Position numbers and translations under genes: made by a program. A model generated the notes under the pieces. It was given only the letters and a program-made list of their open reading frames with translations. It did no database searches and was not told the origin of the DNA. From a bacterium (lineage in GTDB: Bacteria; CLD3; SB21), in the NCBI GenBank assembly GCA_013360215.1, contig JABWCP010000016.1:1-64000 (forward strand): a stretch of DNA of 64,000 nucleotides, written 5' to 3'. Positions 1 through 64,000 of the stretch are shown here, in pieces; position 1 is the stretch's first letter; each line of letters opens with the position of its first letter.

Positions 1-318
1 ATCACGCACTTGCGCCAATACGTTATTGGAAAATTTTACGAAATCATCATTTTTAGCGACGAAATCCGTTTCGCAGTTAATCTCTACCATGACCGCAAAA
101 TTGCGCGCATCGTTGACCGATGAAAGTACGGTACCTTCATTGGCAACACGGCTTTGTTTTTCGGCTGATTTTTTGAGACCGCGTTCACGGAGAATTTCTA
201 CCGCTTTGGCGGCATCCCCGCCGGCTTCAGTGAGTGCTTTTTTGCACTCCATCATACCCGCGCCGGTTTCTTCGCGTAATTTCATTACGGCCGAAGCACT
301 AATTTCTACAGCTGACAT
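1..318 (-). CDS. tsf: Translation elongation factor Ts (N-terminal part, runs off window)
   Basis: Missing from the ORF track. Manual translation of the minus strand from ATG at 318 gives MSAVEISASAVMKLREETGAGMMECKKAL...EINCETDFVAKN, the EF-Ts signatures. Lies directly downstream of rpsB. Confidence 0.97.
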   Translation of the reverse strand, partial: MSAVEISASAVMKLREETGAGMMECKKALTEAGGDAAKAVEILRERGLKKSAEKQSRVANEGTVLSSVNDARNFAVMVEINCETDFVAKNDDFVKFSNNVLAQVRD

Positions 319-368
319 ATTTTTATAAAACTCCTGTTCCGAGGTTTGTAAAATTCCGGTGCACGGAA

Positions 369-1211
369 TTAATCTTCTTTTTTCACTTCTTTTTTACCGA
401 GACGCTTTTTGTTGAAATTCGTCTCTTCATACTTCATACGGGTTTCATCTTTGACCCGTTCTTCATCCACTTCGGCGATTTCTTTTTCTTTAGCAGCAGC
501 TACGGCGTGTTGGTTGGCTTCCGCAACGGCATCGGCTATAGTTTTGGTGATCGCTTCGATGGATTTGGTCGCGTCATCGTTACCTGGAATTACGTGCTGA
601 ACTGTATCCGGATCGCAATTGGTATCCACGATAGCAAATACGGGAATTCCGAGCACATTGGCTTCTTTGACGGCGATGTGTTCTTTTTTAACATCCACGA
701 CAAATACCGCACCCGGTAATTGTTTCATATCTTCGATACCGCCGAGCACAATCTTAAGTTTGGCTTTTTCGCGCTCCAACATGAGGCGTTCTTTTTTAGT
801 AATCTTTTCAAACGTACCGTCAATTTCTTTTTTCTCGATATTCTTCATGTGCTTGATGCTTTTACGAATTGTCGAGAAATTGGTGAGCATACCGCCCAAC
901 CAGCGTTCCGTCACAAAGAAGGAATTGGCGCGTTTGGCTTCATTTTGAACGATTTCTTTAGCTTGTTTTTTGGTTCCGACAAAAAGAACACGTTCACCGT
1001 TGGCAACAATTTTTGCCAGCGCTTTGCAAGCACCTTCCAGTGAATGGACCGTTTTACGCAAATCCAAAATGTGAATACCGTTCTTTTCCATGAAAATATA
1101 CGGCTTCATTTTGGGATTCCAACGGCGGGTCAAGTGACCAAAGTGTACGCCGGCCGCTAAAAGTTCTTCCGTTTTCTTTTTGGGATCAAATGAGACTTGG
1201 ACTTCAGACAT
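369..1211 (-). CDS. rpsB: 30S ribosomal protein S2
   Basis: [22 protein letters not shown] and DTNCDPD..IPGNDD motifs; AAGGAG SD upstream. Confidence 0.99.
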
Positions 1212-1224
1212 GAGAAACTCCTTA

Positions 1225-1312
1225 CAGGGTTAAACGACCACTTTCGTCGCTTTTGAGCGAAACTCCGCCGGTAGCAGCGGGGCACCCTCGTTCAAATCAG
1301 AAAGTGTGATTG
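1225..1312 (-). promoter_or_regulatory. rpsB (S2) leader RNA, putative autoregulatory element
   Basis: Minus strand reads CACACUUUC...GAGGGUGCCCCGC...GAAAGUGG...UAACCC: an outer stem CACUUUC/GAAAGUG, a GGGU motif and a downstream AACCC, matching the architecture of known S2 leaders. Confidence 0.7.
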
Positions 1313-1361
1313 TTTGAAAATACGCACTGCATGATTCATTCAGTGCTTTGTTTAAAAATAT

Positions 1362-1399
1362 AAAAGAAGTCGGTCACACACATAGCGCGTATGACCGAC
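1362..1399 (-). terminator. Intrinsic terminator/attenuator after rpsI
   Basis: GTCGGTCA...TGACCGAC stem followed by UUCUUUU on the minus strand. Confidence 0.7.
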
Positions 1400-1420
1400 A
1401 CCACTTTTTCGATTAACGAA

Positions 1421-1810
1421 TTAACGTTTGCTGAACTGGTAACGCTTACGAGCCTTAGCCAAACCGTATTTACGACGTTCTTTCATACGGGGATCGCGGC
1501 TCATCGCACCGATGGGTTTCAGAGCTTTTTTCATCTCTTCATCGATTTTTACGAGGGCACGCGCGATACCAAGACGAATCGCGCCGGCTTGACCACTCGG
1601 TCCGCCGCCACGGGTCAAAGCAATCACATCATATTTGGAACCGGCTTCGACTACCGTCAAAGGTTCGGTCACGTGAATCTGATGCGATCCGCGGGGAAAA
1701 TAATCTTTGATGTCGCGATGGTTGATCGTCACCTTGCCGTTGCCGGGTACGAGGCGAACTCGTGCGGTCGCGGTCTTGCGGCGGCCAACAGCTGCTAATG
1801 GTGCGCTCAT
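1421..1810 (-). CDS. rpsI: 30S ribosomal protein S9
   Basis: VGRRKTATARV, GGGPSGQAGAIRLGIARAL and ERRKYGLAKARKRYQFSKR motifs; ATG at 1810 preceded by AGGAG. Confidence 0.99.
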   Translation of the reverse strand: MSAPLAAVGRRKTATARVRLVPGNGKVTINHRDIKDYFPRGSHQIHVTEPLTVVEAGSKYDVIALTRGGGPSGQAGAIRLGIARALVKIDEEMKKALKPIGAMSRDPRMKERRKYGLAKARKRYQFSKR

Positions 1811-1829
1811 GGTCACTCCTGTTTATAAA

Positions 1830-2270
1830 TTAAAATTTTAACGTTTCAGGATTCTGAGCTGAATGCGGATGTTTTTCGCCCGCATAAATTTTCAGCTTCT
1901 TTATCATTTTAGCGCCGAGCGTGTTTTTGGGCAGCATGCCATGCACGGCCAAATACACAACGCGTTCCGGTTTGGTGCGAATCATATCTTCAAACTTAGT
2001 GATTCGTTGTCCGCCGGGATACATCGTATTATGAATGTATTCTTTGATTTTTGTTTTTTTGCCGGTCAAGCGAACTTTGTCCGCATTCACTACGACCACA
2101 AAATCTCCGCAATCCATATGCGGCGCATAATACGCTTTGTTTTTGCCTTTGAGAATTGACGCTACACGGCTGGCAAAGCGACCCAGTGTTTGGTCAGCAG
2201 CATCCACGACGAACCACTTCTGTTTGATTTGGTCGGCCTTGGGCATCAATGTCTTGTTCGAAACTTTCAC
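1830..2270 (-). CDS. rplM: 50S ribosomal protein L13
   Basis: WFVVDA..LGR, YAPHMDCGDFVVVVNA, GMLPK and HPHSAQ motifs; GTG start with AAGGAG. Confidence 0.99.
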   Translation of the reverse strand: MKVSNKTLMPKADQIKQKWFVVDAADQTLGRFASRVASILKGKNKAYYAPHMDCGDFVVVVNADKVRLTGKKTKIKEYIHNTMYPGGQRITKFEDMIRTKPERVVYLAVHGMLPKNTLGAKMIKKLKIYAGEKHPHSAQNPETLKF

Positions 2271-2333
2271 GGTATAAACTCCTTAGAGCCTAAATGTATA
2301 AAAATATTATAACTTACGCATTTTAGGGGACGC

Positions 2334-2362
2334 AATATAATAAACGACCTAAGACAATGCAA
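2334..2362 (-). promoter_or_regulatory. Sigma70-type promoter of rplM operon
   Basis: TTGCAT-17 nt-TATATT on the minus strand. Confidence 0.65.
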
Positions 2363-2490
2363 GAAGTTTTTAATAAAAAAGTAATTGATTATTATTCATG
2401 CGATAAAGACCGTTTTTGTCATTCGCATCCTTTGCTCTAAACCCCTTTTAAACAACGATCTATCAGCCGATTTTTTAATGCCGTATTTGT

Positions 2491-3570
2491 TCAATCATAC
2501 ATTCGAACATTCTTTTCTAAAAAACTGCGCATTGTTTCAGCGGAACGGTTATCATGCACGGCAAACTGTTCCAGTTCGGTTGTATCATTTTTCAAGTAAC
2601 CACCCGGTTGTGTTTTAGAGCCGACACTGATCGAGGTTACGCCAAGCTTCAATGTGCGATTGCGAAAATCGGGTGATTCGCGCGTCGACATCGCTATATC
2701 CCAATCCGGATTGATCCATCGAAATACCGCAATCAAATAATGCAAATCACTCTCAAATACATCGGAGGCTTTATTTTGCACACCGACAGCAGGTCGAATA
2801 CGCGGAAATGAAATAGTGATTTGCAACTTGGGATACGCTTCTTTGAGATACGCCGCATGCATGGCTAAAAAAAACGCATCCACACGCCAGTTCTCAAGCC
2901 CGAGCAAAACACCTAATCCGATTTTCGAAATCCCCGACATCGCAATGCGATCCGGTGTTTCAAGCCGATGGCAGAAATGCGACTTCATTCCGCGCGGATG
3001 ATATAGACGGTAGTTAGTCTCATGATACGTTTCTTGATATATATAAACCCCTTCACACCCGGCTTCGCGGAGTAAAGCGTAGTCATCCGTATTCAACGGT
3101 TGTACCTCGATCCGTACATGGTCAAATAATGTTTTGGCTATACGCACAGCCTCCGCAATATAGGTTACGCCTGCAAATCGACGCTCTTCGCCTGTGACCA
3201 ATAGCACACGACGAACACCCGTCGCCGCTATCGCTTGTAATTCTTTTTCGATCTGTGCTTGATTGAGCACAACGCGTTGAATTTTATTTTCTACACGAAA
3301 TCCACAATACGTACAACTGTTGTGACAATAATTTGACAGATAAAGCGGGGTGTACAAATGAATCGGGCGATGGATTTGCTGTTTAGCTTGTTGAGCTATT
3401 ACATGACGATATGCGTCGGAGGCCGGAGAAAGCAGAGTTATAACGTCTTCGGGAAATTTAATATCAGACGCATCGGCAAGGATATTTTCTACCGATTTTT
3501 TTGTTCGTGTGTCTAAAAGATTCTCTACTACAGGCCAGCGATAAGATTGCCAACGCGAATAAAAAGACAT
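2491..3570 (-). CDS. thiH: 2-iminoacetate synthase (tyrosine lyase) ThiH, radical SAM
   Basis: PLYLSNYCHNSCTYCGF (CxxxCxxC), LLVTGE, EVQPL, YQETY, RLETPDR, SFPRIRP, STRES, SKTQPGGY and LEQF..HD motifs. Start set at ATG 3570, 7 nt after the upstream stop. Confidence 0.9.
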   Translation of the reverse strand: MSFYSRWQSYRWPVVENLLDTRTKKSVENILADASDIKFPEDVITLLSPASDAYRHVIAQQAKQQIHRPIHLYTPLYLSNYCHNSCTYCGFRVENKIQRVVLNQAQIEKELQAIAATGVRRVLLVTGEERRFAGVTYIAEAVRIAKTLFDHVRIEVQPLNTDDYALLREAGCEGVYIYQETYHETNYRLYHPRGMKSHFCHRLETPDRIAMSGISKIGLGVLLGLENWRVDAFFLAMHAAYLKEAYPKLQITISFPRIRPAVGVQNKASDVFESDLHYLIAVFRWINPDWDIAMSTRESPDFRNRTLKLGVTSISVGSKTQPGGYLKNDTTELEQFAVHDNRSAETMRSFLEKNVRMYD

Positions 3571-3577
3571 AGTAAGA

Positions 3578-4294
3578 TTAATGTTTGGAACAACAGGATT
3601 CGCTACTACCGGCAGCCACGGCGTGCATATCCGGACTGATATACGGGATACCAAGAGACAGCCCCCTGAGAATCAATAAAACAGCCACGCCACCTACTAC
3701 GACAGGAATCAATCTAGTGATTTTCTGGCGCGTTGTGGTGGTAATGAATTGACCAAAAATTGCAACAGCGGTCATTGCCGGCAACGTGCCCAATCCGAAT
3801 AATGCCATATACAACGCACCTTCCCACGCATGACCTGTGGCCATAGCACCTCCGAGCGCTATGTAGACCAATCCACACGGTAAAAACCCGTTGAGTAAAC
3901 CCAGTGTGAGGAGTGATGTAGGATTGGGATCACGCAGAACTTGACCAAACCATCTCCGCATCGCTGTCCAACCGCCCTGGAGCGATGAGTCCGGCCATAT
4001 TTTTTGTTTGATCGAATTCGGCAGAAAAAGCGCTAACAAAATGGCCACACCAAGCCCAATAGATAATCCTTGTTGGAGCCCAACGGTCTGCAGCGTCGCA
4101 CCAACTGCCCCTACAACCAAACCCATCATGGCATATGTAAAAGCTCGGCCGCCATTGTACAGCAAAGCTGATCTTACCAGCATAAACCACCGACGATCAC
4201 GTTGTGGTATCGCTAATGCCAATGGACCACACATGCCGATACAGTGGAAACTTCCAAGTACACCCACCAATAATGCTGAGTATATTTCAAACAT
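3578..4294 (-). CDS. DsbD_2 / sulfite-exporter TauE/SafE-like membrane protein, cbb3 maturation
   Basis: GSFHCIGMCGP and GLLNGFLPCGLVY..FGLGTLP motifs; usual member of cco operons. Confidence 0.9.
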   Translation of the reverse strand: MFEIYSALLVGVLGSFHCIGMCGPLALAIPQRDRRWFMLVRSALLYNGGRAFTYAMMGLVVGAVGATLQTVGLQQGLSIGLGVAILLALFLPNSIKQKIWPDSSLQGGWTAMRRWFGQVLRDPNPTSLLTLGLLNGFLPCGLVYIALGGAMATGHAWEGALYMALFGLGTLPAMTAVAIFGQFITTTTRQKITRLIPVVVGGVAVLLILRGLSLGIPYISPDMHAVAAGSSESCCSKH

Positions 4295-4312
4295 AATAAG
4301 CGACTCGCCGAT

Positions 4313-4759
4313 TTATTCGATGTAAATTACATCTTCAAGATAATAATCATTATTTTCCGATTTCCATTCTAGCTTTGCACGCCACATCCCGGGTAATGCT
4401 TTTTGTAAATCTATCGCTTGCGATCGTAGGCTGTCAAGCTTCAAAGGTACGACGATATCCCGATCGGCATCCGATGCACGATACAAGGTCAGTGTGCCGC
4501 CTGTGATTTGTGAGATTGGCTCAGGAAAAACTACTGTCATCGCACGCTCGGAAATATTCCATGTCGGTTTTTGTTCCAACTTCTTCGTACGTTTGATCGC
4601 TTGAATTCGCTTTTCATAAGCAATCTCATTGTCGTAATAGTTGGTACTTACTAAATCCTCACGACTCATGGAGGAAACAAATACCATTCCAAGAATGAGA
4701 AGCGCAAAACCAACATAGAGCACAGTGATTCGGAATCCCCAGTTTTTAAATAATGACAT
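4313..4759 (-). CDS. ccoH: FixH/CcoH family protein
   Basis: N-terminal TM, DLV..NYY..EI.Y, LYRASD..D and G.WRAKLEW motifs; position after ccoG. Confidence 0.85.
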   Translation of the reverse strand: MSLFKNWGFRITVLYVGFALLILGMVFVSSMSREDLVSTNYYDNEIAYEKRIQAIKRTKKLEQKPTWNISERAMTVVFPEPISQITGGTLTLYRASDADRDIVVPLKLDSLRSQAIDLQKALPGMWRAKLEWKSENNDYYLEDVIYIE

Positions 4760-4770
4760 ACCTCTTCCTT

Positions 4771-6201
4771 TCACTGCATTGGTGACACAAACGAAGTTTC
4801 TTCGGTTGAAACTTTCATTCCGTCTTTATATACACCTATTTTAATTCTAGTATTCATCGTACGGATTGACTTACGCGGAATATCTACTAAAAACGTAGAC
4901 TCTACCAATTCGTCCGGATGCAACCGCAATTCATGGGTACCGATCAGTGCAATATTACCTTCCACACCTTCAAGTTTAAACTCAATTTGCATCGCATCAA
5001 ATGTCTTATTGAGCACTTTGGCTGTATACACATTCCGTATATCACCATTCTCCATAAGTTGGAAGATCGGTCCTTTCGCGCGTAAAATCGTTGTTTGAAT
5101 ATCTTTACGTTTGAAAAGGAAAACAGACGTCACTGTAATCAATACAGTGAGGACCGCCGAATACAAAACAATACGCGGCGTAATTTTGAAAGGTAATTTT
5201 TGCGAAATAAGATTATATGAGCCGTAGCGGATGAGGTTTTTAGGCCGCTTGATTTTTTCCATGACGGAGTCGCAAGCATCCATACATGCCGTACAGTTAA
5301 CGCATTCCATCTGTGTGCCATTACGAATATCAATTCCTGTCGGGCATACCTGTACGCATAATTTACAATCAATACAGTCACCCAAGTTTTCACCATCGGT
5401 ATTCCCTTTTTTTAGTTTTCCTCGGGGTTCACCACGCTGAAAATCATACATGACACCGATGGAATTTTTATCCAGTAATACGGACTGCAGGCGGCCATAG
5501 GGACAAACATAGATGCAAGCTTGTTCGCGAAAACGGGAAAAGATACCATAGAATATCAGACTAAAAATCGTCATCGCCGTAAAACCGTTGACGTGCATCC
5601 CGATCGGATCGTTGATGATTTTGAATAACTCATCAACACCGATAATATACGCGAGCAAGGTGTTACCGATAACCCACGAAATCGCAAAAAAGATAATATG
5701 CTTAAATGTTTTCTTGAGGATTTTGTCGGCATTCCATGGCGCTTGATCCAATGCGTATTGTTTGGGTCCGTCACCTTCAATCCAGAATTCGATTTTTCTA
5801 AAAACCATTTCCATAAAAATCGTTTGGGGACATGCCCAACCGCACCAAATACGCCCAAATACGGCAGTAAAAAGGACGATAAATATGACGATGGAAAGAA
5901 ACGTGAGCGCAAAAAGATAAAAATCTTGCGGCCAAAAGGCTAAACCAAATAGTATGAATTTTCGCTCCAGTATATTGAGCATGATAAAAGGATGGCCATC
6001 TACTTTGATAAACGGTACGCCAAAAAGCACGACGAGTAGAATGATCGAAACGATCACTCGCCAATGATGAAATGCTCCGGCGACAAGCTTTGGGTAAATC
6101 CAAATACGTGCACCTTTTTTATCAATAATTCCTATACGGTCTCGATACGTTTCACCGTCCGCATTCTTAATCTGCGCTAATTCCTCTTTTATCTCAGCCA
6201 T
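4771..6201 (-). CDS. ccoG: Cytochrome c oxidase accessory protein CcoG (4Fe-4S, cupric reductase)
   Basis: GRIWCGWACPQT, CPYGRLQ, CIDCKLCVQVCPTGIDIR and ECVNCTACMDAC motifs. Confidence 0.97.
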   Translation of the reverse strand: MAEIKEELAQIKNADGETYRDRIGIIDKKGARIWIYPKLVAGAFHHWRVIVSIILLVVLFGVPFIKVDGHPFIMLNILERKFILFGLAFWPQDFYLFALTFLSIVIFIVLFTAVFGRIWCGWACPQTIFMEMVFRKIEFWIEGDGPKQYALDQAPWNADKILKKTFKHIIFFAISWVIGNTLLAYIIGVDELFKIINDPIGMHVNGFTAMTIFSLIFYGIFSRFREQACIYVCPYGRLQSVLLDKNSIGVMYDFQRGEPRGKLKKGNTDGENLGDCIDCKLCVQVCPTGIDIRNGTQMECVNCTACMDACDSVMEKIKRPKNLIRYGSYNLISQKLPFKITPRIVLYSAVLTVLITVTSVFLFKRKDIQTTILRAKGPIFQLMENGDIRNVYTAKVLNKTFDAMQIEFKLEGVEGNIALIGTHELRLHPDELVESTFLVDIPRKSIRTMNTRIKIGVYKDGMKVSTEETSFVSPMQ

Positions 6202-6225
6202 AATACCGCGTAATCAACTTTCTTT

Positions 6226-6891
6226 TTATTGTTTGACCAGATCACCTTGCGGCGCTTTAGCATTCGGTGGATTGGTACCCCGTAGTGTTAGAATATAACT
6301 GGAAACCAAAAGCACATTTTTTTCACCGAGTTGTTTCCAAGAAATCATTCCTTTTTCGGGAACACCTTTCCAAGCCGTTCGCACGACATTATTGATACCC
6401 GCGCCGTGAATCCAATAATCGTCCGTCAGATTAGGCCCGATACCACCTTCGCCCAGTTTACCGTGACAAGGTACACAGTTAACGGTGAAAATCTCTTTGC
6501 CTTTACCGAGGCTTGCGGCATCGGTTAGAGCCGTAAACTCTTTAGTAAGTTCTTCTTCTTTCGGTTTTTCGGCGGCCGGCATAAAGGCTACAACGCCTTT
6601 ATTGGTCGGGTCGGTTGGCTTATAATAATACGGGCCTTTGTAACCGGTACCAAGCACATCAGCTTTTTGATAATTAGGATCCATTTCTTTGGTCCATGTA
6701 TTATCAAATTCTTTTTTGTATTCATCCACCGAGCGATCGCCTATTTCCAAAACATGATAAAATATCAAGTAGATGACAGCCCAAACGATCGTGATGTAAA
6801 ACATATTGACCCACCAGGGCGGGAGTGGATTATCGTATTCGCGAATGCCGTCATAATCATGATCAAGCAATTCATCTTTGACTTCAGCCAT
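6226..6891 (-). CDS. ccoP: cbb3-type cytochrome c oxidase subunit III (monoheme CcoP)
   Basis: HDYDGIREYDNPLPPWW, a single CVPCH and GPNLTDDYWIHG; ATG 6891 with GGAGGA SD. Confidence 0.95.
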   Translation of the reverse strand: MAEVKDELLDHDYDGIREYDNPLPPWWVNMFYITIVWAVIYLIFYHVLEIGDRSVDEYKKEFDNTWTKEMDPNYQKADVLGTGYKGPYYYKPTDPTNKGVVAFMPAAEKPKEEELTKEFTALTDAASLGKGKEIFTVNCVPCHGKLGEGGIGPNLTDDYWIHGAGINNVVRTAWKGVPEKGMISWKQLGEKNVLLVSSYILTLRGTNPPNAKAPQGDLVKQ

Positions 6892-6892
6892 A

Positions 6893-7096
6893 TTATTTTC
6901 CTCCGTGTTTGTATCCGTTGTTTGATACAGCGATTTCTTCGCCATCGAGCGGCATCGTTTCCATATGGTGCAGATGCCGCTTATCTATACGCACAAGCCA
7001 CGCGATCAGACCCACAAAAAAAACGAAGAAGATCACGAGCGCTATGGTCGGCCATATTTCCAGACCGCCTGCGTTTTCCAAAATGCGACGTAACAT
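6893..7096 (-). CDS. ccoQ: cbb3-type oxidase subunit CcoQ
   Basis: 67 aa with a single TM and an MPLD motif, between ccoNO and ccoP. Confidence 0.88.
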   Translation of the reverse strand: MLRRILENAGGLEIWPTIALVIFFVFFVGLIAWLVRIDKRHLHHMETMPLDGEEIAVSNNGYKHGGK

Positions 7097-9249
7097 TATT
7101 GTTTCACCTTGATATCGGTTCCCAATCGTTGCAAATACGCGATCAAGGCAACGATTTCTTTATCCGGTGTCGTGGGAAATCCGTTTTGTGTCAAGTCGCC
7201 TGCAACAGCCGTTGCTTGCGCTCTCAAATCATTATTGGCTACCTTCTCATATCCTTTTTCATACGGCACACCTACGATCTGCATGGCCGAAATTTTCTTT
7301 TCTGTCGTTGATATATCGAGACTATTTTCAAAAAGCCACGGGTAGGCCGGCATGATCGAACCCGGTGAAATAGCTCTGGGATCCATCATGTGACTATAAT
7401 GCCATGAATTCGTGTATTTGCCGCCGACGCGATGCAAATCCGGACCTGTACGTTTTGAGCCCCATTGGAACGGGTGATCATAGACGTATTCGCCGGCTTT
7501 GGAGTATTCGCCATAGCGTTCCGTTTCGGAACGGAAAGGACGCACAAGCTGCGAGTGGCAAGTATAACATCCTTCACGGATATAAATATCACGCCCTTGT
7601 AATTCCAGCGGTGAATAGGGTTTGACACTGGCAATAGTCGGAATATTGGATTCCACTGCAAACGTAGGAACGATTTCCAAAATACCGCCGATAGCAACGG
7701 CGATCAGCGTTAAAACGATAAACGGTAAAGGCTTGCGTTCGATAAGGCGATGATAATACGATTGGCCATGTTGCACATATTCTTTAGTCAATGCCGGCGC
7801 TTCCGCTTTTTCGTCGGCAACAAACTGACCTTGTTTCGCCGTTTTGATGAGATTGTAAACCATGATAAACATGGATGCAAAGAACATCGTACCGCCGATC
7901 GAACGAATCACGTACATCGGGATGATCTGCGTTACCGTTTCAAGAAAATTAAAATATTGTAGTGTACCTTCCGGTGTGAATTGTTTCCACATCAGACCTT
8001 GCGTAATACCGGCCCAATACATCGGTACCGCGTAAAACACTATACCGAGAAATCCTAACCAAAAATGCGCGTTGGCTAATTTTTTAGAGTACAATGTGGT
8101 ATTCCACATTTTGGGTACAAGCCAGTATAAAATACCGAAAGTCAGGAACCCGTTCCATCCGAGTGCGCCGATATGTACGTGCGCGATCGTCCAATCCGTA
8201 AAGTGGCTAAGCGCATTGACATTTTTTATTGAAAGCATCGGACCTTCAAATGTTGCCATACCATAAGCGGTCACAGCAACCACCATAAATTTGATCACCG
8301 GTTCTTCACGTACTTTATCCCAAACGCCACGTAACGTAAGAAGACCATTGATCATACCGCCCCAACTCGGTGCAATGAGCATGATCGAAAAAACAGAACC
8401 CAACGATTGAGCCCAATCCGGAAGCGCACTATAAAGCAAATGGTGCGGGCCTGCCCAGATATATAAAAAGATCAATGCCCAAAAGTGAATGATCGAAAGA
8501 CGATACGAGTACACAGGACGATTAGCCGCCTTGGGCATAAAATAATACATCAATCCGAGATACGGCGTCGTAAGGAAAAACGCTACGGCATTATGGCCGT
8601 ACCACCACTGTACCAGCGCATCCTGCACGCCGGCAAACACCGAATAACTCTTGAACCATCCTGCGGGAATGGCCAGCGAATTGACGACATGCAACATAGT
8701 GACCGTTACCCATGTGGCGATATAAAACCAAATCGCGACATACATGTGGCGTTCGCGGCGCTTGATGATCGTACCGAACATATTGATACCAAATACGATC
8801 CACACGAGTGCAATGGCGATATCGATCGGCCATTCTAATTCTGCATATTCTTTACCGCTGGTAATACCAAGCGGCAAGGTGATTGCGGCCGAAACGATGA
8901 TCAGCTGCCACCCCCAAAAGTGAATATTACTCAACGTATCGCTGAAAAGCCTTGCTTTGCAAAGTCGCTGCAGCGAATAGTAGAGACCCATAAAAATCCC
9001 GTTACCGACAAACGCAAATATAACCGCATTGGTATGCAGCGGCCTGATGCGTCCAAATGTCAACCAAGGGATATTCAGGTTAAGCGCCGGCATATAAAGC
9101 TGGATGGCAATGATCACGCCGACCAGCATACCGACAATACCGAAAATAACAGATGCGATAGCAAACTTCCGCACGATACCATTGTCGTACTCAAATTGTT
9201 CGAGCCGACCTGCCACCTGCGGTTCATGCGCTACGGATGTCTTTTCCAT
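7096..9249 (-). CDS. ccoN: cbb3-type cytochrome c oxidase subunit I/II fusion (CcoN-CcoO)
   Basis: RPLHTNAVIFAF, QWWYGHNAVAF, WAGPHHL and AHVH motifs, then the CcoO part EGCYTCHSQ..WGSKRTGPDL..SIMPAYPWL. Confidence 0.98.
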   Translation of the reverse strand: MEKTSVAHEPQVAGRLEQFEYDNGIVRKFAIASVIFGIVGMLVGVIIAIQLYMPALNLNIPWLTFGRIRPLHTNAVIFAFVGNGIFMGLYYSLQRLCKARLFSDTLSNIHFWGWQLIIVSAAITLPLGITSGKEYAELEWPIDIAIALVWIVFGINMFGTIIKRRERHMYVAIWFYIATWVTVTMLHVVNSLAIPAGWFKSYSVFAGVQDALVQWWYGHNAVAFFLTTPYLGLMYYFMPKAANRPVYSYRLSIIHFWALIFLYIWAGPHHLLYSALPDWAQSLGSVFSIMLIAPSWGGMINGLLTLRGVWDKVREEPVIKFMVVAVTAYGMATFEGPMLSIKNVNALSHFTDWTIAHVHIGALGWNGFLTFGILYWLVPKMWNTTLYSKKLANAHFWLGFLGIVFYAVPMYWAGITQGLMWKQFTPEGTLQYFNFLETVTQIIPMYVIRSIGGTMFFASMFIMVYNLIKTAKQGQFVADEKAEAPALTKEYVQHGQSYYHRLIERKPLPFIVLTLIAVAIGGILEIVPTFAVESNIPTIASVKPYSPLELQGRDIYIREGCYTCHSQLVRPFRSETERYGEYSKAGEYVYDHPFQWGSKRTGPDLHRVGGKYTNSWHYSHMMDPRAISPGSIMPAYPWLFENSLDISTTEKKISAMQIVGVPYEKGYEKVANNDLRAQATAVAGDLTQNGFPTTPDKEIVALIAYLQRLGTDIKVKQ

Positions 9250-9254
9250 GACGT

Positions 9255-9437
9255 TTAATTCTCCGTGGATGATGAAGGGTTTGAGGTTATGTGATTTTGA
9301 TTTTCGTCTAATAGCATGCGCATCGCGGGTGTATGCGTATCTTCATACTGTCCCCTGTTCATGGCCCATAAAAATGCAGCCAAAAAACCAAACGCCAGCA
9401 TCAGGCTGACGGCGATAAGTACAACTAATATGTTCAT
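9255..9437 (-). CDS. ccoS: cbb3-type oxidase maturation protein CcoS
   Basis: MNILVVLIAVSL..FLWAM..GQYED..TPAMRMLLD; ATG overlaps the ccoI stop. Confidence 0.92.
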   Translation of the reverse strand: MNILVVLIAVSLMLAFGFLAAFLWAMNRGQYEDTHTPAMRMLLDENQNHITSNPSSSTEN

Positions 9438-11911
9438 ACGTTTCTTAATGAAGATATCGGTACCTCCGGTACCGTTTTTAAAAGTTGATTTTTTCTTGCT
9501 ATCCATCGAACGGCTATAACCGTGAAGGCTACCACGGAGATTGCTGAAATAGGCATGATCACTGCCGCAGCTACCGGCGCCAAAAGACCTTGCACAGCTA
9601 AAGTAACAGCCACAAGGTTATATAGTAGTGTGAGTCCGAACGCCGCGTACACTGTTTTTTTGGTTTGTCTAGCAAAAATTAAAAAACGCGCTAACTGTGG
9701 CAGCGCTTTAACATCCATGATCGCATCGGAACTCGGCGTGAACGCAGCCGTGTTTTCGGCAATCGCTACGCCCACATCGCTCTGCTTGAGCGCTCCGGCA
9801 TCATTGAGTCCGTCGCCAATCATCAAAACACGACGTCCGGACACCTGCTGCTGCCGAATAAATTGTAGTTTATCTATCGGTAATTGCCTAAAAAGCATTA
9901 CCGCACGGTTGGTAAACAATTGCTCTAGCCGATTTTTTTCACGGTCACTGTCTCCGGAGAGTACGAAAAGTTGATAGTCCTTCGGTATGACTTTGCTCAG
10001 GTATTCTGTGCCTTCTCGAAATTCTGATAAAATTGTAAAACACCCCAAAAGCGATCCATCAATCACAATATGCACCTGACTGCGTTGCGCATCACTGTAA
10101 AATGGGGAGTTTTCTGCCGACGGTAACCCTTCTAGCCATGCCAAGGAACCGATTTTCACATGATGACCATGTACGGTTGCTGTAATTCCTTTACCTGATA
10201 TTTCTTCATACCGATCAACGACATACGTTTCAACGTGATCCAGATGGTCATATACTGCACGGCTAAGCGGGTGTGTAGAATTACGAACTACGGCAGCAAT
10301 AATAGCTTGCTGTTCTTTGGTCAACGGGCTTCCTTCAAACGAAACCGATGAACTTTGCGACTTAGTCAACGTTCCTGTTTTGTCAAAAACGATCGTATTG
10401 ATCGCTGCTAGGTTTTCTACGACATGATAGTTTTTAATATAAAGTTGCTGCTCCGACAGTACGCGCAATGCGGTGCCAAATGTAAAGGGAATGGAGAGAG
10501 GTAAACCGCACCCGCAGGAAACAATCAGAACCGAAGTCACCGTGTCAATCAACATGGCCGGATCGGTCGCATACCAATACACGCCCGTCATAACGGCGAT
10601 TGTTAATACGGCCGCCGTAAAATACTTGGCCACCGTATTGGAAATATTCTGAATTCGACTTTCCGATGAACCCGTGAAGGCTTCTTGATTCCACAACTGT
10701 TGCAAATAACTTTGTGATACTTCTTTGACCACTTCCACTTCGATAGCGGAACCGGTTTGACGCCCTCCGGCAAAAATTTTATCACCCTGCATCACCGATA
10801 CAGGTATACTTTCCCCGGTAACAAAACTATAATCAATCGTCGCAATCCCATTGATCAATACGCTATCCGCCGGTATGAGCTCCTGATAACGAACAATTAA
10901 CACATCTCCAACCCGCACCTGTTCGATCGGTATCACTATGGCGGAATCGCCTGTTTTTTTCTGTACCGCAAGCGGAAAATAGGATTTCAGATTGCGTTCA
11001 AACGACAACGTATAAAATGTTTTTTTCTGAAATATTTTTCCTATCAAAAGAAAAAAAGTAAGCCCTGCCAGCGAATCCAAATAACCGGAGCCGAATCCGT
11101 GGGTGATATCCCAAAGGCTGCGAACGATCAACGTCGTTATACCGATCGAAATCGGTACGTCCATCGTGATCGTTTTTTCTTTTAGCGCATTAAATGCTGA
11201 CGAAAAAAAACCGCTCACGGCATATAGTAACGGCAGCGCTACCACGATGCTTAAATATCTAAAATAATCCCTCAGTGGCGCCTCGATCTGCCCGCCGGCA
11301 AGGTAGTCGGGTAATGCCAGCAACATAATGTTACCAAAACAAAAACCGGCTATACCTAACTTGATATATAGATGACGCTCGACGGCAGGTGCTGTAGCCC
11401 CAGCTTTATCGTGCCTTGAAAAATCGGGTTCATAACCTATCGAAGCAAGCCTTTCCGCTATCTGCCGCAATGATGTCAATCGATCATCAAATAGGATATA
11501 AGCTTCCTTACGTAGGAAATCTACACGTACCGATTGTATACCGGATTCCATTTTATGCAGATGTTCCAAAAGCCAGATGCATGCGCTACAATGAATTTGC
11601 GGTAAAAATAACGTTACACGAACACGATGATCATGTTCGAACTGTATAAATGAACTCCGTAACTCAGGTATATCCAGAAATTCATATTTAACATTAACTT
11701 TGGCTTTAGGAAGGGAGCGCGCGCCGTCTTTAAGATCGTAATATTCCCCCAGATCATGCTCGTGCAAAATTTGATAAACCCATTGGCATCCTTGGCAGCA
11801 AAATGTTTTTCCGCTGATTTGGACTGTGTCCGTATCGCAAATATCACCACAATGAATACACGTTTGCTTGGATTGAATAGTTGTTTCTGCCATAGACGGT
11901 GAGTTAGACAT
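9434..11911 (-). CDS. ccoI: Heavy-metal (Cu) P1B-type ATPase CcoI/FixI
   Basis: N-terminal CxHCG..CCxGC, HMA-like HCSAC, TGES, DKTGT, HP, GDGLND and YN. TM6 reads CGC rather than CPC. Confidence 0.93.
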   Translation of the reverse strand: MSNSPSMAETTIQSKQTCIHCGDICDTDTVQISGKTFCCQGCQWVYQILHEHDLGEYYDLKDGARSLPKAKVNVKYEFLDIPELRSSFIQFEHDHRVRVTLFLPQIHCSACIWLLEHLHKMESGIQSVRVDFLRKEAYILFDDRLTSLRQIAERLASIGYEPDFSRHDKAGATAPAVERHLYIKLGIAGFCFGNIMLLALPDYLAGGQIEAPLRDYFRYLSIVVALPLLYAVSGFFSSAFNALKEKTITMDVPISIGITTLIVRSLWDITHGFGSGYLDSLAGLTFFLLIGKIFQKKTFYTLSFERNLKSYFPLAVQKKTGDSAIVIPIEQVRVGDVLIVRYQELIPADSVLINGIATIDYSFVTGESIPVSVMQGDKIFAGGRQTGSAIEVEVVKEVSQSYLQQLWNQEAFTGSSESRIQNISNTVAKYFTAAVLTIAVMTGVYWYATDPAMLIDTVTSVLIVSCGCGLPLSIPFTFGTALRVLSEQQLYIKNYHVVENLAAINTIVFDKTGTLTKSQSSSVSFEGSPLTKEQQAIIAAVVRNSTHPLSRAVYDHLDHVETYVVDRYEEISGKGITATVHGHHVKIGSLAWLEGLPSAENSPFYSDAQRSQVHIVIDGSLLGCFTILSEFREGTEYLSKVIPKDYQLFVLSGDSDREKNRLEQLFTNRAVMLFRQLPIDKLQFIRQQQVSGRRVLMIGDGLNDAGALKQSDVGVAIAENTAAFTPSSDAIMDVKALPQLARFLIFARQTKKTVYAAFGLTLLYNLVAVTLAVQGLLAPVAAAVIMPISAISVVAFTVIAVRWIARKNQLLKTVPEVPISSLRNV

Positions 11912-11980
11912 TTTTTTGTTAGACGGTTTCGAAATTACAATGAGGATAAAGGAATCCTCTGTCAGAATTTCTGATAACTA

Positions 11981-12044
11981 ATTATAATTTTTTTACAATT
12001 CCTTCTCAAAGATGTGAATCATCTTTAAGTATGACTTTTATCAG
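11981..12044 (-). promoter_or_regulatory. cco operon promoter with two FNR/CRP-like boxes
   Basis: TTGAGA(12009-12004)-17 nt-TATAAT(11986-11981). Boxes ATGAT-TCAC-ATCTT (12022-12009) and CTGAT-AAAA-GTCAT (12044-12031). Confidence 0.6.
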
Positions 12045-12218
12045 GCAATATCGTTTTTTCATTAGATTAATTATCATAAGATGAAGTTTTATTTATATTT
12101 AAATAAATTTAAACAATTAAAATAAACTACATTCCTGATTTAATACCATTTATATAATACATGATTTCAGATGTTTTTTAGAGTTAATCAATTTTGGTTG
12201 GAATAAATTTTAAAAATA

Positions 12219-12251
12219 AATGTTGCAACATTAGGTGTTATAACATATATT
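12219..12251 (+). promoter_or_regulatory. yceI promoter overlapped by two palindromic operators
   Basis: TTGCAA(12223)-17 nt-TATATT(12246); perfect palindromes AATGTTGCAACATT (12219-12232) and TGTTATAACA (12236-12245). Confidence 0.6.
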
Positions 12252-12307
12252 AACCTAATTAGTTCATAATCCACTTAACCGTTCTAAACATAAACAGGAG
12301 TTACCAG

Positions 12308-12892
12308 ATGAATCGCATGATGGTTTTTGCCGCCGCATTGCTTATCAATGTAAGCGCATTTGCACAGTCCAATTGGGGTGTTGATGTTTCTCACTCCAAT
12401 GTTCTTTTCACAGTTTCCCACCTTGTTGTTTCCGATGTACAAGGCTATTTCAAAGAATTTGATGCAACCCTAGGTTACAGCAAAGAAGATTTTTCTGATG
12501 CTACCGCTACGATGACCATCAAAGTCAACAGTATCAATACGGGAATCGAAAAACGCGATGCACACCTTAAAGCTGACGATTTTTTTGCGGCCGACAAATT
12601 TGCTGACATTACATTTGCAAGCAAATCATTCAAAAAAACCGGTAAAAACACGTTTAAAATAACCGGCGATCTCACTATGCGTGGTACCACTAAAACCGTG
12701 GAATTAGACGCTGTGTATCGCGGCGAGATCAAAGATCCGTGGGGCAATACCAAATCCGGCTGGAAAATCAATGGCACCGTCAATCGTTTTGATTACGGCC
12801 TCAAATGGAATGCCGCAATGGAAACAGGTGGACTTGTCGTAGGAGAAAATGTTGATATTACCATTAACCTCGAAATGGTAAAAAAGAAATAA
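12308..12892 (+). CDS. yceI: YceI family polyisoprenoid-binding periplasmic protein
   Basis: Signal peptide; D..HS.V.F.V.H, SINTG..KRDAHLK..DFF, GDLTMRG.TK, DPWG and R.DYGL.WN motifs. Confidence 0.95.
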   Translation: MNRMMVFAAALLINVSAFAQSNWGVDVSHSNVLFTVSHLVVSDVQGYFKEFDATLGYSKEDFSDATATMTIKVNSINTGIEKRDAHLKADDFFAADKFADITFASKSFKKTGKNTFKITGDLTMRGTTKTVELDAVYRGEIKDPWGNTKSGWKINGTVNRFDYGLKWNAAMETGGLVVGENVDITINLEMVKKK

Positions 12893-12912
12893 ACCCCCTT
12901 TTCCCCTTATAT

Positions 12913-12949
12913 AAGAGGCGACGCAACTTCGGTTCGTCGCCTCTTTTTT
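12913..12949 (+). terminator. Intrinsic terminator after yceI
   Basis: AAGAGGCGACG...CGTCGCCTCTT stem plus T-run. Confidence 0.85.
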
Positions 12950-12985
12950 ATTTAATATCACTCATAGTTTTTTTACATTAATACC

Positions 12986-13435
12986 ATGCGTATCGAAGAG
13001 CGAATACATCAAAAGAAATTTCGTAACGAATACCATAAGCTTTTAGCTAATATCGCCTACCACCATCACTGGCTTATGGTCGAGCAACAAAAATTACTGA
13101 AACCGTTTGGCATTTCATTTACTCAATGGAATGCCTTAAGTATCTTACGCGGCCAATATCCCCATGCGGCTTCGATTCTTTTGATCAAAGAACGCATGAT
13201 TGATCAAAGTTCGGATGTGTCACGTTTGGTTTCACGATTATTACATAAAAAATGGGTTACGCGAACTACTTGTCCGAAAGATCGTCGTCAGGTTGATGTC
13301 GTCATAACACAAAAAGGCCTTGACCTGCTTGCTCAGATTGATCCCTTAGCTGAACAATTTGAAAGCCTGATTACTCATCTTGACGAAAAAGATGCGCAAT
13401 TGGTTAATAGCATCATGGATAAATTGAGAAAGTAA
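12986..13435 (+). CDS. MarR family transcriptional regulator
   Basis: Q.N.L.ILRG, SDVSRLVSRL, DRR.V.V.IT.KG winged-helix pattern. Confidence 0.93.
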   Translation: MRIEERIHQKKFRNEYHKLLANIAYHHHWLMVEQQKLLKPFGISFTQWNALSILRGQYPHAASILLIKERMIDQSSDVSRLVSRLLHKKWVTRTTCPKDRRQVDVVITQKGLDLLAQIDPLAEQFESLITHLDEKDAQLVNSIMDKLRK

Positions 13436-13439
13436 AATC

Positions 13440-14372
13440 ATGCGTTTTTTTATTCTCTTATGTCTATTTAATTTCTCAGCTTGCTCCGTCAAACAGTCAT
13501 CGCCTATTACAGAACAACCTTTTACCCCCTCACACGAATTTAGTTCCTATTGGTATCAAGGGCAGGCTGAAATTACACGTTATGAACTCACGCAAGCCCG
13601 CTATGGCGAATTACGTAAGGGAAATGCAATTTTAATTTTTGTCACGGAGGATTTTCTCACCGAAAAACAAGTCAAATTAGAAAATTATACACCCGATTCG
13701 AAGGCGCATTCAATCCCCATTTTGAAGCTTAATTTTGTTTCAAATTTTAATACCGGCATATACAGCTATTCACCGATGGTTTCCGCATTTATGCCGCTTG
13801 ATACATCTCGCTACCGCTACCCTATCAAAATCACCGGTTCCGTCCAAGAGTGGTGCGGTCTTGTATTTACTCAAATCAATCATCGTAACAATCAATTTAA
13901 CGTACAGAGTTATTCATACTTCGAAAATGAAGGCGACGAATCATATCCTCTTGAACCTGCCTGGCTTGAAGATGCATTGTGGACTAAGGGGCGCCTTGGC
14001 CCGACCGCTTTGCCTACCGGCCGTATTCGAATAATCCCGGGACTTACCCAATCACGATTTTTACACCGTCGTCTGGGTGTGGAAACGGCTGAAGCCTCGA
14101 TTCAGGAGTTACCCGATGATCGCGGACAAACAGGTCCAATCATTTCATACAAAATCGAATATACATCCTACGATCGTACACTCATCATCAACTTCAAAAA
14201 AGCGTGGCCTCACGAGATTACTTCGTTTGAAGGAATTTATATGGATGGTTTTGGGGAAAAAGCCAAGAAACTGCACTCCATTGGCATCAGGACACACACC
14301 ATTAAAACAGACTATTGGACTAAAAATACCAATGCGGACTCCACCTATCGTGAATTGTTGGGCCTTAAATGA
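13440..14372 (+). CDS. Conserved hypothetical lipoprotein
   Basis: Lipobox FSAC at residue 15; YWYQG.AEITRY.L.QARYGE, IFVTEDF, QEWCG and SYFE.EGD motifs recalled from an uncharacterised Bacteroidota-type family. Confidence 0.75.
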   Translation: MRFFILLCLFNFSACSVKQSSPITEQPFTPSHEFSSYWYQGQAEITRYELTQARYGELRKGNAILIFVTEDFLTEKQVKLENYTPDSKAHSIPILKLNFVSNFNTGIYSYSPMVSAFMPLDTSRYRYPIKITGSVQEWCGLVFTQINHRNNQFNVQSYSYFENEGDESYPLEPAWLEDALWTKGRLGPTALPTGRIRIIPGLTQSRFLHRRLGVETAEASIQELPDDRGQTGPIISYKIEYTSYDRTLIINFKKAWPHEITSFEGIYMDGFGEKAKKLHSIGIRTHTIKTDYWTKNTNADSTYRELLGLK

Positions 14373-14977
14373 TACGAGCTATTTTTTTTGATCTTGGAAA
14401 AGTACTTGTAGATTTTGATTGGAATACTGCGGCTGAACATATTTCTCGCAAGTCTGAACTCAAAATCACTGAAATCATTTATCGTTGCACAGCCAGCGAC
14501 ATAGCCATTGCATTTGAATGTGGGCAATTAGATTCAAAAGAGTTCCTTGAAAAACTAAAATTGAGTTTGAGATTTCGAGGAACAAACAATGAACTTCATT
14601 CTTTGTGGACTGAAATTTTTACCCCCATCCATAATAACATTGAACTGCTTTATCGGTTGAAACCACACTATACTTTAGGTTTGATTTCCAATACAAACAC
14701 ACTTCATTTCGATTATATCTGCAACACGTATGATTTTACCAAAGAATTTGACAAACTAATACTATCATACGAAGTTGGTGCGATGAAACCCGCTCGACAA
14801 ATCTTTGAAAAAGCCATTGTCGGTATGAGCCTTCACTCTGAAGAAATAATTTTTATTGATGATATTGCGAAAAATCTAGTTGGCGCTACGGACTTAGGTT
14901 GGCAGACTATACATTATACCGGGCACGACGCCTTGATAAAAAATCTACAAATATTTAATGTTATCATATTAAAATAG
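14369..14977 (+). CDS. HAD-superfamily phosphatase (YihX-like)
   Basis: FDLGKVLVD, ISNTN, KP and FIDD motifs. Confidence 0.92.
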   Translation: MIRAIFFDLGKVLVDFDWNTAAEHISRKSELKITEIIYRCTASDIAIAFECGQLDSKEFLEKLKLSLRFRGTNNELHSLWTEIFTPIHNNIELLYRLKPHYTLGLISNTNTLHFDYICNTYDFTKEFDKLILSYEVGAMKPARQIFEKAIVGMSLHSEEIIFIDDIAKNLVGATDLGWQTIHYTGHDALIKNLQIFNVIILK

Positions 14978-15007
14978 AAAAGAGGGGTTCAATCGAACCC
15001 CTCTTTT
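14978..15007. terminator. Bidirectional terminator between HAD gene and gdhA
   Basis: AAAAGAGGGGTTC-AATC-GAACCCCTCTTTT between convergent genes. Confidence 0.88.
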
Positions 15008-15031
15008 ATCAATATTAATTTCAAATCGCTT

Positions 15032-16372
15032 TTATACCAAACCTTGATCCATCATAGCGTTAGCGACTTTTAAGAATCCGGCAATATTTCCTCCAACCAC
15101 ATAGTTACCCGGGTGACCGTATTCTTTTGCTGTATGCAATGACGTATCGTGTATACTCTTCATGATACCACGCAGACGTTGATCCACCTCTTCAGCGGAC
15201 CACGGCAACCGCATACTGTTTTGTGTCATTTCCAGACCGGATGTTGCTACACCGCCGGCATTGGAAGCTTTACCGGGTGAAAACAGAATACCGGCTTGTT
15301 TGAACACTTCGTAGGCATCCAGAGTACTCGGCATATTAGCGCCTTCGCAAACGCAGATACATCCGTTTTTTACAAGCTCTTTGGCGTCTTCGACGCCAAG
15401 TTCATTTTGTGTAGCGCATGGTACGGCAACATCCACTTTTACACTCCATGGACGTTTGCCGGCATGATACTCTACTTTGAACTCATCAGCGTAATCTTTG
15501 ACGCGGTCTTTACCGCTTGCACGCATTTTGAGCATATAATTTATTTTTTCACCTTGAATGCCGTCTTTGTCATATACGAAACCATCGGGACCTGAAATAG
15601 TAACTACTTTGCCGCCCAATTCCGAAATTTTAAGTGCCGCACCCCAAGCCACATTGCCAAATCCCGATACGGCAAAGGTCAACCCTTTAATGTCTTTACC
15701 TTTGGTGCGCAGCATTTCTTGTGCAAAATAGGTAACGCCAAATCCTGTAGCTTCCGGACGAATCAAAGAACCGCCCCAGTTGATACCTTTACCCGTGAGA
15801 ACACCGGTAAATTCATTTTTCAGCCTCTTATATTGACCAAAAAGAAATCCGATTTCGCGACCACCGACGCCGATATCCCCTGCGGGAACATCCAGATCGG
15901 CACCGATATGTCTGTACAGTTCCGTCATAAAACTTTGGCAAAAGCGCATCACTTCGTTATCACTTTTTCCTTTGGGATCAAAATCCGAACCGCCTTTTCC
16001 GCCGCCCATGGGCAGCGTAGTTAGGCTATTTTTGAAAACCTGTTCAAAAGCCAAAAACTTTAAAATCCCGAGATTGACGGACGGGTGAAAACGTAAACCA
16101 CCCTTATACGGCCCGATAGCGCTGTTCATTTGCACGCGAAAGCCGCGATTGATATGTATTTCTCCCTGGTCGTCTTGCCAAGGAACACGAAACATGACTA
16201 CACGTTCCGGTTCGACCATACGCTCTAATATTTTAGCCGTACGATATTCCGGATGACGGTCTAATACCGGTTCTAATGATTCGGCCACTTCTTGGACTGC
16301 TTGATGAAATTCCGGCTCCGCCGGATTTTTGGCTTTAACTTGCGCCAAAACCGATTTGACGTAGTCTGACAT
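15032..16372 (-). CDS. gdhA: NADP-specific glutamate dehydrogenase
   Basis: GPYKGGLRFHP, GGGKGG, PAGDIGVGGRE, RPEATG, GFGNVA and EGANMP motifs. Confidence 0.98.
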   Translation of the reverse strand: MSDYVKSVLAQVKAKNPAEPEFHQAVQEVAESLEPVLDRHPEYRTAKILERMVEPERVVMFRVPWQDDQGEIHINRGFRVQMNSAIGPYKGGLRFHPSVNLGILKFLAFEQVFKNSLTTLPMGGGKGGSDFDPKGKSDNEVMRFCQSFMTELYRHIGADLDVPAGDIGVGGREIGFLFGQYKRLKNEFTGVLTGKGINWGGSLIRPEATGFGVTYFAQEMLRTKGKDIKGLTFAVSGFGNVAWGAALKISELGGKVVTISGPDGFVYDKDGIQGEKINYMLKMRASGKDRVKDYADEFKVEYHAGKRPWSVKVDVAVPCATQNELGVEDAKELVKNGCICVCEGANMPSTLDAYEVFKQAGILFSPGKASNAGGVATSGLEMTQNSMRLPWSAEEVDQRLRGIMKSIHDTSLHTAKEYGHPGNYVVGGNIAGFLKVANAMMDQGLV

Positions 16373-16916
16373 ACTATGCCTCTACCTGGATTAATTAAAA
16401 CAAATTTTATTCATTTCCGCGCAAATCTCGTTATTTATACTCTGAAAGTCAATATTTTTGGAATGTTATCTGGCGTGAGAGACTCTAGTTACCCCCATAT
16501 TTCGCTAAATTAATTTGGCTTGTGATTGGAATAAATATAGGCCTGCAACTTTATGTTTTAAAACACTCACTTATAGTATTATGGCGTGTAAGTTTGACCG
16601 CATACTTTTGGTTTCCGCTAATTTATGAATATATGTGAGATCTATCCCACATGGAGAGGTCAGCAATATCTTTTAGTTAAATTATTTTTAATTGGGCTAA
16701 AGAAGAACATGCTACATTGTAGCCAATAGGACGAATGCCGATCCTACTATCATGTAGGCATTATTTAAAGAGTGCTCCTTATCGACCAATATACGTACCC
16801 ACCCTTATCCCGAAAGCAGTAAAATAGTTCGCTCGTGCCTGTAGGATTTTCTGGTGAGCATGTAAAGCTTTCCATATTTAGTTGTTGCCCATTAATTGTT
16901 CTCCTATGAATTTTCC

Positions 16917-16948
16917 AAAAAAAAACCCTTCCTCGATGAGGAAGGGTT
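16917..16948 (-). terminator. Intrinsic terminator of the TBDR/CTD-protein/PorV operon
   Basis: AACCCTTCCTC-GAT-GAGGAAGGGTT stem with a long U-tract on the minus strand. Confidence 0.88.
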
Positions 16949-16968
16949 CTTGTCAAAGGAAGATATTC

Positions 16969-18000
16969 TTAGAATTTAAACCCGACGGAAAAACGATGTG
17001 TTCCGCCAAGAATTCCCATATTCAAATAACCGTAATCAACAGTAGCTCCAAAGCTGTCGTTGAATTTATAATCAACACCAGCGCCCATAGTCAAACCGCT
17101 CATACCAGCATCGCTACCGGTATTATAGTCACGGTCTTTTTTCAATGTCGAAGTGTAGCCTGCGCGAGCAAAAAACATATTTTGGAATCCATATTCCAAT
17201 CCAAAATTTGTACGGCTGGCTTGAAAACTGTTAATATTTTGCTCTAACATACCCGTAATCGAATTCTGTTCGTTACGCATCAAATCCATACTGGCACCAA
17301 AATTAACAGAAGCCGGCATATTGAAGAATTCAGACTCATATGCCAAATAAGCCGTTTCGTTCGTCAAAGGATCAACTGTAATGGTTTGTAGGAGACCATC
17401 ACCTTTGTATGATGCTTGAGGGCCAAGGTTGTTTACAACAAAACCTAACTTCAAACCACGGAAATCGGTGTTATAGGTAAAGCCAAAATCAAACGCATAA
17501 TTGCTCGCGCTAACAAGATCAATTTGCGAATTGATAAATTTGACCGTTAAACCGCCGCTTACTCGATCCGTGACTTGTTTGGCAAAAGTTACACCTACGG
17601 AAAGTTCGTAAGGTGCATAATTTCCAATTCCGCCATCAGGATTTGCTTCACTTGTGCGCTGAATATCGCCATAACTCATGTAGTTAATGCTGGCGCCGAT
17701 CACACCTGCATCACCCATGGGAAATGTTATCGCACCGTAGTTTGAAGAAATGCCTGCAAAATGATTCAAATAAGAAAAACTAAATGTCGGCGAAGTAGCT
17801 GCTGACACATTAGCCGGATTCCAATAAATAGCATTGGCACCGGATGTCGTAGTAATGCCCGATTGGCCGAGCGCGACTTCACGTGCGCCCATCGGAACTT
17901 TGAGGAACATAAAGCCGGCCGTACCGCGCTTTTCTTCACCTGCAAAAGCATTGATGGTGTACATCAGTGCCAAAGCTAAGGCTAATATCTTATGTTTCAT
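16969..18000 (-). CDS. PorV/PorQ-family (UPF0164-like) outer-membrane beta-barrel
   Basis: Signal peptide (start ATG 18000 with AGGAG), FLK.P.GAR..ALG, A.YWNPA, NLGP, G.EY and HRFSVGFKF C-terminal beta-signal. Confidence 0.85.
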   Translation of the reverse strand: MKHKILALALALMYTINAFAGEEKRGTAGFMFLKVPMGAREVALGQSGITTTSGANAIYWNPANVSAATSPTFSFSYLNHFAGISSNYGAITFPMGDAGVIGASINYMSYGDIQRTSEANPDGGIGNYAPYELSVGVTFAKQVTDRVSGGLTVKFINSQIDLVSASNYAFDFGFTYNTDFRGLKLGFVVNNLGPQASYKGDGLLQTITVDPLTNETAYLAYESEFFNMPASVNFGASMDLMRNEQNSITGMLEQNINSFQASRTNFGLEYGFQNMFFARAGYTSTLKKDRDYNTGSDAGMSGLTMGAGVDYKFNDSFGATVDYGYLNMGILGGTHRFSVGFKF

Positions 18001-18071
18001 ACTTTCTCCTTTTGTGATTAGTAGTCCCGCCGACAATGTCGGCGGGGTTACTTTAAACTGCTTCAATACGA

Positions 18072-21000
18072 TTATCGAATATCCGGACCGCTAATCGTAT
18101 ATTTCTCCATGATGACAGCAAATTTCACTGTCTTCTTACCATATCCAGGAGCGTCAACTAACGCAATATACATTCCGCTTGCAACACCATCACCGGTTTC
18201 GTTCAGCAGATCCCATATTTCTGTGCTGGTTTGGGCTGCTGTCGCATCGAAAGTGATATCCAACGGATTGGTATTTAAACGATCGTTGTTGGAACCTGCA
18301 GTATGACGCAACGTGCGCACAAGGTCACCGGCGACAGTAAATATACGGATCGTACATGTACCCGGCAGACCTGTGAATTTGACGCGTTTGTCAAATAAGC
18401 TAGCCTGGTATGTCGAACGGCCGTAGTAAGGATTAGGTACTACAAGAATACCATCCATACCTTTTTTCTTTGCACTGGATGTCGTAGCCGTTTTACCAGC
18501 CGTCGTAGAATAAGTGTATGTATCCGACGGTGTAAGTACGTGATTTACACGGAATTTGAACGTACCATTATCAATCCAGTTGGAGAAGATATTATGACGT
18601 TCTGCTGCCGTGATAGCCGTTCCACCATCTGAGCCGGCACCGCGAGCCGTGACATATAAGCCATGTAACGTCGCCGCATCGGCATCCGGCGCTGAAGAAA
18701 CTGCGTCACCACGATATCCCATCCACATGACAGCGTAGGAAACTTTATCATATGGCGCAGTATAAAAGCCCAGAGCGCGCGTACCGCCGCTATAGGAGTT
18801 GGTGTCAAAGTATGTATAGTTAAAGCGACCGACACCACCTGAAGTGTAAGAATTAACACCGTCCATTGTCCAAGCATCGAATGTATCACGATCGCGGAAG
18901 TTCACTTCGATTTGACGCGGAGCGGTATTACCGTCTGTTTCATCCACTTCGAACACGGAGAAAGGAGCCAACGTAGTATCATTAGAAGCCGCGGTGGAAC
19001 CTGTGCCGTGTTTGTAAATGACCTGCCATCCCGAAGGATCGCGGCTCATCACGATATCAAAGTCACGACGATCCGGTATCTCAACGCCACCGATACCCCA
19101 GAATTCTTCAGTAAACTCAATAACTCCACCAAATTCGGTAAGCCCGCCGGGACCTGACCACCAGCGAGTTTCTTTTCCTAATCCTGTGCGATAAGCACCG
19201 TATTCGTATGAAGAACTCTTCCAACCGCTGGCATCTGTTACTTTGATCATAACGCCATCAACGATGCCGAATTCTTCCTGATCCGGATGACCCGCTTGGG
19301 CAATCGTTGTGTTAAATAAGCGATCATCGTACACATAGTCGCTATCATTAGGAGCGGTCTTATCCGGATTATAAACTCCATTATTATCCACATCCACGTA
19401 CGTATCGGGATTGTCCACAAGATTTGAAAAAGCAACCGTCTGATTCGTTGTCGTATTGATCACGCGATACGCGAGTGTTCCTTCGGCGATACCATGGAGC
19501 GGTTTGCCATCCGCCGAATCATTGGTTGTAAACATTTCGATACGGTAGTTATTACCAGTCACTGCACCGGGATTGACCACTTCGATTTCGACAACGCCGT
19601 CGCTTGGTCCTGCGTGTGTAAGCGTTGAAACTGAACCGTTAAAGTCGTTTCCTGCCACGGCCGCCATCGGCGTAACGGCGGTCACATTGGAGCCCGTTGA
19701 GGTCTCAAGTGAACGCGGCACAACCGCAAACGGGTAAGGTACATTACCCATCAAAGGATCATTAATTAAAACATTGGCTATAGCAATGTAAGGCTGAGCA
19801 TCATATGCCGTAACAGAATAATAATATGTCGTAAGATTGGTTACTTCTTCATCTACATAGCTATAACGCAAACCATTATCAGTGCCCAGGATTATTTCAC
19901 GGCTTGAGAGGGTACCATTGGCATCAAAATACAGCTCCCGAATTCCCGTGATACCGTTATTATCATCATATTGCGCGAGCTGCGTAAAGGAGCCGGGTAA
20001 ACCGGTCAAACTGCGATATACGCGATATCCTTCGAAGTCCATCACACGATAATCTGCGGTATATGGGGTTTCTGGATTCGTGGTACGTATATAGGCTTTA
20101 TTGGGATCGCCGAAATGATCTTCGGAATATTCCGAATTATTTTTCCAAGTTACAACTACTTTTCCGTCCAAACCGGCCAAGGACATTAGAGGTACATCCG
20201 GCGCTGACGGCGCTGCCAAATCCGCATCAAAAATAGTCTGGATCAAGTCATCCGTAGCAAACATTTTAGCTACGGCATTAAGGTTATCTACCGTACTGTT
20301 GGTACGATTTACATTAGCACCGACCACACCGGCCCAAACTTCCTGACGTGCACCGGCAACCACTTCAAACGGGCCTACACCGTGTAGAATACGTTTATCC
20401 GTTGGATTCGCATCAAGGGGGCCGGTCTGCGAAACAGGATCACCAGGGAAGAACCAACCACCATACGAATTTGGGCTAACTGATCCGGCATTAGTCAAGC
20501 CTCTTAATAAGTTATAACGTTCCGTGTTATTATTAGGATCGCCATTGTTATTGTACGTATTAAGCGTCGTAGCGCCAAGCCAAATCGAATCGCCACCTAA
20601 TGTGCGACTAGCTACTAAACCAATATTTTCATCAATAACTTTCACTTTTTTATGACCAGCGTTTTTGACAGCCAAAAAAGGCGAAACACTTGCCGCAGAA
20701 ACTACAGGACCCTGGAAGAAATCAAAACCAACGGCCGAATGAGCATCACTTTCATCAACATTGTATACGAAGCCCAAACCGCGTGAAGAGTCGGAACCGA
20801 TTAAATCGTTGCCCGAATTATCCACATCGGCATCCATCCACAGACCCAAATAAGAATTCGGATAATTTGTGTTGGTTTTGTTGTCAAATATGAACTTCAA
20901 AAAGACGCCATCGCCCGCATCACCGCGATCGGCTAATACGATGGATTCGAGGGTAATTTGAATACCAAGACCGGCATAGGGACTGGAGGTTGTACCTTCC

Positions 21001-21614
21001 TGGCTCAGTGTGGTATCCAAATCATTGAAAACAGCCCACGTAATGCCTACACCGCCAGAGGAATATAAGTAGGGATCACCTGATGAAGTTTTATCACCAG
21101 GCCATGCTAGCCAATCCGCATTGTTTTCACTGGAGGCGTCTCCAGATTTCTCGTCAATATAGTATACTTTATATTCAGGAAGCAGCGGATCCGCAGCTGT
21201 CAACTGTTCAAATGGAACGTTGGAGTTCGTGATCGGACCAGGTTGAAACTCCGTTCCAAACTGAGTCTCAGACACAACCGGTACACCATTCTTGATAGTA
21301 CCCAACCATGCACCGGCTGCGAACACGATGGTGACATTACTTCCCTGAGGGAATTCGCCTCCTGCGTTATTACCATTTTCGTCGGCATCCGGCGAATCAT
21401 ACATAAAGGAACCTTGATTACGCATTACGTAATTCCAATTCGTTCCTTTACGTTTAACAAATATAATGTCCACAATATCCGGTTTACGTAATTTCATTTT
21501 AAGACGCGTATTCGCATCTACTTTTGCAATACTTGCAGTATTCATCGTTGCTATTAAGGCGACTACCGCCGCAACGACTACCGCAGGTATTACTATCCAC
21601 TTTTTCATACTCAT
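18072..21614 (-). CDS. Large secreted protein with FN3-like module and T9SS/FlgD-Ig-like C-terminal sorting domain
   Basis: Signal peptide; V.VTW..DFEGYRVYRS..YSYVD..YYYSVTAYD (FN3-like); C-terminal VVPNPY..IRIFTVAGDLVRTL..WDL.N..G..VASGMYIALV..K..KFAVI. Confidence 0.8.
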   Translation of the reverse strand: MSMKKWIVIPAVVVAAVVALIATMNTASIAKVDANTRLKMKLRKPDIVDIIFVKRKGTNWNYVMRNQGSFMYDSPDADENGNNAGGEFPQGSNVTIVFAAGAWLGTIKNGVPVVSETQFGTEFQPGPITNSNVPFEQLTAADPLLPEYKVYYIDEKSGDASSENNADWLAWPGDKTSSGDPYLYSSGGVGITWAVFNDLDTTLSQEGTTSSPYAGLGIQITLESIVLADRGDAGDGVFLKFIFDNKTNTNYPNSYLGLWMDADVDNSGNDLIGSDSSRGLGFVYNVDESDAHSAVGFDFFQGPVVSAASVSPFLAVKNAGHKKVKVIDENIGLVASRTLGGDSIWLGATTLNTYNNNGDPNNNTERYNLLRGLTNAGSVSPNSYGGWFFPGDPVSQTGPLDANPTDKRILHGVGPFEVVAGARQEVWAGVVGANVNRTNSTVDNLNAVAKMFATDDLIQTIFDADLAAPSAPDVPLMSLAGLDGKVVVTWKNNSEYSEDHFGDPNKAYIRTTNPETPYTADYRVMDFEGYRVYRSLTGLPGSFTQLAQYDDNNGITGIRELYFDANGTLSSREIILGTDNGLRYSYVDEEVTNLTTYYYSVTAYDAQPYIAIANVLINDPLMGNVPYPFAVVPRSLETSTGSNVTAVTPMAAVAGNDFNGSVSTLTHAGPSDGVVEIEVVNPGAVTGNNYRIEMFTTNDSADGKPLHGIAEGTLAYRVINTTTNQTVAFSNLVDNPDTYVDVDNNGVYNPDKTAPNDSDYVYDDRLFNTTIAQAGHPDQEEFGIVDGVMIKVTDASGWKSSSYEYGAYRTGLGKETRWWSGPGGLTEFGGVIEFTEEFWGIGGVEIPDRRDFDIVMSRDPSGWQVIYKHGTGSTAASNDTTLAPFSVFEVDETDGNTAPRQIEVNFRDRDTFDAWTMDGVNSYTSGGVGRFNYTYFDTNSYSGGTRALGFYTAPYDKVSYAVMWMGYRGDAVSSAPDADAATLHGLYVTARGAGSDGGTAITAAERHNIFSNWIDNGTFKFRVNHVLTPSDTYTYSTTAGKTATTSSAKKKGMDGILVVPNPYYGRSTYQASLFDKRVKFTGLPGTCTIRIFTVAGDLVRTLRHTAGSNNDRLNTNPLDITFDATAAQTSTEIWDLLNETGDGVASGMYIALVDAPGYGKKTVKFAVIMEKYTISGPDIR

Positions 21615-21696
21615 TGTATAACTCCTGTATTTGATAACTATCTTCGCTTGTAATATAGAGGGTGCTTTCGGATGAAAGCACCCTCCGGATCATACA

Positions 21697-24633
21697 TTAG
21701 AAATTGAAGATAACGCCAAGACGTGCTTGACGGGGTGTATCCCAACTAAAGCCATCATGATGATTGACATCATATTGTGGCAATCTACGTGCTTTTTCTA
21801 CTTTTGAATAGTCGTTCCATTCAGGCGAATTGATAAAACCTGAATCATCAGCACGACCACTACTTGCAAATACCGTGTTCACGTTTTTACGATCAAGAAG
21901 GTTTAACACTTGGACGTAAAGATTGACATTCATGTTCTCATTGATATAAAACGTCTTATCCGCTTTCATATCAATGCGGAATGTCCACGGTGAGCTTTGT
22001 GAATTACGGCGTGCTGTAGCATTACCTGCCGGTACACCAGTTTGCTGGATCGCTACTACCGTCGTCGGAGTATACGGGAAACCACTACCAGCGGACACGA
22101 GGAAGTTTAGTCCTGCATTCTCAATGATATTCATACCTCCTACGGACGGGCCCTCACCTTTACCATTACGCACATCTACATTGGCATTAATGTTGTGACG
22201 TTGATCAAAATTCAAAGGGGCATTAAAACGGGCCGTGTTGAATCCAAGCCAGGAAGCACGGAAATTAGAATTTGTTCCCGAACCTGACCCTGTAGCTGTC
22301 TGCAGAGTATAAGCCAAACGACCGGAGAATTTACCTATACGACGGGCCTCAAGTGAAATATTCACGCCCTGTATAACGCCGGCATCCTCGTTATCATAGA
22401 TGATTAATCCATTGGGTATCGAAGTGATCGGGCTTGAATTCACAAGATCCGTAATATCCTTGTAGTATGCTCCGACGTCAAGTGCTACCTTATCACTCAA
22501 CGCACGGCGAAGTCCGACTTCATATTGTGTGCTCTTTTCAGCTTGAAGATTGGGATTTCCCAATGTCGTTGCAAACGGAGCATTTAACGATTGTTTTTCG
22601 AGAAATGCCGGGGAAACATACAAATCTTGCAAATTTGGCTGTTGGAAGAATCTACCATAGCTCATACGGAACTGCGTTTTTTCAGAAATCGGGAAGCTGA
22701 TCGAAAAACGCGGAGAAATACGATGGTCTGTCTTAGCTGAAGTATAGTCTTCTGAGCCTAAAACTTGATCAGCACCGGTAGGATTACCTAGATCTTTAAC
22801 ACGTTTCACACCGGGGTTAAACGCGTCATAACGAATACCAGCACGCAATACTAATCCTTCGTATTCTAGTTTGTCTTGAACAAACGTCGAGAAACTTGTC
22901 GGATGCGGAGGTCCCATAATCGGAGTTTCCGCATTTAGATTATCAGAATTAACCTTCTTAAATTTGATTTTGCCAGATGAAGTGACATAGCCTTTGTATC
23001 CGATGTTATCATTGGAACCTGTAACCGGATTGTCAATATCAAGGATATTCAAATAACGAATCGTGTGATAAAAATAATCCGCACCAATTTTGATCTGATT
23101 GTGCTTATCCAATTGGTTGGTATAGTTGGCTTTGAACGCAATATACTGGTCATCATCACGACGATAATTGAGTATGCCGTTATTCGGATCAAAAAGGAGA
23201 TTATCCGCTTCGTACGTTCTAAAACCTGTTGAACCTTTTTGACGATCCGCATATTCACCCACATTATCAAACTCAAGAAAATCATTCATGAGCTTACGGG
23301 TATTGGAAAAATAGTTGATCCCCAAATCAAAAAAGCTGTTTTGATCCATAGTATAGGTTGCTATAGTACCTACGTTTAGGTTTTGAATCTCACGGCGAAG
23401 ATTGTCGGCGAGAGACAACGTTCTGGCAACCGTATTGCTACGGCGGACCGTATTACTATAATTACCCGATACGTCAATTCGCAGTTTGTTCGGCATTACG
23501 TCAAAGGTTAACTTGGCTTGAAGGTTTGTTCCTCTATCGGAATTAATACCCGCGCCGGAAAGACCGTCAGGACGTGCACCTTTTTTATATTTTACATTGC
23601 CGTTTTTGTCAGTTTTCCAAATAACGGTATCAATCGGTACTTTAGGCGTACTACTAGGCGTATCACCATCACCATCATGGTCATACAAACGGGCACCTTT
23701 TTCAAGTTCAAACTCAGGATAGCCCCAAACACTAGGTTCCGCATCATCTATTTCACGCACTTCACCGGAAACAAAGAACCGAATCATGTTATTATTCGGA
23801 ATCAACGGTCCACCGAAACCCGCACTCAACACTTTATAACCATAGGTTTCCGCAATACCGAGACCGGCCGGATCACCGACAGCTTCGATATTACCGCTAT
23901 AACGTTGCGAGCCTGATTTCGTTGTCACTTGAATAATACCCGATTGATTACGTCCGTATTCCGCATCAAAACCACCAGTAATCACTTGCACTTCTTCCAC
24001 GGCACCCGAAGGTACATTGGCATTGGAAGTACCGGTCAAAAGGTTGTTTTGTTGGAAACCGTCCATATATACACCGGTTTCAGACGAACGACCGCCGCGA
24101 ACATTGACATTGGCAGTACCACCGTCAAGGTTACGGGTATTGCTGACCACGATACCGACGCCAAGGTTAGCCGCCGCCTGGAAACCACGAACCGGCAGGT
24201 TCTTGATTTCTTCAGCCGTCGTAACGGACATCGTCATGGTTTGATCTTTTTGGATCAAAGGACGCTCGGCAACAACTACCTGCTCTTCGCCAGATACCGA
24301 CGTAGCAGAAATTTCGAAGTCCAAACGTGTCGTAAAGTCCGGAATCACACGGACGTTTTGTTTGGTCAACTTCGTGTAACCGATCATGCTTGTGGCCACC
24401 GTATAAACACCGGCGGGAACGTTGAGGATCGTGTACTCACCTTTGGCGTTGGTCGTTGCGCCCATGGAAGTACCCTCGATCAGGATATTCACACCCGGAA
24501 GTGCGTCACCCGATTCCTTGTCTTTTACCACACCGGTGATCTTGCCCGTATTACCTGCAAACAGGTACATCGGAAGCAAGAACACCATTGTTGCCACCAG
24601 CAACAATCGTTTTAGTCTCGTACTACCAGACAT
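21697..24633 (-). CDS. TonB-dependent receptor with N-terminal CarboxypepD_reg-like domain
   Basis: GKITGVV.D..G..LPGVNI..G..Y.I.NVPAG; plug motifs VRGGR..E..GGFDAEYG..SGII..TTK; NPNL.AEK..YEVG; C-terminal PRQARLGVIFNF. Start set at ATG 24633 (GGAGGA SD, signal peptide); the frame stays open to 24717. Confidence 0.93.
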   Translation of the reverse strand: MSGSTRLKRLLLVATMVFLLPMYLFAGNTGKITGVVKDKESGDALPGVNILIEGTSMGATTNAKGEYTILNVPAGVYTVATSMIGYTKLTKQNVRVIPDFTTRLDFEISATSVSGEEQVVVAERPLIQKDQTMTMSVTTAEEIKNLPVRGFQAAANLGVGIVVSNTRNLDGGTANVNVRGGRSSETGVYMDGFQQNNLLTGTSNANVPSGAVEEVQVITGGFDAEYGRNQSGIIQVTTKSGSQRYSGNIEAVGDPAGLGIAETYGYKVLSAGFGGPLIPNNNMIRFFVSGEVREIDDAEPSVWGYPEFELEKGARLYDHDGDGDTPSSTPKVPIDTVIWKTDKNGNVKYKKGARPDGLSGAGINSDRGTNLQAKLTFDVMPNKLRIDVSGNYSNTVRRSNTVARTLSLADNLRREIQNLNVGTIATYTMDQNSFFDLGINYFSNTRKLMNDFLEFDNVGEYADRQKGSTGFRTYEADNLLFDPNNGILNYRRDDDQYIAFKANYTNQLDKHNQIKIGADYFYHTIRYLNILDIDNPVTGSNDNIGYKGYVTSSGKIKFKKVNSDNLNAETPIMGPPHPTSFSTFVQDKLEYEGLVLRAGIRYDAFNPGVKRVKDLGNPTGADQVLGSEDYTSAKTDHRISPRFSISFPISEKTQFRMSYGRFFQQPNLQDLYVSPAFLEKQSLNAPFATTLGNPNLQAEKSTQYEVGLRRALSDKVALDVGAYYKDITDLVNSSPITSIPNGLIIYDNEDAGVIQGVNISLEARRIGKFSGRLAYTLQTATGSGSGTNSNFRASWLGFNTARFNAPLNFDQRHNINANVDVRNGKGEGPSVGGMNIIENAGLNFLVSAGSGFPYTPTTVVAIQQTGVPAGNATARRNSQSSPWTFRIDMKADKTFYINENMNVNLYVQVLNLLDRKNVNTVFASSGRADDSGFINSPEWNDYSKVEKARRLPQYDVNHHDGFSWDTPRQARLGVIFNF

Positions 24634-24994
24634 AATGTCCTCCTTCTGTTGGTTATTAAGAGCGTGTACGATGAATGAATTTTTTTCGATAAGTTTAGTA
24701 ATCATATCTTTTCTCATTTACCTCCTTTGTAAATGCACATAGATAAGAAATGTGTTTTTCCGACTTGACATCTGCTTCTGAGATTAATTCGACCTACCCT
24801 TTCGTTTTTTTGTGAAAGAATCAGCACTACGGTTACAAGCGTGCCGCCCTCTCCTTCACATCATACTCAAGGATACTGCTTTCAGAGAACAGTTTTAAGA
24901 GAACGTTATTAAAAAGATTTGTTTACAACCCGGCAACAAGCTTTTTGAAAAGACTAGGGACACTTATTGCACAAGATAAGGTTTTACAATAAAC

Positions 24995-25023
24995 AATATA
25001 GGCGGCCTTAAAATTATTGTCAA
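24995..25023 (-). promoter_or_regulatory. Strong sigma70-type promoter for the TBDR operon
   Basis: TTGACA-17 nt-TATATT on the minus strand. Confidence 0.7.
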
Positions 25024-25310
25024 GCTTTTTTTGGGAACCCGGTTTTACTTGGTTTTAAGACCACGATGGGCACTTTGAGCTAATCAATAAAACCTTAATA
25101 CCTAGATAATATTCCCGCCCTAATTACAAAACTACCGAAAAAACGAAAGAAATAAGTTTTCCACCCCCTTCTAAATTTTTTAAATTTTTTCATTCATACG
25201 TAGAATCCGGACATGACACGCTCTTTTCATGCACATATCCGCAATACCGGTACCGTAATAATAGAAGTACGATGCGTTGTGGTTTTATTACAAAGTTTTT
25301 TAAAAAGATT

Positions 25311-25339
25311 TTGCGCCAACACGATTTAATCTATATATT
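25311..25339 (+). promoter_or_regulatory. Putative smc promoter
   Basis: TTGCGC-17 nt-TATATT. Confidence 0.5.
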
Positions 25340-25491
25340 AGCCGCCCCAAAGCGAAATGATACGCTTTTTCGTGTTATTTAGTATGGATATACTATAATA
25401 ATACAGTGCTAGTTTACTAAAAGATGATTTCCTGATTAACAGGAAACTTATTTAAATTTTGATTTTGTTAGGCTTATAAGGAAATAACGGC

Positions 25492-28400
25492 ATGTATTTG
25501 TCACGGCTTGAAGTTTTCGGTTTTAAAACATTTGCGCAGAAAGTGGATCTTCGTTTTGACGAGGGTATCACCAATATCGTCGGCCCCAACGGCTGTGGTA
25601 AGTCCAACGTCGTAGATGCCCTCCGCTGGTCACTCGGTGAACAAAAAGCCAGTATCCTGCGTTCCGAAAAAATGGAAAACGTCATTTTTAACGGAACCAA
25701 ACAACGTAAGCCCCTCAATTTTGCCGAAGTCAGTCTGACCATACAGAACACCAAAGGTATCCTGCCGACGGAATATACCGAAGTCACGATCACCCGTCGG
25801 ATATACCGATCCGGTGAAAGCGAATATTTCCTAAACCGCCTCCCTTGCCGCCTCAAAGATATCAATGATCTTTTTATGGATACCGGTATGGGCGCGGACG
25901 CGTACTCCGTGATAGAGCTCAAGATGGTCGAACAAATCTTGTCCGATAAAACGGAAGACCGCCGGAAAATGTTCGAAGAAGCGGCGGGCATTACCAAATA
26001 TAAAATTCGTCGTCGTCAGACGTTTAACAAACTGCAAACGACCAAACTCGATCTCAACCGCGCCAACGATATCATCGTCGAAATCGAAAAAAAGGTCAAT
26101 TCCCTCAAACGCCAAACTCAAAAAGCCAAGCGCCACATGAAACTGTCCGCCCGTCTCAAATTGGCGGAAGTCCAACTGGCGCATCATGAATACCAAAAGT
26201 TTGCCGCGCAACTGGCGCCGATGGCCGAAAAACTGGAAAACCTCGAGTTTGTCGCCGAACAAATGCTGGGCGAAATTTCCAAAAAAGAAGCCGAAGTCGA
26301 GGCCATGAATACCGGCCTGATCGAGCGCGAACAAAGTTTACGTGCGATCCAACTGCAACTCGAAGAGCAGGATAAAAAAATCAAAACAATCGAGGATGAA
26401 ATCCTCGTCAGCCGCGAGCGCAAAAAAAATCTTGAAGCGATGATAGGTCGCTATGCAGAAGAAAAAACCGCATTGGAAGCCAAGCGCGAACAACTGCAAG
26501 CCCGCATCACCGAACTCTCCGCGACGCTCGCCGATTTGGAATCGCAATACAACGGTATGTCCGGAACCGTCGAAGCCAAAAAAACGGAAATGCTGGAGTT
26601 TGACCAGCAGATACAAGCCAAACGTACCGAACTGGATACCGTACGTAAACAATCCGTACAACTCATCGACGAAGTGGCTAAAAAACGCAATGCGTTTCAA
26701 CTCACTAAAAACAATATCCAGAATATCGAACGCAAAATCGCCGATCTGCATCGCGAAGGCGAATTTCATAACACCTCATCCGAAGACGCGATCAGCGCGC
26801 TGGATGAAAAACGCTATGAAAAGAAAAAACTCGGCGAACAAGTTGAAGCGTTGCGTAATAAAATAACGGCTGACCAATCGGCTTTAGATACGCTTCGCCA
26901 TACACTGGACGATTTGCGCTCTAAAAAGCTGCATGATGAGGCCGAAATCAAAGCGCTGCATGCCAAGATGGCTATTATTCAAAAAGCCATCGAAAATCAT
27001 GAAGGGTTTCCCGAAAGCGTTCAGTATATCCTATCTTCCAAACCGTCCGGCATTCAAGCAACGGTCGCCGATATGATCGCGACGGATGATACGTACAAAA
27101 AAGCAATCGAAACTGCACTCGGCGATTCCTTCGCCTACCTTGTGGCCGGCGGAAGTGATCACGTGCACGACGCGCTGACCCAGCTCAATACCAACAAAAA
27201 AGGCAGTGCGACATTCCTCAATCGTCAAAAAATCGGGCAATTCAAACCTGCTTTTGAAGCCGAAGCACTTGCTTCCGTACGCGGCGAGATCATCGGAATG
27301 GCTACCGAACTGGTGCGATGTGATGATCCGGCAATGGCGCGTCTGCTTTTGAGCGATGTGGTGATCGTCGAAAATTTTGAAAAAGCAACGCGGCTTGCCG
27401 ATCAATTTCCCGCTGTACGTTTCGTCACATTGCAAGGTGAAATCGTCAAAGGCAATTATCTCATCAAAGGCGGCGGTACCGTCAAATCATCCGATAGCCT
27501 TATCGGTCAACGCGAAGCTTTGAATAAACTGCAGGATCAGTTATCCCAATACGAAGCCTCCGTTCGCCGTTATCAGGACGAACTGCAGACTACCGACACT
27601 ACGCTGCGCGAACTCACCCAGACGATCGCAAATAATCAAAATCTTCTGAAGAATACTGAGCAAAAATTTGTCGCTCTGGAAAAAGAAATAGCCCAATCCG
27701 AATACGAACAAAAACGTTCTCGTGAATCCTTGACACGCAATGAGGATGCGCTTCTGCAAGCGCAGCGTGAGATGGAAGCGTTTCAGCTTACCATCGAAGA
27801 TATGGGGCCTGAAATGGATGAACTCGAAGGCCGGCGCGGTTCGCTCGAACTTGAAACCCGGCGCATGGAACAACAGCTCGCCGAACTGGAAAAGCAGCGG
27901 CGCGAACGTTCCGAAGGATTCAACGAAATGATTTCATCCTTTCTCCGTATGGAAGGAGAAATCAAAACAAACCGCAACAATATCGAATCCAGCCGCACAC
28001 AAATTGCAGATATTGAAGCAACCATTCTTCGTCGCGAAGAAGAAACTGTCGCCGCTGAAAATGAAATTGCCCGTATGGGTGACGTTTTCACCGAACGCGA
28101 AGGCGAACTCATCACTCTTTCGCGTGAACGCGACGTGATCGAACGCAACCGCGATGCCGAAGGTACCGAAGTCGCCCGTCTGCGTGAAACGACCGGAAAA
28201 ATAGAAGCCGAGTTGAAAAAAATGCGCCGTCAGCGCGAAGAATTCCTCAACTCACGCCATACCATGGAGCAAGAAACGACCAATCTTCGTTTTGAACTTC
28301 GTGCGCTGGAAGAACGCATCAAACGCGATCACGATTTTGACTTGACCAAAGACTCCATCGAAATACTGATCCTCAGTACGGAACCCGGCAGTAAAGAAGA

Positions 28401-29307
28401 GGAATCCGAAGAAGATGCACCGGAGAGCGCTCCGGATACCGCGCCGCAGGAAGTATCTGGCGTCGAAAATCAGGAAATGAATATTGATGAAGTGCTGGAA
28501 AGCGATCTTGTTTCCGATGCATCGCAAGCACCTGAGACGGCATCTTTTGATCCGGAGGCGACTAAACTCGAAATAGATGAACTGCGCCGTAAACTCAAGA
28601 GTATCGGCCCGGTTAACATGGAAGCATTTGCTGAATTTCAAACGGAAAAAGAACGCCTTGATGTATTGCTCAAACAGCGTCAGGATTTGCTGGACGCCGA
28701 AGCGCAACTTTTGGAAACGATCAATGCCATCAATGAACAGGCACAAAAACAGTTCATGGAAGTCTTTGAAAAAATCCGTGCTAATTTTATCAAGATATTT
28801 ACGGGTTTATTTGTTGATTCCGAAGCCGATCTCAAACTGGAAGCCAATGAAGATATTCTGGAAGCCAATATTGATATTTTAGCCCGACCGACCGGCAAAA
28901 AAATCCAACACATTCAGCTGCTCTCCGGCGGTGAAAAAACACTAACGGCTATTTCTTTACTTTTTGCCATCTACCTTGTCAAACCTAGCCCATTCTGTAT
29001 TTTGGATGAAGTGGATGCGCCGCTGGATGACACCAATATTGATAAATTCACTAAAATCCTCAAAGACTTCTCCAAGGATACTCAGTTTATCGTTGTAACG
29101 CACAATAAGCGTACGATGGAAGCTGCGCGTAATATTTTTGGTATCACCATGCAGGAAGCCGGCGTATCCAAAGTCGTATCGGTTAAATTTTCCAATCGCG
29201 GCGATGTCAGCAAAACCGACGATATCGAGCAATTTATCAACGAAAATCAGGTCGAAGACCTGACGAAAGAAGTCAAAGACACACCGCCGTCGCCGAGCGT
29301 TGCGTGA
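25492..29307 (+). CDS. smc: Chromosome segregation protein SMC
   Basis: GFKTF, Walker A GPNGCGKSN, coiled coils, hinge with VTL.G..GG, LSGGE and LDEVDAPLD. Confidence 0.98.
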   Translation: MYLSRLEVFGFKTFAQKVDLRFDEGITNIVGPNGCGKSNVVDALRWSLGEQKASILRSEKMENVIFNGTKQRKPLNFAEVSLTIQNTKGILPTEYTEVTITRRIYRSGESEYFLNRLPCRLKDINDLFMDTGMGADAYSVIELKMVEQILSDKTEDRRKMFEEAAGITKYKIRRRQTFNKLQTTKLDLNRANDIIVEIEKKVNSLKRQTQKAKRHMKLSARLKLAEVQLAHHEYQKFAAQLAPMAEKLENLEFVAEQMLGEISKKEAEVEAMNTGLIEREQSLRAIQLQLEEQDKKIKTIEDEILVSRERKKNLEAMIGRYAEEKTALEAKREQLQARITELSATLADLESQYNGMSGTVEAKKTEMLEFDQQIQAKRTELDTVRKQSVQLIDEVAKKRNAFQLTKNNIQNIERKIADLHREGEFHNTSSEDAISALDEKRYEKKKLGEQVEALRNKITADQSALDTLRHTLDDLRSKKLHDEAEIKALHAKMAIIQKAIENHEGFPESVQYILSSKPSGIQATVADMIATDDTYKKAIETALGDSFAYLVAGGSDHVHDALTQLNTNKKGSATFLNRQKIGQFKPAFEAEALASVRGEIIGMATELVRCDDPAMARLLLSDVVIVENFEKATRLADQFPAVRFVTLQGEIVKGNYLIKGGGTVKSSDSLIGQREALNKLQDQLSQYEASVRRYQDELQTTDTTLRELTQTIANNQNLLKNTEQKFVALEKEIAQSEYEQKRSRESLTRNEDALLQAQREMEAFQLTIEDMGPEMDELEGRRGSLELETRRMEQQLAELEKQRRERSEGFNEMISSFLRMEGEIKTNRNNIESSRTQIADIEATILRREEETVAAENEIARMGDVFTEREGELITLSRERDVIERNRDAEGTEVARLRETTGKIEAELKKMRRQREEFLNSRHTMEQETTNLRFELRALEERIKRDHDFDLTKDSIEILILSTEPGSKEEESEEDAPESAPDTAPQEVSGVENQEMNIDEVLESDLVSDASQAPETASFDPEATKLEIDELRRKLKSIGPVNMEAFAEFQTEKERLDVLLKQRQDLLDAEAQLLETINAINEQAQKQFMEVFEKIRANFIKIFTGLFVDSEADLKLEANEDILEANIDILARPTGKKIQHIQLLSGGEKTLTAISLLFAIYLVKPSPFCILDEVDAPLDDTNIDKFTKILKDFSKDTQFIVVTHNKRTMEAARNIFGITMQEAGVSKVVSVKFSNRGDVSKTDDIEQFINENQVEDLTKEVKDTPPSPSVA

Positions 29308-29555
29308 TACTGTAAAAGTACACCGTCCATCCATTCACCGATCCGTCGAAATGTACGAATTTGCGCAATAATTCAACGCGTTGCTGCGTTCCGATTACAT
29401 TTTTTTTCTCGCCTGTGCTAATTCCTGCTCCTTGTTAAGTTTTGTTACCATTTTTTAAATTCATCGCACACCTTATCACATCAATTTTTTATTGGCTAAC
29501 ACCGTGCGAACATCTTATATTTTCAAAATACCGGCTATCGTATTCGGCTCTCACT

Positions 29556-30197
29556 ATGGAATCTATAGACTTTAAAAAACAGCGTGCACAGCGTATCGTG
29601 CGTTCGCTTGCCCGCTCGTATCCTGACGCACGATGCCGACTGACCTATCATGATGCGTTTGAGCTGCTCATCAAAACTATCCTCTCTGCCCAATGCACCG
29701 ATGAGCGTGTCAATTTTGTCGGCGAAACGCTTTTCCGAAAATACCGTTCTCCTGAAGATTTTATTCAGGTTCCGCAGGCCGAACTTGAAAACGATATCCG
29801 CTCCATCGGTTTTTTTCGGAGTAAAGCGCGGCACATTCAAGCGTGTTGCCGCACGCTCATACAAAACTTCAACGGATGCGTTCCGAGTACTATGGATGAA
29901 TTGGTCACCTTATCCGGCGTAGGACGAAAAACAGCTAATGTTATTTTGGGTAATATTTATAATATTCCATCCTTGGCCGTGGATACACACGTGATAAGGA
30001 TCAGCCGGCTGCTTAAACTAACGCGTCACACGGAGGCCGAATCCATTGAAGCCGATCTTATGAAAATTCTTTCGCCTAAAGATTGGGTTATGTTTTCACA
30101 CCGCGTTCAAATGCACGGTCGGACTGTGTGTATTGCCCGTCGCCCTCAGTGCGATCATTGTTCCTTAGCTAAAGATTGCCCGTCCGCAAATAAATAA
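29556..30197 (+). CDS. nth: Endonuclease III
   Basis: LSAQCTDERVN, HhH LSGVGRKTANV, AVDTHV and C-x6-C-x2-C-x5-C 4Fe-4S motif; start set at ATG 29556. Confidence 0.96.
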   Translation: MESIDFKKQRAQRIVRSLARSYPDARCRLTYHDAFELLIKTILSAQCTDERVNFVGETLFRKYRSPEDFIQVPQAELENDIRSIGFFRSKARHIQACCRTLIQNFNGCVPSTMDELVTLSGVGRKTANVILGNIYNIPSLAVDTHVIRISRLLKLTRHTEAESIEADLMKILSPKDWVMFSHRVQMHGRTVCIARRPQCDHCSLAKDCPSANK

Positions 30198-30201
30198 AAA
30201 A

Positions 30202-33200
30202 ATGAACCCTACGCGCCGTCTCCTGATCATTGCTTTTTTTTTCAGCGCTATCCCGGCATTGGGCCAACGCCTCTTCGTTCGCCATTATTCGACCGCCGAA
30301 GGGTTGCCTCAAAATCAGGTTTTTGCCATTCATCAGGATCAACATGGTTTTCTTTGGTTTGGAACCGGCGGCGGCCTCAGCCGATACGACGGGCGTCAAT
30401 TTCGCAATTACACCAAAGAACATGGCCTAGCCAGTAATGTCATCCGGGCCATTCATCGCGACAAAGATCAAAACCTTTGGTTGGCTACCGATGAAGGTAT
30501 CAGTTGTTACTTAGCCCAACGCGACACATTTATCAGTTATCATTCCGATCATATCGGCCAAGGTACGGTGCGCGCTATAGCCGGAGACGATCGCCGGCTC
30601 TGGTTTGCTACGGCCGGCGGACTTACGCGTTATGATTTTAACGATCATTCGTTTATAAACTTTACCACGGCCAACGGTTTACCTGCCAATCTCGTTCAAG
30701 CCGTTACTGTAACGGCCTACGGGAAAGTTTTCATCGGAACCAATCAGGGACTGGCTGTGATGCACGATCCGGTCAGTGATCGTATCGAACAAGTTCCAAT
30801 CCCTGGAAATAACAAATTACTTCTCCATGTCGAAGCGCTTTATTGTGATGCACGCAACCGTATTTTTGCCGGAACGCAAGGCGGTGTCATACGCATTGAC
30901 AGTCTCAAACCGGAAATCATCAGCACAGCGGACGGTCTTACCAATCCTGTCATCCGAGGTATTACAAGCGACCAATCCGGTCACATCTGGTTTGCTACCG
31001 AAGACGGGCTTTATGTCATGACCCGATCAGAGCGCCCTTACTTATTTAACAGCTACACCACACGCAATGGTTTTTTTGCCAATCAATATTACGCTGTTTT
31101 TCAGGATTCCGAAAACAACCTTTGGTTTGGCTCCTCCCGCGGTGTCAGTAAACTGATTTCCGCTGACCTCATTTCATACACCGAAGCAGAAGGTCTTGGC
31201 AACGATGTCGTGATCGGCATAACAAAGGCTACGGATAAAACATGGTATATTACTACCAACGACGGTATTTCCATTTTTCGCGAAGGACGGTTTCAGAACC
31301 TGTCAGACACAGAAGGTCTCATTGCCAAAGAAATATGGGATGCCGCAACGGATTCGGCGGGAGTAATATGGTTAGCGACCTATCGCGGTCTTCAGGCTTT
31401 GCTTCCCAAAGAACCGCGCACGCGGCTTCCGATACATACCAAACTTCCGCGTGCAGGCACTATATCATCCGGATATTACAATCTTACCTTACCGCCTAAC
31501 GATTTTATACATAATAACCGCATCGTGGATGTTTTGGTTGACCGCCGCGGACGCATTTGGTTTGCCAGCACGGATAAAGGAACGGGTTACGTTGAAATCA
31601 ATTCGACCGGTGAAATTTCCGTTCGAACATTTACTACCGCAGACGGTTTGTACAGTAACAACGTATGGATGATCTATGAGGACCGGCGCGGGCAAATATG
31701 GGCGGGCACGATCGGCGGCGGTATAGCGCGTTGGGATGAGGTATCTCAGCGTTTTACCAGCCTCAATAAAGGTCGCGGGCTTTCGGACGATGTCGCATTA
31801 AGTATTTACGAAGACCGACGCGGCGGTTTATGGATCGGCACTGAGCGCGGCGCGATGCGTTTGGCACCGGAAATCGTGAGCGGAGATTCTTTTCCCGGCG
31901 ATCTGCGTTCATACATTAGATTAGTGTCTAAACGCGACGGCTTGTCCGATAATACCATCAATGCGATTGTGGAAGATTCGGAAGGCATGATTTGGCTGGG
32001 TACGAATAACGGGCTTAATCAATTTAATCCCGAAACCGGGCTGACGCTTCAAGTTTACAACAAAAAGCGAGGCCTTATTGACAATGAAGTAAGTACACAA
32101 AACGCACTGCGCTTTTATGATCACGAGACCTTGATCGTCGGTACCAGTGCCGGTATCACGTTGCTGCCATTACGTTCATTTCGCTCGCCCCTACCGACCC
32201 GACCTGTTGTTTTGATGCAAGAATTTATGGCCGAAGATAATGCCAACAAAACGACCCGGTTGATCCCCATTGCCATGCGCCCCGATACAAACGTTTCGGA
32301 TGCATTTTTCAGTACACTTCGTACATCCGTACCGGTGGTCAGTTATCTCGAAAACAATATCACATTTCGTTTTGTAGCGCCGTCGTTTAAAGATGAAAAT
32401 GATGTGCGGTACCGTTACCGTTTACGCGGCTTTGACCGATTTTGGTCGGACCCGACGCCGGAAAATCATGTGCGTTATACCAACCTCAACGACGGTGATT
32501 ACGTATTTGAGGTAATCGCCGGCAACGGCAATGGCGCCTGGAGCGACGTTCCCACCCGCGTAACGTTTTCTGTCATGACGCCCCTATGGAAAAGCTGGTG
32601 GTTCATCACTTTTTCAATCACATTTTTCAGTTTAAGCATTTATACCGCTTATAAGTTCCGCGCCAATATCGCACGCCAACGCACCGCCGAACTTGAACAA
32701 AAAGTATTGCAGCGTACACGCGAATTGGTCGTACAGAAAGAGACCGTCGAGCGTATTTTGAACGAACTCAAAGAAACGCAGATCCATCTGATACACTCCG
32801 AAAAAATGGCTTCACTTGGTCAGATGGTAGCCGGCATTGCGCATGAGATCAATAATCCGGTCGCTTTCGTCAAAGGTAATATTTCATTATTGGAACGGCG
32901 GCTTCATGATCTGGAACGCGTATTCACCAGTTTCTCCGACGTTTTTGATTTCTACGATAAATTCAACGAATTCAGCGACGATCTACACAAAGATTTTCGC
33001 GCCAAACTGGAAGAAATAGATCGTATTATTGCGTCGACGCGATTTGAAAAATTTTTAGGCGATCTGCCTCAAGTTGTCAACGAAATGCGGGACGGAGTGG
33101 ATCGCACGCAAAAAATCGTAGAAGATCTGCGAAATTTTTCACGTCTGGACGAATCGCAATTCAAAGAAATTTCCATCATTGATAGCATTGAATCCACACT

Positions 33201-33627
33201 CAACATACTCAAAAACGAGTATAAAACGCGTATTACCATTCATCGCAATTTCGGCGACGTGCCACCGGTGTATTGCAATCCGGGTCATATCAATCAAGTT
33301 TTTATGAATTTGCTGCAAAATGCTTTTCAAGCGATCGAAGGTGACGGCAACGTTTGGATTCGCGTTGTAGCTGCCAGTAATAACATTTTAATCGCTATTC
33401 GCGACGACGGTAAAGGCATTCCCGGAGAAATTCAAAACCGCGTTTTTGATCCTTTTTTCACAACGAAACCGGTCGGTAAAGGTACGGGGCTTGGTCTGGC
33501 TATTTCATACAAAATCATCGAAGCACACAAAGGCACGATTTTCTTTGAGAGCACCCCGCAGCAGGGAACTGAATTTAAAATAACATTACCGATACGCCGC
33601 TTGGCCGATCTCCAAAAGCCGGAATAA
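30202..33627 (+). CDS. Sensor histidine kinase with periplasmic Reg_prop beta-propellers and Y_Y_Y domain
   Basis: Repeated GL..N.V..I..D..G.LW.GT..G; YRYRLRGFD..W..YTNL..G.Y.F; TM; EKMASLGQMVAGIAHEINNP; N/G1/F/G2 boxes. Confidence 0.95.
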   Translation: MNPTRRLLIIAFFFSAIPALGQRLFVRHYSTAEGLPQNQVFAIHQDQHGFLWFGTGGGLSRYDGRQFRNYTKEHGLASNVIRAIHRDKDQNLWLATDEGISCYLAQRDTFISYHSDHIGQGTVRAIAGDDRRLWFATAGGLTRYDFNDHSFINFTTANGLPANLVQAVTVTAYGKVFIGTNQGLAVMHDPVSDRIEQVPIPGNNKLLLHVEALYCDARNRIFAGTQGGVIRIDSLKPEIISTADGLTNPVIRGITSDQSGHIWFATEDGLYVMTRSERPYLFNSYTTRNGFFANQYYAVFQDSENNLWFGSSRGVSKLISADLISYTEAEGLGNDVVIGITKATDKTWYITTNDGISIFREGRFQNLSDTEGLIAKEIWDAATDSAGVIWLATYRGLQALLPKEPRTRLPIHTKLPRAGTISSGYYNLTLPPNDFIHNNRIVDVLVDRRGRIWFASTDKGTGYVEINSTGEISVRTFTTADGLYSNNVWMIYEDRRGQIWAGTIGGGIARWDEVSQRFTSLNKGRGLSDDVALSIYEDRRGGLWIGTERGAMRLAPEIVSGDSFPGDLRSYIRLVSKRDGLSDNTINAIVEDSEGMIWLGTNNGLNQFNPETGLTLQVYNKKRGLIDNEVSTQNALRFYDHETLIVGTSAGITLLPLRSFRSPLPTRPVVLMQEFMAEDNANKTTRLIPIAMRPDTNVSDAFFSTLRTSVPVVSYLENNITFRFVAPSFKDENDVRYRYRLRGFDRFWSDPTPENHVRYTNLNDGDYVFEVIAGNGNGAWSDVPTRVTFSVMTPLWKSWWFITFSITFFSLSIYTAYKFRANIARQRTAELEQKVLQRTRELVVQKETVERILNELKETQIHLIHSEKMASLGQMVAGIAHEINNPVAFVKGNISLLERRLHDLERVFTSFSDVFDFYDKFNEFSDDLHKDFRAKLEEIDRIIASTRFEKFLGDLPQVVNEMRDGVDRTQKIVEDLRNFSRLDESQFKEISIIDSIESTLNILKNEYKTRITIHRNFGDVPPVYCNPGHINQVFMNLLQNAFQAIEGDGNVWIRVVAASNNILIAIRDDGKGIPGEIQNRVFDPFFTTKPVGKGTGLGLAISYKIIEAHKGTIFFESTPQQGTEFKITLPIRRLADLQKPE

Positions 33628-33727
33628 GCTTGTATCAAAATAAGAGATGTATTATCTTTTTTTTGATTTTAACTTTCATTTTAACCACATCAACTTACCG
33701 CCACTCCAAACGTTCTAAGGAGTCTAT

Positions 33728-35017
33728 ATGATTAAAAAAGCTTCATTATCTTACGATGATAAAGTGCTGGATTTACCGCTGATCACCGGCACTGAAAACG
33801 AACAAGCCGTGGACATCGGCAAACTGCGCGGTGCTACGGGACTTGTCACCATGGACCCGGGTTACGGCAATACCGGTGCATGCCATTCCGGTATCACGTT
33901 TCTTGACGGCGAAAAGGGTATTCTTCGCTACCGCGGATATAATATTCAGGATTTGTGCGAAAGTTCTAATTTCCAAGAAGTCAGCTATCTGTTGATTCAT
34001 GGCGAACTGCCGTCGGCACAACAACTCGAAGAATTTAAACGCGGTATCACGCGTCATACCATGCTGCACGAGTCGCTGCGCAAACTTTACGATGCCTATC
34101 CGCGCGATGCCCATCCGATGGCGCTTTTGTCTTCCATCGTGTGTTCGCTATCCACGTTTTATCAGGATTCCATTGATCCGTTGAATAAAAAACATGTGGA
34201 AATTTCGATCTTCCGTTTGCTTGCCAAAATTCCGACGATAGCGGCCTATGCTTACAAAAAATCCATCGGCCAGCCTTTCATGTATCCGAATAATTCGCTC
34301 AGTTACTGTGCCAATTTTCTGAATATGATGTTTGCAGTTCCTGCCGAACCGTATGAAGTGGATCCGGAAATCGAAAAAGCACTTGATCTGCTTTTTATTT
34401 TACATGCCGATCACGAACAAAACTGTTCAACGTCAACTGTACGTATGGTGGGCAGCAGCCAAGCCAATCTTTTTGCGGCTATTTCAGCCGGCATTTGTGC
34501 ACTGTGGGGACCGCTTCACGGCGGCGCCAATCAGGAGGTGCTTGAGATGCTGCAGGAAATTCACAACGACGGCGGTGATGTCAAAAAATATGTGGAAAAA
34601 GCTAAAGATAAAAATTCCACATTCCGTTTGATGGGATTCGGTCATCGTGTATATAAGAACTTCGACCCGCGCGCAACGATCATCAAAAAAACCTGCGATC
34701 GTGTATTATCAAAACTCGGCGTAAATGATCCTTTGCTCGACATCGCGCACCAACTCGAAGAAGCCGCTTTAAAAGATCCGTATTTCATCGAAAAGAAGCT
34801 ATATCCCAACGTAGACTTCTACAGCGGTATTATTTACAAAGCGATGGGATTCCCTGTCGAAATGTTTACGGTGCTTTTTGCCATCGGACGTATGCCCGGA
34901 TGGATCGCTCAGTGGAAAGAAATGATGGAATCCAAAGAAACGCGCATCGGACGCCCACGCCAGATCTATACCGGATCGGCAGAGCGCCCTTATACGCCGA
35001 TTCATAAACGCGGATAA
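33728..35017 (+). CDS. gltA: Citrate synthase (type II)
   Basis: LHADHEQNCSTS, GPLHGGAN, GFGHRVYK and YPNVDFYSG motifs. Confidence 0.98.
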   Translation: MIKKASLSYDDKVLDLPLITGTENEQAVDIGKLRGATGLVTMDPGYGNTGACHSGITFLDGEKGILRYRGYNIQDLCESSNFQEVSYLLIHGELPSAQQLEEFKRGITRHTMLHESLRKLYDAYPRDAHPMALLSSIVCSLSTFYQDSIDPLNKKHVEISIFRLLAKIPTIAAYAYKKSIGQPFMYPNNSLSYCANFLNMMFAVPAEPYEVDPEIEKALDLLFILHADHEQNCSTSTVRMVGSSQANLFAAISAGICALWGPLHGGANQEVLEMLQEIHNDGGDVKKYVEKAKDKNSTFRLMGFGHRVYKNFDPRATIIKKTCDRVLSKLGVNDPLLDIAHQLEEAALKDPYFIEKKLYPNVDFYSGIIYKAMGFPVEMFTVLFAIGRMPGWIAQWKEMMESKETRIGRPRQIYTGSAERPYTPIHKRG

Positions 35018-35034
35018 AAGTTTTCCCTGAAACT

Positions 35035-35067
35035 AAAAACCGGCATAATTTCATGCCGGTTTTTTTT
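35035..35067 (+). terminator. Intrinsic terminator after gltA
   Basis: AAAAACCGGCAT...ATGCCGGTTTTTTTT. Confidence 0.88.
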
Positions 35068-35166
35068 ATCTTCAGTTTGAAGAAGTTAGATAAATTAAAC
35101 ATATTGCGTTACGATCTTCGCTCGCACAGCAACTTCGTTTTATTTTCTTTTACTATAGGAAAAATC

Positions 35167-35601
35167 ATGCGTATCGTAGCGCAGCGTGTTAACAAAGCCC
35201 ATGTATCGGTAGATGGTCGCATCACCGGTGCAATCGAAAAGGGTCTCGTTTTACTCATCGGCATTAAAAACGGCGACACATCGGCTGATGTAAAATTTTT
35301 TGCGGGAAAATGCCTCCACCTCCGCATCTTCGAAGATGCCGAAGGAAAAATGAATCGCAGTATTATAGATGCCAAAGGCTCTATACTCGCAGTTTCTCAA
35401 TTTACGCTTTATGCCGATACAACCAAAGGACGACGGCCTAATTTTTTGGAAGCCGCGAGGCCGGAATTAGCCGAACCGCTGTATAATGAATTTGTCACGC
35501 ACTTACGAGCGCACAATATACACGTTGAAACCGGCATTTTTGGTGCCCTGATGGAAGTGGAAATTCACAACTCCGGCCCGGTCACGATTATTATGGAATA
35601 A
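35167..35601 (+). CDS. dtd: D-aminoacyl-tRNA deacylase
   Basis: MRIVAQRV, SQFTL, GRRP.F and N.GPVT motifs; start set at ATG 35167. Confidence 0.96.
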   Translation: MRIVAQRVNKAHVSVDGRITGAIEKGLVLLIGIKNGDTSADVKFFAGKCLHLRIFEDAEGKMNRSIIDAKGSILAVSQFTLYADTTKGRRPNFLEAARPELAEPLYNEFVTHLRAHNIHVETGIFGALMEVEIHNSGPVTIIME

Positions 35602-35610
35602 AAACGACGC

Positions 35611-38175
35611 ATGAATTTTTTCCCTCGCATCTCACTATTGTATTTCCATCTTTCACACTTGATCGTATTGAGCTTTTTCACAGCGCTTGCACAAACGGCT
35701 TCCGATTCTTCGTCTATTGCTACACAGAAAGATTCTTCCCAAACTCCCGGTAACGGCGTGGATACGATGATCTACTACGGTGCCGATACTACCGAAGGCA
35801 CGCTGAATAATTCAACCGTGGTTCTCAAAAACAATGCATGGGTCCGGTTTAAAGGGATTGAAATCAAAGCCGCTAAAATCACCATTGATCAGCCCCGCAA
35901 GATCATGATCGCCGAGGCTGTACCCGACTCCATCGATTCACTCGGCCAAGTGGCGCGCTATCGCGGTATACCCGAATTCACCGAATCCGGCCAGATGTTT
36001 CACGGTAATGTGATGGAGTACAATTTTGAAACCAAGCGCGGTAAAGTCGTCATGGGCGAGACCAAAATGCAGGATGGCTTTTATTACGGCTCTACCATAC
36101 GAAAAATCGGCGACAGTACGTTATATATACGCGGCGGACGATTTACGACATGCGATGAGAAGGAACCGCATTTTTTCTTCCGCACCAAAGAAATGAAACT
36201 TTCTGTGCGGGATAAAGTCGTCGCCAAACCGGTGATATTATACATACATGAAGTGCCGATTTTCGCCATTCCGTTTGGTGTGTTTCCCAGTAAAGGCGGA
36301 CGCGCTTCCGGTATAACTCCTCCCGTTTATTTTGAGACACCCGGCGGCGAGAGACAAATTCGCAATTTCGGTTATTATTGGGCGCCCAACGACTATTTTG
36401 ATGCGCTCCTGCAAGCCGATTATTTAGATAAATCCGGTTATCAATTTCACGGCGGGGGCAACTACGCCAAACGTTATCATTATTCCGGACGAATGGATTT
36501 TTCCTATTCTCAATTGCATTCACTTAGCACGACAAGCTATAACGATAACCGAACAACCGCCGGGGCACTCAGCCTCACCCATGCGCATACTTTGAGCGAA
36601 CGATCCAATCTCAACGCCGATATTCGCTACCAGAGCAGTAAAAATTATTTTCAGAATACCAGTATCAACCAGCAGCAAATATTAAATCGTCAGCAGAATT
36701 CGAATGTCAGTTACAATAATACATTCGACTGGGGCGGCATATCTGCCAGCGCATCACATTCTCGTAATTTGGACAACGGTCAAAGTTCGCTAACATTTCC
36801 CAATGCGACGATCAGCAAATCGTCGGCGGCCGTGATACCCAAATCCGAAGAACGTCGCAACGAGCCGGACCGCTGGTATCACACGATTCGTTATTCGTAT
36901 AGTGCTAATCTGCTCGGACGACGTGAAATCGCCAATGATACTTCAGACGTGCAAAACGGGTACGGTCTACGGCACAATGCAGGATTCAATGCGCCATTCA
37001 AAGTGTTTTCGTATTTTACATTCAACCCCAATATCAATGTCGTCGAGACGTGGTACGATCGCCGTCATGAGAATTTCGGCTATCGCGCCAATGGTCAGGA
37101 CACCAGCGTCGTCAAACGCGGATTTTATGCCACGCACACGTATAGCATGGGCGCATCGCTTTCGACGAAAGTTTACGGTACGAGCAATCCCAATCTGTTG
37201 GGGTTAAAAACTTTTCGTCATGTCATGACTCCGAGTGTGAGTATTAATTACACGCCCGATTTTTCCGAATCAAAATGGGGATATTATGAATCGGTTCAAG
37301 ATACGTCGGGGAAAACCGTACGTAAAGACCGCTACGGAAAAAATCTGACGTTTGGCGGAACACCTTCCGGACGCCAGCTCTCCATGGGCTTCGGGCTCGC
37401 GCATACATTTCAAGCCAAAGTCAAAACTTCCAAAAAAGACAGCACGCAACACGACCCTGATGTACGAAAAATAGATATTATGAATATCAACAATGGCCTT
37501 AGTTACAATTTTGAAGCCGAAGAATTTAAGCTTTCCAATCTGACTACTTCTATCACGGTAGCCAATGATTTAGCCAAAAACGTAAGTTTATCCATGAATC
37601 TTACGCATGATTTTTACAAATTTGATACGACACTCAACCGCCGTATTAATAAATTCAGAAGCTTCCCGCGCTTGATCAATGCGGGTATCACCGGAGGATT
37701 TAGCGTCGAAGGCGGTTCCGGCACATCTTCAACATCATCGAGTTCCACACTTTCAACAACGGCCTCGACTACACCGCAAGGCACGGTGACACCCAACTAC
37801 GGGCAATCATACTTGCCGTCACAACGCGAGCTGCCGAGCGGCGTTCCGTGGAACGCCCGTTTTGATTTTAATTACGACATTCGGCGACTTGATCCGCATA
37901 ATGTAACCAAAACATTTAACGGAAGTGTCAGCGCTGGCACGCGCATTACTCAAAATTGGCAAATTAATTATTCGGCGCAGATCAACTTACTCAAAGAGAA
38001 AATTGTCAGCCAGAGTTTTTCGTTTGTTCGTGATCTCCATTGCTGGACGATGCGCTTTGATTGGACGCCTACCGGCCCGGCCGCAGGTTATTTTTTCGTC
38101 ATTCAGGTCAAATCTACGCAGCTCCAGGATATCAAACTGCAACGTACCGACTATGGCAATCGCATTTTCCAATAG
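35611..38175 (+). CDS. lptD: LPS assembly protein LptD-like (FCB type)
   Basis: OstA-like N-terminus, YNFETKRG, FTTCD..PHF, GYYWA; beta-barrel ending RDLHCW.M.F.W.P. Confidence 0.88.
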   Translation: MNFFPRISLLYFHLSHLIVLSFFTALAQTASDSSSIATQKDSSQTPGNGVDTMIYYGADTTEGTLNNSTVVLKNNAWVRFKGIEIKAAKITIDQPRKIMIAEAVPDSIDSLGQVARYRGIPEFTESGQMFHGNVMEYNFETKRGKVVMGETKMQDGFYYGSTIRKIGDSTLYIRGGRFTTCDEKEPHFFFRTKEMKLSVRDKVVAKPVILYIHEVPIFAIPFGVFPSKGGRASGITPPVYFETPGGERQIRNFGYYWAPNDYFDALLQADYLDKSGYQFHGGGNYAKRYHYSGRMDFSYSQLHSLSTTSYNDNRTTAGALSLTHAHTLSERSNLNADIRYQSSKNYFQNTSINQQQILNRQQNSNVSYNNTFDWGGISASASHSRNLDNGQSSLTFPNATISKSSAAVIPKSEERRNEPDRWYHTIRYSYSANLLGRREIANDTSDVQNGYGLRHNAGFNAPFKVFSYFTFNPNINVVETWYDRRHENFGYRANGQDTSVVKRGFYATHTYSMGASLSTKVYGTSNPNLLGLKTFRHVMTPSVSINYTPDFSESKWGYYESVQDTSGKTVRKDRYGKNLTFGGTPSGRQLSMGFGLAHTFQAKVKTSKKDSTQHDPDVRKIDIMNINNGLSYNFEAEEFKLSNLTTSITVANDLAKNVSLSMNLTHDFYKFDTTLNRRINKFRSFPRLINAGITGGFSVEGGSGTSSTSSSSTLSTTASTTPQGTVTPNYGQSYLPSQRELPSGVPWNARFDFNYDIRRLDPHNVTKTFNGSVSAGTRITQNWQINYSAQINLLKEKIVSQSFSFVRDLHCWTMRFDWTPTGPAAGYFFVIQVKSTQLQDIKLQRTDYGNRIFQ

Positions 38176-38275
38176 CGATTAAAAAAATCGTGGTTTGAAA
38201 ATAAAAGAAACTTGTCTCGTTGTAATACGTAAACAACTTAATCTTATTCTCATCATTATCCATGTCGGAGGAGTT

Positions 38276-38662
38276 ATGAATGTTTTGAACAGCACTTTTT
38301 TGCTGCGCCTTGCCGTTTCGATTACGTTATTCATGCACAGCGTGCCGGGCATGTTTAACGGCGGCGTCAATAATTTCGGTACTTTTTACCTCAACGAAGT
38401 CGGGTTTGCACCTCTAGGTGTTCCGCTGGCGTGGGCTATTAAGCTGTCGCATGTAGCGGCAATTTTTTGCCTGATGTTTGAGAAATACGTAAAGCTGGCT
38501 TCGCTAGTAACGATATTTATTCTGCTCGCCGGTATCGTAATGGTGCACTATCCGGATGGCTGGTATGTGGTTGGCGGGGGACGTAACGGAATGGAATTTA
38601 ATGTGCTTCTGATTTTTGTTTTACTGGCTATTATGTTCCCCAATGGGCTAAAGAAAAATTGA
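38276..38662 (+). CDS. DoxX family membrane protein
   Basis: Four TMs, LLRLAV..HS and VH..GW.VVGGGRNG.EFN motifs; GGAG SD before ATG 38276. Confidence 0.88.
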   Translation: MNVLNSTFLLRLAVSITLFMHSVPGMFNGGVNNFGTFYLNEVGFAPLGVPLAWAIKLSHVAAIFCLMFEKYVKLASLVTIFILLAGIVMVHYPDGWYVVGGGRNGMEFNVLLIFVLLAIMFPNGLKKN

Positions 38663-38685
38663 TATATACTTTTTAAGCTTCTCAT

Positions 38686-38717
38686 AAAAAACGCTGCATG
38701 GTTTGTGCAGCGTTTTT
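38686..38717. terminator. Bidirectional terminator between doxX and uvrA
   Basis: AAAAAACGCTGCA...TGCAGCGTTTTT between convergent genes. Confidence 0.85.
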
Positions 38718-38736
38718 ATTTTTAATGTTTTCGAAT

Positions 38737-41484
38737 TTATCTTTTCAGATACGACTTTAAATGTTTTCCGGTATATGAATTCCCAACCTGCGCTACTTCT
38801 TCGGGCGTGCCGGTGGCAACGATCGTACCGCCTTTATCGCCGCCCTCCGGACCGAGATCAATGATGTAGTCGGCACACTTGATCACATCGAGATTGTGTT
38901 CGATGACGATGATGGAATGACCGGCTTCGATCAGTTTGTTAAAGCTCGTTAACAGTTTATTGATATCTTCAAAATGCAAACCGGTTGTCGGTTCATCCAT
39001 AATATACAGCACGTGATCGCCCGATTTGTCCGCCAAATGAGCCGCTAATTTGACGCGTTGCGCTTCGCCGCCGGACAAAGTCGTTCCCGCCTGACCGAGT
39101 TTGAGATACCCCAAGCCAACGTCGTCCAACACCTGAAGTTTTTTTACAATTTTAGGATGCGCTTTAAAAAACGTCAACGCTTCGGTGATGGACATTTCCA
39201 ACACATCATGGATATTCTTATCGTGAAAATGTACTTCTAAAACTTCTTTTTTATAACGCTTACCTTTACACTCTTCGCATTCGAGATACACGTCGGCAAG
39301 AAACTGCATTTCCACCAAAATTTGTCCCGCACCTTCACAGACTTCGCATCGCCCCCCCGGCACATTAAACGAGAAGGTTCCCGATTGATAGCCACGCATT
39401 TTAGCGGTCGGCGTGGCTGCAAATACGTCACGAATCAGATCAAATACTTTGACGTATGTCGCCGGGTTGCTGCGCGGAGTGCGCCCGATGGGCTGCTGAT
39501 CCACCATTTCGATAGCATCCACATGCTCCACACCGAGTATTTCTTTGTGCAATCCGATTTTATTAGACCATTGACCTTTTTTTCGCATAGCCGCGGCATA
39601 CAAAATGTCATGTATCAGTGTGCTTTTACCGGAACCGCTGACGCCGGTGATGCACACAAACATGCCCAGCGGAAACTGAGCATCAATTCGTTTGAGATTA
39701 TTTTCTGCGGCACCTTTAAGAACGATAGATTGGCCTCTACCTTGACGCCGTTCGGATGGAAGTGTAATTTCTTTTCGACCGGAGAGATACAATCCTGTCA
39801 GCGATGATGTGCTTTGACAAATCGCCGCATGATCCCCCTGAAACACCACTTCTCCGCCGTACATACCCGCACGAGGGCCCATATCAATAATTTCGTGGCA
39901 AGAAGCCATCATATCGCGGTCATGCTCCACGACGACGACGGTGTTGCCTATCGCCTGAAGATTTTTAAGTATATGAATGAGTTTATCATTATCGCGCGGA
40001 TGCAAACCAATACTGGGTTCATCCAAAATATACAAAGAGCCGACCAACGCCGATCCAAGCGACGTCGCCAAACTAATACGTTGCGCTTCGCCGCCGGAGA
40101 GTGTCCCGGCCAGACGATTGCATGTCAGGTATTCGAGCCCGACATTTTTCAGATAGTTATAACGTTTGAGAATTTCTTCCAACGGGCGGCGTGCAATCTC
40201 ACGATCCATTTCCGATAATTGAATGTTTTCAAAAAAATGTACGGCTTCACTAACCGTCATATCATTGATTTCGTGAATCGTTTTATCGGCGACTTTAACA
40301 CAATTGGCATCCGCACGCAGACGTGAACCGCCGCAATCCGAGCACGTCACATAACCCCGGTATTTGCTGAGTAAAACACGCACGTGCATTTTGTAGGTTT
40401 TGCTTTCGAGCCATTTAAAATATTCACGAATTCCGTCAAATCCGTCTCCGCCTTGCATGACTTTTTCGTATTGCTCTTTGGTAAGATCCATGACCGGAAT
40501 GTTCAGCGGAAAGCCGTTTTTCTTAGCCGCTTTTTCCAATCGTTCCTGAAAATCGGCGTAACCGTCCGTCGTCCACGGTTTGATCGCACCTTCCTTAAGT
40601 GTTTTGGTTCGATCCGGTATGACGAGATCCATATCTACTTCGATCTTATTTCCAAAACCCTGACATGACGGACAAGCGCCGTACGGATTATTAAACGAGA
40701 ATAAACGCGGATCAGGTTCGATATATGCCGTGCCGCACGCATTGCATTCAAACTTATTGGAGAAACGAAGCGTTTCGCCTTCCATTATTTGAACGATCAT
40801 TTTGCCTTCACCGTTGAGAAAAGCGGTTTCGACCGAATCGGCAATACGCGCTTTTTCTTCTTTGTTTACAGCGATACGATCTACAAGTACACGGACTGTT
40901 TTTTGTTTCAGGATTTTTTTTACGATGGCTTCGTCATTGAGCTCAGCGATAACATCATCCACGATCAAACGCGTAAAGCCCTTTTCGTGAAGTGACAAAA
41001 TCGTTTGTTCGTTAGCCGCGAGTTCAAAAAGAACATGTAATTTGGTTCGTTCCGGCAAAGCGAGAATCCGTTGTACGACATAACCGACGGTATCTTTTCG
41101 AACCAATGCACCGCAATTTCGGCAGTATGTTTTTCCTGCACGACCAAAGAGCAAACGGAGAAAATCATAAATTTCCGTCACCGTCCCCACCGTTGAGCGC
41201 GGATTTTTGGCCAAAGTGCGCTGTTCGATGGCCAACGCGGGGCTGATACCTTTGATATGATCCACTTCCGGTTTGTCCATGCGCTCCAGAAATTGGCGCG
41301 CATACGCCGATAGTGATTCGACATACCGCCTTTGGCCTTCCGCATACAGCGTATCAAACGCTAATGAAGATTTGCCGGAACCACTGACGCCGGTGATCAC
41401 GATGAATTTGTTTCGTGGAATATTGAGGCTGATATTTTTGAGATTGTGTACGCGTGCACCGCGTATTTCGATCATGGGTTCCAT
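38737..41484 (-). CDS. uvrA: Excinuclease ABC subunit UvrA
   Basis: Two ABC ATPase domains (GVSGSGKS, LSGGEAQR, DEP), YAEGQRRYVESLS, FSFN.P.G.C and Zn fingers. Confidence 0.96.
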   Translation of the reverse strand: MEPMIEIRGARVHNLKNISLNIPRNKFIVITGVSGSGKSSLAFDTLYAEGQRRYVESLSAYARQFLERMDKPEVDHIKGISPALAIEQRTLAKNPRSTVGTVTEIYDFLRLLFGRAGKTYCRNCGALVRKDTVGYVVQRILALPERTKLHVLFELAANEQTILSLHEKGFTRLIVDDVIAELNDEAIVKKILKQKTVRVLVDRIAVNKEEKARIADSVETAFLNGEGKMIVQIMEGETLRFSNKFECNACGTAYIEPDPRLFSFNNPYGACPSCQGFGNKIEVDMDLVIPDRTKTLKEGAIKPWTTDGYADFQERLEKAAKKNGFPLNIPVMDLTKEQYEKVMQGGDGFDGIREYFKWLESKTYKMHVRVLLSKYRGYVTCSDCGGSRLRADANCVKVADKTIHEINDMTVSEAVHFFENIQLSEMDREIARRPLEEILKRYNYLKNVGLEYLTCNRLAGTLSGGEAQRISLATSLGSALVGSLYILDEPSIGLHPRDNDKLIHILKNLQAIGNTVVVVEHDRDMMASCHEIIDMGPRAGMYGGEVVFQGDHAAICQSTSSLTGLYLSGRKEITLPSERRQGRGQSIVLKGAAENNLKRIDAQFPLGMFVCITGVSGSGKSTLIHDILYAAAMRKKGQWSNKIGLHKEILGVEHVDAIEMVDQQPIGRTPRSNPATYVKVFDLIRDVFAATPTAKMRGYQSGTFSFNVPGGRCEVCEGAGQILVEMQFLADVYLECEECKGKRYKKEVLEVHFHDKNIHDVLEMSITEALTFFKAHPKIVKKLQVLDDVGLGYLKLGQAGTTLSGGEAQRVKLAAHLADKSGDHVLYIMDEPTTGLHFEDINKLLTSFNKLIEAGHSIIVIEHNLDVIKCADYIIDLGPEGGDKGGTIVATGTPEEVAQVGNSYTGKHLKSYLKR

Positions 41485-41488
41485 ATAC

Positions 41489-42481
41489 TTACGATTTGAT
41501 AAATGGCTTTAATCCGAATTTCGAAGTGGTCAATGTTTGTACGACTTGTTCGAGCGTCACCTGATTAACATCGCGGCCGTTACGAATCACGGTATGTTTT
41601 TCACCGTAAGGTCCGATATGCCGCTCATCTTTGGGTCCAAAAATTGCAAACACCGGTGTTCCTACGGCGGTCGAAAGATGCATAATTCCGGAATCGTTAG
41701 AAACAAAAAAATGCGCTTGTGCGATCAACGCTGCGGTCTCTTCCAAAGTACACTGTCCTGCAAAATTGAGCGGCTTATGCTGAGCCTGCTCCATAATTTT
41801 TCGCACATCATCCGCTTCATCTTTACCGCCGACAATAAAAACTGTTGCATCGTATGTAGTATATAAATAATCCGCCAAAGCAGCATAACGTTCCGGCGGC
41901 CAACGCTTGAAAGCTGCGGCAGGGTTGCAGCCGGGATGAAAACCAATGACAAGTTTTTTCCTGTCATGTGCTATTTTAGTTTTCATTTTGGCTAGCGCAA
42001 CATCGCTGATATGAAATTTTGGTGATGGTTTTGACCAGTGATTAACTTTTAAAAAATGAAGCAGTTCAAGATTACATTCCAACCGATGAACGCCTTCACC
42101 GATCGGAGTAAGTGCATGATACAAGACATCTAAGTTTCTAGGAAATTTGTGCGGTGAGTGATGTTTGATTCGAACCGGTATACCCGCTAAAACAGGAAGT
42201 AAAAGTTGCGAGTAGGTGTTCGACGGAATGGCACCGATATACAGATCAAACTTTTCTTTGCGTATTTTTCCAACCAACCCGAGATATTTTTTTATCGACG
42301 AAATATCCATCGCCCAGATTTTTTGAATACCCGGATGCGAACGAAACACATGCTGTGTAGCAGCACTACAGAGAACATGTATGTGAGACTGCGGAAAGTT
42401 ATTTTGAATTTCGTTCAACAACGGCTGCGCCATCAGCGCGTCACCGATACCGGCGGAAATACTAAGGAGAATTTTTTCCAT
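41489..42481 (-). CDS. GT9 glycosyltransferase (heptosyltransferase-like)
   Basis: GIGDALM..P, HPG..KRWP, NDSG.MHL and FGP motifs. Confidence 0.92.
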   Translation of the reverse strand: MEKILLSISAGIGDALMAQPLLNEIQNNFPQSHIHVLCSAATQHVFRSHPGIQKIWAMDISSIKKYLGLVGKIRKEKFDLYIGAIPSNTYSQLLLPVLAGIPVRIKHHSPHKFPRNLDVLYHALTPIGEGVHRLECNLELLHFLKVNHWSKPSPKFHISDVALAKMKTKIAHDRKKLVIGFHPGCNPAAAFKRWPPERYAALADYLYTTYDATVFIVGGKDEADDVRKIMEQAQHKPLNFAGQCTLEETAALIAQAHFFVSNDSGIMHLSTAVGTPVFAIFGPKDERHIGPYGEKHTVIRNGRDVNQVTLEQVVQTLTTSKFGLKPFIKS

Positions 42482-42502
42482 TTATTATAAAAAAACCATA
42501 GG

Positions 42503-44356
42503 TTACATTTTCTTATAATATGTATCATACCAACGCGCCAAAAACCAAAGACTCCAAATGCGTGAAGCATGGTTTTTGGAACTGTTTAAATGGGTTGTAA
42601 TCATGGTCTCTATAAAATGAAGGTTCATATGTTCTTTGATCAATTCACAATCCATTATTTCGCGATGAATCATACGGGTTAAATCGGGATTAGATTTGAA
42701 CCAGTCTCGCATCGGTAGCGAAAAACCGCGTTTATTTCGATAGATCAGTTCTTTAGGGAATTGTGGCTCCAATATTTTTTTTAGCACATATTTTTTTTCA
42801 CTTTTACGCATTCTCATCGAAACCGGCATTTGTGCCGCAAGTTCAATAACCTTGTGATCAAGCAGAGGAACTCTGACTTCAATAGAATGCGCCATGCTGG
42901 CTCTATCCACTTTTGTGAGACCATTTTCAGGTAAATAGGTATGCATATCTATATTTTGCATTTTATTCAAAAGCGCATCGGAGCTATTCATATAAGAGTC
43001 GAATAATCGTTCCCGATGTTCTACAGGGAATTTCATCATATCTGCGATTTGGGCCGAATGAAAAATATTAATCATACCGTAATAACGAGTCATATCTGAT
43101 TGCGAATGAAATCGAAGATAATTTTTTCCAAGTATACTCTGCGGCCAAAAAGTGGCTATTTTTGATAACCAATCTTTATTTAACCATGAATTTGATTGGG
43201 ACCATTCCAAAAGTTGTTCGTATCGTTTATAACCGCCAAATACTTCGTCACCGCCATCGCCCGACAAAGCTACAGTCACATGAGATCGGATTATTTTTGC
43301 AATTTGATATGTTGGTACAGCGGAACTGTCTGCAAAAGGTTCATCATAAGCATATACTAAATTCGATAAAATCGTATTGAGATCTGTCGCTTGCACGCTC
43401 TTTTCAACATGTCGGCTTTGTATGATAGCAGACACCTGACGAGCGTACGCGCTTTCGTCAAACTTGCTTTCGTTCATACTGATCGTAAACGTATTGATAG
43501 CGCCAACGTGTTTTGCCATAAAATGAGACACGATAGTAGAATCAATACCCCCGCTTAAAAACGATCCGACAGGCACATCGCTGATCATATGCATGCGGAC
43601 AGAATCTGAAACGACGGATTCAATTTTATCGATCCATACTGTATCGTTATGCGCTCCATCTGTATATTGGCCAAACTGAATGTCCCAGTAGCATTTGTTT
43701 TTCATATTATGTTTGTCCCCATCAAACGTAATATGGAGCCAGTGAGCCGGAGGTAGCTTTTTTATTCTATTATAAATGGAGGACGGAGAAGGCACATAAC
43801 CATATTGCAGGTATTCACGCATTGCTGAATAGTCAATAGTGCGATCTATACTTTTATCTTGAAGAATGGCTTTTATCTCTGAGCCAAATAAAAACTTATT
43901 CTGATCTGCGTAATAATAAATGGGTTTAATTCCAACTCGATCTCTTGCCAAAAAAAGCGATTTGGTACGTTCATCCCAAATGGCTAATGCGAACATTCCA
44001 CGGAATCGGTCTAAGCAACTTGCCCCCCACTGTAGATAAGCTTTAAGAATAACTTCTGTGTCGCTTTGGGTACGAAAGTTCCAACCTAATTTTATTAGTT
44101 CCTCCCTAACTTCACCAAAATTATATGTCTCACCGTTATATACTATGCAAGACTTGCCGTCGTCATCATACATCGGTTGTTGACCTGTTTTCAGATCAAT
44201 GATACTTAAACGACGATGCGCTAATCCGACATGTTGACGAATAAAAAAACCATCGCCATCAGGGCCACGATGAGCCAAGGCATCACCCATCGCCTTAAGT
44301 AAAAACTCATTAACGGGCTCACCAGAAAAATTCATTACACCTGCAATGCCACACAT
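42503..44356 (-). CDS. asnB: Asparagine synthase (glutamine-hydrolysing)-like amidotransferase, glycan-associated
   Basis: MCGIAG, HRGPD, HRRLSIID, FLSGGIDS, LSGDGGDE.FGGY and KVDRASM..S.EVRVP motifs. Confidence 0.93.
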   Translation of the reverse strand: MCGIAGVMNFSGEPVNEFLLKAMGDALAHRGPDGDGFFIRQHVGLAHRRLSIIDLKTGQQPMYDDDGKSCIVYNGETYNFGEVREELIKLGWNFRTQSDTEVILKAYLQWGASCLDRFRGMFALAIWDERTKSLFLARDRVGIKPIYYYADQNKFLFGSEIKAILQDKSIDRTIDYSAMREYLQYGYVPSPSSIYNRIKKLPPAHWLHITFDGDKHNMKNKCYWDIQFGQYTDGAHNDTVWIDKIESVVSDSVRMHMISDVPVGSFLSGGIDSTIVSHFMAKHVGAINTFTISMNESKFDESAYARQVSAIIQSRHVEKSVQATDLNTILSNLVYAYDEPFADSSAVPTYQIAKIIRSHVTVALSGDGGDEVFGGYKRYEQLLEWSQSNSWLNKDWLSKIATFWPQSILGKNYLRFHSQSDMTRYYGMINIFHSAQIADMMKFPVEHRERLFDSYMNSSDALLNKMQNIDMHTYLPENGLTKVDRASMAHSIEVRVPLLDHKVIELAAQMPVSMRMRKSEKKYVLKKILEPQFPKELIYRNKRGFSLPMRDWFKSNPDLTRMIHREIMDCELIKEHMNLHFIETMITTHLNSSKNHASRIWSLWFLARWYDTYYKKM

Positions 44357-44376
44357 AAATGTAACCTCAAATTTTA

Positions 44377-45603
44377 TTATTCGAAAAGTTCCGAATAAAC
44401 TCTCAATGAGTTCTTATAAAACCGTTTAACATTGTATTTTTCAACCACTAGGCGGTGACCACTCTCACCCAATCGCTGCGCCAAAATCGGATCAGCTCGT
44501 AACTGTTCAACAATTCCCGGCATCTCCGATGGAGTATTTATAATATAACCGCAGTTTTGACCTAATATAATCTCTGCAGGACCACCGCTATCGAAAAAAA
44601 CAACTACAGGCTTCTTTTTATACATAGCTTCAACCAATGATACACCAAATGTTTCGTTATCAGAGGATAATACAAACAGATTCATCGCAGACATTGCATC
44701 AGATGGATTTTCAAGAATACCTGTAAACGTTACTTTATCAAGCATGTTGTTATGCGCGACAAATTGTTTGAGGGTTTGTTCTAGAATTGTATCGCCGCCG
44801 CCAACGACAACTAAGTGGAAATCTTTTAAATTCGAAATCATTGAAAATCCCATGAGAAGCCTATCTAAGCGTTTGCGAGTGTCAAACCGACATACAGTTC
44901 CAATCAAAAAAACATTTTTATCAATATTATATGATGCACGAAAACCTGTTTCATCGCCTTTTCTATTATTGAATTCGATACCATTCATTACTATGCGTAT
45001 TTTCTGGGGTTGAATGCCATATTTCTCAACGGCACTTTTAGCGGTATAGCGGCTATTAGCGATTAAATAAGTACACCACTTGCGGAGAAATAGCTCGAAA
45101 TATTTTCGTTTAATAAGTCTGTATAATGAACGTCTGTTAGGAATTTTTGATTGGGAAGTATTCTCCTTTGCCGGTAATTTTATTAATTGATCGCCCCTAC
45201 GGCCATCATCGCTGCGTCGTCTCCATATTGTTTTTTTTATTTTTTTCGCCAAAACGAAGAACACATCCCTTAAGCTTTTCTTGTTAAGCAAATATATTCC
45301 TGATAAACGATATATGAGCGGTTTCCCTGATAAAATACCCGCCAAAAAAAATTTCCAATCTACAAAGTGAAAAACAATAATGTCTTGTTTATCCATTAAA
45401 TTAATCATCTCTCGTAAATCAGTTACGTCGCAATAAACTGGAATTCCTAACGATTTTATTTTTTTAAAATAAGGACCAACAGGATATTTAAAAAAAACCG
45501 AAGTTTGAGTTCTTTGATCTTTTGATTCTTCATTTAAAAGTATATAAAGAACTTTCTCTCGTCCGCCGATATTTCCGTTGCTTATGATGTGAAGTAGTTT
45601 CAT
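44377..45603 (-). CDS. GT4 glycosyltransferase
   Basis: GGRE N-terminus, R...KR and SS.NETFGVSLVEAM (EX7E) motifs. Confidence 0.9.
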   Translation of the reverse strand: MKLLHIISNGNIGGREKVLYILLNEESKDQRTQTSVFFKYPVGPYFKKIKSLGIPVYCDVTDLREMINLMDKQDIIVFHFVDWKFFLAGILSGKPLIYRLSGIYLLNKKSLRDVFFVLAKKIKKTIWRRRSDDGRRGDQLIKLPAKENTSQSKIPNRRSLYRLIKRKYFELFLRKWCTYLIANSRYTAKSAVEKYGIQPQKIRIVMNGIEFNNRKGDETGFRASYNIDKNVFLIGTVCRFDTRKRLDRLLMGFSMISNLKDFHLVVVGGGDTILEQTLKQFVAHNNMLDKVTFTGILENPSDAMSAMNLFVLSSDNETFGVSLVEAMYKKKPVVVFFDSGGPAEIILGQNCGYIINTPSEMPGIVEQLRADPILAQRLGESGHRLVVEKYNVKRFYKNSLRVYSELFE

Positions 45604-46604
45604 ATATCTCTGCCATAGTACTGTGTAGAGTCACTCAAACCGATGGAGTGGACAGAATGGCAACCATATAAGTAATCTAACGTGTACCTGATGGTACTTA
45701 TTATTTGATCAACTTCTAATGGCGATTGCGCATACGGGCTCGCACCAGATTGTAATTCATTACTATGGAACATCATATTCAGTACTATAGGTTCATGAGC
45801 ATTATGAATCTTAATATGATTTTTAATAAGAGTTATCAAGCTATCAGCATTGGTAACTCTCGGTCTTAATGAATATGTTTTTTCTCTTTTCTTTGCAAAG
45901 AGAATACGTGAGAACTTTCTTATTTCGTTTTGTTCTGAAAGTGGTTTTCCTATGAAAAAAGGGATTCGCTGAAAAAGCCAATTATGAACGGTCATTGGCA
46001 CATGTAATATTTTGCAAGTTTCTTGTTTTCCAAAATTCATCCAGTTTTGCACATCAGGATAAAATGGCTTAACCGGAGTATAGTAAAAGTTATATGTGGC
46101 TTTCCCTGTTTTAATTATGTTAAAAGGTAATAAACTGGAGTCAACACTATATCCAAGTTCCGCTAAAATGCGCCATGTATTTTGCCCGATGCCAAACCTT
46201 CCGGCACGGAAGGACTTCGGCATATATCCGAACTTGATCTTAAATAGTTCTGTAAGTGTTCTAAGCTTTTCTCGTTCCAAAGTTTCATTGTAATCAGATT
46301 GAAAATCGTTAGTCCATCTTGGATTTTGAACCTTATCAGGGTCAATGAATTCACCATGTAAATGTGTACCTAATTCGCATCGATCCTGAATTGATTTAAA
46401 ATAACTCACACTTTCTTCATTATACATTACTTCAGGGCTCAATAGATAGGTTGGTTTTATTTTATATCCATCCAACATAGGTTGAAGTTTTTCAGCTACA
46501 CCTTCGTAAATATTACGAAACGAAATCGGATATGGAATACTCCAATCGATACTTTTGTCGCACTCAGTATCAATCGATACTATGAAGAAAACAACTCTAT
46601 TCAT
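45600..46604 (-). CDS. Polysaccharide deacetylase-like (WalW-type) protein
   Basis: SIDTE.D, KPTYL, ELGTHLH, SFRAGRFG, GY.VDSS and MFHSNE motifs. Confidence 0.8.
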   Translation of the reverse strand: MNRVVFFIVSIDTECDKSIDWSIPYPISFRNIYEGVAEKLQPMLDGYKIKPTYLLSPEVMYNEESVSYFKSIQDRCELGTHLHGEFIDPDKVQNPRWTNDFQSDYNETLEREKLRTLTELFKIKFGYMPKSFRAGRFGIGQNTWRILAELGYSVDSSLLPFNIIKTGKATYNFYYTPVKPFYPDVQNWMNFGKQETCKILHVPMTVHNWLFQRIPFFIGKPLSEQNEIRKFSRILFAKKREKTYSLRPRVTNADSLITLIKNHIKIHNAHEPIVLNMMFHSNELQSGASPYAQSPLEVDQIISTIRYTLDYLYGCHSVHSIGLSDSTQYYGRDI

Positions 46605-46647
46605 ACGATCATTATACTAAATAGCAGTCAACTTGGTAAGTTTGATT

Positions 46648-47898
46648 TTATAGTTTTTGCAATAAAAGCCTTAGAATCGTACGAAACTGAAAGCTAACAA
46701 AAAAAACTGCGACTCCGTAAAAGGAAAACGTCAGCCACCGATTCCTCAAGCGATTTATATATGTTAAGATGATTTGATAGCCGGCCAGCATAGCAAAAGA
46801 AAAGAGAACATGATACAATGTAAGTACTCTGGGTGTGATAAAAAAAAACAAATAAAAACATGTTAACCCAATACCTAATGCGATGAATCTTCGATATATT
46901 GAATTCCAAAACATCACACCAGCTATCAAAAAGCAACACCCTATCCACGAATAGGTAGAAATCAAATAGTAAAAAAAACGCTCTGTATTATGTGGCAGAC
47001 GCTCGAGTATTTTACTACCAAAACTAGCCATATACTCCGTTGCCCCCCCCGCCTCTTCAGCATTATCCCATACTCGATGTATGACGTCATATCGCGCATT
47101 ATCGTTTGTTGGATTTTGGTAAGGACTGTTCAATTCGCCAAGGACAAGATTGACATATGTTTTACCGCTTAGTTGCCAAGAGCCAGTCTGATTTTTAAGA
47201 AACAAACTATACGGCAAATAGAGAACTATAAAACATAATACAGCAACCCATTTGACGTTTCGATTATTAAAAGCACTTAATGAAATCACTACAAGCCCCA
47301 ACAGAATCCCTTCCGGTTTAGTTAAAGACAATATTCCCCATAACATGCCTAACATAATTCCCCAAGTAAGGCCCTTATTTTCTTTTCCTATAATAGATGC
47401 CCAAATTAGAGATAAAAACAAAAAAATCATCGGTAACTCTGCATAGCCTCTCCCAGCCTGAATCAAAAACTGAGAATTAAATACAAAGAACATTAACCCG
47501 ACTGTACAGAGATGAGAGCAAAAACCCATCAACTGTAAAATTTTTTTCATCAAGATCGCGGATAAGACATACGAAGCAATTCCTATTCCCAGCAGTGTAG
47601 GCCATTCTACCAAAGTTAGAAAATAAAGAAGTCCTATAAAAATAGGATATCCTGGCGGCAAAACAATATCATAATTATCGTTTAATACGATTCCTTTTCC
47701 ACTAAACAAGCCGCGAGAAATATTAAAATACTCCCATGGGTCATTGAAGGCCATTAAATCATACGGATTACTAATATACCATGCCGTTGAAGCTAAAAGC
47801 ATCAATATCAAAATATCTGCATGATTTTGGATGTAAATAAGAAAACTCTTCTGCCTGTTTCGAAGTTGGAGAGCTTTTATTCTTGTATTTTTACCCAT
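46648..47898 (-). CDS. Polytopic membrane protein, probable GT-C (ArnT/PMT-like) glycosyltransferase
   Basis: First loop D..EY..I..G.G..PPGYP, E after a TM and LTKPEG, plus many TMs. Confidence 0.6.
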   Translation of the reverse strand: MGKNTRIKALQLRNRQKSFLIYIQNHADILILMLLASTAWYISNPYDLMAFNDPWEYFNISRGLFSGKGIVLNDNYDIVLPPGYPIFIGLLYFLTLVEWPTLLGIGIASYVLSAILMKKILQLMGFCSHLCTVGLMFFVFNSQFLIQAGRGYAELPMIFLFLSLIWASIIGKENKGLTWGIMLGMLWGILSLTKPEGILLGLVVISLSAFNNRNVKWVAVLCFIVLYLPYSLFLKNQTGSWQLSGKTYVNLVLGELNSPYQNPTNDNARYDVIHRVWDNAEEAGGATEYMASFGSKILERLPHNTERFFYYLISTYSWIGCCFLIAGVMFWNSIYRRFIALGIGLTCFYLFFFITPRVLTLYHVLFSFAMLAGYQIILTYINRLRNRWLTFSFYGVAVFFVSFQFRTILRLLLQKL

Positions 47899-48602
47899 TA
47901 TCGTTTTGTAGCAATAAATATCATATTTTGACTGAATGGGTTATAGGAAAACATTTTGAAAATAACCTCAATTACTCGAAATATCATACTGGAAACAATA
48001 TCAGGGATAACTTTAGGTAAGTAAACCAGGCCATCATTCATTATTATTCGATCAACATTAAATCCTTGTTTTTCGAGAGCGGCTACAATTTCCTTTCTTG
48101 AATAATATCTCGCAGAAGATTTTTTTTTTCTTTTCAAATATCGTGTGATATATTTTCTACCGCCATATTTATTAGGAGTCAGAATCAACAAATGCCCGTT
48201 TTTTTTTAGAATGCGATGACATTCTTTGAGAACATTTTCTACATCAACATATTCTAACAAACCGACAGAATAAATCACCTCTAATGATTCGTTTTCAATC
48301 CCTGTTTTTTGTGCATCTCCGAGAATGAAGTCAGCTTTTGGATAACGTCTTTTCGCCACATTCAACATATTTTGCGAAACCTCTAAACCTAATACTCTAT
48401 TGGCCGATTCCAAAGCAAAACCTAAATAAGCTCCTGAACCACATCCCAAATCCAATACATTTCGTTTATCACAAAACGAACGAATATGTTCTACGAGAAT
48501 TGGATGCCAGTGGTCGTACAGATATTTCTCGAACACATTACGGTTTTTTCGGTTTTCGTATTGATCTACCGAAATAGTATCATAATAAAGTTTATCATTC
48601 AT
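47898..48602 (-). CDS. Class I SAM-dependent methyltransferase
   Basis: VLDLGCGSG, GDA, LEYV and RILK..G.L.I.TPN motifs. Confidence 0.92.
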   Translation of the reverse strand: MNDKLYYDTISVDQYENRKNRNVFEKYLYDHWHPILVEHIRSFCDKRNVLDLGCGSGAYLGFALESANRVLGLEVSQNMLNVAKRRYPKADFILGDAQKTGIENESLEVIYSVGLLEYVDVENVLKECHRILKKNGHLLILTPNKYGGRKYITRYLKRKKKSSARYYSRKEIVAALEKQGFNVDRIIMNDGLVYLPKVIPDIVSSMIFRVIEVIFKMFSYNPFSQNMIFIATKR

Positions 48603-50151
48603 TAGAGTTCTTTTTTTTAAATGGTAGTTTTCTGAGAATCTTATTCAAAATCATTCGATCATCTTGAGTTAGTCCCAATAGAATTAAAACGCTAACGTAT
48701 AGGACGGCGAACATGATTATATGGATTAAAAAAGTGAGATCATAAAAGGGTAATTGATACCAGCTCGAAAAAGCGACAATGATAAAAGCCGAAATTAACG
48801 TTGCAACAAAAGGTTTTAATAATAAAAAATCAAATGGATGTATTTTTAGTATATACAACGTTTCGACAGTCGTGAGTATTGTCAAAAACGCTATTGAAAA
48901 AAAATTTCCGATCGCTGCGCCATACATCCCATAGTTTTGAATTAAAATAGGCATTAGAACTAAGTTGATGACGGCCATTACTATGGAGTTAATAACATTA
49001 ATGCGCACACGCCCTGTCATAAGTATGACATTTCCTGATAGACCCAAAAAATCATGAATCAAATTTCCAATACTCAAAATGGCCACTAACTCAAAGCCAG
49101 CTGTAAATTCTTTACCAAAGACCCCGAGAATGTCTTTACTAAAAAGTATGATAATCAAGCATATAGGTAAACTAAGCGTAACACTCCACTTAGTTGCAGT
49201 TTTATATAATTGGTTTAGCTCTTGTATTTTGCCAGCAGTATACAACTCTGCCGCCATTGGACCAAAAACTGAGGAAATCGAGTAATGTGGTAGGTAAATT
49301 AATGGTTGTAGACGCAGAGCTAGTGTGTATATCCCAATCTCCGGTAATGTAGCGTAATATCCCAGAAAAAGAATATCAAGTTGGTAGGTGTATTTACTTA
49401 AAAGCGAATTAGCGAAGAGCGCCGAAGAAAACTTTATCATTTTCTTCTTTTCTATTTCAACGGGTATTGATCTATCCCTGAGCTCAGGAACTATCCGAAA
49501 AAGATAAAATGCCGAAACAGTAAGCACGACAATATCTTGAATAATATTCGAACCAAGTGCTGCGTAGAGGTTAAAATCCAACAACAATAAAGATACAAGA
49601 CTTATAATTTTGGCAGCTGGACCTAACACATCATTTGCCAAAACTTTGTATTGAACAAACTGATATCCCACTAGTGATGATAGAAATGCCTGATATAATG
49701 CTGTCAGTAATATTGAGACAGCGTAAAATTGAAACGCTTTTGTAACAAAATTTGAGAAATATTCTTCCGAAACAGTCTCAGGTCTATGGATAAATAAATC
49801 GCAAAATACATCAGGGAAGAATAGAATAAAACATGCTGCCATCGCACTCATCACTACAGAGACGCGGATGGTCGTAAATACAGACCCTTTAATTAATGAT
49901 TTTGACCCTATGGCTTTGTAAGTGGGTATAAATCGTAAATTCATTCCATTAAAACCAAAGCTGGATAAATTAGCAAGCATGGATCCCCACGACTGAACTA
50001 ATGAAAATATTCCATATAACTCTGCTCCTAGAAAGCGAGTTGTAATGACACTTGTAATAGGTGCCCAAATTAGACCGAAAACACTTCCAATACCAGAAAT
50101 AGCAAAGTTTTTGGCTAATTTAGTTATATTTTTTTGTCGAGCGTCGCCCAA
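48595..50151 (-). CDS. wzx: Wzx-type oligosaccharide flippase
   Basis: R.LG.E.YG.F, D..FLG..IGIY..A and YG.YGAA motifs; many TMs; TTG start with GAGG. Confidence 0.9.
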   Translation of the reverse strand: MGDARQKNITKLAKNFAISGIGSVFGLIWAPITSVITTRFLGAELYGIFSLVQSWGSMLANLSSFGFNGMNLRFIPTYKAIGSKSLIKGSVFTTIRVSVVMSAMAACFILFFPDVFCDLFIHRPETVSEEYFSNFVTKAFQFYAVSILLTALYQAFLSSLVGYQFVQYKVLANDVLGPAAKIISLVSLLLLDFNLYAALGSNIIQDIVVLTVSAFYLFRIVPELRDRSIPVEIEKKKMIKFSSALFANSLLSKYTYQLDILFLGYYATLPEIGIYTLALRLQPLIYLPHYSISSVFGPMAAELYTAGKIQELNQLYKTATKWSVTLSLPICLIIILFSKDILGVFGKEFTAGFELVAILSIGNLIHDFLGLSGNVILMTGRVRINVINSIVMAVINLVLMPILIQNYGMYGAAIGNFFSIAFLTILTTVETLYILKIHPFDFLLLKPFVATLISAFIIVAFSSWYQLPFYDLTFLIHIIMFAVLYVSVLILLGLTQDDRMILNKILRKLPFKKKNSNE

Positions 50152-50219
50152 AGAACCTCATCTTAAGGATTCACCAATGGTAGGTGAGAAAATTAAATAA
50201 AGAAAGTAGCGATAGACCA

Positions 50220-51167
50220 CTATGTCGACCGAAAATAATCGACAAATCGCTCTATTCCGATATTAATACTAACCGATGGTTTATACCCTATTAACCTTTT
50301 AGCTTTACTTATATCCGCATATGTTTTCTGTACATCCCCCGGCTGATTGGGCATCCACCGAATTTGAGCTTTTTTTCCTAGTGCTTTTTCTATCGTATTG
50401 ACCAGGTCTATGAGAGAAATCGTTTGCGATTCGCCGAGATTTAATATTTCATATCCGCGAAGACCGTCAATGCATTGCATTATCCCATGAACAATATCAT
50501 CCACATACGTATAATCGCGAAACGTCTGTCCATCACCAAATAAAGTGATCGGTTTGCCTTCATCTATCAAACGGGTAAACAAATGAATCGCCATCTCAGG
50601 CCTTTGGCGAGGGCCATACACCGTAAAAAATCGTAAGCAAAACGCATCGATCCCAAATAAATGATGATAGGTATAAGCCAAAACTTCACATGCCTTTTTG
50701 GTCGCGGCATATGGTGATATGGCATGATCTACATTGTCTGTCTCATGGTAAGGAACTTTTTCATTATTACCATACACGGATGAAGAGGACGCGAGTAGGA
50801 GTTTCTTTACATTGTGGGCTCGCATCGCTTCCAAAATATTCATCGTACCCTCAACATTGACCTTCTGATAAATTTTGGGATCTTGGATGGAGGGACGCAC
50901 CCCGGCACGTGCCGCCAAATGAATTACCAAATCAAGCTTCGATTCGGAAAAAATACGACTCATCAAATCAGCGTCTAGAATATCACCACGTAACAACCGA
51001 AAACCGGGACTTTGAATAGCGTTAGTAAGATTTTTTTCTTTAATCGCAGGATCATAAAAATGATCAAAATTATCCAAACCGACGACTTCGTGGCCCGCTT
51101 TCAAAAGTGCATCCGTAACATGCGAACCGATAAAACCCGCACATCCGGTCACTAATATTTTACTCAT
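50220..51167 (-). CDS. NAD-dependent epimerase (UDP-glucuronate 4-epimerase-like)
   Basis: TGCAGFIG, HLAARAGVRPS, ASSSSVYG, YAATK and RFFTVYGPRQRP motifs. Confidence 0.92.
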   Translation of the reverse strand: MSKILVTGCAGFIGSHVTDALLKAGHEVVGLDNFDHFYDPAIKEKNLTNAIQSPGFRLLRGDILDADLMSRIFSESKLDLVIHLAARAGVRPSIQDPKIYQKVNVEGTMNILEAMRAHNVKKLLLASSSSVYGNNEKVPYHETDNVDHAISPYAATKKACEVLAYTYHHLFGIDAFCLRFFTVYGPRQRPEMAIHLFTRLIDEGKPITLFGDGQTFRDYTYVDDIVHGIMQCIDGLRGYEILNLGESQTISLIDLVNTIEKALGKKAQIRWMPNQPGDVQKTYADISKAKRLIGYKPSVSINIGIERFVDYFRST

Positions 51168-53425
51168 GCTTTTACACCTTCTTCGCTCGTGCTGATACGT
51201 TGTGACTTGGAAAGATAATACCCGTCGTATGCATATTTATAATAATTCTTCCGCTCATCTGCGTAATCATTCATCACGATACCGATGATGTTGGCACGAA
51301 CACCTTTTAAATTGTGAATAGCATTTTGGAGTTGCGACTTCGGCGTTACGGCATGTTTGACCACCATAAGCACCGCGTCAACTTTAGAAGCCAGAATAAC
51401 TGAATCCGTCAACAACATTACAGGCGCGGTATCGTATACGACGATATCAAACTTTTTCTCTAATTCGTTCATCATAAAATTCATACGCAAGCTGGAGAAA
51501 ATTTCTGAATGATCTTTAGCGTCTCTACCGACGGTAAGTGAATGAAGGTTGTTAATCGATGTTTTTTGAAGTGCCGTATCTAAATCCGTTTGGCCTAAAA
51601 TAATATCAGTAAGACCCGGTTGCTCCTGTATATCAAATAACATATGATGCTTGGCCTTACGTAGATCCGTATCCACTATACACACACGATGTCCCATATC
51701 CGCAAACGAAATAGCCAAATTGACCGCCGTTGTTGTTTTACCTTCTCCAGGACCCGCACTCGCCACAAGCAACGAGCGAATCGGCGAATCAATATTGGCA
51801 AACTGAATATTTGTACGCAACGAACGGTAACGCTCCGATACAAACGAACGCGGATTAAACTGTGAAATCATCGCTTTCCGACGAATTTCATTCTTATCTT
51901 CTTCCTCATCTTTGGTTTTGATTTTATTGATTTTTTTCCGCAAACCCTGTACAGCATTATCTTCATCGCCTACATTGATCGGAGGTATACGTCCGACAAC
52001 AGCGATCGATGTAACCGAACTGATCGCTGCAATCGATTTGATTCGATTATCCATAAATTCTAACCCCACCGCAATGGCAATACCTATAATTAAACCCAGC
52101 ACGGTTCCGACGAAAATATTGGTAAACACTTTATTATAGATCGCTATCGGTTCCTTGGCGGGATCAATAATTTTCAGGCTCCCTGTACTACCGTAATACT
52201 GAATCGACAAACTTTCTTTTTGTTTTATCAGTGAACTCAAACGTTCTTCGTAAACTTGTTTCAACCGCAATAGTCGGGAAATATCAATCGCATCTTGCAA
52301 CAGATTAGGGTTTTTCTTTTCGAAGTTAGTCAAAAGCCCGCTAAACAACCGTGCCTGACCTTTGAGTAAAAAAAGCTCAATCTCTTCCGTATTTTTTTTA
52401 TCCCATATCGTCTTCCACACCTGGCTCATATCACCACTAACCGTATTGTCCGAACCGGTTTTAACGGACGACAGCAGCGTGTAATACTGACTACGCAGGT
52501 CAGCGATTTGACGATCTATCCGCTGTACCTCGGGATTTTCTACAGCATCCGAACCAAGCTTTTCATATAAAACCGCTTTTTGCGATGTCAACTGTTCGAT
52601 CTGTAACTTGATTTGTTTTTCTTCTGAGGATTCGGCTGCCGCATAAGAGGACGAACCCGTAAGACGCCGTTGGATCGAATCTAATTGTGAGTTGAGAGCG
52701 TTAATATTAGAACTGCGGATTTGTATTTGCGTTTCAAATTCCGCTAATTTTTCCTTCATGAGAAGCACTTTAGCCAGAGGGCCTTCCGATTGTTTGATAT
52801 TAACGTCCGTCTTTTTCTGTAGGGCCTGAAGCTCCACTTCCGTTTTTTCAAGATTATTTCTAGTCACTTCCACTTGTTCGTCAATGAATTCAATACTCCG
52901 CTGAAGCCCTTCCCGATCCAGCTCCGTCACGCGCGATTTCAAAACGTCCGTCGTCACTTCAATCATTTTTTTAACCAAAAACGAATCATAGTTCACCGCC
53001 GATATTTCGATGAACTGCTCTACTTCTTTATATGGCTTGAGTGTAACCTGAGATGAGGATACGCTTTTAAGCGCCGTGACCGTTTCAGCATCATTACGTT
53101 CGCTCAACACGACACGTTCGAGTTCCTTACGAAACCGCTGATTAAAAAGATCCGTTGTTATGATAACTTCATAATAACCGAAATCCTGCGATCCTAAGGC
53201 TATTTTTTGCTGTTGAGGAACATTAGCAAAAGCCAGATTGGATAACCCGTTATCAAAAAACAACAGTGCCGAAGAACGATATAAGGTCGGTTTACTCAAC
53301 GAGTAATACGAAACTATACCGGAGAACACGATGAAAACTGTAAGTACAATCCACTTGTGCATCAATACAGTTTGCAGGATCGCGCGCGCGTCAATCCCTT
53401 GTTTATCATCGTTTAAGTCACTCAT
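51164..53425 (-). CDS. wzc: Polysaccharide co-polymerase / BY-kinase Wzc
   Basis: Two TMs flanking a coiled coil, E.YRSLRTN, GEGKTT, DTDLRK, DTAP and C-terminal Tyr cluster NYYKYAYDGYY. Confidence 0.95.
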   Translation of the reverse strand: MSDLNDDKQGIDARAILQTVLMHKWIVLTVFIVFSGIVSYYSLSKPTLYRSSALLFFDNGLSNLAFANVPQQQKIALGSQDFGYYEVIITTDLFNQRFRKELERVVLSERNDAETVTALKSVSSSQVTLKPYKEVEQFIEISAVNYDSFLVKKMIEVTTDVLKSRVTELDREGLQRSIEFIDEQVEVTRNNLEKTEVELQALQKKTDVNIKQSEGPLAKVLLMKEKLAEFETQIQIRSSNINALNSQLDSIQRRLTGSSSYAAAESSEEKQIKLQIEQLTSQKAVLYEKLGSDAVENPEVQRIDRQIADLRSQYYTLLSSVKTGSDNTVSGDMSQVWKTIWDKKNTEEIELFLLKGQARLFSGLLTNFEKKNPNLLQDAIDISRLLRLKQVYEERLSSLIKQKESLSIQYYGSTGSLKIIDPAKEPIAIYNKVFTNIFVGTVLGLIIGIAIAVGLEFMDNRIKSIAAISSVTSIAVVGRIPPINVGDEDNAVQGLRKKINKIKTKDEEEDKNEIRRKAMISQFNPRSFVSERYRSLRTNIQFANIDSPIRSLLVASAGPGEGKTTTAVNLAISFADMGHRVCIVDTDLRKAKHHMLFDIQEQPGLTDIILGQTDLDTALQKTSINNLHSLTVGRDAKDHSEIFSSLRMNFMMNELEKKFDIVVYDTAPVMLLTDSVILASKVDAVLMVVKHAVTPKSQLQNAIHNLKGVRANIIGIVMNDYADERKNYYKYAYDGYYLSKSQRISTSEEGVKA

Positions 53426-53451
53426 AGATATCCTGTACTTTCTATGTGGTA

Positions 53452-54435
53452 TTACAATAAACCAGCTTGTTTGGAAAGGAAAATCAAGGTTAAGATCGTC
53501 GCCGCGTAACTCAACACTTGAAATATCGTTTTCAGCGTAAACTTTTTCGCCGGCACAAATACAATATCGCCGGGTTGCACGAGCGGAACCGAACCACCTT
53601 TGGCCTTGAGAACCGCTTCTACATCGACGATTTCTTCCGTTTGCGCGACGCCGATACGACGTATCAATTTGACAGTGCGAATCGAAGCATCATCTTTGGG
53701 ACCGCCTGCCAAAAAAATCACATCCACCAGATTCGCACCGGGAAATAATTCGTAATTACCGGGTTTTCCCACAGCACCGAGTACATTAGCATATACTGCA
53801 CCATAAATAGACGGAACAAAAATAACATCACCGTCACGCAAAGCAGGCAGTTTCCTGATATCGCCGGTTTCTACTATGATGGAAACCATGGGCACTTCAA
53901 TTTCTTCACGCAAACTTGTTTCGGGGTTGATACGAATAAGTTTCGTTCGATCCAAATCACTGCGCACAGTCGCGCCGCCCGCCGTCGCAATAGCACCTTG
54001 AATAGTGTGGTTACGGGGAATTTTATGCGAACCCGGCTGAACGACTGAACCGAGAACAATCACTTCGATCATTTCATCTTTAGCATAGGCCACGATCACT
54101 TCGGCGCGCCCGCCGATATATTGCGAAAGTCGGGCCGATAAGATATTCGTCAATTGTTCGACGCTCATACCGTCCACTTTGATATCCTTCATGAAAGGAT
54201 ATTTGATGGTACCATCGGCTTCGACTTTGATTTGTTTAGGTAATTCGTCATGGCCGTAGACCACGACATCCAGAATATCACCCGGTCTGATTTTGCGATC
54301 AGCACGTATTTGCGATAAAGCATCCGTTTTGAGCGAATCTTTTGTTTGTGCGTAAAGCTGGCTCGCACTACTGCTCATGGAAATTACCATCAGCAATCCG
54401 GTGACAAACATTTTCAAAAAATTATTTTTCTTCAT
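53452..54435 (-). CDS. wza: Polysaccharide export protein (OPX/Wza, Poly_export + 2 SLBB)
   Basis: PGD.L.V.V, V..DG.I..P, V.V.G.V..PG (twice), L..GD.IFVP and a C-terminal hydrophobic helix. Confidence 0.88.
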   Translation of the reverse strand: MKKNNFLKMFVTGLLMVISMSSSASQLYAQTKDSLKTDALSQIRADRKIRPGDILDVVVYGHDELPKQIKVEADGTIKYPFMKDIKVDGMSVEQLTNILSARLSQYIGGRAEVIVAYAKDEMIEVIVLGSVVQPGSHKIPRNHTIQGAIATAGGATVRSDLDRTKLIRINPETSLREEIEVPMVSIIVETGDIRKLPALRDGDVIFVPSIYGAVYANVLGAVGKPGNYELFPGANLVDVIFLAGGPKDDASIRTVKLIRRIGVAQTEEIVDVEAVLKAKGGSVPLVQPGDIVFVPAKKFTLKTIFQVLSYAATILTLIFLSKQAGLL

Positions 54436-55420
54436 GTACATTCGATAACGCCTCTTTGAGACTAAAATTAGTTTTAATCCAATATCCGACACCAATAACT
54501 ATCTGCGCGGCATAATTGAAAGCATGTATGACGATGGCAAATCCAAGCGCAACCTCCCGATCTACACGAAACATCATAAGACTCTGCTTGACGACTTCAT
54601 GAAATGTACCCACATAACCCGGTGCCGCCGGAATCATCACAGCAAACGAAGAAAAAGTCATCACGATGGTCGCATCAATAAGGTCCAGCATCGCCAGTTC
54701 AGGGGCATTGCATGCTTTGAACATAATCCATATTGAGAAGGTATAAACAGCCCAGATCAAAAAACTCAGCACAGCAATGACTACGGTTGTACCCAAAGCA
54801 TGCGTAAATGTAATTCCCGACACAAAAGATCGTAAAAGACGATCTACGCGTTGCTTGAGACTATCCGGAAAAACTGAAATCATGGATTGCACCAAGCGGC
54901 ATGTGGCTTCCGTATTTTTTACAAGCAGAATCATGAAAATAATAGCTGCTAAATCTATAGCACCGACAACAATGCCGGCCGTTTTGATCCATTCCGGAAA
55001 AGGAAAGATAATTACCAGTACACCAAAAACCGTCAACAACGAAATCACATCAATGACACGTTCCACCACCACCGTTGCCATCGAGGCCGTAAAGGAAATC
55101 TGATGTTCTTTTTTTAGAATATAACCTCGCGCTATTTCTCCAAGACGGAACGGCAAAATGTTGTTGATCATAAATCCGATACTGACATTTGAAAACAGAC
55201 TAAGCGTCGGCACGTCTTTTAAAGGAGCCAATAAAAACTTCCATCGCCAGGCACGAAGCCATAAGCTAAATTGATTGATGATCACTGAAAAAATCACAAG
55301 CGTCAGACTGATCGAAGTTAATGAGGAACCCAGTTGTGTCCAATCTATACCGCGTGTCGCAAGCCATACAAAAAAAACACTAACCAAAACATTAAGCAGA
55401 AGAAATAGTATTTTTTTCAA
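54422..55420 (-). CDS. Lysylphosphatidylglycerol synthase TM domain / UPF0104 flippase-like protein
   Basis: RAWRW..LL, N.ILP.RLGE..R, ER..D and P..PG..GT motifs; TTG start with GGAG. Confidence 0.9.
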   Translation of the reverse strand: MKKILFLLLNVLVSVFFVWLATRGIDWTQLGSSLTSISLTLVIFSVIINQFSLWLRAWRWKFLLAPLKDVPTLSLFSNVSIGFMINNILPFRLGEIARGYILKKEHQISFTASMATVVVERVIDVISLLTVFGVLVIIFPFPEWIKTAGIVVGAIDLAAIIFMILLVKNTEATCRLVQSMISVFPDSLKQRVDRLLRSFVSGITFTHALGTTVVIAVLSFLIWAVYTFSIWIMFKACNAPELAMLDLIDATIVMTFSSFAVMIPAAPGYVGTFHEVVKQSLMMFRVDREVALGFAIVIHAFNYAAQIVIGVGYWIKTNFSLKEALSNVHEEK

Positions 55421-55432
55421 GTTACACTCCGG

Positions 55433-56068
55433 TCATCGCAAATCAATCACATCCATACCGGTTTCCGGCGTGAATGTAAAAAGATTCATATTCATCGGCT
55501 GATCTATTTCGACGTGGGTAAACTCGTATGTAACTTGATTACCCTCCAAATCAGCGTATTCTATTTTTTGGGTGATCCACGTATCGGAAGGCACCCAGAT
55601 CTTCATGCTTTGCACAAAATCATCACGGTCCCGCGGATCAAGCTTGAGCACATAAACCAATCGGCCGTTGATCGTTTCCGTTTTGATGACTTCGGCAATA
55701 AATTTTTCCAAATAATCATACAAAAAATATTTGGGCATAAACAGGCTACGGCTGTTCTTTTTCAGTTTATCAATAATCACCTGATTATTGACTTCCGAAT
55801 ATTGCCACACCGACTCCCCGTTGGTGATATTGAGTTGTTGACCCAGCTCATAGCGAATATTGTTTTCCTTTTTGAAGAACAATTTACCCTGAGCACTCTG
55901 ACTTTTTCCGGTCAGTTTCCATTTGAAACGGTAATCAAACGAAAACGAAAAACTGTCCGTTTTTTTATACTTGTTTTGCACTTTACGGATGACCGACTGT
56001 GCGTCTTCCGGTTTACCTTGGGCCCAAACACCGGAAAGAGCTATCAAACTTACGATCAAATACTTCAA
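55433..56068 (-). CDS. lolA: Outer-membrane lipoprotein carrier LolA
   Basis: G.LFFKK..IRY, NG.SVWQY..NQVII and F.F.P..DVIDLR motifs; follows ftsK; TTG start at 56068 with GGAG and a signal peptide. Confidence 0.88.
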   Translation of the reverse strand: MKYLIVSLIALSGVWAQGKPEDAQSVIRKVQNKYKKTDSFSFSFDYRFKWKLTGKSQSAQGKLFFKKENNIRYELGQQLNITNGESVWQYSEVNNQVIIDKLKKNSRSLFMPKYFLYDYLEKFIAEVIKTETINGRLVYVLKLDPRDRDDFVQSMKIWVPSDTWITQKIEYADLEGNQVTYEFTHVEIDQPMNMNLFTFTPETGMDVIDLR

Positions 56069-56124
56069 ACGATAAACTCCATTCTTTGGAAAATGGTTAT
56101 ACAATAAACATAATCAAACGAACA

Positions 56125-59100
56125 CTAATTCATATACATCGCCATCTGATCTTCGGTAATAAGCACCTGGCGCGGTTTGGCTCCATCAGGTGCGCTTACG
56201 ATACCCGCACGTTCCAGTTGATCAATAAGCCTTGCCGCACGGGCGTAGCCGACAGATAGACGGCGCTGCAAAAGCGAAGCTGAACCTTGATTGTGTTTGA
56301 CGACGATCTCCATCGCCTGATTAAAAAGTTCATCAAATCCCGACGAATCCACCTCACCGCCTTCGTTCTCTTCACGCGGTTCTTCTTTCACCATAAAATC
56401 ACGACGCGGGAATGCCTGCATGCGGTTTATAAAATCAACGATGGTTTCCGTTTCCTGCGTCGAAGTAAACGCGTTTTGGATACGTATCGGCACTTGCCCC
56501 GGCGGCATAAAAAGCATGTCGCCTTTGCCGAGTAACTGCTCCGCGCCGCCCATGTCCAGGATGGTTCGCGAATCAATCTTGGAACGCACTGCGTATGCTA
56601 TACGCGCCGGAAAATTGGCTTTGATCAAGCCGGTCAAAACATCTACCGAAGGACGTTGTGTGGCGACAATCAGGTGAATACCGACAGCACGCGCCATCTG
56701 TGCAAGGCGCGTTATGGATGTTTCTATTTCGCGCGGCGCCGTCATCATGAGATCGGCAAGCTCATCAATGATCGCAACGATGTATTCCAATTTGTAATGC
56801 TGATATTTGCCATCGTGCGGCATCCGACCTTCTTTCCAACGCTTATTATAATCTTCCAAATTACGCACATTGGCCTCCGCCAATTTTTCATAACGCTCTT
56901 CCATTTCTTCGACAAGCGCTTTGAGAATAAGCTTCGCGTTTTCCGGTTTTGTGATGACGTCTTCAATTACTTCACCGCGATGATTGCGCAGGGAAATCAA
57001 ATGATGATTTTTTAACCTGCGATATAACGCCAATTCGACCTTCTTGGGATCCACCATGATAAACTTCACTTCCGACGGATCGAACTGATACAGAAGACTG
57101 GTGATGATCGAATTGATACCTACCGATTTACCGGCACCCGTCGTACCGGCGATCAGCAAGTGTGGCATTTTGGCGAGATCTTCGAAATGAATATGACCGT
57201 CTATCGTTTTCCCCAATGCCAAACCCAGTTTGTATTTGTTTTTCGCATCGCGAAATGACGGATCTTCAAAAAGACTGCGAATCATCACAGGCTCGGCTTT
57301 GAGTTTTGGTATCTCGACTTGTATCGTGCCTTTGCTGGTAACCGGTACCATACGCACGGATTTGACTTTGAGGGACAGTGCAAGTTCGTCTTCTAAGCCC
57401 GTGATTTTGGAAATTTTTAATCCCGACGGTAATTCCAGTTGATAAATAGCTACCACCGGTCCACCGTATTCCGTAGCCACCACTTTGGTTGCAATGCCAA
57501 ACTCAGCCAGCTTGGCGATGATCTGTTCAACTTTTGTATTAAGGTAGCCGATTTCTTCCGGAGTTAATTTTTCAAGTGACTGCGTAGGCTCCAGCAAATC
57601 AATAGAAGGAAACTTATATTTTTTTCGCGCTTGTGAATTTTCTTTATCAAAATCAATCGCGGGTTCGGGTTTCGGCGCTTCCTTTTTTACGGCTTTGACC
57701 GACGCCGCCAAAGCCTCCGCTTCTTGTGCTGTTTCGGGAAGAGTCACTTCCGGTTGCGGCTCTTCCTGCGTTACGGGATTAACATCGTTCGATGATAGTT
57801 GTGATGCATCCGTACTGTCCGACACGATCGTATGAATATCTTCTTTTGGCGCTTCTTGGGTTTCGACAATATCTTCGATTTTTACCGTTTGTGTTTTCGG
57901 TTTACGCGCCGGCTTCATATCAAGACGCGTTTTTGCACGTTCAAGCTCGGCTGTTTCTTCTTTGACCCATTCTTTCTCCCACTCAATATGTTGATGCTCC
58001 GCATCAAACATACTGCGGGCAAGGTCTTTGAAGTCGGCATCCGCCATATCAAGATCGGCATCTTCCGGTCTTATCGTCAAATCTTTTGCTGGTTCGACCA
58101 CACGCGGTTTCGGGCTCTCAGTAACAGGTGTATTTGCGGGCGCCGTCGTTTCTTCCTGAGGCAAATCCTGATGGGAATCGGTATGACCTGCGGATGCTGA
58201 AAGTTCTTCCAGCTTGGTGCGATTAATCGAGAATTTTTTATCAATATGTCCGATCGCTTTGAGATCTCGGACAAACTGCGTATCCATCCCTAAATCTGTT
58301 CCCGTGATTGCATCGCGTTTAGGCTCCTCTGCTTTAGCCTGCACGGCGACCAATTCTTCCGGTGCTTTTTCTTCCTTGATCGCCGGGGCAATCGTCGTAC
58401 TTTGTTTCGTTGTGACCTGAGGAATTTCTGTTTTTACCGGTTCGTTAACTTTTTCAGTTTTTGCAGACGTCGGGGATACTGACGTTTTAATGGTTTTTTT
58501 CTGCAAGTACTCAGGGATTAGCGGTTTTTCAGCAGCATCTTCACTGACATTGTCAGGCTCATCCTCAGAAACTTCACTCTCTTTTTCCAACAACTCCTGC
58601 TGACGGGATTTGAATTTGGAAATCGTGCCGGTCGTCGTGCGATACGATGTGAAAAGAATATTTTTGATCGCAGGGATAAGATCGGCGATACTCACGCGGG
58701 TAACCATCGTAATCCAGATGAGCGAAAAAACAACCCAGATCGTCACGCTGCCAAAGCCGCCAAGCCACGTGTACAGCTGATGCGCGAGCATACCGCCCAA
58801 CATGCCGCTCGCATTCCAGTTTTCGGAATGATCCAACGCACCCGGTATCGCCAGCCACGTTGAAACAATCAACATCAGCGTGAGGATATAAAACGCAAAC
58901 TGATTGACGAGAAAAATGCTTTTGTGCGTAAAGAAGAGCCAACCATATACCAAAAATAAAATCGGTACTGCAACAAAGGGGTAACCGAAGGTATAACCTA
59001 CCAAATAATGAGATAACATCGCACCGACCGGACCGAGCAGGTTTTGCAATTGCCCAGCCCTCCAAAGCTCCATGATCGTGCCGGGTTGTTCATTAGCAAC

Positions 59101-59286
59101 ATGCGTCACAACCGACAAAATAGACAATAAACTCACGGTCATCAGCAGCAAACCAAAGATTTCTTCTTTGAGTTTGATGCCAAGATTGAGTTTCAGCCCC
59201 TTTGGCGGCTGCGGCTTTTGAGGTATCTTACCTTTCGGCGATTCGGCCGCTTTGGGTTTGGGATTATTTTTTTTCTTTGACGCCAT
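56125..59286 (-). CDS. ftsK: DNA translocase FtsK
   Basis: N-terminal TMs, long linker, MPHLLIAGTTGAGKS, IDELADLM, ATQRPS and gamma domain SASLLQRR..GY.RAAR. Confidence 0.97.
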   Translation of the reverse strand: MASKKKNNPKPKAAESPKGKIPQKPQPPKGLKLNLGIKLKEEIFGLLLMTVSLLSILSVVTHVANEQPGTIMELWRAGQLQNLLGPVGAMLSHYLVGYTFGYPFVAVPILFLVYGWLFFTHKSIFLVNQFAFYILTLMLIVSTWLAIPGALDHSENWNASGMLGGMLAHQLYTWLGGFGSVTIWVVFSLIWITMVTRVSIADLIPAIKNILFTSYRTTTGTISKFKSRQQELLEKESEVSEDEPDNVSEDAAEKPLIPEYLQKKTIKTSVSPTSAKTEKVNEPVKTEIPQVTTKQSTTIAPAIKEEKAPEELVAVQAKAEEPKRDAITGTDLGMDTQFVRDLKAIGHIDKKFSINRTKLEELSASAGHTDSHQDLPQEETTAPANTPVTESPKPRVVEPAKDLTIRPEDADLDMADADFKDLARSMFDAEHQHIEWEKEWVKEETAELERAKTRLDMKPARKPKTQTVKIEDIVETQEAPKEDIHTIVSDSTDASQLSSNDVNPVTQEEPQPEVTLPETAQEAEALAASVKAVKKEAPKPEPAIDFDKENSQARKKYKFPSIDLLEPTQSLEKLTPEEIGYLNTKVEQIIAKLAEFGIATKVVATEYGGPVVAIYQLELPSGLKISKITGLEDELALSLKVKSVRMVPVTSKGTIQVEIPKLKAEPVMIRSLFEDPSFRDAKNKYKLGLALGKTIDGHIHFEDLAKMPHLLIAGTTGAGKSVGINSIITSLLYQFDPSEVKFIMVDPKKVELALYRRLKNHHLISLRNHRGEVIEDVITKPENAKLILKALVEEMEERYEKLAEANVRNLEDYNKRWKEGRMPHDGKYQHYKLEYIVAIIDELADLMMTAPREIETSITRLAQMARAVGIHLIVATQRPSVDVLTGLIKANFPARIAYAVRSKIDSRTILDMGGAEQLLGKGDMLFMPPGQVPIRIQNAFTSTQETETIVDFINRMQAFPRRDFMVKEEPREENEGGEVDSSGFDELFNQAMEIVVKHNQGSASLLQRRLSVGYARAARLIDQLERAGIVSAPDGAKPRQVLITEDQMAMYMN

Positions 59287-59329
59287 TCAAATGTTATTAG
59301 AATTCATATTTAACCAAGACGCCTTGTCT

Positions 59330-60445
59330 CTAGAAATCCGAACTGGGATCCCCGTTATAAAACGGCGTCGGCGATACTTTAGCGTTAAGCTCACGGCCGC
59401 GTGCATTGATCTTGAGCATCGTACCGTCTTTTGCCAATGCCGTCTCTACGTACCCCACGGCAATCGCACGTTGTAAACTCGGCGAAAATGTACCGCTAGT
59501 CACTACGCCGACTTTTCGTCCGTCCGACATGATGTCGTAACCGTGACGCGCCGGTATTTTTCCTTCGACTTCAAGACCGACTAATTTCCTCTTAACGCCA
59601 TCGGCTTTTATTTTTTGTAATGCTTCGCGCCCGATAAACTCGCCTTTATTCAGTTTGGTGATCCAGCCGAGCGAAGCCTCAAGCGGGTTTGTCGTTTCAT
59701 CAATATCGTTGCCATACAAGCGGTAATTCATCTCCAAACGCAGCGTATCCCGCGCACCAAGACCGGCTAAACCGATATTGTATTTTTCACCGGCTTTCAT
59801 CACCGCATTCCATATCTGATCGGCAAACTTCGTATTGAAATACAGTTCAAAACCTTTCTCTCCGGTATATCCGGTACGTGAAATTGTCATCGGCACGCCG
59901 TCCACTTCGCCCTCGCGGAACCAATAAAATTTGATGTCCGACAGATTGGTTTTTGTCAGCGACTGTACGACTTCTTTTGCGTGGGGTCCCTGAATCGCAA
60001 GCAACGCAATATCGTCGCTGATATTTTCCAATTGGAGATGAGAAGGGCAATGCGATTTTACCCAATTAAAATCTTTTTCCATATTGGATGCGTTGACGAC
60101 AAGCATAAATTTTTTATCGTTGTATTTGTACACGATCAGATCGTCCACAATACCGCCGTCGGGTTTGCACATCGCGGAATACTGTGCCTGCGTATCGGCC
60201 ATTTTAGAAACATCATTGACCGTAATTTTTTGTACAAAATCTGCCGCGCCTTCGCCGGTTACCATAAATTCGGCCATGTGTGACACATCAAATACACCGA
60301 CGGCTGTCCGGACGCGTTGATGTTCGACGATATCGCCGTCATAACGAATCGGCATATAATAGCCTGCAAAATCGGCCATTTTAGCACCGGCTGCGATATG
60401 TTTATCGTAGAACGGTGTTTTTTGGGGGTTAGTTGAAGTACTCAA
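59330..60445 (-). CDS. gcvT: Glycine cleavage system aminomethyltransferase T
   Basis: FAGY.MP, FDVSHM, VVNASN, RTGYTGE.GFE, GARDTLRLE and TSGT.SP motifs. Confidence 0.97.
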   Translation of the reverse strand: MSTSTNPQKTPFYDKHIAAGAKMADFAGYYMPIRYDGDIVEHQRVRTAVGVFDVSHMAEFMVTGEGAADFVQKITVNDVSKMADTQAQYSAMCKPDGGIVDDLIVYKYNDKKFMLVVNASNMEKDFNWVKSHCPSHLQLENISDDIALLAIQGPHAKEVVQSLTKTNLSDIKFYWFREGEVDGVPMTISRTGYTGEKGFELYFNTKFADQIWNAVMKAGEKYNIGLAGLGARDTLRLEMNYRLYGNDIDETTNPLEASLGWITKLNKGEFIGREALQKIKADGVKRKLVGLEVEGKIPARHGYDIMSDGRKVGVVTSGTFSPSLQRAIAVGYVETALAKDGTMLKINARGRELNAKVSPTPFYNGDPSSDF

Positions 60446-60532
60446 AATATGTTCTCCAAATTCTTTACTACTTAAAAATGACTTATTTACTATATCAGTC
60501 AGTTCACAAAAGACAATCTACTTTCAATTTTC

Positions 60533-61711
60533 TTACAATTTCTTCATCGCTTTATCAATTCGTTCCAGTGCCAATTTGATATTATCGAGCGAATTGGCAT
60601 AAGAAAACCGGAGATACCCTTCACCGAAACTGCCGAATGCTGTCCCGGATAAAGCTGCGACACCGGCTTCATTGAGCAGATAATCCGCGAGTTTACGCGA
60701 ATCCAAACCGGTTTTGATGATATTGGGAAATACATAAAACGCACCCAACGGTTTTTTGCAGGAAAAACCCTTGATCGCATTGAGTCCGTCCACGATAAAA
60801 TCGCGGCGTTTTTCAAATTCGGTGACCATCGCATTCACGCTGTCTTGCGGCCCCTGCAACGCTTCGATGCATGCTTTTTGTACAAAACTATTCGTACACG
60901 AATTACTGTTGGTTTGCAGTTTGGAAACCATTGCTGCGAGATCTTTGGGCATCACACCAAAACCGGCGCGCCATCCGGTCATGGCATACGTTTTGGAAAA
61001 TCCGTCCAAAATAATCGTGCGTTCTTTCATGCCCGGAAGACTGGCTATGGAATAATGTTCGTACCCGTACATGATGCGTGAATAAATTTCATCGGACATC
61101 ACGTAACAATTATATTGTTTGACGATCGCCGCTATATCTTCGATATCTTTTTTGCTAAACACCCCGCCGGTCGGATTGGCCGGCGAATTGATAATCACAA
61201 GTTTGGTTTTAGGCGAAATTTTTTCCTTCAGTTCGTTCACATCAAAGGTAAAATTTTTTTCTTCGCTGATGTGCAGCGGCACGGCTTTACCGCCGACAAA
61301 ATTGATCATGGACTCATAAATCGGAAAACCGGGATTAGGATAAATCACTTCATCGCCCGGGTCAATCAAGGCCATGATGGGGAAAAATATGATCGGTTTA
61401 CCGCCGGGCGTGACGACCACTTCGTCCGGATGGGCTTCGATATGACGGGTTTGGGAAACATAATCGGCAATCGCTTTGCGCAAATCGGGCAAACCGGGTG
61501 ACGGCCCATAATGCGTCCATCCTTCACGTAGCGCTTTTATCGCCGCTTCGGAAATATTGGTCGGCGTGTCAAAATCCGGTTCGCCGATTTCCAAATGTAC
61601 GATGTGTTTTCCTTGCGCCTCCAAAGCCTTGGCTTTTACGAGCACTTCAAAAGCCGTTTCGGTTCCCAAACGACTCATGGCCGAAGCCGGAGCAACTTTA
61701 AAATCTGACAT
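60533..61711 (-). CDS. PLP-dependent class I aminotransferase (aspartate aminotransferase-like)
   Basis: GEPDF.TP, NSPANPTG, SDEIY, GFSKTYAMTGWR.G and LRFSYA motifs. Confidence 0.95.
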   Translation of the reverse strand: MSDFKVAPASAMSRLGTETAFEVLVKAKALEAQGKHIVHLEIGEPDFDTPTNISEAAIKALREGWTHYGPSPGLPDLRKAIADYVSQTRHIEAHPDEVVVTPGGKPIIFFPIMALIDPGDEVIYPNPGFPIYESMINFVGGKAVPLHISEEKNFTFDVNELKEKISPKTKLVIINSPANPTGGVFSKKDIEDIAAIVKQYNCYVMSDEIYSRIMYGYEHYSIASLPGMKERTIILDGFSKTYAMTGWRAGFGVMPKDLAAMVSKLQTNSNSCTNSFVQKACIEALQGPQDSVNAMVTEFEKRRDFIVDGLNAIKGFSCKKPLGAFYVFPNIIKTGLDSRKLADYLLNEAGVAALSGTAFGSFGEGYLRFSYANSLDNIKLALERIDKAMKKL

Positions 61712-61802
61712 GCCCAAAACTCTCCCGTGTTATTAAAGCTAAATCTCTAATAAAAAAGAATTTACCGTTTTTAAATGGTTTTATCAAGAAATTATTCCCT
61801 TG

Positions 61803-61851
61803 TGTCAAGGCAAAATAGAAATGTCCTAATATAGCAAAGTAGAAATGTCCT
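61803..61851 (+). repeat. Tandem 18-bp direct repeat preceded by TGTC; resembles an orphan IS terminal end
   Basis: GCAAAATAGAAATGTCCT (61810-61827) and GCAAAGTAGAAATGTCCT (61834-61851): 1 mismatch, 24-bp period. Confidence 0.6.
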
Positions 61852-61868
61852 GTTAGAAAGCCGGGTAT

Positions 61869-63416
61869 TTATCCGCTGTAACTGCGATCCAAACTTCGGT
61901 ATTGGATTGCTTCGCTGACGTGTTCGGCGCGAATGGCCGGAGCATTGGCACAATCGGCAATCGTCCGCGCTACTTTAAGAATACGATCGTATGCCCGCGC
62001 AGATAACCCCAGTTTGGTAATCGCGAGTTTCATCAATTCCTGACTGCGTGCATCGATCGTACAAAATTCGCGAATGGCGCGCGACTCCATATCCGCATTA
62101 CAGTACACAGGCTGGCCTTTTTTACGCAGAGATTCAAATCGTTTTAACTGAATTTGCCGCGCTTTTTTAACGCGTTCGCGGATCGCCGAGGAGGTTTCGC
62201 CGTGGCCTTCGGCAGAAAGTTCTTTATATTTTATCGCCGGACAGTCAATATGAATATCAATACGATCCAGAAGTGGCCCCGATATTTTGGCCATGTAGCG
62301 CTGGATCATACCCGGATTACAAGTACAGCGATTGCCGGGATCGGTGTGAAATCCGCACGGGCAAGGATTCATCGCGCAAGCGAGCATAAAATTAGCCGGG
62401 TACGTCAGCGACATTTCAGCGCGACTAATGGTAACATGCCCATCCTCCAAAGGTTGGCGCATGACCTCCAATACGTTTTTTTTAAATTCCGGTAATTCAT
62501 CAAGAAAAAGTACGCCGTGATGCGCAAGACTGACTTCACCGGGTTTGGGAATATGTCCCCCGCCGATCAGTCCCGCGTCGGAGATCGTATGGTGCGGTGA
62601 ACGAAAAGGACGCAGGGTAACCAGCGGCGTATTCTGCGGCAAAAAACCGGCGACAGAATGAATTTTGGTTGTTTCCAGCGCCTCATCCGGTGTCAGATCA
62701 GGCAGTATTGTCGGGATACGTTTGGCTAACATCGTTTTACCGCTTCCGGGCGGACCGATCATAATGATGTTATGGCCTCCGGCGGCCGCAATCTCCAGCG
62801 CTCGCTTGGCATGTTCCTGCCCTTTGACATCACGAAAGTCCACCGGCATAGCCGGAGCCTGATCAAAAAGTGCCGACATATCTACCTGGTGCGGTGCGAT
62901 GTGTTTTTGTCCGTTGAGAAATTGAACAGCATCCGATAATGCGTTGACAGGTATAACTTCTAAACCTTCAGCCATGGCGGCTTCGGCGGCATTACCGGCC
63001 GGTACGATGATGCCTTTGATATGTTCGCGGCGGGCGCGAAGCGCAAGAGACAACACACCGTTGATGGGTCGCAAACTTCCATCCAAACTCAATTCACCGA
63101 CGACCACGTATTCCTCCGTACGATGGGACTCGATCTGACCGTGCGCGGCCAAAATACCCACGGCGATCGGGAGATCAAACCCGGAACCTTCTTTCCGCAA
63201 ATCCGCCGGTGCAAGATTGATCGTAATGCGTTTGATCGGAAATGTAAAACCGGAGTTTTTGATTGCCGCATTAACGCGCTCTTTGCTTTCGCGGACGGCA
63301 TTATCCGGTAAACCGACCGTGATAAAACCGGGTACGGCGCCCTCCAGATGCGCTTCGACTTTGATGATAAAAGCATCAATACCAAATGTAGTCGCGGATA
63401 AAATCTGTGCTAACAT
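61869..63416 (-). CDS. comM: YifB/ComM Mg-chelatase-like AAA+ ATPase
   Basis: VGLPD..V.ES..RV, NLAPAD..KEG, GPPGSGKTM, PFRSPHH, LDELPEF, AMNPCPCG and SGPLLDRID motifs. Confidence 0.96.
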   Translation of the reverse strand: MLAQILSATTFGIDAFIIKVEAHLEGAVPGFITVGLPDNAVRESKERVNAAIKNSGFTFPIKRITINLAPADLRKEGSGFDLPIAVGILAAHGQIESHRTEEYVVVGELSLDGSLRPINGVLSLALRARREHIKGIIVPAGNAAEAAMAEGLEVIPVNALSDAVQFLNGQKHIAPHQVDMSALFDQAPAMPVDFRDVKGQEHAKRALEIAAAGGHNIIMIGPPGSGKTMLAKRIPTILPDLTPDEALETTKIHSVAGFLPQNTPLVTLRPFRSPHHTISDAGLIGGGHIPKPGEVSLAHHGVLFLDELPEFKKNVLEVMRQPLEDGHVTISRAEMSLTYPANFMLACAMNPCPCGFHTDPGNRCTCNPGMIQRYMAKISGPLLDRIDIHIDCPAIKYKELSAEGHGETSSAIRERVKKARQIQLKRFESLRKKGQPVYCNADMESRAIREFCTIDARSQELMKLAITKLGLSARAYDRILKVARTIADCANAPAIRAEHVSEAIQYRSLDRSYSG

Positions 63417-63492
63417 AAACCCCCTTCATCGCAAATTTTTTTTAAAAAAATTAAATATGGATGCGGAAGGTTTTCTGTCAAAAAATGACAAT

Positions 63493-63530
63493 AAAAAAAC
63501 GGCTCCGGGATTTTTTAACCGAAAGCCGTT
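63493..63530 (-). terminator. Putative terminator upstream of comM
   Basis: AACGGCT...AGCCGTT imperfect stem with a U-tract on the minus strand. Confidence 0.55.
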
Positions 63531-63551
63531 TAATGGGACGAATTGTATTTT

Positions 63552-63998
63552 TTAGTTTTTGATTACAGACGGTAAACGACCCGGCGTAAAAGGCGCGCCA
63601 TAACGATCCATCTGCTGTTCTATGCGTTTGATCTCCGCATCAGTCTCCTGGAGTGCACGAAGTAATCCTTCAAATTGTGCAGCCGCCACGTCATACAAAT
63701 GCTGAAATGTAGTTGTCGCATCCGATGTGGTAGTCCACAGATTACCGGTGATGATTTCGACGCGCCCCCGCAACGATGTCGGCGGCACACCTTCATACAG
63801 CGCACGCAATCCGTCACCATTCATTTGACGTTGAATACGTTTGAGTTTATCCTCTGCAGCGACCACAGCTGCATACGTTCCTTCGGGAAGCTTTGCCGTT
63901 TCGATCACGGCTTGTTTGAGCAACGGTATTTTCTCCACCATACTCTCACGGTAGGCATCCGCACTGCTGATAGCCCGGATCAGTTCGGCTACTTTTTT
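63552..63998 (-). CDS. C-terminus of a large protein, probably VPS10/BNR-repeat glycosyl hydrolase-like (truncated by window)
   Basis: Frame is open to the window edge (KKVAELIRAISSAD...). Helical tail ending GAPFTPGRLP, which I recall as typical of FCB VPS10-domain proteins. Confidence 0.6.
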   Translation of the reverse strand, partial: KKVAELIRAISSADAYRESMVEKIPLLKQAVIETAKLPEGTYAAVVAAEDKLKRIQRQMNGDGLRALYEGVPPTSLRGRVEIITGNLWTTTSDATTTFQHLYDVAAAQFEGLLRALQETDAEIKRIEQQMDRYGAPFTPGRLPSVIKN

Positions 63999-64000
63999 AT

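Follow-up and report, generated by a model that had tools for sequence, protein, structure and literature searches.

A conserved gene triad of a TonB-dependent receptor, a large CTD-bearing protein and a PorQ-like barrel: a possible, so far undescribed machine for nutrient capture

Three co-oriented minus-strand ORFs (24717..21697, 21614..18072 and 18066..16969) lie in the 64-kb stretch of bacterial DNA that we analyzed (64,000 nucleotides, hereafter the window), flanked by glutamate dehydrogenase and SMC genes. They stand between a near-consensus promoter-like site and a hairpin followed by T9, the layout that a sequence-only reading of this DNA had described. The terminator was found by reading the sequence directly, having been overlooked by the consensus scanner; weak Rfam leader and sRNA matches at 16910-17020 correspond to its hairpin. 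The promoter-like site and its A-tract are kept in three of the five aligned loci (the window, L002 and L020). Across the whole promoter scan there was no enrichment (26 sites vs. 21.0 ± 4.7 in shuffles). The presumed leader gave zero Rfam families at E ≤ 1 and has an ordinary fold (z 0.61), and leaders of comparable length but poorly kept sequence precede the operon in L002 and L020. As the sequence-only reading had it, the operon itself contains no SusD, hydrolase or regulator. No type IX core genes were present within the window.

Table 1. Features of the receptor-large protein-barrel operon and domains of the large protein.
Feature	Coordinates	Strand	Details
Sigma-70-type promoter-like site, TTGACA-17-TATATT	24995..25023	-	11/12 consensus, A-tract upstream
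Presumed 5' leader, ~355 nt	24634..24994	-	Promoter-like site to receptor ATG
TonB-dependent receptor, 978 aa	21697..24633	-	Longest ORF start at 24717
Signal-peptide protein, 1180 aa, unnamed family	18072..21614	-	From translation
Large-protein domains (residues)			Signal peptide 1-30; N-domain 50-470; FN3-like 471-640; Ig-like 641-735; variable region 736-1040; CTD 1041-1180
N-terminal beta-supersandwich, residues 50-470	20205..21467	-	AlphaFold pLDDT 91.6, pTM 0.92
C-terminal beta-sandwich, residues 1041-1180	18075..18494	-	Divergent type IX CTD, predicted barrel anchor
PorV/PorQ-family outer-membrane barrel, 14-strand-type, 343 aa	16969..18000	-	NF033709
Intrinsic terminator	16917..16948	-	9-bp G+C-rich stem, 4-nt loop, T9; directly 3' of barrel stop

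The first gene encodes the TonB-dependent receptor of about 980 residues that had been recognized from the sequence. Its start was placed at ATG 24633, behind an AGGAGG and ahead of a signal-peptide-like stretch, and the AGGAGG-ATG context is common to the window and its relative L002. Three Pfam matches, all exceeding the Pfam cut-offs (CarbopepD_reg_2, 68.8 bits; Plug, 47.8 bits; TonB_dep_Rec_b-barrel, 106.8 bits), give an architecture of a carboxypeptidase-regulatory-like N-terminal domain, a plug and a barrel. Homologs keep an ERP motif behind the N-terminal domain and, across phyla, show 28-72% identity and 35 invariant columns. We found no close solved relative, and the window receptor matched neither the SusC/RagA model TIGR04056 nor the Oar-type barrel family in Pfam.

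The second protein begins with a hydrophobic helix and has no Cys in its first 40 residues, so a lipobox is absent. It matched 0 Pfam families at E ≤ 0.1 and no catalytic family in Pfam or NCBIfam. One search returned 98 homologs, and 2162 representatives were found at E ≤ 1e-10. The full AlphaFold model had a pLDDT of 81.3 and a pTM of 0.74. Two motifs noted in the sequence-only reading fared unevenly. The FN3-like module appears as AlphaFold strands over residues 477-640 with a conserved W490/Y530/Y597 pattern, but Pfam fn3 is unmatched. The DVDNNG motif is present at residues 741-746, but it sits in the least conserved region. The conserved Asp cluster (D261/D263/D270) is found instead in the N-domain, together with a GFDFFQGP motif and the further invariant acidic or polar residues D198, D298, D406, R408 and Q459.

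The N-domain, of about 420 residues, is modeled as a large beta-sandwich; it has no catalytic domain, and no solved structure is closely related to it. The Foldseek matches were all weak (TMq 0.23-0.41, identity 7-12%) and involved copper amine oxidase and the non-catalytic sandwich domains found in GH94, GH15, GH116 and GH149, and the Atlas matches were unnamed clusters only. Catalytic Pfam domains were absent from all 34 family members and from 20 fused or longer forms, in which a piece of the N-domain accompanies cohesin, FG-GAP, BNR, LRR or dockerin modules. This bears out the earlier impression that the protein carries no known catalytic motif. It is not recognizable as a stand-alone enzyme, and we favor a binder over an enzyme.

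We consider it unlikely that the large protein is instead a surface-anchored enzyme of an unrecognized class, namely a hydrolase or lyase that attacks a polymer and whose products the receptor imports in a SusG-like or surface-protease-like manner. The invariant acidic residues of the N-domain could be catalytic instead of Ca-binding, and some families with a supersandwich fold are catalytic, copper amine oxidase being one that Foldseek matched. Degradative type IX cargo neighbors the large-protein gene at some loci, for example S8 subtilases at L008 and L080. Against this reading, every catalytic family in Pfam and NCBIfam went unmatched, the glycoside hydrolase matches fall on accessory N-terminal sandwiches, and the fused forms contain binding-type modules alone.

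The C-terminal domain (CTD) had been described as T9SS/FlgD-Ig-like. Pfam Por_Secre_tail fails to match the window copy. The sole family match of the CTD, to the NCBIfam PorZ tail, lends weak sequence support to a type IX domain (E 5.6e-6; model positions 664-756 of 757). In the PDB, the PorZ tail (5m11) matched the CTD at E 0.064, and it was also the top Foldseek match for the full large-protein model. The PorZ-tail match recurs in paralogs. Among 34 family members, Por_Secre_tail matched 1, FlgD_ig 5 and CHU_C 1. The CTD was the most conserved domain in all 33 aligned homologs (tied once), a pattern unusual for a signal that gets cleaved off.

The third gene most likely starts at ATG 18000, giving 343 residues; TTG 18066 is the longest possible start. 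The product satisfies the NCBIfam PorV/PorQ family model NF033709 (197 bits, cut-off 90), as the sequence-only reading had anticipated, and lies below both equivalog cut-offs (PorQ, 129.5 vs. 220 bits; PorV, 88.4 vs. 250 bits). The PorQ model outscores the PorV model for the window barrel and, by best E-value, for 33 of 33 orthologs. Profile comparison with Flavobacterium johnsoniae PorV (6h3i_F) gave E 1.7e-25. TIGR03519 (PorP/SprF) weakly matched only 2 of the 33 orthologs, and the BamG model weakly matched 5 (best E 5.9e-7).

When the barrel was modeled together with residues 1030-1180 of the large protein, the complex scored 0.93 (0.93, 0.93 and 0.92 in separate runs), compared with 0.01 for the best of three controls, none of which was a non-cognate PorV or CTD. 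The runs agreed in at least 93% of contacts, with a partner pLDDT of at least 68. Of 157 solved complexes, 116 attain the score mark, as do 2 of 215 mismatched pairs; these counts apply only roughly here because we used our own alignments. The modeled interface takes in the invariant residues P1060-N1061-P1062, G1096 and S1146-G1147 and barrel residue G26. Since PorV structures have been solved (6h3i, 8gl6 and others), the high score may stem from resemblance to known PorV-cargo geometry and not from any specificity of the pair. Modeling and co-occurrence both support the predicted retention of the CTD on its own PorQ-like barrel.

Pattern matching across the species genomes of GTDB gave 604 matches, of which at least 593 were confirmed as homologs of the large protein, and the best 80 were kept. 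In a first count over these best 80 of at least 593, the receptor was immediately upstream at 65 of 73 testable loci, the barrel was immediately downstream at 58 of 65, and both were present at 56 of 62. In a refined count over the same set, 64 of the 80 extend as far as the CTD, and both flanks are testable for 60 of these; at 57 of the 60, the receptor, the large protein and the barrel occur in order on the same strand. No conserved fourth gene was seen among the triad loci. Submitter labels for the best 80 were Zixibacteria (16), Ignavibacteria (16), Eisenbacteria (11), other Bacteroidota (10), Marinimicrobia (6), Calditrichota (2), Zhuqueibacter (2), KSB1 (1), GN15 (1), Gemmatimonadota (1) and unclassified (12), plus two contigs of ~2 kb labeled Actinomycetota and Acidobacteriota. 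The sequence-only reading had named Ignavibacteria, Calditrichota and KSB1 as having similar triads, and all three are among the labels of the conserved loci. For 40 complete triads, the tree distances of the three proteins were correlated (r 0.82-0.89, each Mantel p 0.001), which, as no unlinked control gene was included, shows co-inheritance rather than co-evolution. Our literature search found no description of a receptor-large protein-barrel triad, and the persistence of the triad in many little-studied phyla of bacteria suggests a nutrient-capture machine that is new to description.

Paralogs outside the triad bear on the role of the barrel. The four CTD-less paralogs that are testable on both sides (L009, L036, L062 and L063) all end in a type I dockerin. 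They sit beside further dockerin proteins, C25 and C11 peptidases among them, and barrel and receptor accompany none of the four. Dockerin-ended paralogs with the same N-terminal module show that one anchoring module can be exchanged for another at the C-terminus. Three full-length paralogs with a CTD (L003, L004 and L080) lack both an adjacent barrel and the family receptor. It could be argued that the barrel is the general PorV or PorQ of the organism, or one among several, that the large protein is ordinary type IX cargo made in abundance, and that the operon co-expresses outer-membrane proteins that build no specific three-part complex. The barrel does satisfy the general family model, generic geometry would give any PorV-family barrel and any CTD a high score, and the three CTD-bearing paralogs manage with no barrel beside them. 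We nevertheless think this improbable: the barrel falls well under both equivalog cut-offs, it is adjacent at 57 of 60 loci in many phyla (among the best 80 of at least 593) and at none of four where a dockerin replaces the CTD, and the family CTD is better conserved than the remaining protein. At locus L022, two more PorV-family genes lie within 9 kb, so barrel paralogs do exist.

The joint loss of receptor and barrel from the dockerin paralogs would also fit a receptor-like barrel that exports, assembles or anchors the large protein without importing anything. Secretion of PopC in Myxococcus reportedly requires the Oar receptor, and PG0534 is needed for type IX function. This seems to us quite improbable here, as the plug domain and the motif preceding it are kept as in importers, Pfam shows no Oar-type barrel family, and in SusCD-type importers too the receptor gene comes first and the partner gene next. 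An adhesin or surface-coat protein on the barrel, with the receptor co-transcribed for unrelated reasons, would suit the build of beta-sandwich, FN3 and Ig modules, the recurrence of the N-domain piece in cohesin, FG-GAP and LRR surface proteins and the existence of dockerin-anchored paralogs, but carries as little probability, since an unrelated receptor would hardly lie immediately upstream at so many loci with its invariant columns preserved.

Our preferred reading, held tentatively and at slightly less than even chances, is that the large protein is a binder exported by the type IX system, that a PorQ-like barrel of its own keeps it next to the receptor, and that it would feed the receptor. 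The three proteins would form a self-contained, vertically co-inherited outer-membrane module. The receptor would be the energized import channel, as its family and its conserved plug and TonB-box-like region suggest. Judging from the signal peptide and the CTD-like fold, the large protein would be exported through Sec, followed by the type IX system. It would not be released: the presumably uncleaved CTD would stay on the extracellular face of the barrel, as PorZ does on PorQ, a step that draws on modeling and co-occurrence. The N-terminal beta-sandwich (probably Ca2+-stabilized), the FN3/Ig stalk and the 736-1040 region may capture the substrate, a role comparable to that of SusD, RagB, BtuG or the surface glycan-binding lipoproteins of Bacteroidia. 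Both this capture and the passage of the substrate to the receptor are suggested by the conserved gene order. The sequence-only reading, in which a type IX-exported protein held or shuttled by its own PorV paralog serves the receptor as lid or capture partner, is partly supported. The barrel family and the modeled interface fit a dedicated barrel that holds its cargo, but PorQ-PorZ is a closer analogy than PorV shuttling or SprF-SprB, because the barrels favor the PorQ model and the CTD matches the PorZ tail alone.

Complexes of a receptor and a surface lipoprotein are described as ubiquitous in Bacteroidota (PMC12578637). SusC-SusD, RagA-RagB and BtuB-BtuG resemble the triad in that the gene for a surface-exposed partner directly follows the receptor gene. 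The triad receptor also has the carboxypeptidase-regulatory-like N-terminal extension of SusC-SusD-type systems, and capture and hand-over are presumed in both. Unlike SusD, RagB and BtuG, the triad partner lacks a lipobox and any family match to those proteins, is about twice their size at 1180 residues and has a type IX CTD-like domain at its C-terminus. The window receptor differs from SusC and RagA in missing TIGR04056, and a third gene, for the barrel, belongs to the triad.

In the type IX attachment complex of Porphyromonas gingivalis, PorZ keeps its CTD, which is bound to PorQ (PMC10202324). As in PorQ-PorZ and PorV-PorU, a PorV/PorQ-family barrel would bind a kept CTD and hold the protein at the surface, here through a predicted interface. 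The large protein has no similarity to PorZ outside the CTD, and no LPS-delivery role is implied; unlike PorQ, the triad barrel falls under the PorQ equivalog cut-off, and a TonB-dependent receptor accompanies the pair. For SprF-SprB and other PorP/SprF barrels beside type B CTD cargo, PMC10202324 proposes the barrel as cargo anchor. The clustering of a cargo gene with its cognate small barrel gene is shared with the triad, whereas the triad barrel is of the PorV/PorQ family, the CTD of the large protein is not type B (CHU_C matched 1 of 34 members) and a receptor is included.

BamG, a 14-stranded FadL-type barrel, holds the surface protein BamH by extracellular loops (PMC12578637). The triad resembles this pair in having a barrel that would hold a surface protein, but it has no BamA/BamD context and the BamG match is marginal. 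Cohesin-dockerin assemblies are related to the triad through paralogs of the same N-terminal module that end in a type I dockerin; in contrast, the window copy has no dockerin, and the dockerin paralogs go without receptor and barrel. Weak hints from genomic context favor protein or peptide material as the substrate over a defined glycan.

The TonB-dependent receptor, the large protein of 1180 residues and the PorV/PorQ-family barrel are encoded as one unit (table below). The receptor start chosen in the sequence-only reading stood, and the same AGGAGG-ATG context is found in L002, one of the related loci. The single terminator of that reading was found directly after the barrel's stop codon. 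Its near-consensus promoter fared less evenly. The site and an adjoining A-tract are kept in the window, L002 and a third locus, L020, but promoter-like sites as a class are not enriched (26 versus 21.0 ± 4.7 in shuffled sequences). The leader of about 355 nt that follows the site (24634-25023 region, minus strand; similar in L002 and L020) has diverged in sequence. One exception within these poorly conserved ~350 nt is a short CTGTTCTCTGAAA-like patch. A known RNA element in the leader was dismissed, as its fold is not unusual (z 0.61) and Rfam, searched over 16300-25600 at E ≤ 1, gave no RNA family except terminator look-alikes. Housekeeping genes flank the triad: glutamate dehydrogenase at one end, SMC together with a base-excision glycosylase at the other. 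As claimed from the sequence, the operon has no SusD, hydrolase or regulator. None of these, the last as an adjacent gene, was seen in the window, nor was any type IX core gene for SprA/Sov, PorK/L/M/N or PorU.

Features of the triad, domains of the large protein and dockerin-bearing paralogs
Feature	Position	Strand	Remarks
Triad ORFs	24717..16969	minus	three co-oriented ORFs
TonB-dependent receptor	ATG 24633, 978 aa	minus	AGGAGG ahead of the start, signal peptide behind it
Large protein	21614..18072, 1180 aa	minus	hydrophobic N-terminal signal helix without lipobox Cys
Barrel	ATG 18000 (most likely start), 343 aa	minus	NF033709
Terminator	about 16948..16917	minus	textbook hairpin and T9 after the last stop
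Sigma-70-type promoter-like site	25023..24995	minus	11 of 12 consensus matches
N-domain	residues about 50-470		AlphaFold
FN3-like sandwich	residues 471-640		AlphaFold
Ig-like domain	residues 641-735		AlphaFold
Mixed region	residues 736-1040		AlphaFold
C-terminal sandwich (CTD)	residues 1041-1180		AlphaFold
Dockerin paralog	L009:8833-11790		type I dockerin replaces CTD
Dockerin paralog	L036:8836-10323		type I dockerin replaces CTD
Dockerin paralog	L062:8728-11778		type I dockerin replaces CTD
Dockerin paralog	L063:5160-8078		type I dockerin replaces CTD

The three genes are conserved together. One genome per GTDB species was scanned, and at least 593 of 604 large-protein pattern matches were confirmed. 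The best 80 of these (at least 593) loci, L001 to L080, were searched by tblastn, with the receptor and barrel of the window as queries. In a first count, 65 of the 73 loci with at least 1 kb of upstream sequence had a co-oriented receptor directly upstream, 58 of the 65 with at least 1 kb downstream had a barrel directly downstream, and 56 of 62 had both. When each gene was more carefully delimited, the CTD was reached in 64 of the 80 matches. Sixty of those were testable on both sides, and 57 of the 60 have the full triad, the exceptions being L003, L004 and L080. The two counts differ because the first merged several paralogs in L004 and L043. Conservation of the unit in FCB genomes, which the sequence-only reading had predicted, is thus borne out. 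No fourth gene is conserved: all flanking ORFs of the 80 loci were clustered, with clusters 7, 12 and 13 disregarded as antisense ORFs in high-GC loci.

Submitters labeled the 80 loci as Zixibacteria (16), Ignavibacteria (16), Eisenbacteria (11), other Bacteroidota labels (10), Marinimicrobia (6), Calditrichota (2), Zhuqueibacter (2), and KSB1, GN15 and Gemmatimonadota (1 each), with 12 unclassified. The sequence-only reading named Ignavibacteria, Calditrichota and KSB1-type genomes as carriers of similar triads, and all three labels are present. The loci labeled Actinomycetota and Acidobacteriota are two contigs of ~2 kb whose labels are doubtful. No cultured carrier occurs among the best 80 loci or among the named rows of two homology searches. 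Few outer-membrane gene clusters in uncultured FCB phyla of sediments, soils and the dark ocean are conserved as well as the triad. In the openly accessible literature that was searched, we found no account of a triad of receptor, CTD protein and PorV-family barrel. Tree distances of the three proteins correlate closely (r 0.82-0.89 over 40 complete triads, after exclusion of 6 of 46 with truncated members). The tree congruence proposed as a check is therefore high, but it shows co-inheritance as a block and, without an unlinked control gene, has no bearing on physical interaction.

The triad is built round a large protein family that has no name. Pfam assigned no family to the 1180-residue protein at E ≤ 0.1. 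A first homology search gave 98 matches. Among 1.84 billion cluster representatives (50%-identity clusters) there were 4341 homologs at E ≤ 1e-3, 2162 at E ≤ 1e-10 and 381 at E ≤ 1e-30; by the middle count, it is the founder of a large family that Pfam does not include. A Zixibacteria-like ortholog used as the query returned 2122 proteins. Named family rows are all "hypothetical" or "T9SS sorting domain", and the ESM Atlas yielded unnamed clusters alone, with no usable named match.

AlphaFold, run on a 34-row alignment, predicted an almost entirely beta chain (pLDDT 81.3, pTM 0.74), and the N-domain modeled alone scored higher (pLDDT 91.6, pTM 0.92). The sequence-only reading had proposed a Foldseek search of the N-terminal part; this gave a sandwich fold class with the catalytic domain absent. 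PDB matches were the accessory N-terminal sandwiches of GH94, GH15, GH116 and GH149 and the copper amine oxidase sandwich (TMq 0.23-0.41, identity 7-12%), which indicate a fold class and not a relative. Membership in any of those four glycoside hydrolase families was rejected, as the accessory sandwich alone aligns and the model has no helical catalytic domain. Invariant residues in the N-domain include the motif GFDFFQGP and, within MDADVDNSGND, D261, D263 and D270. This Asp cluster is a probable Ca2+ site, as judged from its likeness to DxDxDG-type loops. The DVDNNG motif noticed earlier is present at residues 741-746, but it sits in the region least conserved across the family. In the FN3-like region, where AlphaFold places strands at 477-640, W490, Y530 and a Y597-YY-x-VTAYD pattern are conserved; Pfam fn3 did not match the protein.

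The large protein might still be an enzyme, and it may contain a catalytic site of an unrecognized kind. The earlier statement that it has no recognized catalytic motif holds for the aligned family members, with a catalytic Pfam domain in 0 of 34. Longer relatives join the first half of the N-domain to cohesin, FG-GAP/ASPIC, BNR, LRR or dockerin modules, and most also carry a canonical Por_Secre_tail. Since catalytic Pfam domains are absent, the fold is that of an accessory sandwich, the fusions are of binding type and the Atlas clusters are unnamed, a binding module fits the large protein better than an enzyme does.

The CTD of the window protein matched neither PF18962 (Por_Secre_tail) nor TIGR04183 at E ≤ 0.1. 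Among 34 relatives, Por_Secre_tail was found in one and FlgD_ig in five, and four relatives carry the NCBI name "T9SS type A sorting domain-containing protein". The sole family match of the CTD is the C-terminus of PorZ, weakly by NCBIfam (E 5.6e-6) and, as the only hit of the large protein in a PDB profile search, to 5m11 (E 0.064). The PorZ tail was also the top Foldseek match of the full model, in a search that otherwise gave mostly multi-domain noise, and it was matched by the paralogs of L003, L004 and L080 as well. Conservation of the protein peaks in the CTD, which ranked first or shared first place in 33 of 33 pairwise rows. This would be odd for a tag that is cleaved off after export.

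By its profile score, the barrel belongs to the PorV/PorQ family, in line with the PorV-like barrel first proposed: NF033709 aligned over its full length (1-326 of 326), gave 197.3 bits where the cut-off is 90, and matched 33 of 33 barrel orthologs. It was rejected as PorV proper (NF033710, 88.4 bits, below 250) and as PorQ proper (NF033711, 129.5 bits, below 220, the alignment covering only positions 1-191 of the 335 in the model). PorQ nevertheless outscored PorV, both in those two values for the window copy and among the 33 orthologs (best E 1.5e-42 versus 3e-25). Against the PDB, the barrel profile found Flavobacterium johnsoniae PorV at E 1.7e-25.

Modeling the barrel with the CTD, a check suggested by the sequence-only reading, gave a complex score of 0.93 for residues 1030-1180 (runs 0.93, 0.93, 0.92), versus 0.01 for the best of three controls. 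Runs agreed in at least 93% of contacts, and partner pLDDT was at least 68. Of 157 solved complexes, 116 reached the mark for this score, as did 2 of 215 mismatched pairs; these counts are only roughly valid because we used our own alignments. In the model, the interface involves the invariant PNP (1060-1062), G1096 and S1146-G1147 of the CTD and G26 of the barrel. Because PorV structures are already solved, the predicted complex speaks for likeness to PorV-CTD docking rather than for exclusivity of the pair. Both the modeled CTD fold and its predicted docking fit a type IX CTD.

A review (PMC10202324) describes the PorZ CTD as kept on PorQ in Porphyromonas gingivalis. It proposes that cognate PorV-like barrels shield CTDs from cleavage and anchor the cargo, and draws a parallel to type B CTDs with PorP/SprF. 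A surface protein held by a FadL-type barrel, BamG-BamH, is a further precedent (PMC12578637). For the triad, the prediction that the CTD stays on its cognate PorQ-like barrel is supported. Such an anchor would work like those of PorQ-PorZ and SprF-SprB, although it belongs to neither.

The paralogs that end differently bear on this anchor. In four partial-architecture paralogs testable on both sides, a type I dockerin takes the place of the CTD, and neither receptor nor barrel is adjacent (0 of 4, versus 57 of 60 with a CTD). The anchoring module at the C-terminus is therefore exchangeable, and it is the CTD form that barrel and receptor accompany. The dockerin paralogs sit among other dockerin proteins, in L062 also beside C25 gingipain-like and C11 clostripain-like peptidases, and many further dockerin-ended relatives came from the search with the Zixibacteria-like ortholog. 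They suggest that genomes of the Zixibacteria and Ignavibacteria types encode surface assemblies built from cohesin and dockerin. The full-length CTD paralogs of L003, L004 and L080, which lack both neighbors, may use a barrel encoded elsewhere. The L080 copy belongs to an array of type IX cargo, two genes behind a different and shorter receptor. Those of L003 and L004 are followed by lipobox proteins of ~280 residues (L003:12583-13422 and L004:10330-11172) that are 29% identical (E 2e-35) and match no Pfam or NCBIfam family.

The receptor has a carboxypeptidase-regulatory-like N-terminal domain, a plug and a barrel by Pfam, and its scores place it in the TonB-dependent receptor superfamily (Plug 47.8 bits, cut-off 23.9; TonB_dep_Rec_b-barrel 106.8 bits, cut-off 27). 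Thirty-five columns of the ortholog alignment are invariant. A V-x-A-E-R-P-L-I stretch between the N-terminal domain and the plug, in which E123 is invariant and A122 and P125 are at least 90% conserved, may be the TonB box. The PDB holds no close solved relative. An Oar-type identity was rejected, as no Oar-type Pfam model matched. The same applies to SusC/RagA: TIGR04056 did not match the window copy at E ≤ 0.1 or at E ≤ 0.001, and its matches in 30 of 32 orthologs are weak (best E 2.3e-24; cut-off 368.25 bits). The anammox S-layer model NF052345 weakly matches 21 of 32 triad receptors (best E 2.6e-14), probably through the carboxypeptidase-regulatory-like domain.

The triad resembles SusCD, RagAB and BtuBG in gene order and presumed logic but differs from them in the membership of both receptor and partner. 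It was rejected as a SusCD-type pair, since the downstream partner has neither a Pfam family nor a lipobox, and no fourth gene is conserved in the 80 loci. We propose instead that the large protein would be exported by a type IX system in the source organism and coupled physically or functionally to the receptor, through which the captured substrate would be imported. The general form of this proposal is that many FCB phyla outside Bacteroidia pair a TonB transporter with a type IX-exported, non-lipoprotein partner held next to it by its own PorQ-like barrel. We regard it as tentative, with a chance somewhat below even. If true, the CTD of a secretion system would have turned into a lasting membrane anchor, giving a SusD-independent "utilisome", and it would be clear how SusD-less bacteria build a capture device on a transporter; paralogs could re-anchor the same capture module through a dockerin or a canonical CTD. 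The proposal would add a third route, beside lipoprotein and Slam-type export, for surface partners of TonB-dependent transporters, and concretely link type IX secretion with TonB-dependent uptake. The PorQ-PorZ principle, that a CTD can be an anchor and not just a signal, would be widened to hundreds of species, and metagenomes would gain a three-gene marker readable as one functional unit.

Neighboring genes give some hints to the substrate. An S8 subtilase cargo adjoins the triad in L008 and L080. After the triad of L012 (12944-17519) are an NlpC/P60 endopeptidase, a mandelate-racemase-type epimerase and an Amidase_3 protein, a gene set typical of murein-peptide recycling; L014, L032 and L033 have ORFs of the same clusters. 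An aminotransferase lies ahead of the triad in L022 (by Pfam) and in L023, L042 and L046 (by cluster membership), and glutamate dehydrogenase is beside it in five other loci (by cluster membership) as well as in the window. Peptidases adjoin the dockerin paralog of L062. From these scattered loci we lean weakly toward protein or peptide material as the substrate, and give this a chance of no more than a third.

Canonical Por_Secre_tail cargo is found beside the triad in the relatives L001, L006, L020, L008 and L051, an indirect hint of a type IX system. In L022, a CTD-bearing BNR/sortilin protein and then a PorV-family barrel (14384-18207) follow a few kb after the triad, and a third PorV-family gene lies at 19317-20267. 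Based on this second pair and third gene, cargo with its own barrel may be a wider habit in these genomes. In L008 (13591-14967) and L043 (13278-14696), the gene directly after the triad encodes a GWxTD-domain protein; the same ORF cluster occurs in L055 and L075, and the carrier loci span different phyla. In the window, a sensor kinase with Reg_prop beta-propellers, Y_Y_Y, HisKA and HATPase domains, without a receiver or DNA-binding domain, is encoded on the plus strand at 30202-33627, ~5.5 kb from the triad, with SMC and the glycosylase between them. The window also encodes, on the same strand at 35611-38175, an 854-residue outer-membrane protein of the LptD_2 family, a kind to which PG0534, the 92-kDa "TonB-dependent receptor" that a review table gives as a requirement for type IX function, may belong.
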